Below are positions 1-64,000 of a stretch of DNA of 64,000 nt, piece after piece. Below the pieces are notes generated by a model. The model saw only the letters and a list, made by a program, of their open reading frames with translations, made no database searches and was not told the DNA's origin. The stretch covers positions 5,693,053 to 5,757,052 of the forward strand of contig CM119266.1 of the NCBI GenBank assembly GCA_051294375.1. Direction: 5' to 3'. A program made the translations under genes and the position numbers. The stretch comes from Paraspadella gotoi. Lineage: Eukaryota; Animalia; Chaetognatha. Positions within the stretch are counted from its first letter, which is position 1, and every line of letters begins with the position of its first letter.

Positions 1-717
1 AACGTGAGCGACCGCGCCTTCCTCCCTTTCTCCGCCCTCTCTCGCGTAGGCCTCCCGTGTGGGTCTCTCTCTCTCCGGACGTCGTTTCGTTTGTTTACTT
101 GATGGTCTTCGGGGTCAGAGGTCAAGTTTCGGCTCGGAACTCAGCACATTCCCTTTCGTCCGCGCGCAAACAAATACCGACAACCGACGAGGACGACGAC
201 AAAAACATTCGCTTCTCTTTGTACAACAGTTTTAACCACTACTGTTTGTTTTTGACTTGTTTTTTTTTTCTTCCTTTTTCTGCTCTCCCGGATTTCGGGG
301 CTCCAAATGAGTTTTTTCTTTCTTTCCATTTTTTCCAAAGATGGTCAGTTATTTTTGTATGAGACCGGAAAGGCATCTTCTGTCCTTGAGGATTTAACGA
401 GGGGCCCGAGTTATGGTTATCGCTTAATATACGTTTTGACCAACGAGAAACATAAATTCAAGTCGAAAATTGAAGTGTAATAAAACAGAGGACTCGCATT
501 GTAACGACGGAATAATTTAATCTGGCGATAATAACTATTAAAAAGTCAAAATCAGCACAATCGCTTGGTTGAACTCATTATCCGTGACTCGTGAAACAAT
601 TTGGGATTTTCTTCACAGTTTTAAGTTTCACAGTTTCGTTGCTCACGACAGATCTACAACGGGACCTCTTTATTTAATGGGAAGAGGGATCTCCATTCGC
701 CGTTCCGGAAGAATGAC

Positions 718-757
<40 letters not shown>

Positions 758-2892
758 GTGGAAAAGGGGGTTTTCTTTCTAACCCGCGGCTTCAGCGGAA
801 ATGACGCAAGCGAGAAAAGAGGGGGGGATCTATGGTGCCTCGTTATGGTGCCCTTGAGGGCTGATGAGGCCGAGATGTCGGTTCGCCTCATTGACGCTGT
901 TATTCTCGCACTAAATAAGATGGGATTGTGGACGACGGCTTTTTTTTTTGCAGACGACGTCGACGGAATGACCTTTTACGAGTCTGTCGGTCCGTCCGTC
1001 CGTCGTCGTTCCGTCCGTCGTCCGTCGGTCGAAGAACGAAATACGATTTCTTCTATGCGATTTTTACTTTTTGACATTTTCAGTTTACTGTTTTACGGAT
1101 TAAGTTTCTTTTGTGGTGATTAAAAGTTAAGATTGACACTGTTAATGTTTGTTTTTATTTAAACTTGCGGGTGGAATAATTATGGAATCGATTGTCTTAA
1201 CTTATATTATTATTATTATATTCATTTTAAACGAAAGTATTAGCTTTATTAAAATCTACTACAAATTAATTCAGTAGGAGCGGGGTTCAAAACTTTAGTC
1301 TTGAAGTCTAAGGTAAAAAAAGAATTTTTAAAAAAGTTCAATTTTAATGCCTTTGTTATTGCTATCAAAATTACAATATTACTATATAATGATAAAAAAT
1401 TTTTTGATGGATTTTGATAGAGCATAAAAAANNNNNNNNNNNNNNNNNNNNNNNNNTAGTAGATTTATAATAAAGCTAATACTTTCGTTTAAAATGAATA
1501 ATAATAATAATAATAATAAGTNNNNNNNNNNAAAATCCATCAAAAAATTGTTTATCATTATATAGTAATATTGTAATTTTGATAGCAATANNNNNNNNNN
1601 NNNNNNNNNNNNNNNTGTGTCGGCGTCACGGAAAAGAGGGAATGGGGGGGAAGAATTTGAGGAGGGAAAGGGGGAAAATAAAAGAAAGGGGAGGGAGAAA
1701 AATAAAAGGAAGGGGAAGGGGAGAAAATAAAGAAAGGGTAAGGGAGAAAATAAAAGAAAGGGGTAAGGGGAGAAAATAAAAGAAAGGGGTAAGGGAGAAA
1801 ATAAAAGAAAGGGTAAAGGGTTAAGTGGGAAAGGGAAGGAAATGGAAGCGGAAAAGGTAAGGAAATGTGAGAGAAAGGCCTAAGGATATGAAAGTAAAGT
1901 GAAGGGTGAAAGTTAGAGAAGGGAAGGAGGGAGAGAATTTTGGACAGAGGAGGCTGTGAAATATAAATGAAATAGAACCAGAAATAAATAGGAATCAGAT
2001 TTAAGAAAAAACGACAAAAAAGAAAATGGGAAGAAAGCAAAACTTACATTCAGTCTCGATTCAAACACTGTCCTTATTTCACAAAAAAATAAAAACCCGA
2101 TTTGATTGGAGCTAACAACGTTCCAGATCCAATCCAAACTAAAAGCCAAGCGTTATCGCCCTCGCACACTCGCTCGACGTAATCTTCATCGCCAGATTTC
2201 TTTTGGCCTCGAGATCGTCGTCGTCTGCGCCGATTCGCAATTTCTCTGCGCGGCAGATAGTCGAGACCCAATTTAATCTCTCGCACCAACGTGGCATCTC
2301 CCTGTCACAAACCCTGTCACAACATGCTCTCACACGTCAATCATAAAACGCGAAAAAAAAAGGCAAAACGAAAAATCGTTTCGTTTTGTCGCTGCGATGG
2401 GCAAAAGAAGATTGCGAGCGACGAGACATTTATTGAAGAACATCTAGCCTTCTACGTGCTAAATACTGTTGTTTTTAAGGGTTGTTTTATAATTAAATAT
2501 GGTTGGTTTTATAATAATATATCACTACTCAGTCTGCAATGATTTAAACGACGCATGACTCAAACAAAAAACATAATCCTGGGTCTAAAGAAAAACAAAA
2601 AAACAAAACAAAAAAAAACAAAAAACAATTGGCCGAGTTTCCGGATCCTTTGGTTTCCGTGTTAATCTTAAACGAAATCCTTGTTTCTTCGCGCAGAAAA
2701 CAACTTCTCCCTCTTTTCCTACCCCTCCCCCCGCCTCGCCCCCTCTACCGCTTCAGGAGCCACCGAGTTTGGAACGAGTTTCAAAGTAAACACACGCCAC
2801 CGCAAATGATGATTGGTCAACCGGCTGTTAACTCTCCCTGTCACAAGTTCCCGCGTTCAGCATTCGTCTCTGTCACGCACAAACCCCCTCTT

Positions 2893-2935
<43 letters not shown>

Positions 2936-4671
2936 GGCGTATGCTCTCGACTCGTCGTCCGCTCTATTGCGTTCCTGTCCACCCTGCCTCGTTCCTTGCG
3001 TCGCGTTTCGCCTGTCTCACGTTTATATCGTCCGTCTGCCCCCTATTATAACTTTTGCGCGGCCAACCTTCATCGTTTTACCCGTTTGCTAACTGTCTCC
3101 TTTTACATCCCACTGTTCCATCCTCATCTTCATCCTCCACCCTACTCCCCATACCTCCCTTCCTCCACACAAACACACACACAAACTCGCGCAGTGAGAA
3201 CGCGGTCTGCCTTTCGCCCTTTAATCCGCCGCACGCGCATCGCCGGCTCGTGACGCGCGCTCGGCCCATAAAAATCCTCCGCGCGAGAAAGAGTGAGAGA
3301 GAGAGACCCGAAGCTGGATGTCCTACTACTACGACGAGCTTAAAACCGTGCGGGGAGATGTGAAAGAGTGAGAGAGCGATAGAGAGCGAGAGAGTGTGAG
3401 AGACAAAGAATGTTTTGATCCTCCAAAGTAAACAGAGAGAGAAAGAGAAACGGAAAAAACGAAAAACTATATCGTACGTGGGTTTTCTCCTTTCTTGGCG
3501 CGGGGCCTGTTCTCTCCCCCTCGCTTTTCTGACAACAAGAGAACACAAAGGCAAAGAAATCTGCGAATATAAAACTAGGAAGAGATGAGAGAGATAAAGC
3601 GAGGGGTAACCGAACTCAGTAAGGTGGTTAAGAAATTTGAATTAAGCACCAGCTCGAACGAAAATTTAGACATTTTATAAAAAAATTGAATAGATACAAA
3701 ATTTTAATATTACTCTATACCCAATTACCCATATATGAATTTTTGAATATTTATTTATAAATAGGAAAAGCAAAAATTTTTTTAAAGATTTTTTTATTTT
3801 TAAGATCAGTTTCAGGTAGCTTGCAAAAGTGGTCTAGACAAGTATAATTCTTTTTTCAATATTTTGATCATAAGTGGGTGAAAAATATATAAACTTAATA
3901 ATCATCATCATCATCGCTAATTTTATTACTTTTTCTTAATTTTGACCAATATTGTTGTACCAATTTCATAAGAATTCTTGAAAGTTGTAGTTATATTTTT
4001 TATTTAATTTTTTATGCTCTATCAAAATCCATCAAAAAATTTTTTATCATTATATAGTAATATTGTAATTTTGATAGCAATAACAAAGGCATTAAAATTG
4101 AACTTTTTTAAAAATTCTTTTTTACCTTAGACTTCAAGACTAAAGTTTTGAACCCCCGCTCCTACTGAATTTAATTTCGTAGTAGATTTATAATAAAGCT
4201 AATACTTTCGTTTACAATGAATAATAATAATAAGTTAAGACAATCGATTCCATAATTATTCCACCCGCAAGTTTAAATAAGAAACAAACATTAACAGTGT
4301 CAATCTTAACTTTTAATCACCACAAAAGAAACTTAATCCGTAAAACAGTAAACTGAAAATGTCAAAAAGTAAAAATCGCATAGAAGAAATCGTATTTCGT
4401 TCTTCGACCGACGGACGAACGGACGGACGGACGGACGGACCGACAGACTCGTAAAAGGTCATTCCGTCGACGTCGTCTGCAAAAAAAAAAGCCGTCGTCC
4501 ACAATCCCATCTTATTTAGTGCGAGAATAACAGCGTCAATGAGGCGAACCGACATCTCGGCCTCATCAGCCCTCAAGGGCACCATAACGAGGCACCATAG
4601 ATCCCCCCCTCTTTTCTCGCTTGCGTCATTTCCGCTGAAGCCGCGGGTTAGAAAGAAAACCCCCTTTTCCA

Positions 4672-4724
<53 letters not shown>

Positions 4725-5452
4725 TCTCTCGCGTCATTCTTCCGGAACGGCGAATGGAGATCCCTCTTCCCATTAAATAAAGAGGTCCCGTTGTAGATCT
4801 GTCGTGAGCAACGAAACTGTGAAACTTAAAACTGTGAAGAAAATCCCAAATTGTTTCACGAGTCACGGATAATGAGTTCAACCAAGCGATTGTGCTGATT
4901 TTGACTTTTTAATAGTTATTATCGCCAGATTAAATTATTCCGTCGTTACAATGCGAGTCCTCTGTTTTATTACACTTCAATTTTCGACTTGAATTTATGT
5001 TTCCTCGTTGGTCAAAACGTATATTAAGCGATAACCATAACTCGGGCCCCTCGTTAAATCCTCAAGGACAGAAGATGCCTTTCCGGTCTCATACAAAAAT
5101 AACTGACCATCTTTGGAAAAAATGGAAAGAAAGAAAAAACTCATTTGGAGCCCCGAAATCCGGGAGAGCAGAAAAAGGAAGAAAAAAAAAACAAGTCAAA
5201 AACAAACAGTAGTGGTTAAAACTGTTGTACAAAGAGAAGCGAATGTTTTTGTCGTCGTCCTCGTCGGTTGTCGGTATTTGTTTGCGCGCGGACGAAAGGG
5301 AATGTGCTGAGTTCCGAGCCGAAACTTGACCTCTGACCCCGAAGACCATCAAGTAAACAAACGAAACGACGTCCGGAGAGAGAGAGACCCACACGGGAGG
5401 CCTACGCGAGAGAGGGGCGGAGAAAGGGAGGGAAGGCGCGGTCGCTCACGTT
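1..5452. repeat. Long inverted duplication, 1-1431 versus 4008-5452, with further fragments at 1457-1590 between N gaps
   Basis: Near-identical reverse complement, with mirrored ORFs 57..362+ and 5089..5394-. The left arm ends exactly at an N gap. Confidence 0.95.
1660..1870. repeat. Purine-rich ~25-nt minisatellite (gggtaagggagaaaataaaagaaa)n, about 6 degenerate units
   Basis: Recurrent aaaataaaagaaagggg.aaggg. Confidence 0.85.
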
Positions 5453-5486
5453 CTGGCAAAACCGAGTCGACGACGCGAGGAAGATT

Positions 5487-5575
5487 GACGCCATTTTTGT
5501 TACGAATCGAAGCCATCTTTGGGTTTAAAATAGACGCCATCTTTTGTTTAAAATAGACGCCATCTTTGGTTTAAA
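5487..5575 (-). promoter_or_regulatory. Four tandem GCCATNTT (YY1/Pho-type) motifs at ~23-nt spacing beside a CpG-rich tract; candidate promoter
   Basis: GCCATTTT at 5490 and GCCATCTT at 5512, 5536 and 5559. Confidence 0.45.
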
Positions 5576-6455
5576 GCATGCACCAACTGTTTTAACTCGC
5601 GTCATTTAAATTTTCTTTTCACTTTCCCTCTTTATGTCTAACAAACTAACAACGGTTTCTCTTTAACCAGAGTTGCAAAATTATAAAGATGGAATTGGAA
5701 TCTTCAATCGGGAAGGTTAATGTAATTTTCTTCAATGAAATTTAACCTTTAAATGAAAAGGAAAAAAAATCAACGGCATCATCTAGACAACGAAAAACAA
5801 AACCGCCCAGCCTCGTTTTCGATATATTTTGGTTTTGAGATTTCAAACTCAAATCTCAAATCTCAAATTTCGTCACCAAGCGACGACGGAAACAACAACA
5901 ACCGGCGAAATTTCTCCCAAAAAATTTGTCGCCTGAAAAAAAAAATCTCCCGGGGAAATTTTCTTTATTCGAATCGAAAAAAAACAAACCAAAAAACATC
6001 GACGAAGAAGGAAAAACAGAAAAATAAACTGTTGCGGCGAAGACGATCCCTGTTTTGTTTTGTTGTTTTTGCGTAAGGTGTTCGGGGATTTTCGATCCTC
6101 GAGACGATGAAACGAGAACCATTGGGCCAGGGAGAGAATGAGACAAAGACAGGCTGGGACGTAAAAGACAAACACAAGCCTAAAGCTTGAATCAAATCCG
6201 AGACCAGGTAAAGCAGTTATGAAAAATGACAAAGGACAATGGACCAGCATTTACATCCCTGGCGAGAAGACGATGATAATAAAAGAAAATAGATCAAAAT
6301 TACAAAAGAATCGAGAGATAGAGAGAGAGACAGACTGAGTACGAGATTTAAAGAAAAAAAGAAAAGACCGACAGCGAAAAAGGTAAGACAGAGAGTGAGA
6401 AAAATGAAAGGACGTGACACTGAAAAAGTGAGGATCCGGGTCCGTGAAGCCTCAC

Positions 6456-6492
6456 CGATAGACGCCGTCAAGACAATGGAATGTCCCGGCAG
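6456..6492 (-). CDS. Candidate 37-nt exon, frame undetermined (LPGHSIVLTASI or AAGTFHCLDGVYR)
   Basis: ccctttcctgCAG acceptor and TCG|GTGAGG donor. Confidence 0.3.
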
Positions 6493-7045
6493 CTGCAGGA
6501 AAGGGAAGCTAGCTTGGTAAGTAGTCATTTATAAAGGACTCTGTGACACAAAGGTGGGAATCAATTCGGACTTCGGTACTCTCAGTACTACAAAAATTTA
6601 AAAAGTTTGAATGTAGCGAATAAGGTGAGTTTATCTCTCTCTCTCTATTTTATCCCTTTTATTGACCTTAAAGTAAAGAGATTTGAAAATACGTTTCGTT
6701 AATTTTAAGCAACACCGGCAGTGAAGCAACCCTTCACCCTCGATAACGAATAACCCATCCCCGGCCGTCGATTCAGCCCCTCGATCCCGCCCTCTCTCAG
6801 CAGCCGCGGTGGCGCAAAAAAGACTCGGGCCTTCGTCTCCGGCAGCCGCGGTGGCAAAAAATAAAAGGGCGTCTGGTTCTTCGGGAGAAGAGACATTTTT
6901 CGGCGGGCGAAAACCAAAGGAGAGAATTGGAGCGAGGAGAGTTTTTTTTGTTGGTTTGAGGATCAACACCAGATAACAACATTCGAAAAGAGACACGAAG
7001 TAAGCTTACCTTAAACCCGTCTTTCTTTTTCTGTTGTGTGTCTGC

Positions 7046-7089
<44 letters not shown>

Positions 7090-7444
7090 CGAGAGACTTC
7101 GGCAGACGTTAATTTCTTTTCCTCTTTTTAGTTAACAAAACATAAACAAAGATCGAATTTGTAATTTTCCTACCGTTTAACATTTCCTTAAAGTATTATT
7201 TTATCCGTACTCTAATTTATCAAAACTTTATATTTTAACGATCTGAAGATTCCCCCCCCCATTTTTTCCCCCTTTCTGACAGGGTTCAGACCGAAAACGT
7301 GTTTTTCGATCGGAGAAAGAGATTTTCGATCGGCGAATCTCGTTAAGGCGGCGCGATTTGAATATTCGCGCCGCCAGAGCTCGTCATTCATCGCGTCTTA
7401 AATGCCGGGGATATAGACGACCTTAACACCGTCCGTCCCACACA

Positions 7445-7446
<2 letters not shown>

Positions 7447-7513
<67 letters not shown>
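7447..7513. repeat. (GA)n microsatellite; one example of dozens of GA/CT arrays (e.g. 721-753, 7047-7087, 14078-14160, 34527-34588, 37023-37089)
   Basis: Direct observation. Confidence 0.97.
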
Positions 7514-7697
7514 TGTTTATACAGGATGTTCGAAAACTAAACACACCTCGCGTCCCACACAACGATTATCTTTGAAAAAGAAAATGTTCAAAAGAGAAAA
7601 AAAAAGATTCGTAGTTTTTTTCTTTTGTACGAGAGAGAAAGAGAGAGATTTTGAAAAGAGTTTTTGAGGCGGATTAGTTGAAATGATTTATTCTCAC

Positions 7698-7807
7698 CGC
7701 GGATCGTCTTCGGCTTCTTCTGCTGTGGTCCTGTGAATCCTGTGATGGATCTTGTGAGGCGGCGGCGACTGCGGCGGCCGACGGCGAATGTGATGGATGG
7801 AAAATGT
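7698..7807 (-). CDS. Candidate exon (D)IFHPSHSPSAAAVAAASQDPSQDSQDHSRRSRRRSA, 110 nt
   Basis: Strong ttcgtttcAG acceptor and GCG|GTGAGA donor. Phase-compatible with the 8132-8356 exon, but another frame is also open. Confidence 0.5.
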
Positions 7808-8131
7808 CTGAAACGAAGAAATCGAAAAAAATGAGAAATTAAAAAAATTCGGGATAAAAGGAGATATTAAAAAAAATGGAAAAGGAAGATATTAAATGTG
7901 GATTAAAGAAATTCGGCGACAGAGAAGAGAGAAGAGAGAGAGAGAAATCGTTTCCAGGTGCTCGGTTTTGAGCTTTGAAAAGGAAGAATGTATTCTTATC
8001 GTGATTTAAACATTAAACAAACTGGTTAAGGCAGGCATTAAAGAGAGTAACAGATAGAGAGCCAAACTGAAGTAACACCGACAAAATAGCAGGGACAAAA
8101 AAACAAAATCATCATATTCGACCAAGATCAC

Positions 8132-8356
8132 CTGTAAATCTGACCCCGTCACCGCCTCCGACTTCGTTCTGCCCGACCGCGTGCCCGTCCGCGTGCCCGC
8201 TCGCCCGCTCCGCTCCCTCTTCGCTCTCCGTGGCGTGGTTGAGAAAGTGAGCTAGAAAATGATCTCTCGTTCGTTTGACTCGAGCTGAGAATGAGGCCGA
8301 GTGGAGTCCGCCTCTGTACAGGAAAGACTCTTCGTCGTCGAAGGAAACGGACCCGC
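8132..8356 (-). CDS. Candidate exon of an unidentified gene: (G)GSVSFDDEESFLYRGGLHSASFSARVKRTRDHFLAHF...GDGVRFT, 225 nt, phase 1-1
   Basis: gtacAG acceptor, CAG|GTGATC donor, GC-rich open frame with protein-like composition and an RVKR motif. No recognisable domain. Confidence 0.45.
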
Positions 8357-9091
8357 CTGTACAAATCCGATGGAAGACGGATGTAATTTTAAAAAGGGAC
8401 AACTGGTCGTTTTTACTGTACGATATAAAATTGTGGATTCGAGAGGAACCGGGGGGGTAAATTGTAGGATGCGAAATGGGTCTAGTGGTCCAGATGGATC
8501 GCGGTGTGTTGAAAAGCGTTTAAGGGAAGGATAAACCGAATCACCAGAAAAATAGGAAGGTGAAGAGAGACTCGGGAGAGAGGATATAACTTCTTTTACC
8601 ACAACTAGGGCTTCTAATCATTATTTTCTTTCTAAACTAAATAGCGGATTCGCAAACACATGTTTAAAGTCCGTATCCCCCATTATTCTTCCGAGAGAAA
8701 AACGATGGTTAACAACTTTTCAAGGCGTGATTTTTTTTTTACTTTTAAACATACACGATGTGTACCGACTTTTAATGTTTCTTTTTTTTTTTAACGCTTT
8801 TAAAATTATTAGGATCGATCGCTCATCCGAACTGAAGGAAATAGCTCGAGAGGAAAAAAAGAGGCAGGAGTTAAACTTTTAATACACCGCGTAATTAATA
8901 GTTTTAAACTATGTTTTTCTGGGATATTTTTTAACCAATTTTTTTTAAATAAATTTATTTATTTTTTTTTTTGGGGGGGGGGCTAAGAAAAGAATTTCAA
9001 AGGGAGACACGTCGCGTCAAATTTTAAAAAAAGTTTAGGAAATGAATTCAATCAGCGACGAGAGTTTAATGGTTCGCATTTCGAGGTAATT

Positions 9092-9340
9092 AAAGAGGAA
9101 AGCAATTCCCCCTCCCCGCCCTTAACGCAAAATGGACGGGAAAGTTATTCCCCCTCCCTGCCCTTAATGCCCAAAGAAGGGAAAAGCCATTATCCTCTCC
9201 TCGCCCTTAATGTTCTAAGAAGTAAAAATCAATTGCTCTACCTGGTCCTTAATGCCCCTAATACCCCGCCCAGCTTTTATGCAATATGCATTATGCACTT
9301 GGTAAAGAAAAGGCAATTCTCCCTTTCAAGTTTTAATGCC
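9092..9340. repeat. Degenerate ~42-nt tandem repeat (gaaaagcaattcccctccccgcccttaatgc), 4-5 units
   Basis: The motif ccttaa recurs near 9120, 9162, 9205 and 9247, each preceded by aaag..attc.cctc. Confidence 0.75.
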
Positions 9341-10584
9341 AAGTCAAATTTTTCCCCGTGATATGAAGAGACTAAAGGGCGTTTGACCCCTTTATAACAT
9401 ACTTTCACTTTAGTCACCTACCTTTATTTTTCCCCCCATCATTCAGTCAGTTTAATCCAAAACTTCTCCACCCCACCCAAACTCTTTCCAACCAATTTTT
9501 GCAAAAAGTTACCCCCCTTATTCGCCCCACTCCCTCCCATCAATACCCAAGGGGAGAAAATGAGAAAATATGGAATCCTCACGCTCAGTCTTCACTTTTC
9601 TTGAAAAAATGAGGAAAAAAATAGGCAGGAGAAATGAAGCTGACGTGGAGGTTGAAGAGAAAGAAAAAAAAAGAAAGAAAAGATGGCAAAAAAGGAAAAA
9701 AATTAAAGAGGAAAGAAAGGCGCTAAAATTTGGAGGGAAAAAAAGAAGTTAAAATCGCTCTTTCAATTGGAGAAAATGACGCTTTAAAGGTTTATTAGGT
9801 TTCGCGAGGAAATTTAAACTTTCTTTTGTGGTTTGAGAGGGTTTTGCGGTTAGTGAATTACGCTTGAGATTTTAGGATTTTTAAAGGGAAGCGTTTTAAT
9901 TATGCCAAGGTCTGACCACTGTGTCAGGATTGTAAAACAAGCAAAATTTCCTATTTTTACACCATTTTACAGATTTGAAAAAAAAGCAACATTGCAAGTT
10001 AGAATAAAGGTGCTCAGTCTTTGACATGAGTTCCAACGGAGTTAATTTTTTTTTAAAAATGCCTTTTAAATTCTACTTTTTAAAATATCATTTGTTAATT
10101 AGGCTAATTTATTAATTTAAAACAAATAATTAAAAGTTTATGGCACGTCCAATCATTAAAAGGCATTTCCTTCACCAGCGCTAATTAATTCCGGTTATCA
10201 ATCACCAACGACACAGAAGAGGGAAAAAACAACTTACTAATATTTCCGATGACGTAGTAGAAAAACTAAAAAAGACTATAAATCGTGTGAGAGCGAGTGG
10301 GAGAGAGAGACTCAAAAGGCTGCCTGTCGGGTCTCAACACATTATCCACATAATTCTCTAAAAATGTTTTCTTTTTGCGTAGTTGTGGAAATAGGGGGAG
10401 GAATAAGGAGTAAGGAATAAGAAAGGTAATAATTAAAACAGAAAACTGATATGAAAATAAATAGTGATAAAAACGCATGGACAAAAATGGGGAGACTGAA
10501 AAGTAATCAAAAATCGTTCAAGGACGAACGCGCAGTAAAATTAAATAGGGTTTGGAAAGGGAGAAAAGTTTTAAAGAAACTTAC

Positions 10585-10594
10585 CAACATGATC
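10585..10594 (-). CDS. Candidate 10-nt microexon GATCATGTTG (DHV+G)
   Basis: tgttAG|10 nt|GTAAGT. Phase 0-1 would bridge exon 13466-13507 and exon 8132-8356. The pyrimidine tract is weak. Confidence 0.3.
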
Positions 10595-11623
10595 CTAACA
10601 TGGTAAAATAGTGGGTACGTAGACTTCAGGCGTACATACGTACGTATGTACATAAATTAAAGAAATGAAAATGGATGAAATTGTAGGAATAAAGTAATAA
10701 GTGTTGTGGTAAGAGTGAGAGAGTTGTGTAGAAGCATCAACTAATCAACAAGAGAATCCGGGGGTGGGGGATTTTTTAAAAAAGGAAAGAAGTCGAGAAG
10801 GCAATAATGAAGGCGGAAACGACTCGAGTCCTACTGTCTTGTTTGGCGAAAACAAATGATCCTTTGTTACTGGATGCCTCGAGCAATTCGTCAAACGAGT
10901 TGGCGAAGAGTAACAGAGGGCGCCAAAACTAATTTGGAGAAAAAGAGGGCGGAACCGGGGTGGGAGGGGGCACCTAAAAAGGGCGCATGAAAATGGAGGG
11001 GCGTGGAAACGTTTCCGTGAAAATTGGCAAACTCGCCCGGTTATATTCTTTTGGTTAATAAAAGAAAAAGAATTAATTTAAGCGTCGTGTAGATAAAATT
11101 GAGCATAGTTATTATCCAACGCGACTGTCGAAAACAAAACAAATTCGAACAAACTTCCGGGCGACAATTATTACCTCTTTTTCCGCTCAAGCAAGAAGTG
11201 TATCTCTCCCTCTGTCTCTCTCTCTCTCTCCCTCTTACAAATGAGGGGCCAAAGCGATGTGCATAGACCGAAGCAACACGCTTCATCAATCAACTCGGAA
11301 CGAGGAAGGGGGAAGGGGGAGGGAAGGAGAGAGAGAGACACCCAGAGTAGGGAGCACTATCTCTCCCCAGGACCTCATTAAGCCTCCCTGTCTGCTTTCC
11401 CCCTCTCACTTTCTCTCCCCTATTTTTATTACATCCTGGAAGAGAGGAGGGGGCGTCTTAAAAACATTAAAAAAAATAGAATATAAAAAAATTCTCTTTC
11501 TCTTCCCCCCGCCAACAAAAGTTACAAAAATCGTTCTGGTGATGTATGAGCCCCAGAGAGAACGAATGTTTCAATCATGTTCTGACAGTCAAAGCGGCGA
11601 TCAATCATCTCCAGAATCAGGCC

Positions 11624-11669
<46 letters not shown>

Positions 11670-11948
11670 AGAGAGAGAGAGTTCTTCCCCAAATCCCAAA
11701 TCCACTTTTTGTCGAGCTAAGAAGAAAAAAGATGAGGATGGGATGATATTAATTCGAATTGGGTAGCGAAGGGGACTGATGTGGAGGAAAATGAAAAAAG
11801 ATTAAATCAGAATTAATACTTAATTATTGATACTACATGAGCGAAAAAAAGATGAGAAATTAACAGGGGTTACGAATGAATCCTAGTTTTGGTGGCAGAT
11901 CAAATGTTTTAAAGGAAAACGCCCCCCCCAAAAAAAACTTGATTGAAA

Positions 11949-12054
11949 GCTTGCAGAAACCTGCTATGTTATTATCTTGTAAGTGTGATGGAGGCCTTAA
12001 ACCACCAAAGCCTGTCCAAAGTCAGGGACAAGATAGCTTATTTATTAAATGAAT
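11949..12054 (+). repeat. Short dispersed repeat (~95 nt); second diverged copy at 20372-20462
   Basis: Both read gcttgcag..tcttgta.g.gtgatg.aggccttaa.cca.ca.agcctgtcc.aagt.aggg.c.agatagctta.tt.ttaaatgaat. Confidence 0.8.
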
Positions 12055-13465
12055 GGATAATTTTTATATTGGTTGTACCAATTTCATAGAAACATAAAAC
12101 TTATTTGAACAGAGAAACCAAAATCAACAATACAAAGGATAATGAGCTCGATAAAGATGATGACGCCGAAAACAGATTTACAATGGAACATCGATTGTAA
12201 AGAAAAGATCAGAGGAGCCGATTTGAAAAGGCGCCTCTTTTGACGACGGCGAAGGCGCCCGCCGCACGCGCCTCTCTGGGGAAATGGCGACGCGATGGGA
12301 ACGCAAAGCGAGAGAGAGAGAGGGAGAGAGACGCGGCAAGGTTCTCATCCTTACTGACGCTAACAAGATAATTGCTAATGCACTCTTTCTCTCTCTCTCT
12401 TTCTCTCTCTGTCAAAGCAGATCTTTGAAATGGGAAGAGGTTTGATGGAATCTTTACCGCGCGACTAAGTGCGAGATAAACCGGTTAAGGCCGGACGTCG
12501 CTGGATGCCGACGCCGGATGCCGACAGCCCATGCCGACGTCAGAGCGAGTTAAGTCTCGCTTAGACTAGATTCCGTGGATTAACTCGGTTTAATTGTGGA
12601 TGAGTAATTTAAAAGGATTTACATGTAAGCACATATATATATGAATTATTTTTTTAATACTAAAATATAAAAATTCTAGGGCATGGTACATTAAAACAAC
12701 GCGAAAAACATATTAGGATCATCCATAGGCCACTATCCAACTCGGTTACAATCCAAACCCGCCGCATTTCAAGATAATAATCAACCGTGAATCTCAAAAG
12801 ACCCCCGACTCTCTCGAAATGTCACCGACTTTTCCTCACTCCCCTCTCCACTACTTTCACATCCGCCACCGACAATCACAACAGAATCACGGCCGGAGTT
12901 GAAAATTAGATTTTCCCGTCGATTTATAAAAACAGAAAAGGATCACCGATCGCTTCTCTCTCCATTTATAAATCCAAGAGACAAAAGAAGATTTTCTCTC
13001 CGCTAAATCCATTACGCTAGGGGGGTGTGGAAGGGGGGAGGGCGATGGAAGAGAATCGAATTACGGCGTCGCATAAAAGCGGCGCGGGAAACGCCGCCTC
13101 GACGCGCGAAAGGAAAGCGGCGGCGACGCGGCCGGCGACGCAGTCAAGGATTTCCTCCTCGTAATTTAATTCGAAGGGAAATGATTACGAAGGTTGAAGG
13201 GGGGCGGTGAGGGGGGGACGGAGAGAGGAGGAGAATCTTGAAACAACAAGACGCGCGATTTTGAGACGCGAAGGAGAAGAAGAAAAAGTTTTCAGGAAAC
13301 ATTGCAACATTTCCTAAAAACTAACGTTCCAACTTTTACAATGCTCCCAGTACACAATATCAGTGCATCATAAGGCCCGCGTCTTTAGACCCGCGAAAAG
13401 AAACCCTCAACAACACAGGGAGTCCTCCAATAAGCACAACCAATCTTTCATCCCTTCAGACTTAC

Positions 13466-13507
13466 AAATGTCCAAAATACGCTGGTATTCACTACAAAGG
13501 CGCCCAT
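13466..13507 (-). CDS. Candidate first coding segment MGAFVVNTSVFWTF
   Basis: ATG at 13505-13507, with a phase-0 TTT|GTAAGT donor at 13464-13465 and a possible acceptor at 13540-13541. Confidence 0.3.
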
Positions 13508-14083
13508 CGGCGTGTTTCAACTCAAAGGCGAACGGAAATCTTGTCAAATTAAAGTCGGAAAATTTGATAAACTTACACAAAAACGTCAATTCAAGAGAGA
13601 AAGAATGAGAAAATCGAATTGAGAAGAAGTTTTCTTTTCTTTTTTTTTTCGTTTATGGTTAATTTCATTAAGTTCCCAACGGAAGAGGAGGATGGTGGAA
13701 CCAATAGTGGCTGAGGGGGTGGTTACGAGGGGGGTGTCGAGGTGGTTGGAAAGGGGTAAGAGAGGATTAAGGGAGAGACAAAGACCGCGGTTCCGAGCCA
13801 CCGATTCAGGAGAGCGAGAGAGTAGAGTCACCGCCACAGGAGAGAGAGAGAGAGAGAGAGAGAGGGTGACCCCATAATTGATTCATCGGCGGCGCTAATT
13901 GGCAACTGATCCGCGGTTAATCAACTTTCAACTTTGCCGAAGCCGAAAAGGGAAAATCCGTAACAAATAGGCAAAAATCTCGACCGACGACGACGACGCA
14001 AATAATCGGGAGAACCCCCCTGCAAAAAAAAAATACGGAGGGGAAAAGTGTCAGAAGTCCGTGTAAACAGGAGGGACGAGAGA

Positions 14084-14158
<75 letters not shown>

Positions 14159-16586
14159 AGATTTTGAGACAGATGTTTCCTTATTTGAATTGGACTATCG
14201 GGCTAAACAAAAACAGACCCAAAAAAAGTGAAAAGCCGGTCTCTGCCTATCCTTCTCCCCCCCCGCCCGGTGTCTTAGAAGACATAATAAATTAAAGGAA
14301 TCTTGGTAAGAAAAACAAGCGTCGCAATGGAAAGAGCAAGCAGAGCAAGCAGAGGACGGAAGGAAGGAAAGGGGCAACGAAACTCATTCATGCGTGTAAC
14401 CTTTTTTTCCTCGTGGAAGAAAACAAATTAGATTTGATAGGAAATAGGAAGAGGAGGAAGGGGAAGGGAGGGAGTAAGAGTCATTGAAAAAAAAAAACAG
14501 TATCGGCCCAAATAAGACTATGTTCATCTCAGCTTTTGCGAATAGGTATTTGGTCGCCTATACGAATAGATACAGATATAATGTATTAATTTATCATATC
14601 GAAGCTTATTTAATAAATCTGCGACCAAAGTTCCGTATTTTGCTAGCTGGATGTCTCAAAATTGCTAATTAACTTATACCACAGAATTAATTTGTTGAAT
14701 GTTGTACCAGTATTTTCTCTCCTAATTGAATATTCATCAATTAATGCAGTTAGCTAAATTATTCAAAATGAAAATTACAACAATTCTTAGTAAAACTTTA
14801 TTGCTACCTAAGCCTATGAAAATTGCACATCTATTGTAAATTTTTTATTATCACGAACGTTTTTTATTTGGAACAAATAATGTAAATAATTTCATTATAA
14901 TAATAAAATGTAGAAAGATTGAGACACTAAAGTCAAGAGCAACAGTGATAATTATTTTAAAATAGTCAAGCATGAGTTTCTATGACCAGAACTTTTTAAA
15001 ATTTATTATCACACAATCTAACTTGCCATAAGCTTATCCGGTATAATTTGCATTCCCAGAATTTTTTTTTTAAATTTTGCTCTAATTTTATTCCCTTTGT
15101 AATGTTAAATTATCATATTGTAATCTTAATATGTATAATTTTTCTGTAAGTATTATTAATATCATTACTGCTCATATTTAAATATTACCACTGTATCTTC
15201 TAAGATAAAAAACGAGGTAGTGAGAATGAGTTTAGAAAAATTGAAATGGGTCGATGCAAGAATATCTGATTTCGCCAGATTGCAAAGAATTCTGGCGACG
15301 AAGCATGTCTCCAAGTGTTCGTCCTGACGACCCAAGTCCACATACACGGGCGACCAAAAAAAGGTCATAATGGCAGCATGAAATTGGCATTAAACAAGAG
15401 CAAACAGGCGTGAAAAAAGCGTGAGAAAAAGGTTAATTACTTTCATCATGAAACAGACTAAAACTGGTCCTAAAATAGCTATGATTTTAATTTTAAAATA
15501 ACTCAAGATTAAAAAAAAAAACATTTTAAAAAGCATCTGAAGCATAAAAATTATATTTTCAGAAATATAAGGCAATAGTCATGCATAGTTTGCATACTAA
15601 AGAGTAATCACATGAGCTTATGAGGAAAATTAACTATTATAAAACAACATTTAAGCTTAGCTAGATATTCACAAACGAGGCTTTTGAATTTTTTATAACC
15701 AAATGGTGAAACAAATGAAAAAGGGGAAATGTTTTGGGTCAGTTTCTTATACACTTGGGTGAACTTGTGAAAGGTTTTAAAATTTAATGTCTCGGAGCCA
15801 AAACATTTCCCAAATAAAGCAGGTTGGTTTTGAATAAAACAATCACAATTTAACTAAGGAAAAAAAAATATAGGTGCGATTAAAACAAAAGCACAGCGAT
15901 TTTGACAGATGGGAGGCAATGGTGTCACGAAATGAACAAGTGTGCTTAGGCCAACGAATCACCTGGGGGTAAGGCAAGGTCTAGTGATGGAAGCTGAGAG
16001 TCCTGCCTATCAAGCAGGGCTTGACGCTTTCCTGATCAGTACCAGCGAGAAATAGAGAACAGTGAAAAAAACAGTACGGAAATGAAAGAAAGAAAACATA
16101 TGGGTAATCTGGCACGGGAGTGCAACTGACTAGAAAGAGTTAAGTAATAAAAGTATTATAAGTAGGTCTTGAATTTTAAACTGTGCCCCCATTCACCGTC
16201 TGGATTATGTATGTATTCTGGAAAAAAAATTCATACGACCGTGATTAAACCTCAATCACGAACCCTGAAATTTATGAAAAGTTTTTATAAGAGACTTTTA
16301 TGAAAATTAAAAGTAATGACTTACCAGAAGGATTCTTTTAGTTAGGAAAATAAATCAAATTATCCCTTTTGAGAGGATTAATCGTTTTACATGGATTGCA
16401 GCATTGCACTAATGCTGATAAACAGTATTACAAACTGAAACCCGACCACTCAGACCACTAATTATTAAATTAGTGTCAACAGTTTAAACTACCTTCCAAC
16501 GTCCACTAGACAAACTGTTTTCTAAAATTTCCCCAGCACAAAAAAAAAAGAGATTTTCCCGCCAAGAGATTCTCTCTCTCTTTCCC

Positions 16587-16945
16587 TCACACATAAGTGA
16601 CCTGCGTGGTTTTCGAGGTTTTCTCCCCCTCCCCCGCCGAGGGGGACCCGAAGGAAAAGGGGGAGGAGATTGTTTGTTTGCCCAGGGGCGGGGCGTTGGG
16701 GGAGAGGGGGCTGCGGGAGGGCGGGGCGTTTGGGGAATGGGGTCCGCGGGAGGGCTGCAAGGGCAGGAGGAACCCCGCAGGCACGGGAAGCTGACCCGCA
16801 ATAACGGAATTCTTACGTTGGGCGAAGCCTTGCGCCGCCGCGGACAAGAGGTTCGAGTTTTGGCCGTTGAAGAGAATCTGCACGGTGTTCTTAACGTACT
16901 GCTTGGGACGTTTGCCACTGTGGTCACGGATGTTGGGGTTGGCGC
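16587..16945 (-). CDS. SOWAH: SOWAH-family ankyrin-repeat protein, terminal coding exon (G)ANPNIRDHSGKRPKQYVKNTVQILFNGQ...SKTTQVTYV*
   Basis: Acceptor ccgtttccccAG at 16946-16947. The phase-1 start (G+GC) continues 'EEAY' from the previous exon. RDHSGKRPKQY matches the SOWAH C-terminal ankyrin motif RDYSGKKxxQY as I recall it. The frame stays open to TGA at 16587-16589 through a Pro/Ser-rich tail. Confidence 0.85.
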
Positions 16946-18152
16946 CTGGGGAAACGGGGGGGGGGTTGGGGAAATGGGTGTGAAAAATTTAAAAGGATTG
17001 AGGATATTACTTAATATATGTGGTTTTAGGTATTAAATAATTATAAGTTATAAGCAGAAAAGAAGAGGTTTCTGTCTTGAAAAACATGAATAAAGTCAGT
17101 TTTTACATATTTAAGAAGTCTTTTAGGTTAAGGTTGCATCCATTATCATCGTGGTTGTTAAACCTGAAAAGCTTTTAAGGAATTTTTTCTCTTGTCAAAG
17201 CTTTGAATGCAACAAAAATCAAAGCATCCGAATCACAGGCGATTGTAACAGTAAAAACCCTTTTCGTAACATAACCGCCTCTGACTGCATCATCGATTTC
17301 CGATTTCAGTTCTAACAGAAAAAAACGAAAACAAAATTGAAGTTAGCGAGAAGCTCAAAATATTCGGTTTCCTCAACGCCCAGTCACCTCTTTATCTTTC
17401 AGCCACCCCAAGATCATATTATCTCGCTATCCCTTCCTCTCTTTTGACTCATCTCATTTCAAAAACATCGCAATCACATCACCCCTTAACCTCGGCACCT
17501 CCACCGGCCAACTTAATTCACCAATAACTCGCCCATTTCACTTTCCCCCTCAACCCCCTCTTCCTCCCTCTCTCCATCTCAAAAGTCCATGAAGTCAGAA
17601 AAAGAAAAAGCGAATCTGGGCGAGTCATTCTACATCCTGTCTGACATCAGGAACAACAGATCGCAAGATCAAAGGCGTCCAATGCCGACGACGTCGCTTT
17701 TCGAAAAAGCCTAAACCGATGGAAATGAAAATTGACGCGCGGGTTGAAGGCTGACACGGACGCAAATGAAAATTGACACGTTGGGGAGGGGGGGTAGGGG
17801 TTAGGTTGGAGTGTTAGGGTGGAGGGAACGCCAAAATCCGCAAATCCTCTCTCTTTGCTGATCGACTAATTTTTTTTTAATGTAAAAATAGAAAAAAGAT
17901 CAATGGGTAATATTCGTCGCCGTTGTTTACATTGTAAACCGTATAACGACTAATTGCCTCAACGTTTAAAAAAAATATGTTCAAATTGTAAAGAGGCCGA
18001 TTAAATAGCAAACACACACTCTCNNNNNNNNNNTCTTTTTCGCTTTCTCTGTGAGACTGGAGCCTCTCTCCCCGCCATTTGGCGTCTGGTCGTTGAGTCA
18101 AGTATCTGGGTGCTTGAAAAACTAAGGTTTCAACCTAAGCGATCATTTCGGA

Positions 18153-18184
<32 letters not shown>

Positions 18185-18475
18185 CGATTCATCAAGAGAA
18201 CTGCCACAAGAGGAGCCTTTGAAGGGGAGCCGAAAGCGAAGGCCAGGCTAGGAGAGGGGGATCCGATGTCGCAAAATGGATTTTTCAAGGATTTGGATAA
18301 AGATTCAGAGTTAAACCATTTCTGAATAAAACATTGGATTTATAAACGGCATTGAGAGCAGAGTAGATATACGCATTAATCTCATACTTAATCTAATTCA
18401 TTTTTCATCCCTATCCTAATAGCTCAATCTAAAATATTATCAAGCGAAGAGTACGCTCATTAAAATCTGACTCAC

Positions 18476-18548
18476 CATAGGCCTCTTCAAGAATGTTCAT
18501 GATTTCATGATGTCCGTGCATCGCGGCCAGGTGCAAAGCTGTGTAACC
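18476..18548 (-). CDS. SOWAH: SOWAH ankyrin exon GYTALHLAAMHGHHEIMNILEEAY(G), 73 nt, phase 0-1
   Basis: Polypyrimidine tract plus cttcAG acceptor and G|GTGAGT donor. GYTALHLAAMHGH is essentially the motif I recall from vertebrate SOWAHC. Confidence 0.93.
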
Positions 18549-19995
18549 CTGAAGGAGGAAAAAAGAACAAAATGAAAAAGAAGCGAAATTTGAGCGATAT
18601 GAAATTAATACAGTAGCATCCGTCAAGAACTTCTGAGACGGCAAGCTCTGTAACTCGAATACAAATGATAATTTGAAAGCGAGTTTTTGTCTTGTGAAGC
18701 CTTCGTTAAGCCATTGCTCTCAGACCACTTTCGGGACATAGAACTTTTTGTAAAAAGTTTATTCAGCCACATTTGAACCTGAAACCTTTTCTTAACGTTG
18801 AAGTCCGGCACGTTAAGAGCTCGGCCAAATGATTTTCAGAAAAATTTCGTTCAAATTAAATTAGGATCTTACGACCAATAAAAATGCTAGTATTGTGAAA
18901 ATTTTAAGACAATGATTTAAGAAAAAGACGTAAATAACTACTTTTATAGCAATTGAGTTTGTAATAAGCTATGATAGATTATTAGATATTTACATTAGTC
19001 CCCCTCCACGCGACATATATTATCCGTGGGTCTCTACAAAGACGCCCGTGTTAACCAATCGGGGAGGAGAGAATAATACATCAACGAGATGAGAGAATTC
19101 ATGCTGCTGCGCAATTGGAAAAGAAGATAGAAGAGAGATGGGCCGCGGCGTCGACGCGTCAGCCTACGGCAGCGGCGGCGGGGCGGGTCCATTTTCCATT
19201 CTAACATTATTTCCAGTGGCTGACACATGTCGCGATATGATATTCACAGCGCGGACATAGATCACGAGATTACGATGGTACGATTGAAATCGACCGGAAG
19301 GGGGCGTGGCGTCGATGAGTTCTATTTTTAGCTCACGTCTTTCTCTGTCTCGCCCGTCGTTGTAACGACAGAGAATGTAAAAGAGCGAAAGAAATCTGAA
19401 CGAGAAAAACCTTGAGCCTTCGACGTCGTTATTTTCTAACTAGAACTTTCGCTTTCTCACCCGTTTTTCGCGACCTTCGGGCCAAGCGCGAACAGAGAGA
19501 AAGAGAGAGATGGAGAGAGAGAGGAAATGCATTCATCTCTCATCTTCATGTAGAAAATGGTAATAGAGAAAACGAGGGTGGGATGATGTGCGCCGCGACG
19601 GAGAGAGAGCGAGAGAGACATGAAAATGGGGAAGAGGATAACCTGTTTAAAAATGTATGAAGAGAGGTAACAAGGTTTCAAGTAGTTGTCTAACAAGGAA
19701 GGCGTTTTCTTGGATGAAAGCACCGGGTCTGCCTCCAAATTAGGAAATTTAAAAGATGCCGGTCACCGAGAAGAGTGTGTAGCTATGTACAACGAAACTC
19801 CCAGCGACGGAGAAAAAAGGTTAGATAATAATAAGAATTAAAAATATATAAATAAGAATATGAATAATAGAAAAAATAAATCATTAAATCTCCTACTAAT
19901 GTAAATAAATGAAATCTTATTTCATCTAACAATATTTCAAAAGACATAGAGACCGATCATTGCAGAAAATGAGACATTTTTAATTGTAGCCCCCT

Positions 19996-20028
<33 letters not shown>

Positions 20029-21895
20029 NNNNNNNNNNGAGACATAAAAAAAAGCGAGTTCGAAACGTCGCCAAAAAACTCCATTAGGACGACGTCATCT
20101 GCATTGCGATTTTCCTTCTCCAAAAAAACCATTTATTCAAAATTCAAAAAAGTATCTCGCTCTCGCTTTCTCTCTCTTCTCCGAAGCGAAGGAATCCTCT
20201 TTAAAATTACCGACGCTCATAAAACGGGAGAGAGAGAAAATGGAAACGGCGCGTTGAGAATTTAAACGACCGAATTCGATGAGAATGGAGTTTCAATGTA
20301 CTTTTAACGACGGGACTGTATTTTAAGATTGTGAGCTTAATTGATTAATTAAATGCAGGATTTAAAGTTACAGCTTGCAGTGTCTTGTATGAGTGATGAA
20401 GGCCTTAACCCATCATAGCCTGTCCTAAGTAAGGGTCGAGATAGCTTAATTTTTAAATGAATAATTAATATAATTAATAATTAAAATAATTAATTTTAAA
20501 GATATAATAATATAGACACACCCCGCTATACCTTCGGCCCCCTCCGCCATTAATATTTTATTCCAATACAACTTGATGTATTCGCTTTCCGGTTTCATAC
20601 ATCGAATCGCGAGGAAATGTCGGCAATTGTAAAGGGGTCGCCTTACATTCTTGATGAAGAACGATTTCTTTTTTTAGAAAGCCGATAGTGAATTTGGCTG
20701 GGGGGGGCGGCTAAGGGGGTGGTTATGTCGAGGGCGAAACTTTCTCACAACTTTACCCACCGACGGTGAATGAGGAATTCGATTGTGAAAAAAAGAAATC
20801 GAGAAAAATGTCTTGAATTATTAAGGCGATGGGGGGAGAGAGAGAGAGAATATGAGATGGAATGAAAATGGAATCGGAGAATGGAATGGAGGTTATTAAT
20901 GTCCTGCCCAAATACACGAGTTCTTTTTTATGGTACAACGAAAAAAAAGATTTTGGTGACGAATAAAAAAAAATCTTTTGTAGATGAAGTTGATAGGAAC
21001 TCGAGTGAGAAGGTGAAAGAATTGAAATCTACACATGTCAAAGAATTTAAAAAAATATTATAAAATTTAAAAGAAAATGAGAGATGATGTAAAACATGTA
21101 TGAGAGAAGAATATTTAACTTGCAAAATAAGGAAAATTTAACCAGAAGAAGAAAGTTAAAAAATGACAAGCCTGTGAACATACAAAAATAAAAAAAATAA
21201 AGAAAAAGACCAGAAAGACACACTCACACACATACACTCAGACTCTCTCTCTCTCTCTCTCTTTCTCTCACGTCGGGACAAGAGAGAATTCGATCTCAAA
21301 CATGAATAATAAAAGAGAAATCTAATTGCGATTCGGGTTATGACGAGAGAGAGAAAAAGAAAAAGAAAAAGGAGAAAGAGATGAGAAAAGAGGAGAGTCA
21401 GGAATGCCGTCGTCATCGTGATGGTGGTATTGGTTGATGGTGGCGGGTATAGTGGTAGGTGAGGGGTGAAAAAGAAACCTCTCTCACGAGAGAGAAAGGC
21501 GAGTCTCACGCACAAAGGGCGACGTCAAAAGTGGAATTTCGTCGCGTAGATGAATTATGTGAGGACAGGACCCTTGGCTTCGCCTCGGGGTCCTTTTTGC
21601 CCCCTTCCACGGCCCCGTATTTCCCGCGGGGCGGCGACGCCTTCCCGCGGGGATTCCCTTTTAGAGACCAACGGCGAGAGACTCTGGCAAAAAACTCGTA
21701 CATATGTCGAGGCGTTGGGAATGATTTTAAAACACGTGAACGTGGGAGTCTTAGATTCGTGCGCGTGCGATAATTGGACATGCTTAAATGATTATATAAA
21801 GATTGTAATAATAGAACTAAAACTATTTCTACTCCACCAGGATGGTGTTTATATAAATGATACAAGTTAAGCGAAAATTTAAAAAAGTAACTTAC

Positions 21896-21901
21896 CCCAT
21901 T
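21896..21901 (-). CDS. SOWAH: 6-nt microexon AATGGG (Asn-Gly) of the SOWAH gene
   Basis: Minus strand reads ctaat...ttttctttttcccctttcccccttcttttgctcatcCAG|AATGGG|GTAAGT. Inclusion gives exactly 33-aa ankyrin spacing between SALH and TALH (31 without it). Also present in the second copy at 49119-49124. Confidence 0.88.
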
Positions 21902-23240
21902 CTGGATGAGCAAAAGAAGGGGGAAAGGGGAAAAAGAAAATTTTATTAGTTGACGCTAAACATAATATCATATTTTCAGGAACAAAAACCATTTTAGTAA
22001 TTTTTAAGATTATATATCATTTGGCAAAATTCTATTTTTAATCAGTGAAGAAATGACGCTCGTGAAATACCTAATATAATGACATTATATACAAATTTTA
22101 CAAAGGGTTGTTCCGATTCAGATTAAGTTTTACAAGTTTATTTTATTCTTCTTTTTTTTGGACATTGCTCTTCCATCTCCCTTCAAAATAAGATTTCCAA
22201 GACCAACGGAAACCCAAGGTTCCGAAAGCAAAAAATCCGCGCGGGAACCAGAAAACCCAATAACTCGCCAAATTCGGCTAAAACAAACAAATACACGAAA
22301 AATATGGAGGAAAGATAAATCTGTAAAAAGAAATGGAAGAGAAAAAAGGAAAATAAAAAACAAAGCTCGTGTATATGGAGAGAGAAAGAAGCAAAGACGA
22401 AAAAAAAGAAGCTATTCCCTTATTCCCAATTCAATCTCTTTCTACGACCGTCGACACTTTAGATGGCGTTGGTCGTTGTTCCATTACGCGGCCAGCGACG
22501 ACGACGACGACGACGGGCTATATGGGAGGGGGACGCGTGTTCTAGATTGTACCGCCGGTGATAGAATTAGAAATCAACTTGTTTCAACGCGGAGCGGAAG
22601 AGGAGGGGGGAGGAGGAGTGACGCGCGTGCGTGGCACGGGAGGAGGAAGAGGAGGGACGACGGGAGGCAGCTCTCTCTTTCTCCCGTGCAGCGAGGAGGA
22701 GAAAAGAGAGAAAAAAAAACCCCAACGCGGACTGAGAGAGAGAGAGAGAGAGAGAGACGCCATCTTCTGCTGCACTTTTTTTCTCTCTGTGCCGCAAGCC
22801 CAACAACAGCGCTGCTGCCTTTCTTTCTTTTTCTCTCTATCTCTCTCTCTCTCTCTCTCTCCCCACAACGCGCTTGCTCGCACCGACTAGTGTTCCAACA
22901 ATTATTTCCTGTGTCAACAATGCACAACAGCAACAATGATGGCTTGCCGCGCTCCAGATGACGTCCTTTCTCTATGGCCGGGGGGAGAGGGGGGGGCGAG
23001 CGAGAACGCGGCGTCCGCCCAGGGGAAGAGAGAGATGGGGGAGGCGGGATTGGCGCGACGGTCGCCGAGGGGCGCCGACGCCCGCAGACTCATTTCCGGC
23101 GACGATCATGCCGAGAATACTAGTGGGGGCGGCGGCGGCGGCGTGGGTAGCGGCGTCGGCGGCGTTCGGGAAAATGATGGAATCGTATACTCGGCGCGAT
23201 GAAGGCCGATTGAGGTCAACGCGTTCTCTTCCGGGGGGGG

Positions 23241-23272
<32 letters not shown>

Positions 23273-25646
23273 CGGGAAACGTGTGTCCTGAGATGAGAGA
23301 CGAATCGAATTCTATTCTTTGTGCGCATTTCCTCTTCTGAGGAGAAATAACCGACTATTTTATAGTGGGTAGAAAAGATCGAGGCGGAATAAGATAAACA
23401 TCTGAGATGAGTTTGTATGACAATAACACATTCACAACGATTTATTGTTAATCACTGGTCTGTAAAGAATAACGATTACCGATTCATATTAATTAATATT
23501 TAAAAGAAAAGTTTACTTCAATTGAAGATGCATTAAATTTTTCGTCACAAGGTATTTTTGAGTAATCACGTGATAGCAAATTTTACAGTGCGTAAATATC
23601 AACTAAATAATGAATATGTAAAATATAAATGGGATAAACATACCGACTAAAATTGACTCACAAAGTGGCTTCGCTAGTAACAGCGGCGCTACTAACAAGT
23701 ATAATACTGTATTTCATATCCTGTCCTCGATTCAATATCAAGTCTAAAGAAAAGACTGAAAATCCAGAATTTCCGAGAGATTTCCCAGAAATTACAACCC
23801 CCCCTCCCACGATGCTCTAGACGGGAAACGGGGATAGAAATGGAACAAACAAGTCCTCACCCCCGATCCTCTCACATCAACCCCCCCCATCATCTCTCTC
23901 TTTCTGTCCAGAAGGAAATGATGCGATGAATAAATGAGAATGTTGCACTCCGGTTAAAAGGGAGGCTGCATAATTGATGAATCCTCGACAACCGCGTCGG
24001 TGATGTGTGGCTGTCATAAGCACTCTCGACGGCGGAGTCGGAGATGAGGAGGAAGGGGGGCGGTGATTCCCCCCCCTCATCAACCCACGGTAGATTAATG
24101 AAGAAGGGTTACGCGGTCGATCGGCGGAGGTTTTAATTAAGTTTTTTTGATGTTGTTTAGGAGAGAACAATACAATTTTCTATACCTTATGATTACATAT
24201 GTCTAAAATAAATTTGAGTAGTTANNNNNNNNNNAAGGATCGTCATTCAAAGATTTTTTTGAAACGGGCAAGCGACCAAGAACTAGTGTCAGCTAATGCG
24301 GACAATAAGAAAACTGCATGACGCAATATTAAATATTTTTTTAATATTATAGTAAATTCTAGTAAATAGTTCAAATATATATACTTTAAAACCAAACAAC
24401 TTTTCGCAATGAACAAAAGCGCTCGTTTTTTCCCCTCGTCCAAGAATAGACAAGTTGTAATATTTCATTGTCAGAAATCCAAACTCAGAGGGTAAAATAA
24501 CTTTACAGGGCCGAGTTGTGTAACCGGAACCCAGAATTGTAAAATATAATTATAAAGAATAATATTTCACGAGATAAATAATTCTATTAATATAATTAAC
24601 ATTTATAAAATATTTTAGTATTACAAACCATTTGCAAGAATTAAACCTACATTAAGAAGAGAGAAAAACAGAGAGAAAGAGAGAAACAGTGTTTGTGTGT
24701 GTGAGAGAGAGAGAGAGAGAGAAAGGAGAGAGGGTCGGGTGGAGTTTGGGTAGGCGAGATTTGAGTTGGACTTAATTCTATTAGGATCCGATACGAGGCT
24801 CCATTCCGAGAGGATCAATGGCAAAGGAGCCGCCGTTTTGCGGACGCCGTCAAACGTGGAGAAGATTGAATGGGGAATGCGTGGGAAGGTGGCGGGGAGT
24901 CAGTGGGGGGAAGGGGGAAGACAGTTGAGGGAAGGGGATGGAGGAAAGAGAGAAAAAGATTACTACATCCCTTTCCTTCAACTCCTTAAGTAAAGTGATG
25001 GGAGAAAAAGTATAAATAAGAGGGAGAATGGAAGAGATGGAGAAAAAGTAAAATAATGATATATAAAGAATAGCAGGTTGTGGGGAGCGACGGGCGAGGG
25101 GATTTAATGGCGAAGAAAAGAAAAGAAAACTTGAGTCGGAATAAATCTTAGTTAAGATTGAAAAAATCCCAAACACATTTCAACCCGAATCGTGAGGAAA
25201 TGTCGAAATTTAACCGAGGACTTTGTGTCTCATTTTCCATATTTGTTTTATACATTCATGAATCAAAGAGAGACGAGCGACATTTAAGGCTGTACATTAA
25301 TATTTTAGATATAAAACTTATTGGTATTTTAAAAATAAACGCCAAATGGAGTTGTATATATAATTTTTAGAGTTGTATTAGTAGTTGTAAAATTGTATTG
25401 AAAAATCTAAAATGCACTACCAAACTACAAATAAGTAAAAATATTTTTATCGGTACAGTATTTGCTTCTGGCAAAATAAAGAACTTTTAAAATATGTGAG
25501 GGGAAGATGGAAAGATTGATATTCCCTTTCTATCTCTCTCTCTCTCTTTCTCTCCTTCCCCCCTATCTCTCTAGAGATCTGCTTTCTCCGAGAACTCTCG
25601 TCGCCCTCGGGCCTCCGTGCGTGAAAACGTCAAAAGTGATTTTTGT

Positions 25647-25705
<59 letters not shown>

Positions 25706-26245
25706 GATTGGCCCCGCTTCGCCGTTCAGCCTCCGCTATTCTTTTCAATCTTCGTCTTTTCCGATTTATGCCTGCGAGGGAGGGGCGTAACCGAGGGTTA
25801 CGAGCTTTTGGGTAAAGCGAAACTTGACTTTGATGGTGTGCTTGTGTGTGTGTCTTGGCCCTCTCTCTCTCTCTCTTACTCTCTCTCTCTAAGGTATTTC
25901 ACGCGTATCTTCCTTCACGACATTCGGGTGAAGAGACTCGCCCATTTGACGTTCACGTCTCGTTAGGGATTGAATATTTTTTCTTCCTTCACGGGTGATG
26001 GCATGTTTATTAGAATTTTTTGTTTCAATATTCAACTTGAATTTTAGTACGCCATTATTGTTGCGAATGTTGTACACAAAGTAGAATTTACTAGGTCATT
26101 TCAGAAAACAAAACCCCCCTTATCACCACCCCCGTGAGAGGGTGTTCTATCACAGTAACACGCCCAAAATTAATACGATGTCAATTCTCACAGTAATAAT
26201 ATCAAAACAGTCGAGTACAGTTTATCTCTACAGGGTGATACTCAC

Positions 26246-26332
26246 CGACTTGGCGTTGACGTCGACTCCGCAGCCAGCGACGAGTTTGACGACTTCGACC
26301 TCACCCGCCTTCGCTGCCCAGTGAAGCGCGGA
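26246..26332 (-). CDS. SOWAH: SOWAH ankyrin exon SALHWAAKAGEVEVVKLVAGCGVDVNAKS, 87 nt, phase 0-0
   Basis: Pyrimidine-rich ccttCAG acceptor and TCG|GTGAGT donor. It is a canonical ankyrin repeat with the SOWAH-typical LHWAAK motif. Confidence 0.93.
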
Positions 26333-29301
26333 CTGAAGGGTGGGGGTAAGGGGTAGGGAGAAGGGGAAAGATAAGGGAGTGGGCGATAAGGGTTGGTAGA
26401 AACGTAAAGAAGAATGCGTGAAAAATCGATTGCATGTGAAAGTGATGCGTGAGAAGCAAAAAAAAAGGGAGGGAGAAGAAATTAATGATTTCGGTTGTAG
26501 AAAACAAAGAAGACAATGGTGGGTGGATAGGGGAGAAATAATGAATGGTAGGGGAGAAAAAAAAGGGATCGTGGCAAGGCGGGGGGGGACAGTTAAAAAA
26601 GAGGGATTTTTTGGCTTTGGAGGCCTCGACGTAAAAAAGTCGTAAAAAACATTCGTGTTTAATAATCGCCGGTAAAAAAAGTTTTTGATGGAGGGAAAGA
26701 GATGGAGGGAGAGCACGAGGGGGGGCTGAAGAGAAAAGCGCTTAAATGAGAGAACAGGCATCTCAGAGAAGTTTAACGAGTTGTTAGGAATAGAGAGGAT
26801 CGAAAGTAAGTAGTAAAACCAAGGACCACCAACAACGGAGCACAAAAAATGTACGGAGAGAAGGAGAGAGAAAGCCGTTAACGGTTTAGGACCGCGGGCG
26901 AGAGATAGAGAGAGAGGGGAGAACAGAGAAAAGTTTTAAGCCTAGGTACAATACCAAAGCATTCTGCAAAAAGAAACGGATTGACCCGGGAAACGAAACA
27001 AAAGACAAAAAAAAAACAAAAAACAAACAGAATAAAAAACAACAAATAAGAAGGTCGGTTTCGTTTGAAGCGCCTATGGATAAAACCGCGGTTCATTTGT
27101 TCGAAATAAAAATCGAGGAAAAAACCGTGAAACGAAATCGCGTCAACACGGATCGTTGATTTATTTTGAAAAAGAGAAAAAGGGGGCAAGAGATCCGTGA
27201 AAGAAATGAGTGAAACGCGGTGAAGCATGAAGCGGTGAAGTGAGAGTTTTGGAGCGAGAGAGAATCAAATGTGTTCGCTGTGAATGAGAATGAAGAAAAT
27301 CCATCTTTTCTCAAACTTTTCATTTTGATTAAGTGACAAAAAAGAACCCGTTTGGTTAACTGGAAAAATCACGATTCGATCTCCCCCCCAAAAAAGGGGG
27401 GAGGGGGTAGAAGTTCTAGGAAATCACTCAAGGGCGAGTAGACTTTGACACATTGTCTTCGCTCTGCCCGAAAAACGACGCCTCTTGGCGGGCTGCCGCG
27501 GGCTGCCCCCTTAACGAGAAGATTAATGAAGGAGAGAGGCGGACCCACCACGGATCCCTTCGACGGGCCCCTTCACCCACCGCTCACAACAATCCCGCCT
27601 CTTCACTCCGCCGCCGTGAAAAATGGTCTGTGAGAAACGAGTAGCCGGATTTGTGAATGGGGTGTTTGCGAGCGTGGTGAAAGCGTCAAAGTTGTGTGAC
27701 GAGTTTTTCCTTTTGATCTTACTTGTCTAATTTTATTTGTATCAGGGTTTAGATAGAGAATAGCTTCTGTTTGGAAATTACTTTAGTTTACTGATAGCTA
27801 AATTAGCACTTTTGGAAATATGTGGAATTGGAGTTCTTAAATCTATTACAAGTAGAAGATATAAAACCAAAGAAAAAGTAAAACGTCCCACATGCGAGAG
27901 AACCTTATATATTTGTTTGTGAAAGAGAATCAAAATGTAGCTTTTAACAAAGCTTAGAACATGAAGGAGTCCAGTCAAAAAATGTTCCTCACCCCAAGTA
28001 GAATAAAAAGTAGTGGATAGGAAATAGAGAGATGACGACGAGAGGAGACACGCCCCAAAAGAAAATAAAAGAAAGAAAAACGTGAGAAAACCTCACTTCC
28101 TCTCGGCGAAACCTCGCCTTTCCCTCGCGTACGATTCTCCGTCGCTCTTTCGGAAGCCAATCCGGTTGGAGGAGACAGAGAAGGGGGGGGAGGATGTGAT
28201 TTCTAACGCCCGGGGAAAGTATTTGTGAATATTGTGAATATCACGAGTGTTTGTGAATTTATGCATCGTTCTCGCTCAGCAACGGGAGTTGGGGGGGGGG
28301 AACGAAATAACGAGAAAGCCGAAACTTTGTGTTTTGGTCACGTGATTTTCGAATTATTCATTGTTTGTTTTTTTGTTTATGGTCGAAGGTTTTTGAGGCG
28401 ACTAAACTCGTATGAACTTTTTTATACAATTTTTTTTTAAATCTCATTTCGCTCGAACGAGTGACTTTTTTTCGCTTCTGTTTAAAACCTTGAAACATTA
28501 AAGGGATGTTTTTTTCGGTATGAAAGTCTGTCGAATCAAACTTTGCCTAACGCCCTCTCTCTCTCTCTCTCTCTCTCTTAAAAATTAAAAAAAAGAAGTC
28601 TAATCTGTACCAGTTGTTGTTCGTGTTCTCGTGTAGCGTTCGTGACATGGGCCTCGGCCAAAGTAAAACCGATATTTAAGCCAAAAACCGAAAAACAAAA
28701 AAAAGAGAAAAGGTTGAGAACGCCCCGTCTCACGCGCCAAGGGATCCTCGATCGACCAAAGAGGCGGGAATTCCGATAATTTTCCGGCCAATCAGCGTCG
28801 CGCTTAACGACCCGGCCAAAATTTTTTTTTTCTCTAAAAATCTCGAGATTGAGTATCAAAGAAAATCTCCCGACCGCGGGGAGTTGAGATGATTGGGAGG
28901 GGAGTGGAGATGGTGAGGGGAAGGGGGTGAGGCGAGGGGAAGATGGGCTTTGAGGATTGGGGGAGCTCGACCCCAAGTCAAAGTCGAACCGGAGAGGATC
29001 GACCAGAGGGAGCTGGGGAAGGAGAAGGCGTCTGAGGGAGGAGGGGGAGAGAGAAAGAGAGAGGCTGACAAAAACATTTTTTGAAGAGGAGAGAATGAAA
29101 AGGGAAATGTCACTCATTGTCAAGAATCGAGGACGAAGATCGATGATGTTTGGGATGAGAGAGAGAGAGAGATTCGAAATAGGAGCGAAAATAAATCGGT
29201 GAAATCGTACGAAGAGCGTAATGTACATATGATTACTGCGTCTCACACTTTTTATTTACGAAATCTAAATGACGCGATAAATGGAAGTATCACGGGGGGG
29301 G

Positions 29302-29574
29302 CACTGAGAAAGCTTGTATAGAGAGACCTCCAGGTTAAACTCCCGCTCTTCTCCGGACCCACCAATCGCCACACTGAGAAAGCTTGTATAGAGAGACCTC
29401 AGGTTAAACTCCCGCTCTTCTCCGGACCCACCAATCGCCTACACTGAGAAAGCTTGTATAGAGAGACCTCCAGGTTAAACTCCCGCTCTTCTCCGGACCC
29501 ACCAATCGCCTACACTGAGAAAGCTTGTATAGAGAGACCTCCAGGTTAAACTCCGCTCTTCTCCGGACCCACCA
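29302..29574. repeat. Tandem repeat, ~3.9 near-identical units of 70-71 nt (cactgagaaagcttgtatagagagacctccaggttaaactcccgctcttctccggacccaccaatcgccta)
   Basis: Units start at 29302, 29372, 29442 and 29513, with no unique spacers. Confidence 0.97.
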
Positions 29575-30294
29575 GCAAAATGGTCTTTCTTTATGCCCCC
29601 AGCCTACCCACCTCCTTCATTTTGGTTCGAAATTTATTGACTCAGCAATTCTTAAATTTTTATATTTTATTGATAATTTTATTATCTTCTTTCTTGAGCT
29701 ATCTTGATGGAAGCTAACAAAAAAAATTAATTTGCCATTAACCATTTTTTTAAAAATTATATTGCTTTGATATACTTTTTAACTAAACAATACTATATAG
29801 TCTGAAGATTTTTATCTTATTTTAAAATACTGCAATATGTGAATTAAGAAATTAATAAACAAGTTTGCCGTAAACAATGTCGGATCTGCCCACGATCATT
29901 ATCGGTAATTAAATAATTAATAGTATTATGATAATTAATTAATTATTAATTATAATTAATTAACTTATATCCGAAATATTATTCATGGCTCCGAGATTTA
30001 GTCTATCTCTCACTCTTCTCTCTCTCTCTCTCTCATACACGCGTTTGTCGTTCTCGATTTTGGATCACTTTAACTTCTTTGTGACGTTGTCGTCGTTGTC
30101 TTCGTCTGCGTCGGCGTCACGCTTTTTCTCTTCTTTCTTTCTCTTTCTTTCACTTATACATGCATTTGTTTTATTTACGATGAACGATTCATCGTGTCAA
30201 TGAATGATTATCATCATATCAATGAATGACTATCATCGCATCAATCATATGCTTATCATCGCATAAATTATTGGTTATTAGTTATCATCGCGTC

Positions 30295-30700
30295 TATTTT
30301 TTGTCTTTATTTTTTATTTCTTTATTTTCTTTCTTGTCAGGCGAGATCCTATTCTTTTAAGATTTTTTAAAATTGTTTTCTTTCTTTCTTTCTTTCTTTC
30401 TTTCTTTCCTCTTTTCTCTTTCTTTCCTGTTCTCTCTTTTTCTTCCCTGCCTCTCTCTCTATTTCTGTCTCTCTTTTTTTTTTTTCTCGTCTCTCTCCTT
30501 TTTTCCTTCCATCTCTTCTCCTTTTTTTCCTTCAATCTCTTTTCTCTTTTTTTTCTTCCATCTTTCTCTCTCTCTTTTTTATTTCCGTCTCTTTTTTTCT
30601 TTCCGACTGTTTCTTTTCTTTCTTCTTTTTTTCTCTCCTTCTCTCTCTCTCTCTTTCCTTTTTTAATTTCTACTGTCTTATTCGTTTTTTCTGTCTTTAT
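30295..30700. repeat. Long polypyrimidine (T/C) low-complexity tract inside the insertion
   Basis: ~400 nt consisting almost only of T and C. Confidence 0.9.
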
Positions 30701-30807
30701 TCATTGTATATTAATTTTACTATTATTGTTTGGTGATAAATGCTCATTACTTAATTAAATTAACTTCAAACTTTATATATTTTATTATTATTGATTTGAA
30801 ATTTTAT

Positions 30808-31105
30808 CTGTAGTTATTTTCTTAGTAAATTCAACGATTTGACTACTCTCCTGATAGAGCTTATTACTCTGTTAAAACTTAAAACCCCATAAATCCGCAA
30901 ACCATAAGGATCATGGGATCACAGTCCTGACTGTTAAGAATAATATAAGTGTTCTCTTTGATTAAACTTTAATAAACGAGTAACTGAAAGTAAAATTAAT
31001 TTTTTCGCTCATTTTGTAGTTAATTTCTTAGTAATTTTGACGATTTGACTCTCTCCTGATATAGCTTATTACTCTGTTAAAACTCAAAACCGCATAAAAC
31101 CGCAA
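30808..31105. repeat. Diverged direct repeat of ~95 nt (about 30808-30900 and 31014-31105), with a partial third copy near 31215
   Basis: Shared tgtagtta..ttcttagtaa..acgatttgact..ctctcctgata.agcttattactctgttaaaact.aaaacc.cataaa.ccgcaa. Confidence 0.85.
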
Positions 31106-34100
31106 TACACTATTATTAATGAATAATAGTTCTAACTATTAAAATAGTTGACAGTTTCCATAGAAATTAAACCTGGTTAAACCAGTAACTTAATGGTAAA
31201 GAAAAAATTTTAATCATTTTGTAGTTAATTTCTTATATATAAAAATAATTATTTGTGACTGGACAAGTACAATGAAAAAAATCATTTCTCTCTCACTTTT
31301 AGAGATTAAGAAAAACCGCAACGACATGCTCATGCTAAAACCTTATGTTATGTATTAAAGATAGATAAAACCATTTATATTATCAATTATAATTAAACGA
31401 GCCTATTATATTAAAAACTTGTCTTTTTCCTTAAAATGAATAGTAAATTACCTCCTAATAATGCTTAAAAATATTAAATACCGAAAAAGGCATAAAAAAT
31501 TATAAAACCAGATGATGGTTTTCGGAAAGAATGATAAAACAGCTTCAAGATCTCATATTACAATTGGAATATGTACTTTTAGTAAGGAACTGCATCAATT
31601 AAATAAAACATGTTTTTATCTAAAAGGCGTCAAAGATAGGGAGACCGGTAGAAAAAGATAGGTTTGGATTGGAAGGTTTTTTCTCGGTATAAGCCTTTCA
31701 GATCGCTTACTATTGAACCCTTCTTTTAAAATTAGATTACCCGCTACTGGGTTCAGGATATTTTCCTGGAGGCATGTGGCACCGTGGGGGGGGAGATGGT
31801 TAATTTCTCATATCTTTCTCTCCCAGAAGAACGGATATACCACGAAGGCGAGGGGAGAGGGTTGGCTTAAAAGTTTGGAAGGAATGATCCAAACATTACC
31901 CAGAGAGATGGGAAACATCTTTCTCCAAAATTGCTCGGCCGTATCGCGTATCATCCGCTCGTGCTTTTAGCTCCGTTTCGCAACAACGCAAACATCATGT
32001 TCTCATTCCATCGCCGAGATTTAAAACCAAAATAAATCCGCCACTATACACGTTTTTCATCTGTTTTAAAATATCTCCGAAAAAAAAAAGAGAAATAATT
32101 TGTCTTGATTAAATTTTTACAAAATATATCCAATTCGTGTCTTTTAAACTGAAATTGAGTTTTGGATTAAAAGCACGATTTAATAAAATAAACAAAAGAA
32201 AGATTACGATATTTTTAAAACGCCGCTTTAGCTATAACGCATAGTAAAGAAAATTATTTTGATAACTAATATCAAATGTTTAAACAGTTACTAAATTCTT
32301 ACATTAATACATCGATATACAAAATATTTCCTTAAACGCTCTGCGCGACTGTAAAGCGACATCTGTAAGCTGTTATCCGAATATGTCTGACATGTGTTTT
32401 GCTGGAGCGTCCTCTGAGACTTGAATATCGTCTTTCAAAAGGCCGATACAATTTCATAAATGGAAGGGGCCTGGCTCTGGGAGCAAGATTTTTCCAGACG
32501 TCAAAATCTATTTAGAATGAAATGTAAGGTAAGCCTTTAAGACAGAACAGTTGTGTAACAAAGAAAGGTTTATTCATATATAATTTTTATAGAATTAAAA
32601 ATATCCGGGAAATACGAGAATAAAACCGAAGCAATTTACTCTTACTTAAACCACTTGACCCTCCTCTGGATAAATAATAGAGAGAAAGATAGGATTTCAA
32701 TCACAAAAGGTTCATCAAAAGGCAGAGATATAGAGTCTTCTCTTTCTCTCAATGACCGCAACTAAAGGACTCAGCAGTTATTTGACCCCAGAAATGAAGA
32801 AGTCGGTATCACTGCGGCGAGAGTGAAGAATCTGATAGTTGTTATCGTGAAATGTGATATCATCTCCAAGACGCGGCTGAGAAAAACATAAGTCGATACA
32901 GTGATCTCGGTGTAAAATCAAGATTATATATATTCGATAAAGCTGTTTTAAGACAGTTCAGAAACTACACTGTATGTACTTTCACTACTCGAATACAAAA
33001 CCCTTATTAGATTAATAATACGTCTAGATAATTACATAATTACATCTGACTAAAAGAAACGTATCGCATCACAGCGACACAAAATCGATAACAATTCATC
33101 GAGAAATGAAATTAATCCTTCATGACATCTACAACACAGAATGAAAACCCAAAAAACATCGTGAGTGACATGAGACGATTATGTCCAATTATCACTCTCT
33201 CTCTCTCCAGATAGAATCACCGATCACAAGAGGAAAAACCGAACTGCGAGCCGAACGTAACCCGACTAACCAGAACAATGAAAGAGAGGATTCGTGGGTG
33301 ACTTAAGGCGGATTAAGGGTGTCAATGATTCTTGCATTGTCCGTGTTAACCCGGGGCGCCCGGCTTTATTTTTCTCTTTCTTTATTCTTCACGCACACAG
33401 TTTTTCTCTCTCTCTCTCTCGGACCGGAGGTTTTAATCTAAGAATAATAGGGGCGGCAACATCACAAGGATGAAAAACAGAAGGGGAGGCGAAAGGGGAT
33501 TTTTTTTCTTTCCTCGTTTCGATCGACGATCGGATGTTGTGTTGGGGATAGAACTCGATTCGCCATCGGGAGGGAGAAGAAATGTTGGATTATTAAAAGA
33601 ACAACTGTTGAACATTGAGGTTCCCTTTTTTTATGTGGGGTGGGAAAAAAACGGAAAATAAAACGTGATCAGAAATAATATAATTAATGATTAATGAAAA
33701 CATTTTTAAATGGTCTGTTTAAAGCTTCAAAAAGAAAAGAATCTATAAAAATCGCGTCAATCACAAACGACGACAGTTCCTCAATCACAAACGACGTCAG
33801 TTCACAAAGAGAAACAAAAACCTTAAACGATTTTCCTCCTTTTCAATTAATTCCGACTTTTTCTTGACAAAAAAAAAGAGAAAACGACCCGCAGGTTGAG
33901 CGAGAGGCCAATTTTCGGGAGGAGAAAATGTCCCCCCAGTTGCCAGAAAAAATGGGCCGCAATTCCTCGAGGCGAGAACAAGATCATTTCTTATTCCTCC
34001 CGAAATTCTTGCTTCGGCAATCAATTTTCGGGCGTCAACTGCTTGTCTCTTCTTTGCCTCGTTTGGGGAGAGAGAGAGAGAGAGAGAGAATAGCTTGGGA

Positions 34101-34544
34101 ATTCTAAAACGAAAAGAAGAATCGAATGGAAAAGAAAAAAAATCCTTTTCATTTGAGGAAACAAAGAAACGATACCAACACCTCCTTTCCCCCTCGCCCC
34201 CCTTCACCGCCAGCAGAGAAGAACTTCACGGTCGAGAAAATCGAGGAAAATATGACAGTGACCGCCTTTGGTCAGTGAACCGCAAGGGTCAAAGGGTCTT
34301 CGCGGCAGAAGTATCACGTCAAAAAACCGTTACTGGATAAAAAAAAGATCTGGAAAAAATATTAAAAGCTCGCACGCGTCTTGCTATGTATAAAACATTC
34401 AATATTATATAATCATTTATGACATAATAATATATAAGCCGAGTGAAAACACAACCCAAGTTCCGATGCGGGTGAGCGGGGGTCGTTCCGAGAGACTTCC
34501 AAGCGTCAAGAAATCGGTTCAGTCGAAGAGAGAGAGAGAGAGAG

Positions 34545-34590
<46 letters not shown>

Positions 34591-35466
34591 CCTCGGATAA
34601 AAATCCTCCCCGACCCCGAGTTCACGGATCAATTACTATCTCTTCTCGCGTCTCCTCGGCGATGATTGACTCGGGGAGGTTGCGGCTCCGCAGCGGCGGC
34701 GGGCAGAGAGCGGCGGATACGCGCGCAGGCAGCAAGACGAGCGGCAGGGCGGCGCCCTTTTTCCTCTGACCGAATCTCTCCAGAGCCGCGAGGGGCGACG
34801 ATTAACGAGGAGAGAAGAGAGGGGGGAGGCGTTGGCCCTATCGAATACCGTTCCCAATAGGGGGGGGACTGTGGGGGAGAGAGATTAGGGATGGCGATGC
34901 GGGGAGAAAAGAGAGAGAGATAGGAATGTTTATGAATTGCTACAACTGATTTTATTGCCGAGAGCCTCGCATTATTGTCGCGATTGTTAAATCGGTTGAC
35001 GGGGAGTCATCGACTCGTGAAAGGACCACCCACTGACGAATCGAAAAATCGATCATGATCGGCTATTGAACGGATGGCGGAGGGATGATTATTTCTAATA
35101 TTTTAATATTATCATTATATATATAAAATAGAGTGTCAAAAGTGACTCAAAATCGTGAATAGGAGACAAAAATTTATAAGGCCAGGACGTAAGTCTATTA
35201 CTTTAGCTAAGAAATAAATTGACATTTTAATAAAAATACATACTATGCAACAAATTTTCAAAACGGAACCAAAAAAAATTCGATCAAAACAGATAAAGTT
35301 AAAACCAAACAAGAAAAAACTCGTAGAGGCAACAGAGAATCAACCTTCAGAAATAAAAAAAAGAATTTGAAACGATTGAAAAAAAAAGCCTATTTGCTCG
35401 CGGAATTAAGGCGCATTGATCATGTTGCAACCGCTGTCCGACAGGCTTTGTTGGTGTCACACAGGC

Positions 35467-35512
<46 letters not shown>

Positions 35513-37020
35513 TCGATTGTCCCTCTCACATCGCGGCCGTTCTGTTTCAGCTGGAAAGATCGATGTGAAAATCCGAGAGGGACACGCAAAAAGGAAGTTT
35601 CCCTCACGCCTCCCGACTTGCCCACTTCCAACACACTCCGTCGGCAACGCCCCCTCCCCCTTTTCTCAAAACTTCTTTCACGACACCTTCCACCTTCGCA
35701 CCAATCTCACACACCCTCCTCACAACTCCCCCCCTTCATTTAGATTAAACGGAAATCCTTAATCCCTCCTTCGCCGACCGAGAGAAGAACCGATTTTTTT
35801 TTTCATTTCCGATTTGAGAGAACGAATTTATTTGCCTTCACATTCGGCTCGGCTTTTAAATATAAACATGTTACATTCATTATGTCATATAAAATAAAAT
35901 ATAAACAAGTCGCAGGAAAGACAAACGTGGAGACGCTCTATGGTTTTGAAATCGCGATCGTCATCGTTTTCATCATCGTCGTCGTCGTCGGCGGCGGCAG
36001 GGGGAAAGATATTGTCAACAGAATCTTTCCACTAATGGAGAGCCCTTGCCTCCGCGTCTATATCCTGTATTTTGGGAAAAGAAAAAAAAAGAAGAAAGAA
36101 AGAAAAAGGAAACTCCTTCCTCCGCCTCTTCTTCCTCCTCCTCCTTGCGCCTTTGTTTGGGAACCCGCACGTGACTTCGACGTCGGCCGCGTCGAAGGGA
36201 AAATGAAGGCCGCCACGCCCCCCCTCTCCCCCACGTCTTTTTTAGCGCGCGGAGAGAGGAAAAGGGTGGGAAAGGTAAGAGTTGGGGGGAGGGTGAGGGT
36301 AAAACGCCGTCTGTCCAAGGCTGGGGGTATTAAAGCGAGGATTTATCGCGGATGAGAATTAAAAGGGAGAGAGATGGAGCGAAAAGGAGGGAGATGGAGT
36401 GAAATGAAGCGACGACTTTAAATCTCTCGTTTAAAAAATGAAAAAAAAGGCGAAGGGGGTGAGGTGAGGGGGGAGAGAGAAGAGGGGGAAAGAGAGGATG
36501 GGGGAGAGAGGGGAGAAGAAGGGGAAGAGAAGAAGGGGAGAGAGAGAAGCGTTTGCTTCGACGTCGGAGGCGAAAAGGGTCATTTTCAGGTCATCTGAAC
36601 TGCAATTCTATGGAACAGCGAGATCAGGAACTATTTAAAATGACAACGACCGAAATCGGAAAAAAAAGGAACTAAAATGTAAAAACTGACAAATATTCAT
36701 CCGAAAAGACAAATACGGTATTTTTTTGAATGGAGAAAACTGAGATAGAATGACAAAGTAAAATGACTAAATTTCCTTTCGTTTATCGTTGACAGATTTC
36801 GACCGAAATTTGTCAGAATATAACATAGTACATCACAAGGTTGTAAGTGCGAGTGTCAATCTTTCTCTCTCTCCATCGGCGCTTAAACGAGGTCGTCGTT
36901 GTGTGCGTCATTCCACAAAATCGACGAATGTTTGATACAAGAAAAACAAACAAAAACGAAAAGGGGATGATCGGCGAAACGCGAAAAAGAGGGATTAGAC
37001 AGTAGAAAAGCTGCGAAAAT

Positions 37021-37092
<72 letters not shown>

Positions 37093-37465
37093 AATGAAGG
37101 AAGGGGTTTAGCGTGTCGGAAAAGTAAAGGTAGGGTCTGATAATTCGGCGTCTCGCGAAAGATCAGTAAACTCAAAAGGGACGGGCAAACACGACGAACG
37201 AACGAGGGTAAGGAAAACAAAGTGAAAGAGAAACGGGTAAGGAAAGAGAAGGGAATGCGCTGATGTGTATTTTATCCGGGTCTTTGCCAAACATCTACAA
37301 ACAAGAGGGGGACGAAGGAAAGGAATCGAGGGGGGGAACATTTTCGGGCCTCGAAAAGCAAAAAAAATTTCATTACTCGCTATTTAGGCAATCGGCCGCC
37401 GTATTTAGTTGAGAGGCTAATAAATTTGATATAAGACAAAAGAAAATAAATAAAATGGTACTTAC

Positions 37466-37468
37466 GTA
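37466..37468 (-). CDS. SOWAH: Candidate 3-nt microexon TAC (Tyr) of the SOWAH gene
   Basis: Minus strand reads aatCAG|TAC|GTAAGT, preceded by ~78 nt free of AG and containing an upstream-shifted pyrimidine tract. It supplies the Y of the expected G-Y-(T/S)-A-L-H-W. Retained in the second copy at 62895-62897. Confidence 0.7.
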
Positions 37469-38438
37469 CTGATTCGGCGAAATAGTTCGAAGGCGAAATT
37501 GTTTAGGGGAGGAAAAAAAATTGGAGGAGAAAGTAATTAATTAATAAGCTGTAGTTGTGACAATCAACTATTCAAACCGCCACGACAATCACGGAATATT
37601 TCCTTTGCGGGAAAGAGAGAGATGGTTAAATCCCTTCGTGACCTAAAGTTCGGGAGGGGCGATATAGGGGGGAGTCTTCCAGTCTGCAATGACGAATCGG
37701 CAGCGCTAGAAATTCAGTAACGTCTTAGTACTATTACAACCGCAATTAAGTCTTTAAGAGAGAAATTAAAGACCCCCAAGTAAAAAAAATTAGTCAAACT
37801 GGGCTATCTTGCTATTAGCCAATTTCTAAATCGCAACCCAATGGTCTCCGCCATATGGTTTAAAATAAATATCTTCTTCACTGAAAGCGTCAGCAGCTGT
37901 TTTTTTGTTTCGAGAGATATCAATCGAAGAATGGCTCGCGATAAACGAAGGGGACTCCCCGACCTTCGAATTAGATTTTCGTATTTTAAAAAAGACAAAA
38001 CCAGCGCTGACTTTAGTCCACGTGCGTTAGATAATGAAACAAAGCGCTGATTGCACGGGGGCGTTCGTTATGTTTCGTGTTTTATTCCATCTCTTTCCAG
38101 CGCTTGGGCGCCGGTCAATTCGCTCGCTTCGTTAATTATATATTTGTCCGTAGTGGTGTTGAAGGAATTACGTCTGGTTTTTCTTTTTATTTTTTTTTCT
38201 GAATTACTAATCAATTATAACCTTCGCCAATTGTTTGAGGTATGATTTTGATGGATGGGATTTTTTGTTCTCTGCCATGAATGAAGGTTGGAGATGTCTG
38301 ACTCTCCTACCCTTTTTTTAAAGAGTCTTTCAGTAGCTGAGCGGCGGTTACCTCATACCTGGCCGCGAGTCTCTGAACACAATAGAACCGAGGCTAATTT
38401 AATTTTTCTTTGCCTTCCTTTTTTGACATTTTCTTCAG

Positions 38439-38450
38439 GATTCATGCTCG
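38439..38450 (+). CDS. SOWAH: Candidate 12-nt microexon GATTCATGCTCG (Asp-Ser-Cys-Ser) of the SOWAH gene, in the inverted block
   Basis: ctaat branch-like motif, strong pyrimidine tract, ttcttCAG|GAT TCA TGC TCG|GTAAGT. It gives D-x-x-S-G-Y-S-A-L-H-W, matching the SOWAH D-F-I-(S/T)-G-(Y/F)-T-x-L-H-W register. Confidence 0.72.
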
Positions 38451-39693
38451 GTAAGTTTTTGGATCTCTATTTTTTTTTAAATTTAAATGTTGCCGTAAGT
38501 ATTTAGCCATTTTCGTTTTTAAGATTTTAATTCTAGTTAAAGCCTACACTTCTAATTTTTTCATTGTAATTATTGTTGTTTCTTTGATTTGCTAAAATTT
38601 CGTTTTTTAGAACAAAAAATTATATTTAAAATATAACGAAACTAGCTTACTCGGAAATATTAATCTATCTGGGAACAAGAACCTAAATTCCAAAAGTCCC
38701 AAAATCAGTGGGTTTTTTTCTTTCATTTTTACGATTTTAAAAAAAAACCTTGAAAACGCATTTCGGAACCGTCTCATTCACGATCCAGCCTTCGCCAAAT
38801 TAGCAATGGAAACCAGAGGTTGTTCTCGGTCGCTTTCCCTTTGTTTCTGTCTCTTCTCTCTTTTTTGTCTCTTTGTCTCTTCCTCTCTATTGTCTCTCTC
38901 TCTCTCTGTCTCTCCACCTTTCATTCTTAGATCCTCGGCGTCGCCCGATTATTTTTCCCCTTCGGTCGCTTCTCCTTTCTCGCCCCTCCATCGGGACGCG
39001 CGACGGAGGCGGGCCGAGGACCGTCTAGGGCGGGCAGAGGGCCTATTGGGGCGGGCAGGCGGTCCCTTTTCCTTTTGTCGCCTCTCTCTCCCACTTCCCC
39101 CTCCACTGACTTTTTTGTTCCAACTTCTTCCCGAATCATCACCGTGAAATACTCCGCGCAGTAAAAGAGGACGCGAAAAAAACAAAGAGGGCCTCCGACT
39201 CGAAAGGCCCTTTGTTGAGTAAATGAGTGCGAGGAGAGAGGAAGAGAGAGAGAGAGAGAGAGAGATATGCATAAAAACGAGAAAGACAGAGACCAGGAAG
39301 AGAGAGACTTCGGTTCTCCACGATATTTTTTTGTGGCGGGAGGTTGCGAGGCAAAAAAAAAAAAAGAAGAAAACAATCGGAAATATTCAAATAACTTCTG
39401 AATTTCTTTTCTTTTTTTTTTCGCGGCCTTGTGTTGTGTGTTCTGACGCTGATGAATGATTATTCACCGACTGGGGGGATCATGGTTAGAAACGTGTAAC
39501 AGCGTCGTGACAAGGATGCGAGAATCGATTTTGGCAGAGATTTAAGATGAATGTTATGGTTGTTCAAGGTTATTAAATTTTTATGCTTTTTTCTCTCTCC
39601 ACCTCTTTTTTTTTTTCTTTTCCTTCCCACCAACCTGGATATTTTTTGGGTCTCCGTTTTGCCCTACCGTTCATCATTGGAATCTCAATGCAG

Positions 39694-39696
39694 GGA
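39694..39696 (+). CDS. SOWAH: Candidate 3-nt microexon GGA (Gly) of the SOWAH gene; on + only because block 37613-40292 is inverted
   Basis: aatgCAG|GGA|GTAAGT with ~120 nt upstream free of AG and a long pyrimidine tract. In the colinear second copy it is on the minus strand at 63643-63645, upstream of the TAC microexon. A third copy is at 40561-40563 (-). Confidence 0.7.
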
Positions 39697-40231
39697 GTAA
39701 GTATTTCATTTTTTTTTTCTTTTAACAAAATTTTGTGCGTGATCTGTCGTTTTTTCCGGCAATACTAATAAACGTTGCTTTCTTGCCATCGCTGCCTAAT
39801 TTATTATAATACGAAAGACGTGCATTCAATGAAGTTTTTAGTATTCCACTGTTTACGCCCTAAAAAGAGGGCCGAAGTTTTGAACAAGTAAGATTTTACA
39901 TTTCAACAACTCGATTCTCCCCCTCCTCACCATCTCCCTTCACCCTCCCGCCGCCTTCCCCCCCTCGCACATTCCAACATGCGTGTCTTAGGTTCTTAGG
40001 GGAAAAAAAGCCAGAGTAATCGATTTGAGTCGATACAAAAAGTTAGAGAAAAGGAGAGAGAGAAGAGAGAGAAGGAGAGAGAGAAGACGAGAGAGAGAGA
40101 GAGAGAGGAAAGATAAAGGAAAAGGAAAGGCACGCGAATCGCCGTCGGAGCGCAAGGAGCCGCGCCGGAAATTAACTCGTGCCCTTTAAGAGGGGAGGCT
40201 CAAACGTTCCCCCCCCTTTCATATCGGTTGA

Positions 40232-40262
<31 letters not shown>

Positions 40263-40317
40263 CTTCTTTCTCCTATCCCTTCTTCAAGAGACNNNNNNNN
40301 NNNNNNNNNNNNNNNNN

Positions 40318-40893
40318 GAGGGTGAAGGGAGATGGTGAGAGGGGGAGAATCGAGTTGTTGAAATGTAAATCTTACTTGTTCAAAACTTCGCGCCTCTTTT
40401 TAGGGGTAAACAGTGGAATACTAAAACTTCATTGAATGCACGTCTTTCGTATTATAATAAATTAGCAGCGATGGCAGAAAGCAACGTTTATTAGTATTGC
40501 CAAAAAACGACAGAATCACGCACAAATTTTGTTAAAAGAAAAAAAAATGAAAATACTTACTCCCTGCATTGAGATTCCAATGATGAACGGTGGCCAACGG
40601 AGACCCAAAAATATCCAGGTTGGTGGGAAGGGAAAAGAAAAAAAAAGGAGGTGGGAGAGAAAAAAGCAAAAATTTAATAACCTTGAACAACCAATAACAT
40701 TCATCTTAATCTCTGCAAAATCGATCTCGCATCCTTGTCACGACGCTGTTTACACGTTTCTACATGATCCCCCCAGTCGGTGAATAATCATTCATCAGCG
40801 TCAGAACACACAACACAAAGCCGCGAAAAAAAAAGAAAAGAAAATTCAGAAGTTATTTGAATATTCCCGATTTTTTCTTCTTTTTTTTTTTTT
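40318..40893 (-). repeat. Gap-bounded third copy (reverse complement) of ~39350-39947
   Basis: Sequence match, flanked by 25-N gaps at 40293-40317 and 40894-40918. Confidence 0.92.
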
Positions 40894-40918
40894 NNNNNNN
40901 NNNNNNNNNNNNNNNNNN

Positions 40919-43900
40919 AAACAAAAAACAGACCCCAAAAAAAAGTGAAAAAGCCGGTTCTCTCCTATCCCTTCTCCCCCCCCCCGCCGCCGTTCTTAAG
41001 ATAATAAAATTAAACGAATCTTTGTAAGAAAAAACAGCGTTCGCAATGGAAAGAGCCAAGCAGAGCAAGCAGGAGGACGGAAGGAGGAAAGGGGGCAACG
41101 AAAACTCATTCAATGCGTGTAACCTTTTTTTCCTCGTGAAGACAAATTAGATTTTGATAGGAAATAGGAAGAGGAGGAAGGAGGAAGGGAGGAGTTAAGA
41201 GTCATTTTTGAAAAAAAAAACAAGTATCGGCCCAAATAAGACTATGTTCATCTCAGCTTTTTGCGAACAGCTATTTTGGTCGCCCTATACGAATAGATAC
41301 AGATATAATGTATACATTTATTCATAATCGAAGCTTATTTAATAATCTGCGACCAAAGGTTCCGATATTTTGCTAGCTGGATTTGTCTTCAAAATTGCTA
41401 ATTAACTTATCACCACAGAATTAATTGTTGATGTGGTGTGCTACCAGTATTTTCTCTCCTAAAATTGAATATTCATCAATTAATGCAGTTAGCGTAAATT
41501 ATTAAAAATGAAAATTACAACAATTTTACTTTTAGTAAAACTTCCTTATTCCTACCCTAAGCCTATTTGGAAAATTGCACCATCTATTGTAAAATTTTTT
41601 ATATCACGAACGTTTCTTTTATTTGAACAAATCAATGTAAATAATTTCATTATAATAAGTAAAATGTAGAAAGATTGAGACACAAAGTCAACGAGCAACA
41701 GTGATAATTTATTTTAAATAGTCAACAGCATGAGTTTCTATGACCAGAACATTTTTTAAAATTAATTATACACACAATCTAACTTGCCATAAGCTTTCCG
41801 TAGTAATTTTGCATTCCACAGGAATTTTTTTTTAAATGTGCTCTAATTTTTTATTCCCTTTTGTAATGTTTAAATTATCATATTGTAATCTTAATATTGT
41901 ATAATTTTTCTTGTAAGTATTATTATATCATTACTGCTCATATTTAAATATTTCCACTGTATCTCTCTTTAAGATAAAAAACGAAGGGCGGGCTAAAGTG
42001 AGAATGAGTTTAGAAAAATTGAAATGGGCTCGTATGCAAAGAATATCTGGCATTTCGCCCAGATGCAAAGACATTCTGGCGACGCAAGCATGCTCTCCAA
42101 AGTGTTCGTTCCTGACGACCCAAGTCCACATACACGGCGACCAAAAAAAAAGGTCATAATGGCAGCATGAAATTGGCCATTAAACAAAGAGCAAACTAGG
42201 CGTGAAAAAAAGCGTGAAAAAAGGTTAATTATTTTCCATCATGAAACAGACTAAAACTGCGTCCTAAAATAGCTATGATTTTAATTTTAAAATAACTCAA
42301 GATTAAAAAAACAAACTTTTTAAAGCATCTGAAGCATTAAAAATTAGTTATTTTCAGAAATATTAAGGCAAATAGTATCATGCATTAAGTTTGCAATACT
42401 TAAAGAGTAATTTCAATGAGCTTATGAGGAAAATTAACTATTATAAAAACAAACATTTAACTTAGCTAGATATTCACAACCGACAAGGCTTTTTTGAATT
42501 TTTTATAACCAAATGGTGAAACAAATGACAAAGGGGGAAATGTTTTGGGGTCAGTTTCTTATACACTTGGGTGAACTTGTGAAAGGTTTTAAAATTTAAT
42601 GTTCTCGGAGCCAAAACATCTTCCCAAATAAAGCAGGTTGGGTTTTGAATAAAACAATCACAATTTAACTAAGGGAAAAAAAAAATTATAGGTTGCGATT
42701 TAAAACAAAAAGCACAGCGATTGACAGATGGGAGGCAATGGTTGTCACGAAATGAAACAAAGTGTGCTTAGGCCAACGAATCACCCTGGGGGCTAAAGGC
42801 AAGGCTTAGTAGATGGAAGCTGAGAGTCGCTTGCCTATCAAGCAAGGGCTTGACGCTTTCCTGATCAGTACCAGGAGAAATAGAGAACAGCTTGAAAAAA
42901 AACAGCTTACGGAAATGAAAGAAAGAAACATATGAGCGTAATCTGGCACGGAGAGTGCAACTGACTAGAAAGAGTTATAGTAATAAAGTATTTATAAGTA
43001 GGTCCTTGAATTTTTAAACTGTGCCCCCATCACCGTCTGGGATTATGTATGTATTCTTGGCGAAAAAAATTCATACGACCGTGATTAAACCTCCAATCAC
43101 GAACCCTGAGATTTATTGAAAAGTTTTTATAAGAGACTTTTATGAAAATTAAAAGTAATACTTACCAGGAAGGATTCTTTTATTAGGAAAATAAATCAAA
43201 TTATCCCTTTTGAGAGGATTTAATTCGGTTTTACATGGGATTGCCCAGCATTGCACTAATGCTGATAAACAGTATTACAAACTTGAAACCCACCACTCAG
43301 ACCACTAATCTAATTAAAATTAGTGCATTGTCAACCAGTTAAACTACCTTCCAAACGTCCACTTAGACAAACTGTTTTCTAAATTTCCCAGCAACAAAAA
43401 AAAAAAAAAAGATTTTTCCCGCAAGAGATTCTCTCTCTCTTTCCTCACACATAAGTTGACCTGCGTGGTTTTTCGGAGGTTTTCTCCCCCTCCCCCGCCG
43501 AGAGGGGACCCGAAGGAAAAGCGGCAGGAGATTGTTTGGTTTGCCCAGGGGCGGGGCGTTGGGTGAGAGTGGGGCTGCCGGGGAAGGGCGGGGCGTCTTG
43601 GGTAATGGGGTCCGCGGTAGGGCCTGCAAGGGCAGGAGGAAACCCGCATTGCACGGGGAAGCTGACCCGCAAATAACGGAATTCTACGTTGGCGCGAAGC
43701 TTGGCCGCTGCGGACAAGAGGTTCGAGTTTTGGCCGTTGAAGAGAATCTGCACGGTGTTCTTAACGTACTGCTTGGACGTTTGCCACTGTTGGTCACGGA
43801 TGTTGGCGTGGCGCCTGGGGAACGGGGGGGGGTTGGGAAATGGTGTGAAAAATTTAAAAAGGATTGAGGATATTACTTAATATATGTGGTTTTAGGTATT

Positions 43901-44953
43901 AAATAATTATAAGCTATATAATGCAGAAAGAAGAGGTTTCTGCTCTTGAAAAAACATTGAATAAAGTCAGTTTTTACAATATTTAAGAAGTCTTTCTTAG
44001 GTTAAGGTTGCATTCCATTATCATCGTGGTTTGTTAAACCTTGAAAAAGCTTTTAAGGAATGTTTCCTTTCCAAGCTTTTGAATGCCAAACAAAAATGCA
44101 AAGCATCCGGAAATCACAGGCGATATGTAAACAGTAAAAACCCTTTTTTCGTAACATAACCGCCTCTGACTGCATCATCGATTTCCGATTTCAGTTCTTC
44201 TAACAGAAAAAAACGAAAACAAAATTTTGAATGTTAGCGAGACAGCTCAAAATATTCGGTTTCCTTCAACGCCCAGTCACCTCTTTATCTTTCAGGCCAC
44301 CCAACAAGATCATATTATCTCGCTATCCCTTCCTCTCTTTTTGGGACTCATCTCCATTTTCCAAAAAACAATCGCAATCACATCCACCCTAACCTCGGGC
44401 ACCCTCACCGGCCCACATTAATTCACCAATAACTCGCCCATTTCACTTTTCCCTCCTCAACCCCCTTCTTCCTCCCTCTCTCCATCTTTTCAAAAGTCCA
44501 TTGAAGTCAGAAAAAGAAAAAGCGAATCTGGTCGAGTCATTCTACATCCTGTCTGGACATCAGAACAACAGATTCGCAAGATCAAAGGCGATTCCTAATG
44601 CACGACGTCGCTTTACGAGAAAAAGCCTAAACCGATGCGAAATGGAAAATTGACTGCGCGGGTTTGAAGGCTGACACGGACGGCAAATTGAAAATTGACA
44701 CGTTGCGGGAGGGGGGGTAGGGTTAGGTTGGAGTGTTAGTGTGCGACGGTCGAACGCCAAAAATTCCAGCACAATCCTCTCTCTTTGCTTTTGATCGACT
44801 AATTTTTTTAATGTAAAAATAGAAAAAAGATCAAGGGTAATATTTCGTCGCCGTTGTTTACATTGTAAACCGTATAACACTAATTATGCCACTCAACGTT
44901 TAAAAAAATATGTTCAAATTGTAAAGAGGCCGATTAAATAGCAAACACACTCT

Positions 44954-44991
<38 letters not shown>

Positions 44992-47900
44992 TTTTTTTCG
45001 GCTTCTCTGTGAGGACTGGAGTCCTCTTCTCCCCGCCATTTTGGGCGTCTGGCTCGTTGAGTCAAGTAATCTTGTTCATGGCGTGCTTGAAAAACTTAAA
45101 GCGTTTCAACACCTAAGCGATCATTTCGGACTCTCGTCTCTCTCTCTCTCTCTCTCTCTCTCCGAATGTCATCCAGAGAACTGCCACAAAGAGGAGCCTT
45201 TAAGTCGGAGCCGAAAGCGAAGGCCAGGCCTAGGAGAGGCGGGATCCGATGCTTCGCAAAATGGATTTTTTTACAAGGATTATGGAGTTAAAGATTCAGA
45301 GTTAAACCATTTTCTGAATAAAAAGACATTGGAATTTATAACACGGCATCGAGAGCAGAGCTAGATATACGCATTAATCTCATACTTAATCTCATACTTC
45401 ATCCCTATCCTAATAGCCTCAATCTAAAATATTATCAAGCGACAGGTAGTACGCTCATTAAAAATTCTGACTCACCATAGGCCTCTTCAAGAATGTTTCA
45501 TGATTTCATTGATGTTCCCGTGTGCATCGCGGCCAGGTGCAAAAGCTGTGTAACCCTTGAAGAGGGAAAAAAGAACAAAATGAAAAAGAAGCGAAATTTG
45601 TAGCGATATGAAATTAATTAACAGTAGGCATCCGCATCAAGAACTTCTGAGACGGCAAGCCTCTGTAACTGCGAATACAAATGATAATTTGAAAGCGAGT
45701 TTTTTCTTGTGAAGCCTTCGTTAAGCCATTGCTTCAGCACCACTTTCGGGACATAAACCTTTTTGCTAAAAAGTTATTCAGCCACAATTGAAACCTGAAA
45801 ACCTTTTCTTACACGTTTGAAGTCCGGCACGTTAAGAGCTCGGCCAAAATGGATTTTCAGAGAAAAATTTTCGTTCAAATTAAATTAGGATCTTACTGAC
45901 CAATAAATGCTAGTATTGGTGAAATTTTAAGACAATGATTTAGAAAAAGGACGTAAATAACTACTTTTTATACAATGAGTTTGTAATTAAGCTAATGATA
46001 GATTTATTAGATATACATAGTCCCCCTCACGCGACATATATTATCGTGGTCTCTACAAGACGCCCGTTTAACCCAATCGGGGAGGACGGAGAATAATACA
46101 TCAACGAGAGAGAGAATTTTCATTGCTGCTGCGCAATTGGAAAAGAAGATAAAGAGAGAGCGGCCGCGGCGTCGACGCGTCAGCCTTACGGCAGCGGCGG
46201 CGGGGCGGGGTCCATTTTTCCATTCTAACATTATTTTTCCAGTGGCTGGACACATGTCGCGATATTAGATATTCACAGCTCTGCGGGACATATGATCACG
46301 AGATTTACGATGTGCGTACGATTAAATCGACCGGAAGGGGGCGCTTGGCGTCGATGAGTTCTATTTTTAGCTCACGTCTTTTCTCTGTCTCCGCCCGTGT
46401 TGTAACGACAGAGAATGTAAAGAGCGAATAGAAATCTGAACGAGAAAAAACCTTGACCTTCGACGTCGTTTATTTTCTAACTAGAACTTTTCGCTTTCTC
46501 ACCCGTTTCGCGACCTTCGGGCCAAGCGCGAACAGCAGAGAAGGAGAGACGAGAGGACAATGCATTCATCTTCTCATCTTCATGTAGAAAATGGTTAATA
46601 GAGAAAACGAGTGGTGGATGATGTGCGCGCGACGGTAGAGAGAGCGAGAGAGACATGAAAAATGAGGGAGAGGACTTAACCTGTTTAAAAAATGTATGAA
46701 GAGAGTTTAACAAGGTTTCAAGTAGTTTGATTCTAACAAGGAAGGCGTTTTCTTGGATGAAAGCACCGCGGTCTGCCTTCCAATTAGGAAATTTTAAAAG
46801 ATGCGGTCACCGAGAAGAGTGTGTAGCTATGCGTTACAACGAAACTACCCAGCGGACGTGAGAAAAAGGTGTTAGATAATAATAGAAATTAAAAAATATA
46901 AATAAGAATATGAATAATAGAAAAGAATAAATTCCCATTAATATCCCTACTAATGTAAATAAATGAAATCTCTAAATTTCAAATCTAAACATACTTTTCA
47001 CAAAAGACAGAGACCGATCAATTGCAGAAAATGAGACATTTTTTAATTGTAAGCCCCCTGCACAGGAGAGAGAGAGGAGAGACGAAGACGAGAGAGGAGA
47101 GGAGAGAGATGAGAGAGAGAGAGAGACGAGAGAGAGAGACGATCGAGAGAGAGCAGAGATAGGACCATTAAAAAAGCGAGTTCGAAACGTCGCCAAAAAA
47201 AACTCCGATTAAGGACGACGTCATCTGCATTGCGATTTCCTTCTCCAAAAAACCATTTATTCCAAATTCAAAAATTATCTCGCTCTCGCTTTTCTCTTTC
47301 TCTTCTCCGACGCGAAGGGAATCCTCTCTTAAAATTTACCGACGCTCATAAAACGGCGAGAGAGAGAGACAAATGGAACCGGCGCGTTGAGAATTTAAAC
47401 ACGACCGAATTCGGATGAGAATGGATTTCAATGTACTTTACGACGGGACTGTATTTTAAGATTGTTGGAGCTAAATTGATAATTAAATGCAGGATTAAAG
47501 TTACAGCTTGCATGTCTTGTCATGAGTGATTTGAAGGCCTTAACCCATCATAGCCTGTCCAAGTAAGGCGTCGAGCAGAGATAAGCTTAATTTTAAAATT
47601 GAATAATTAATTATAATTAATAATTAAAATAATTAATTTTTAAAAGAATATAATAATCATTAACACACCCCGCTATACTTGCGGCCCCCTCCGCCATTAA
47701 TATTTTATTCCAATACAACTTGATGTATTTCCGCTTTTTCCGGTTGCAATACATCGCAATCGCGAGGAAAGTCGGGCAATTGTAAAGGGGTCGCTTACAT
47801 TCTTGATTGAAGAAAACGATTCATCTTTTTTTTAGCAAAGCCAAGGATGTGAATTTGGCTGTGGGCGGCGGCTTAGAGGGTGGTTTATTCGCAGGGCGAA

Positions 47901-50900
47901 ACTTTACACACAACTTTACCACCGACGGTGAATGCAGGAATTCGATGTGAAAAAAAAGAAATCGAGAAAAAAATTGTTCTTGATTATTAAGGCGATGGGG
48001 AGACGAGAGAGAGAGAATATTTGAGATGGAATGAAAATGGAATCGGAGAATTGGAATGCGAGGTATAATGTCCTGCCCAAATACAACGAGTTCTCTTTTT
48101 ATGCGTACACACGAAAAAAAAAAGATTTTGGTGAACGAAATAAAATAAAAAATCTTTGTAGCTATGAAGTTAGATAGGAACTCGAGTTGGAGAAGGTGAA
48201 AGAATTGAAATTCTAAACACATGTCAAAGAATATTTAAAAATTATTATCAAAATTTAAAAGAAAATGGAGACGATGATGTAAAACAGTATGAGAGTAAGA
48301 ATATAACTTGCAAAATAAGGAAAATTAACCAGAAGAAGAAAGTTAAATAAAATTGACAAGCCCTGTTGGAACATAACAAAAATAAAAAAAATTAAGAAAA
48401 AGTGACCAGAAAGACACACACACATACACTCAGACTCGTCTCTCTCTCTTCTTTCTCTCACGTCGGGACAAGACAGAGAATTCTGATCTCAACATGAATA
48501 ATAAGGAAAGAGAAATCTAATGCGATATCGGGTTATGACGAGAGAGGAAAAAGAAAGAGAAAAAAGAGAAGAGATGCGAGGAAAAGAGGAGAGTCAGGAA
48601 TTGCCGTCGTTCATCGTGTATGGTGTGTATTGTTGATCGGTGGCGGGTATAGTGGTTAGTTGAGGGGCTGAAAAAGAAACCTCTCTCACGAGAGAGAAAG
48701 GCGAGTCTCACGCACACTAAGGGCGACGTCAAAAGTGGAATTCGTCGCCGTAAGGATGAATTATGTTAGGACAGGACCCTGGCTTCGCCTCGGGGTCCTT
48801 TTGTTGCCCCCTTCACCGGCCCCGTATTTTCCCGCGGGGCGGCGACTCCTTCCCGCGGGGTTCCCTCTTAGAGACCCAACGGCGAGAGACCTCTTGGCAA
48901 AAACTCGTTACATCATGTCGGTAGGCGCTTAGGGAATGATAAAACACCGTGAACGTGGGGGAGTCTTAGGATCAGTGCGGCGTGCGATAATTGGAAACAT
49001 GCTTAAATTGAATTATATAAAGATGTAAAATTAGAACTAAAAACTATTTCTCCACTCCATCAGCGATGGTGTTTATCTAAATTGATACAAGTTAAGCGAA
49101 AATTTAAAAAAATACTACCCCATTCTGGACATGAGCACATAAGAAGGGAAAGGGGGAAAAGAAAATTTATTTAGTTGACGCTAAACATATATCATATTTT
49201 TCAGGAACAAAAAAACCATTATTAATTTTTTTAAGATTAATATCATTTGGCAAAATTTCTATTTTTAATCAGTGAAGAAGAAAATTTGGACGCTCGTGAC
49301 AAATACTAATTAATGACGATTATATACAAATTACAAAAGGGTTGTTTCCGATCTCCAGATTAACTAGTTTACAAGTTTTATGTTATATTTCTTCTTTATT
49401 TGATTGGGACATTGCCCTCTCCATCTCCCTTTCAAAATAAGATTTCCAAGACCAACGGAAACCCAAGGTTCCGAAAGCAAAAATCCCGCCGCGGGAAACC
49501 AGAAAACCCAATAACTCGCCAAATTCGGCTAAAACAAACAAATACACGAAAAATATGGAGGAAAGATAAAGAATTCTGTAAAAAAATGCGAAAGAAAAAG
49601 GAAAATAAAAAACAAAGCCTCGTGTATATGGAGAGAGAAAGAAGCAAAGACGAAAAAAGAAGAAGCTATTCCCTTATTCCCAATTCAATCTCTTTCTCTA
49701 CGCGACCGTCGACACTTCTAGATGGCCGTTGCGTCGTTGTTCCATTACGCGGCCAGCGACGACGACGACCGGGCTATATGCGGAGGGGGACGCGTGTTCT
49801 AGATTGTACCGCCGGCTGATAGAATTAGAAATCAAAACTTGTTTCAACGCGGAGCGGAAGAGGAGGGGGGAGGAGGCAGTGACGCGGCTTGCAACTAGTG
49901 GCACGGGAGGAGCGAAGAGGAGGACGACCGGACGGCAGCTCTTCTTCTTTGCTTCCGTGCAGCGAGGAGGAGAAAAGCAGAGAAAGAAAAAAACCCCAAC
50001 GCGGACTGAGGAGAATGGAGAGAGAGAGAAGAGAAAAAGAGCAGAGAGACGCCATCTTCTGCTGGCCACTTTTTTCTCTCTGTGCCGGCAAGACCAACAA
50101 CAGCGCTGCTGCCTTCTTTCTTTTTCTCTCCTATCTCTCTCTCTCTTCTCTCTCTCCCCACAAAGCGCTTGCTCGCAACGACTAGTGTTTCAACCAATTA
50201 TTTCCTGTGTCAACAAATTGCACAACAGCAACAATGATGCCGCTGCCGCGCCTCCAGATTGAGCGTCCTTCTCTCTTATGGCCGAGGGGGCGAGAAGGGG
50301 GGGTGGCGAGCGAGAACGCGGCGTCCGCCCCAGGGGAAGAGCGAGAGATGGGGGGAGGCGGGATTTGGCGCGACGTTCGCAGGGGCGGCCGACGCCCGCA
50401 CAGACTCATTCTCCGGCGACGATTCATGCCGAGTAATACTGTGGGCGGCGGCGCGGCGCCTGGGAGGTAGCGGCGTCGGCGGTCGTCGTCGGGAAATGAT
50501 GGAATCGTTTATACTCGGCGCGATGAATGGCCGATGAGGCGTCAACGCGTTCTCTTTCCGGGGGGGGGGAGAGAGCAGAGAGAAAGAGAGAGAGGAGAGG
50601 AGACCGGGAAACGTGTTGTCCTGAGATGGGAGACGGAAATCGAATTCTATTCTTCTGTGCGCATTTCTCTGATTATCTACCGACTATTTTATAGTGGGTA
50701 GAAAAGATCGAGGCGGAAAATAGATAAACATCTGAGATGAGTTGTATGGACAATAACACATTCACAAGCGATTTATTGTTAATCACTTGGTCTGACAAAA
50801 TTAACGACTTACCGATTTCATATTAATTAATATTTAAAAGAAAAGTTTACTCAATTGAAGATGCATTAAATTTCGTCACAAGGTATTTTGCAGTAATCAC

Positions 50901-53900
50901 GGTGATTAGCAAATTTACATGTGCGTAAAATATCAAACTAAATAATGAATATGTAAAAATAAATGGTGATAAACATACCGTACTAAAATGACTCCACAAT
51001 AGTAGGCCTTCGCTAAGTTAACAGCGCGCTCACTAACAAGTATAATACGCTATTATCATATCCTGTCCTCAGTTCAATATCAAGTCTAAGAAAAGACTGA
51101 AAAATCCAGAATTTTTCGAGAGATTTCCCAGAAATCTACAAACCCCCCCTCCCCACGATGCTCTAGACGGGAAACGGGGATAGAAAATGGAACAAAACAA
51201 GTCCTCCCCCGATCCTCTCACATCAACCCACCCCAATCATCTCTCTCCTTTCTGTCAGACAGGGAAATGAATTGCGATGAATAAATGAGAATGTTGCACT
51301 CCGGTTTTTAAAAGGGAGGCTGCATAATTATGCAATCCTCCACAACGCGTCAGAGTGATGTGTGGCTGTCATTAAGCGCTCTCGACGGCGGAGTCCGAAA
51401 TGAGGAGGAAGGGAAGAGGGCGGTGAATTGCCCCCCCCTCATTCAACCCACGGCTAGATTAATTGGAGAAGGGGTTACGCTGGTCGATCGGCGGAGGTAT
51501 TTAAATAAGTTTTTTTGTTGTTGTTTAGGAGGGAAACAATTACAATTTTTTATACCTTATGATTACGATATGGTCTCAAAATAAATTTGAGTAGTTTAGA
51601 TTCTTTAGGTTCGAAACGGGTCAGGGTGGGAAAGGAATCGTCATTCAAGATTTTTTTGAAACGGGCAAGCGCCACAAGAACTTTAGTTGTCAGCTAATGC
51701 GCGACAATAAGAAAACTGCATTGACGCAATATTAAATATTTTTTATATTATAGTAAATTCTAGTAAATAGTTCAAATATATATACTTTAAACCAAACAAT
51801 ATTTTCGCAATGAACAAAATGCGCTCGTTTTTGTCCCCTCGTCCATAAGAATAGACAAGTTTGTATATTTCATTGTCGAAATCCAAACTCAGAGGGTTTA
51901 AAATAACTTTTAACAGGGCCGAAGTTGTGTAACCCGGAACCCAGAATTGTAAAAATATAATTATAACAGAATAATATTTCACCAGATAAAATAATTCTAT
52001 AATATAATTAAATTATAAAATTATTTTAGTATTACAAAACCATTTGCAAGAATTTAACCTACATTAGAAGAGAGAAAAAAACAGAGAGAAAGAGAGAAAC
52101 CAGTGTTTTGGTTTGTGTGTGAGAGAGAGAGAGAGAGAGAGAAAGGATAGGAGGGTAGTCGTGGGATGGAGTGTGGGTAGGCGAGATTTGAGTTGGACTT
52201 AATTCTATTAGGATCCGATACGAGGCTCCATTCCGAGAGGTATCAATGGCAAAGGCAGCCGCCGTTTTGCGGACGCCGTCAAATCGTGAGAGAAGAATTG
52301 AATGGGGAATGCTGTGCGGAGAAGGTGGCGGGGAGTCAGTGGGGGAAGGGGGAATGCGGGGAATGGTTGGCGGGGAGTCAGTTGGGGGAAAGGGCGGAAG
52401 ACAGTTTGAGGAAGGGGTATGGAGGAAAAGAGAAGAAAAATGATTACCTACATCCCTTGTCTTCAACTCCTTTAAGTAAAGTGATGGGAGAAACAAGTAT
52501 AAATAGAGAGGAGTATGAGGAAAGAGATTGCGAGAAAAAGTAAAAATTATGATATGATAAAGAAATAGCAGGTTGTGTGGGAGCGACGGGGCGGAGCGGG
52601 ATTAATGGCGAAGAAAAGAAAAGAAAACTTGAGTCTCGAATGAAAATCTTAGTAAGATGAAAACAAATCCCAAACACATTTCAACCCGAATTCAGTGAGA
52701 AATGTCGAAATTAACCGAGGACCTTTGTGTCTCAATCTTTCCATATTTTATACATTCATGAATCAAAGAGGGACACGAGCGAGCATTTAAGGCTGTACAT
52801 TAATATTTTAGGATATAAAACTTATTGGTATTTTTAGAAAATAAACGCCAAATCGGAGTGTATAATAATAATTTTTAGAGTTGTACTTATGTAGTTGTAA
52901 AATTGTATGAAACATCTAAAATGCACTACCAAACTACAAATAAGTAAAAATATTTTATCGAGTACAAGTATTTGCTTCTTGGCCAAAATAAAAGAACCTT
53001 TTTAAAATAGTGTGAGGGAGATGGAAAGATTGAGTATTCCTTTCTATCTCTCTCTCTCTCTTTCTCTCCTTTTCCCCCCTATCTCTCGTAGTGCATCTGC
53101 TTTCTCCGAGAACTCTCGTCCGCCCTCGGCCGTCCCGTGCGTGAAAAACGTCAAAAAAGTATTTTGTGGCTCTCTCTCTCTCTCTCTCCTCTTTCTCTCT
53201 CTCTCTCTCTCTCGCATTGGCCCCGGCTTTCGCGCGTTTTCAGCCTCCGCCTATTCTTTTCAATCTTCGTCTTTTCCGATTTATGCCTGCGAGGAGCGGG
53301 CGTAACCGATGGTTACGAGCTTTGCGGTTAAACGAAAAACTTGACTTTGATGGTTGTGTCTTGTGTGTGTGTTCTTGCCCTCTCTCTCTCTCTCTCTTAA
53401 CTTCTCTCTCTCTAAGGCATATTTTCACGCGTATCTTCCTTCACGACATCGGGTGGAAAGAGACTTCGCCCATTTGACGTTTCACGTCTTCGTTAGGGAT
53501 TGAATAATTTTTCTCCTTCACGGGTGATGCATGTATTTAGAATTTTTGTTTCAATATTTCAACTTGAATTTTAGTACGCCATTATTGTTGCGAATGTTGT
53601 ACACAAAGTAGAATTACTAGGGTCATTTCAGAAAACAAAACCCCCTTATCACCAACCCCCGTTGGATGATGGGGGTTTCTATCCACAGGTAACACGCCAA
53701 AATTAATACGATGTCAATTCTACAGTAATAATATCAAAAACAGTCGAGTACAGTTTTATCTCTACAGGGTGATACTCACCGACTTGGCGTGACGTCGACT
53801 CCGCAGCCAGCGGACGAGGTTTTGACGACTTCGACCTCACCCGCCTTCGCTGCCCAGTGAAGCGCGGACTGAAGGTGTGGGGGTTAAGGGGTTTAGGGAG

Positions 53901-56900
53901 GAAGGGGGAAAGATAAGGGCAGTGGCGATAAGGGTGTAGGAAACGTTAAAGAGAATGCGGAAAAATCGATTGCACGTTGAAAGTTGCGTGCGCTGAGCCA
54001 AGCAATAAAAAAGAGAGGGAGAAGAAATTAATGATTTCGGTTGCATTGTAGAAAACAAAGAAGACACATGGTTGCGTTGGAAGGCGGAGAAATAATGAAT
54101 GGTGCTAGAGGGAGAAAAAAAGGGATCGTGGCAAGCGGGGGGGGGGGACAGTTAAAAAAAAGGAGGAATTTTTTAGGCTTTGGAGGCCTCGACGTAAAAA
54201 AGTCGTTAAAAAACATTCGTGCTTTAATAAACGCCGCGTAAAAAAAGTTTTTTGATGCGAGGGAAAGAGATTGGAGGTGAGAAGCACGAGGGCGGGGCTG
54301 TAAGAGAAAAGCGCTTAAATGAGGAGAAACAAGGCATCTCAGAGGAAGTTTACGAGTTGTAGAATTAGAGAGATCGAAAGTAAGTAGTAAAACCAAGGAC
54401 CACCAAACAACGGAGCACAAAAAATTGTACGGAGAGAAGGAGAGAGAAAGCCGTTTAAACGGTTTAGGACCGCGGGCGAGAGAGTAGAGAGCAGAGGGAG
54501 AACAGAGAAAAGTTTTAAGCCTAGCGTACAATACCAAAGCATTCTGCAAAGAAACGGATTGACCCGTGGAACGAAACAAAAGACAAAAAAAAACAACAAA
54601 AAAACAAAAACAGAATAAAAAACACAAATAAGAAGGTCGGTTTCGTTTGAAGGCCTATGGATAAAACGCAGGTTCATTTGTTCGAATAAAATCGAGAAAA
54701 AACCAGTGAAACGAAAATCGCGTCAACACGGATCGTTGATTTATTTTGAAAGAGAAGAAAAAGGGGGGCAAGAGTATCCGTGAAAATATGAGTGAAAACG
54801 ACGGTGACAGCATGAAGCGCGTGAAGTGAGAGTTTTTGGAGCGAGAGAGAATCAAATGTCGTTCGCTGTGAATGAGAATGCGAACGAAAATTTCATCTTT
54901 TTTCTCAAACTTTTCATTTTGATCTTAAGTGACAAAAAAGACCCGTTGGTTAACTGCGAAAAATCACGATTCGATCTTTTCCCCCCCAAAAAAGGGCGCA
55001 GGAGGGGGTAGAAGTTCTAGGGAAAATCACTCTAAGGGGAGTTTAGACTTTGACACATTGTCTTCGCTCTGCCCGAAAAAACCGACGCTCTTTGGCGGGC
55101 TGCCGCGGGCGCCCCTTAACGAAAGATTAATGAAGGATTAGAGAGGCGGGACCCACACGGCATCCCTTCGACGGGCCCCCTTCACCACCGCTCACCAACA
55201 ATCCCGCCTCTTCACTCCGCCGCCGTGAAAAAATGGTTGTGAACAGAAAGAAACGAGTAGCCGGGATTTTGATGAATCGGGTGTTTGCGAGCGTGGGAAA
55301 GCGTCAAAGTTGTGTGACGAGGTTTTTTCCTTTTTGATCTTACTTGTTCTAATTTTTATTTGTATCAGGGTTTAGATAGAGAATAGCTTCTGTTTGGAAA
55401 TTACTTTAGATTTTATGATAGCTAAATTAGCACTTTTTGCGAAAATATGTGGAATTGGAAAGTTTCTTAAATCTATTACAAGTAGAAGATATAAAACAAG
55501 AAAAAAGTAAAACGTCCCACATGGCGATGAGAACCATTATTATATTTGTTGTGAAAGAGGAATTCAAAATGTAGTTTTAACAAAAGCTTAGAACATGAGG
55601 GAGTCCAGTCAAAAAATGTTCCTCACCCCAAGTAGTAATAAAAAGTAGGTGGATAGGAAATAGAGAGATGACCGGAACGAGAGGAGACACGCCCCAAAAG
55701 AAAATAAAAGAAAGAAAACGTGAAAAACCTCACTTCCTTCTCGGGCGCAACCTCGCCTTTCCCTCGCGTTACGATTCTCCGTCGCTTCTTTCGGAAGCCA
55801 ATCCGCGTTGGAGGAGACAGAGAAGGCGAGGATGTGATTTCTAACGCCCGGGGAAAGTATTTGTTTGAATATTGTTTGAATATCACGAGTGTTTGTGAAT
55901 TTATGCATCGTTCTCGCTCTTAGGCAACGGGAGTGGGGGGGGGGGAACGAAATAACTGAGAAAAGCCGAAACTTTGTGTTTTGGTCACGTGATTTTCGAA
56001 TTATTCATTGTTTGTTTTTTCGTTTATTAGGTCGAAGGTTTTTGAGGCCGACTTAAACTCGTATGAACTTTTTTTTATACATTTTTTTTTAAATCTCATT
56101 TCCTCGAAACGAGTGACTTTTTTCGCTTCTGTTTAAAACCTTGAACAATTAAAGGGACTTGTTTTTTTGGGGATTGAAAGTCTGTCGAATCAACTTTGCC
56201 TAACGCCCTCTCTCTCTCTCCCTCTCTTAAAATATTAATAAAAAAAAGCAATCTAATCTGTACCATTCGTTGTTCGGTTCTCGTGTTAGCAGTTCGTTGA
56301 CATGGCCTCGGCCAAAAGTAAAAAACCGATATTTAAGCCAAAAACCGAAACAAAAAAAAAGAAAAAGGTGAGAACGCCCCTCTCACGCGCCAAGGATCCT
56401 CTGATCTACCAAAGAGGCGGCGAATTCCGATTTAATTTTCCGCGCCCAATTTCAGTTTCTGTCGCGCTTAACGACCCGGCCAAAATTTTTTTTTTTCTCT
56501 AAAAATCTTCGAGATTAGTATCAAAGAAAATTCCCGACCGCAGGGGAGATGATTGCGAGGGGTAGTTGCGAGGATGGTGAGGGGAAGGGGGTGAGGCGAG
56601 GGGAAGATGCGGCTTGAAGGATTGGGGAGCATCGACCCCAATGTCAAAAGTCGAACCGGAGAGATCGACCAGAGGGAGCTGGGGAAAGGAGAGGCGTCTG
56701 AGGGAGGAGCGGGGAGAGAGGAAAGAGAGAGGCTGACAAAAACATTTTTGAAGAGCGACGAGGAATGAAAGCTGGAAATGTCACTCATTGTCAAGAATCG
56801 AGGACGAAGATTCGATGATTGTTGGGATGAGAGAGAGAGATGCGAAATAGATGCGAAAATAAATCGGTGAAAATCGTACGAAGAGCGTAATGACATATGA

Positions 56901-59900
56901 TTACTGCGTCTTCACACTTTTGTATTTACGAAATCTAAATGACCGATAAATGGAAGTATCACGGGGGGGGGAGATGGTTAATATCTCATATCTTTCCTCC
57001 CAGAAGAACGGAAATACACAGGAAGCCGAGGCAGAGGGGTGCTTAAAAGTTTGGAAGAATTTGAGCAAACATTACCCAGAGAGATGCGGAAAACATCTTT
57101 CTCCCAAAACTGCTCGGGCTCGTATCGCGTATCATCCGCTTCGTGCTCTTTTAGCTCCGTTCGCAACAACCTCAAACATCATGTTCCTCATTTCCATCGT
57201 CCGAGATTGTAAAACCAACAATAAAATCCGCTACTATACACGTTTTTCATCTGTAAATATCTCCGAAAAAAAAAAAAGAGAGAATAATTTGTCTTGATTA
57301 AATTTTTTACAAAATATATTCCAATTCGTGTCTTTTAAAACTGAAATTTTGAGTTTTGGATTAAAAGCACGATTTAATAAAAATAACAAAAAGAAAGATT
57401 ACGGATATTTTAAAAACGCCGGCTTTAGCTATAAACCATAGTAAAGAAAATTATTTGATAACTAATATTCAAATGTTTTAAACAGTTACTAAATTTCTTA
57501 CATTAATACATCGATATACAAAATATTTCCTTAAAACGCTCTGCGCGACCTGTAAAGCGACATCTGTAGCTGTATCGAATATGTCTGACATTGTGTTTTT
57601 GCTGGAGCGTTCCTCTGAGACTTGGAAATATCGTCTTTCAAAAAGGCCGATACAATTTCATTAAATGCGAAGGCGGCCTGGCTCTGGGAGACAAGATGAT
57701 TTTTCCAGACGTCCAAAAATCTATTTTTAGAATGAAATGTAAGGTAAAGCCTTTAAGACAGAAACAGTTGTGTAAACAAAGAAAGCGTTTATTCATATAT
57801 AATTTTTATAGAATTAAAAAATATCCCGGGAAATTTACGAAGAATAAAACCGAAGCAATTTACTCTTACTTAAACCACTTGACCTCCTCTGGATAAATAA
57901 TAGAGAGAAAGATAGATTTTCAATAACAAAAAAGGTTCATAAAAGGCAGAGATATAGAGTTCTTCTCTTTCTCTCAAATGACCGCCAACTAAAGGACTCC
58001 AAGCATTATTTGACCCAGAAATTGAAAGAAGTCGGTATCAAACTGCGGGCCGAGAGTGAAGAATTCTGATTAGTTGTTATTCGTGAAATGTGATATTCAC
58101 TTCAAGACGGCGGTTCTGAGAAAAAACATAAGTCGATAGAGTTGAATCTCGGTGTTAAAATCAAGATTTATATTATATTCGATACAATCTGGTTTAAGAC
58201 AGTTCAGAAATACACTTGCATGTACGTTCACTACTCGATACAAATACCATTATTAGATTTAATAATACGTCTTAGATAATTACAGCCGGACGGGAAAAAG
58301 GCCTATTAAATGCATCTTGACTAAAAGAAACGCTATCGCCATCACAGCGACACAAAATCGATAACAATTCATCGAGAATGAAATTAATCCTTTCATGGAA
58401 GCATCTAGCAACACATAAATGAAAACCCAAAAAAACATCGGTGTAGTGACATGAGGAACGTATTATGTCTCCAATTATCACTCTCCTTCTCTCTCCAGAA
58501 TAGAATCACCGAATCACCAAGAGGAATAAAAACCGAAACTTGCGAGCCGAACGTAACCCGACTAACCAGAACAATGAAAGAGAGGAATTCGTTGGGTGAC
58601 TTAAGGCGGAATAAGGTCGTTCAAAATGATTCTTGCATTGTCCGTGTTAACCGGGGCGCCCGGCTTTTATTTTTCTCTTTCATTTAAATTTCTTCACGCC
58701 ACACAGTTTTTCTCTCTCTCTCTTCCCGGACCGGAGGTTTAATCTAAGAATAATAGGCGGCTGGCAACATCACAAGATTGAAAAACAGAAGGGGATGCGA
58801 AAGCGCGGGATTTTTTTCTTTCCTTCGTTTTCGATTCGACGATCTGGATGTTTTGTGTTGGGTATAGAACTCGAATTCGCCATCGGCGAGGGAGAAGATA
58901 ATGTGTGGATTATAAAAGAACAACTGCTTGAACATTGAGGTTCTCTTTATTTTATGTGGGGTTGGGAAAAAAACTGAAAATAAAACGTGAATCAGAAATA
59001 ATATAATTAGATGATTAATGAAAACATTTTAAATGGTCTGTTTAAAGCTTCCAAAAGAAAAAAGGAATCTATTAAAATCGCGTCAATCACAAACGACCGA
59101 CAGTTCCTCAATCACAAAACGACGTCAGTTCACAAAGAGAAACAAAAAAAACCTTAAACATTTCCTCCTTTCAATTAATTCCGACTTTTTCTTGACAAAA
59201 AAAAAAAAGAGAAAACGGACCCCGCCAGGTTGAGCGAGAGGCCAATTTTCGGGAGGAGAAAATTGTCCCCCCAGTTGCCAGAAAAATGTGCCGCAATTCC
59301 TCGAGGCGAGAACAAGATCATTTTCTTATTTCCTCCCGAATTCTTGCTTCGGCAATCAATTTTTCGGGGACATGCGGCGTCAACTGCTTGTTCTCTTCTT
59401 TGCCTCGTTTGGGGAGAGAGAGAGAGAGAATAGTTTGCGCGCAATTCTAAAACGAAAGGGAAGAATCGAATGGAAAGAAAAAAATTCTTTTCATCTTTGA
59501 GGAAACAAAGAAAACGATTACCAACACTCCTTTCCCCCTCGCCCCCTTCACCACCAGCAGAGAAGAAACTTCCACGGTCGAGAAAATCGAGGGGAAAATA
59601 TGACAGTAACCGCCTTTGCGTCCAGTGAACCGCAAGGGTCAAAGGGTCTTCGCGGCGCAGAAGTAATTCACGTCAAAAAACCGTTACTGGATAAAAAAAA
59701 GATCTGGAAAAAATATTAAAAAGCTCGCACGCGTCTGCTATTATTATAAAACATTCCAATTATTTATAATCATTTATACTAAATAATATATAAAAGCCGA
59801 GTGAAAACAAACCCAAGTTCCCGATGCGCGTGCAGCGGGTCGTCCGAGAAGACTTTCCAACGTCAAGAAAATCGGTTCCAGTCGAGAGAGGAGAAGAGAG

Positions 59901-62900
59901 AGAGAGATATGAGAGAAGAGAAGAGAGACCCTCGCGATAAAAAATCCTCCCGACCCGAGTTCACGGATCAATTACTATCTCTTCTCGCGGCTCCTCGGCG
60001 ATGATTGATCGGGGAGGTTGGCGGCTCCGGCAGCGCGCGGCGGGGCAGAGAAGCGCCTGGATACGGCGCGCAGGCAGCAAAGACGAGCGGCCAGGGCGGC
60101 GCCCCTTTTTTCCTCTGACCGGAATCTCTCCAGAGGCCGCGAGGGGGCGACGATTTACGATGCGAGAGAAGAGAGGGGAGGCGTTGGCCCTATCGAATAC
60201 CGTTCGGCCAATAGGGGGGGGGGGACTGTGGCGGGACAGAATTAGGCGATGGCGATGCGGGGAGAAAAGAGGAGAGAGATAGGGGAATGTTTTATGATAT
60301 TGGCTACAAACTGATTTTATTGCCGAGGAGCCTCTCGCATTATCCCTGTCGCGGATGTTAAATCGGTTGACGGGGAGTCATCGAGCTCGCTGACAAGGAC
60401 CCACCCACCTCGACCGAATCGAAAAATCGATCCATTGATCGGCTTAATTGAAGGATTTGGTACGAGGGATGATTATTTCAAAGTCATTTTAATATTATCA
60501 TTATATAAAAAATAGAGTGTCAAAAGTGGACTCAAAATCGTGAATAGGGAGGACAAAAATTTATAAGCGCCAGCGACGCTAAGTCTATTACTTTAAGCAT
60601 AAGAAATAAATTGACATTTTATATAAAAATAATACTAATTGCAACAAATTTTAAAACGGTAACCAAAAAAAATTCGACCAAACAGCTATAAAGTTCAAAA
60701 CCAAACAGGAAAAAACTCGATAGAGGCAACAGAGAGATCAACCTTCGAAATAAAAAAAGAATTCTGAACGAATTGAACAAAAAAAAAAGTCGCTCATCTT
60801 GCTCGCGGGAATAAGGCGCATGATTCACTGTTCGGCAAGCCGCGATACGACAGCCTTGTTGCGTGTCACACACGGCGTGCTCTCTCCTCTCTCTCTCTCT
60901 CATCTCGATTGTCCCTCTTCACATTCGCGGCCGTTCTGTTTCAGCTTGGAAAGATCGATGTGAAACAATCCGAGATGGGACACGCAAAATTAGGAAACAG
61001 CTTTCCCCACGCCTCCCGACTTGCCCACTTTCAACCACACTCCGTCGGCAAAAAAAACGCCCCCCTCCCCCTTTTTCTCCAAAACTTCTTTCACGACACC
61101 TTCCACCTTCGCACAATTTCTCACACACCCTCCTCACAACCCCCCCCTTCATTAGATTTAAACGAAATCCTTAATCCCTCCTTTCGCCGACCGAGAGAAG
61201 AACCGATTTTTTTTTTCATCCGATTTGAGAGAACGAATTTATTTAGCTTCACATTCGGCTCGGTTTTAAATATAAACATTGTTACATTCATTATGTCATA
61301 TTAAAATAAAATATAAACAAGTCGCAGGAAAGAAACGTGGAGACGCTCTATGGTTTTGAAATCGCGATCGTCGTTCATCGCTTTTCATCATCGTTCGTCG
61401 TGGCGGCAGAGGGAAAAGCATATTGTCAACAGAATCTTTCCACTAATGGAGAGCCCTTGCCTCCGCGTCTATATCCTTGTATTTTGGGAAAAGAAAAAAA
61501 AAAAGAAGAAAAAGAAAGAAAAAGGAAACCTTCCTTTCCTCCGCCTCTTCTTCCTTTTTCCTCCTCCTCCTTGCGCCTTTGTTTGGGAACCCGCCACTAA
61601 CTTCGACGTCGGCGCCGTCGAAGCGGAAAAATGGAGGCCGCCCACGCCCCCCCTCTCCCCACGTCTTTTTTAGCGCGCGCGAGAGAGTAAAAGGGGAAGG
61701 TAAGAGTTGGGGGCGAGGGTTGAGGGTTTAAAAACGCCGTCTTGTCCAAGGCTGGGGGTATCTTAGCGAGGATTTATCGCGGATGAAGAATTAAAAAAAG
61801 CGGAGAGAGATGGGCACGCGAAAAGGAGAGAGATGGGAGTGAAAATGAAAGCGCGACGACTTTTAAATCCTCTCGTTTAAATAAAAATGAAAAAAAGGCT
61901 GAAGGGGGTTGGGGGAGAGAGAGAAGAAGGGGGAGAGAGAAAAGCGTTTGCTTCGAAGTCGGAAGCGGAAAAGGGTCATTTTTCAGGTCAAACTGAACTG
62001 CAACTTCTATGGAACAGGCGAGATCAGGAACTATTTAAAATGACGACCGAAAATCGAAAAAAAAGGAACAAATTGTAAAACTGGACAAATATTCATCCGA
62101 AAAGACAATACGGTATTTTTTTGAATGGAGAAAACTGAGATTAGAATGACAAAGTAAAATGACTAAATTTCCTTTCGTTATCGTTGACAAGAATTTCACC
62201 GAGCACATTTGTCAGAATATAACATAGTAGCAATCACAAGGTTGTAGAAGTGCGAGTGTCAATTCTTCTCTCTCCTCCATCGGCGCTTTAAACGAGGTTC
62301 GTCGTTGTGTCGTTCATTTTCCACAAAATCGACGAGATGTTTGATTACAAGAAAAAACAAACAAAAACGAAAAGAGGGGATGATTCGGCGAATACGCGAA
62401 AAGAGGGATTAGACAGTAGAAAAGCTGCGAAAAATCCATAGGAGAGAGGAGAGAGAAGAGGATCAGGAGAGAGAGAGAGAGAGCAGAAAGAGAGACAGAG
62501 AAGAAAATGAAGGAAGGGGTTTAGCGTGTCGGAAAAGTAAAGGTAGGGTCTGATAATTCGGCGTCTGCGAAAGATCATGTAAACTCCAAAAGGGACGGGC
62601 AAACACGTACGAACGAACGAGGGTAAGAAAAACAAAGTGAAAGAGAAAAGCGGGTAAGGAAAGAGAAGGGGAATGCGCTGATGTGTATTTTTAATCCGCG
62701 CGGTCTTTGCCAAACATCTTACAACAAGAGGGGGCGAAGGAAAGGAATCAGAGGGGCGGGAACATTTTCGGGCCTCGAAAGCAAAAAAAATTTCATTACT
62801 CCGCTATGTTAGGCAATTCGGCCGCCGTATTTAGTTGAGAGGCTAATAAATTTGATATAAAGATAAAAGCAAAAAAATTAAAATTGGTACTTACGTACTG

Positions 62901-63047
62901 ATTTCGCGCGAAATAGTTTCGAAGGCGAAATTGTTTTAGGGAGGAAAAAAAAATTGAGGAGAAGTAATTAATTTAATAAGCTGTAGTTTGTGACAATCAA
63001 CTATTCAAACCGCCACGGACAATCACGGAAATATTTCCTTTGCGGGA
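40919..63047 (+). other. Redundant, indel-rich second copy of 14205-37612 (lacking 29302-31786), including frameshifted copies of the SOWAH exons; probably an uncorrected long-read or haplotype duplication
   Basis: Colinear wherever compared. Differences are mostly scattered 1-2 nt indels, including inside exons (~43444-43814, 45476-45556, 53780-53868). Starts right after a 25-N gap. Confidence 0.92.
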
Positions 63048-63252
63048 GTCCTCTAAAAAGGATGAAAGGAAGGAGAAGGAGAGAGGAGAGAGAGAGAGAG
63101 AGAGAGAAACGATATGAAAGGGGGGGGAGCGTTTGAGCCTCCCCTCTTAAAGGGCACGAGTTAATTTCCGGCGCGGCTCTTGGCTCGCGACGCCGATCGC
63201 GTGCCTTTTCCTTTTCACTTTATCTTTGCCTCTCTCTCTCTCTCTCTCGTCT

Positions 63253-63285
<33 letters not shown>

Positions 63286-64000
63286 CTTTTCTCTAACTTT
63301 TTTGTATCGCTCAATCGATTACCTGGCTTTTTTCCCCTAAGAACCTAAGACGACGCATGTTTGGAATGTGCGAGGGGGGAAGGAGCGGGGGAGGGTGAAA
63401 GGGAGATGGTGAGGAGGGGGAGAATGCGAGTTGTTGAAATGTAAAATCTTACTTGTTCAAAACTTCGGCCTCTTTTTAGCGGCGTAAAGCAGTGGAATAC
63501 TAAAACTTCATTGAATGCACGTCTTTCGTTTATAATAAATTAGGCACGATGGCAAGAAAGCAACGTTTATTAGTATTGCCGAAAAACGACAGGATCACGC
63601 ACAAAATTTTGCTTAAAAGAAAAAAAAAATGAAAATACTTACTCCCTGCATTGAGATTCCAATGAATGAACGGTGTCGGCAACGGAGACCCAAAAAATAT
63701 CCAGGTTGGTGGGAAGGAAAAAAAAAAAAAAAAGAGGTGGAGACGAGAAAAAGCATAAAAATTTAATAACCTTGAACAACCAATAACATTCATCTTAATC
63801 TCGCCAAAATCGATTCTCGCATCCTTGTCACGACGCTGTTACACGTTTCTAACCATGATCCCCCCAGTCGGTGAATATCATTCATCAGCGTCAGAACACA
63901 CAACACAAAGCCGCGAAAAAAAAAAGAAAAGAAAATTCAGAAGTTATTTGCAATTATTTCCGATTTTTTTCTTCTTTTTTTTTTTTTGCCTCGCAACCTC
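63048..64000 (-). repeat. Reverse-complement copy of 39340-40292, contiguous with the second copy
   Basis: 63048 aligns loosely to 40292 across a GA-rich stretch, and the window end matches 39340 on the opposite strand. Confidence 0.92.

Follow-up and report, generated by a model that had tools for sequence, protein, structure and literature searches.

We analysed a 64,000-nt stretch of the Paraspadella gotoi genome (contig CM119266.1; hereafter the window) and found that its Sowah gene very probably assembles two inter-repeat ankyrin loops from four phase-0 microexons (12, 3, 3 and 6 nt), which occur together in the transcript found, are likely constitutive and follow an ancient layout common to Drosophila. 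The exon borders, their order, their joint inclusion in one contig and the same layout in the fly were directly observed. The features are as follows.

38439-38450, plus strand: 12-nt microexon, phase 0-0, lying within the inverted block; reads DSCS in the window and DFIS in the transcript contig; fly counterpart ME119
39694-39696, plus strand: 3-nt Gly microexon in the inverted block; seen in the transcript contig; fly counterpart ME3
40561-40563 and 63643-63645, both minus strand: further assembly copies of the Gly microexon
37466-37468, minus strand: 3-nt Tyr microexon, with a copy at 62895-62897 (minus); seen in the transcript contig; fly counterpart ME2
26246-26332, minus strand: 87-nt exon, spanning positions 4 to about 32 of Pfam Ank; the transcript contig has exactly these ends
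21896-21901, minus strand: 6-nt Asn-Gly microexon; seen in the transcript contig; fly counterpart ME19
18476-18548, minus strand: 73-nt exon, starting at Pfam Ank position 2 and ending in phase 1
16587-16945, minus strand: predicted following exon, 359 nt up to the stop if read through
37613-40274: inverted block of copy 1, with a GA/CT microsatellite at both ends, carrying the 12-nt and Gly exons
40919-64000: noisy second copy of 14205-40274, placed by alignment to copy 1

Searches with tblastn revealed that SOWAH-named proteins match three exons in order (Penaeus SOWAHC-like against the 87-nt exon, 73%), Pfam Ank scored above cut-off in both exons scanned, and the Sowah/SOWAH ankyrin pattern LHWAAK ... 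GGYTxLH ... RDxSGK was present. The 12-3-3-(core)-6 exon layout also matches fly sowah. On this similarity and common layout we assign the gene to the Sowah family, as the earlier note had done, and identify it as an intron-containing Sowah (sosondowah) with its ankyrin-coding part within the window. In the predicted exon at 16587-16945 the last repeat is completed (G-A-N-P-N-I-R-D-H-S-G-K), and a GTAAGA donor occurs internally, 129 nt in; used as a query, this exon found few relatives (1 match; or 4, of which 2 were apparently unrelated and ankyrin-like). Many Sowah homologues bear an N-terminal winged-helix domain (PF25877), and profile scans of positions 1-41000 detected no further N- or C-terminal exons (best E 2.7). 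Upstream Sowah exons lie beyond the window.

The ladder of 12-3-3-87-6-73 nt described in the earlier note was found in full at these places: all four small exons have CAG/GTAAGT borders, are phase 0-0 and frame-preserving, and supply the missing loop residues, with flanking introns of 0.7-11 kb. Relative to chance expectation, YAG-GGN-GTAAGT gave 3 matches (one site in three assembly copies) versus 0.08, YAG-TAY-GTAAGT gave 2 (one site in two copies) versus 0.01, and YAG-NNNGGN-GTRAGT gave 1 versus 0.01, a count reached in 1 of 100 shuffles; the generic YAG-NNN-GTRAGT matched 6 times, at 3 distinct sites, versus 0.66. A third 3-nt candidate (about 35183-35186) was rejected, being on the wrong strand, antisense to the gene. 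The pyrimidine tract claimed for each microexon held for the 12- and 6-nt exons, whose tracts are normal (pyrimidine fraction 0.85 and 0.90), but not for the two 3-nt exons, which are weak close to the AG (0.55 and 0.60 at -23..-3) and have tracts displaced 40-100 nt upstream (0.95 and 0.90). All four donors read GTAAGT rather than the weak 5' splice site of fly eMIC targets. RNA folding of five stretches around the four microexons was no better than in shuffles (z -1.12 to 1.29), and an RNA-structure mechanism was rejected on this ground. Judging from the sequence, the strong GTAAGT donor would let the spliceosome find each microexon, and the two 3-nt exons may be recognised also via the displaced tract.

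Joint inclusion was seen in run X9, which is RNA by guess (none being recorded as RNA), backed by its exon-only cover, and which belongs to a study other than that of the DNA runs. Contigs were compared with the window over one 511-base stretch, where a single X9 contig (depth 302.9) aligned on exactly 26246-26332 with flanking intron cover absent, and DNA runs X1, X3 and X5 spanned all 511 bases with no other letters. Its loose ends translate as A-K-M-K-D-F-I-S-G-Y upstream of the 87-nt exon and N-G-G-Y-T-A-L-H-L-A downstream, and the first 24 bases of the 73-nt exon are found there. With D-F-I-S-G-Y before and N-G-G-Y-T after this exon, the four microexons were included together, a result that comes from one contig of one run of guessed RNA status, contigs being prone to drop minor variants. 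The Gly, Tyr and Asn-Gly units proposed to flank the 87-nt exon are thus jointly present in the transcript contig.

The same contig overturned the reading of the 12-nt exon as DSCS in the earlier note, since the transcript reads DFIS. It is very unlikely that 38439-38450 is a second, diverged DSCS exon with the DFIS exon outside the window, or that DSCS is a true allele. Although the window and transcript letters disagree, they differ only by the loss of one base from a T run and the gain of another, the error type dominating here, and across 607 columns the inverted block shows 21 differences (about 3.5%) that neither of its two other copies shares. The window contains no DFIS form (search allowing 3 mismatches) and the RNA and DNA runs come from different studies, which would suit a separate exon or allele; however, the exon lies 1243 nt upstream of the Gly exon, fitting the fly layout (3.1 kb), and D-F-x-x is the commonest loop start among homologues. 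We read 38439-38450 as the 12-nt exon of the ladder.

Aligned with copy 1, the second copy showed 87-88% identity along most of its extent. Indels prevail among the differences (1541 gap letters against 465 mismatches in 16.3 kb), its exons are frameshifted, and it opens with an N gap. A paralogue was rejected on the indel noise and frameshifts, and this copy most likely represents unpolished, raw long-read sequence, possibly from the other haplotype. It passes from the equivalent of 37612 (63047) directly into the reverse of 40274 (63059), which indicates that block 37613-40274 is inverted in copy 1 and confirms the exon order previously taken from the colinear second copy. The 12-nt exon is about 900 bases past the end of copy 2, and the transcript sets DFIS directly before Gly. 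A real inversion allele, with one haplotype's transcript lacking the 12-nt and Gly exons, is highly improbable. The 37612/37613 junction in copy 1 has no N gap, and a 2.5-kb insertion distinguishes the copies, hinting at two haplotypes; nevertheless, the GA/CT microsatellite stands at both block ends, the block stops at an N gap followed by 40318-40893, an inverted duplicate of part of the block, and another inverted duplicate occurs in the window (1-1431 versus 4008-5452). Microsatellite ends, N gaps and inverted duplicates are typical of scaffolding and gap-filling errors.

In the Pfam register, Gly and Tyr occupy Ank positions 2 and 3 and Asn-Gly positions 33 and 1, and an AlphaFold2 model of homologue P0116, which matches DARPins, placed both microexon stretches in inter-helix loops (pLDDT 95-98). 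These results support a location in the inter-repeat loops, in line with the hairpin loops named in the earlier note, but DSSP assigned no strand in the microexon loops of the P0116 model, so the term beta-hairpin rests on general ankyrin knowledge. In the available portions of PMC4308713, D and G of the designed consensus DxxGxTPLH are framework positions and the position-5 backbone hydrogen-bonds Asp1; relative to this consensus, the microexons fill turn positions 1-5 of one repeat and positions 2-3 of the repeat after it, and SOWAH loop 1 (D-x-x-x-G) is one residue longer. Microexon inclusion would be needed because the Asp and Gly framing the ankyrin turn, together with its tip residues, are encoded there.

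We further surveyed 44 contig-derived SOWAH-type proteins and 22 genome-annotation models. A dipeptide was kept at the loop-2 Asn-Gly position in 44/44 contig-derived proteins, and loop 1 was full length in 42 (one with Leu for Asp) and one residue short in two (P0103, P0112); P0099, seen later, was also one residue short in loop 1. The suggestion that gene predictors miss such exons was corroborated, as 11 of the 22 annotation models were defective at the loops versus 2 of the 44 contig-derived proteins one residue short. Including the 6-nt exon gives an LHW-to-LH spacing of 33, and omitting it gives 31; homologues range over 33-37 except for five genome models at 32.

The same ladder stands in Drosophila melanogaster sowah (FBgn0036302) as microexons ME119 (12 nt), ME3 (3 nt), ME2 (3 nt) and ME19 (6 nt), which carry a FlyBase tag (PMC8042270, Tables S4 and S5). 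Microexon lengths, coding-strand order and the Gly, Tyr and Asn-Gly codons are equal in the two species, and the fly likewise has a pair of adjacent single-codon exons, separated by about 1 kb; in contrast, the 12-nt exon encodes C-P-A-T in the fly (translated here) versus D-F-I-S, and the Tyr to Asn-Gly distance is 3.1 kb in the fly versus 15.6 kb here. All four fly exons are listed among 128 CDS microexons that the authors class as constitutive, which they define as PSI = 1, and none is in the AS sheets (PMC8042270). The samples were head, body, gonad, embryo and larva, and the TopHat pipeline behind the PSI values might have overlooked rare skip junctions. The layout is already recorded, in FlyBase and in the tables of PMC8042270, whose main text does not mention sowah. 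Our literature searches found no title or abstract discussing the ladder, and they reached no supplements, where the fly evidence stands.

In the available portions of PMC12311624, PMC5803294 and PMC5010895, the Iroquois-Sowah genomic regulatory block likewise comprises an intron-rich Sowah gene with large introns, which host Iroquois enhancers in the fly and other bilaterians; the flanking introns here would likely persist for this reason. Unlike in that block, no Irx gene lies within this window, which contains no Irx homeobox motif. Maeso et al. 2012 (Genome Res 22:642), the source cited for the block, may also mention the tiny conserved exons. In tetrapods, an intronless retrogene took over from the parent Sowah gene (PMC5803294, available portions), suggesting that Sowah function can do without microexon splicing.

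The earlier note had proposed up to 16 isoforms, produced by independent skipping, that tune the binding surface; this is unsupported, given constitutive fly orthologues, the all-in X9 contig and the framework role of the Gly and Asp positions. Such a 16-way code is unlikely, since the fly pieces are listed as always included. More broadly, it is unlikely that the microexons are regulated cassettes whose tissue-specific single-codon skipping tunes the ankyrin surface, be it through 16 isoforms or one or two regulated exons. All four are frame-preserving, and Asn-Gly and Tyr map onto positions randomised in designed ankyrin binders, although DARPin diversity arises by substitution at fixed length, not residue deletion (PMC4308713, available portions). 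Four arthropods have RefSeq isoforms that are distinguished by precisely these units: Gly is missing from Cryptotermes X1 and X3, Polistes fuscatus X2 and Daphnia magna X1 and X2; Tyr is missing from Cryptotermes X2 and Polistes fuscatus X1; and Megalopta X2 is without both the 12-nt exon and Gly. However, the Gly missing from the Daphnia models is present in Logan contigs, which suggests that aligners fail where one 3-nt exon directly follows another, and Asn-Gly was lacking in none of the 44 contig-derived proteins.

The 3-nt exons do resemble eMIC-type exons in their AG-free zones (123 and 78 nt) and displaced tracts, as does the Gly exon in the TGC adjoining its AG, but the AG-free zone of the 87-nt exon is longer than theirs. 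Neural microexons dependent on eMIC/Srrm3/4 are also very short and frame-preserving; in contrast, they are tissue-regulated with weak donors in the fly (PMC8797185), and the fly eMIC table has just one entry for sowah, a 46-nt exon, the four microexons being absent. These differences, together with constitutive inclusion in all fly samples, argue for the constitutive ladder, under which any skipping would reflect faulty annotation or noise at a low level and not a code for tuning; minor skipping may occur in Sowah, given the RefSeq isoforms without exactly Gly or Tyr. It seems improbable that some bilaterian cell types skip the single-codon Sowah exons to a regulated and appreciable extent, with one-residue loop variants altering ankyrin partner binding, the Gly- or Tyr-less RefSeq isoforms as a trace and the switch lost in tetrapods with the retrogene.

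Overall, these findings provide a correct Sowah gene model for Paraspadella gotoi and expose a clear failure of annotation, in that the microexon loops are wrong in half of the 22 SOWAH models derived from genomes. Regulated skipping, if true, would matter more, as a binding surface would then be under splicing control down to the single residue. The ladder is also naturally suited to studying how two adjacent 3-nt exons, both apparently constitutive, are positioned by the spliceosome over introns of kilobase length.

An ankyrin-repeat gene lies on the minus strand, and its 3' part falls within the window. The four tiny units described in the earlier note were all found at their places, and each of the four is bordered by CAG upstream and GTAAGT downstream. 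The sequence was read from 15500 to 46000, and the exons extracted (reading frame checked for the last) are as follows.

38439-38450, plus strand: 12-nt microexon
39694-39696, plus strand: 3-nt microexon, Gly
37466-37468, minus strand: 3-nt microexon, Tyr
26246-26332, minus strand: 87-nt exon
21896-21901, minus strand: 6-nt microexon, Asn-Gly
18476-18548, minus strand: 73-nt exon
16945 to stop at 16587, minus strand: following exon

Splice-bordered sites with the needed codons are expected by chance 0.01-0.08 times per window, and a generic 3-nt exon pattern gave three distinct sites in the window versus 0.66 expected, two being the Gly and Tyr exons and the third antisense; these patterns were picked with the answer already known, and the chance figures are supporting only. 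The intron that separates the 87-nt exon from the 6-nt one contains a GC-rich island with GGC and GAC repeats (22500-23250), a candidate regulatory element.

The 87-nt and 73-nt exons scored above the Pfam Ank cut-off (starting at profile positions 4 and 2). The 87-nt exon had 89 matches, the named animal one being a Penaeus SOWAHC-like protein, and SOWAH-type proteins align in order across all three larger exons. Searching with the ankyrin region of the Penaeus protein returned 915 matches, of which 120 were listed and 119 examined (P0014, a repeat, was left out); 66 carried the SOWAH-type pattern, and at least five of the 53 without it were SOWAH-like. We split the 66 by hand on the source column into 44 that come from contig assemblies or transcript sets and 22 taken from genome annotation. 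Among the matches listed, the former held the dipeptide of loop 2 (the Asn-Gly site) in 44/44 and a full-length loop 1 (coded by the 12-nt, Gly and Tyr exons) in 42/44, versus 11/22 complete annotation models, a result in support of the claim that gene predictors would miss these exons. Six of the 22 miss or wrongly fill the inserts of both loops; in five others a single codon is absent or miscalled. Three annotation models (P0138, P0236, P0238) have Val-Ser in the Asn-Gly slot; reading through a GTnAGT donor would give this dipeptide, a recognisable signature of a missed 6-nt exon.

Nine sequencing runs contain the stretch, none recorded as RNA and one (X9) taken as RNA by guess. When aligned to 25960-26470, which contigs from three DNA runs match without other letters, X9 yielded one contig (1440 letters, depth 302.9) that covers 26246-26332 exactly, with zero intron cover. 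Its 30-letter overhangs, reverse-complemented, read A-K-M-K-D-F-I-S-G-Y upstream and N-G-G-Y-T-A-L-H-L-A downstream of the 87-nt exon. Splicing therefore includes the Gly, Tyr and Asn-Gly exons, as had been predicted, with the 12-nt exon ahead of Gly; the contig displays the dominant form only and gives no measure of skipping. X9 also contains 0.24 of the sampled words of 16500-26400, although only some 5% of that stretch is known exon; intron retention, a different transcript or shared repeats could account for the excess.

The 12-nt exon, claimed to encode DSCS, reads DFIS in the X9 contig. A single lost base and a single gained one separate the two 12-mers, and the rest of the window holds no exon of the DFIS type. 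Self-alignment revealed that 40919-64000 (copy 2) repeats 14205-40274 (copy 1) at 87-88% identity across most of its length. Gap letters between them are three times the mismatches, exons are broken in copy 2 and an N gap stands at its start. Copy 2 reads as unpolished long-read sequence, perhaps from the other haplotype, since it is without a 2486-base insertion (29301-31786). Within this insertion, which sits in a G run, are 3.9 copies of a 71-base tandem repeat, a long tract rich in CT and a duplicated segment of 205 bases; it is probably an intronic non-autonomous transposon that is polymorphic. Copy 2 joins the equivalent of 37612 straight to the reverse of 40274; thus, copy 1 carries block 37613-40274, flanked on both sides by GA/CT repeats, in inverted orientation. 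Three copies of the Gly region exist (21, 38 and 29 private differences per copy over 607 columns), and the 21 in the block's own copy indicate that the inverted block is itself noisy. The simplest reading of the DSCS spelling would be a base-calling error in this block. Inverted near-identical duplicates beside N gaps (1-1431 vs 4008-5452; 39353-39947 vs 40318-40893) are further assembly artefacts, and given these the copy number of the scaffold is not to be trusted.

The observation in the earlier note was right except for DSCS, but its model of up to 16 isoforms through independent skipping drew little support, the fly ladder being listed as constitutive. The available portion of PMC8042270 gives FlyBase-tagged Drosophila sowah microexons of 12 nt, 3 nt (GGC), 3 nt (TAT) and 6 nt (AACGGG), in the order of the window ladder and on the minus strand, with a 27-nt microexon listed besides. 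All are among its 128 constitutive CDS microexons (defined by PSI = 1 across data pooled from head, body, gonad, embryo, larva and adult) and in neither of the two AS sheets. They stand in the supplements, sowah being unnamed in the main text as available; the layout is already annotated in fly. In the fly eMIC table of PMC8797185, as far as accessible, sowah has a single row, for an eMIC-sensitive exon of 46 nt, and absence of the ladder there is weak evidence given that the pipeline may not hold 3-nt exons.

RefSeq isoforms without exactly Gly or Tyr occur in cluster members from Cryptotermes, Polistes fuscatus and Daphnia magna, and Megalopta X2 lacks the 12-nt exon plus Gly (four other Megalopta isoforms are complete); these gaps bear out the exon borders for other arthropods. 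None of the listed RefSeq models of the first three species has both codons, yet both codons are present in two Daphnia Logan contigs from that cluster, a pattern that fits failure of the aligner to place one 3-nt exon directly after another. Genuine skipping at a minor level is possible, and a loop 1 one residue short in three proteins (P0103, P0112, P0099) may reflect either lineage change or skipping.

An AlphaFold2 model of homologue P0116 (alignment of 41 sequences of complete proteins) matches DARPins and places the two stretches coded by microexons in loops between helices (179-193 and 212-227, pLDDT 95-98); DSSP assigned zero strands on it. The designed consensus DxxGxTPLH randomises positions 2, 3 and 5 for binding and keeps D and G as framework; the position-5 backbone holds the turn via Asp1 (PMC4308713, available portion). 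Because they correspond to randomised positions, Asn-Gly and Tyr are plausibly ligand-facing, as had been proposed, but loss of Gly, Asp or residues at the tip would be likelier to disrupt the turn than to tune it.

The last exon contains an internal GTAAGA donor, 129 nt from its start (16817/16816, minus strand). The X9 contig stops 209 letters beyond the 87-nt exon (6 + 73 + 130), and its end may mark a branch between splicing at GTAAGA and read-through to the stop. The read-through tail ends in T-Q-V-T-Y-V (T-Q-I-T-Y-V in proteins P0001 and P0209), which we take to resemble a PDZ-binding end. Two C-termini are possible for the Sowah gene; no exon downstream of the last was found in the window.

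Overall, the ladder is most likely an ancestral, constitutively spliced microexon set of an intron-containing Sowah gene. All four microexons have strong donors, which may aid recognition, as may pyrimidine tracts moved upstream at the two 3-nt exons; no structure stood out in RNA folding around the microexons. The accessible parts of PMC12311624, PMC5803294 and PMC5010895 describe Iroquois enhancers housed in Sowah introns and, in tetrapods, a retrogene that took the place of the Sowah gene. By analogy with this literature, Sowah introns may have been kept through their enhancer content.
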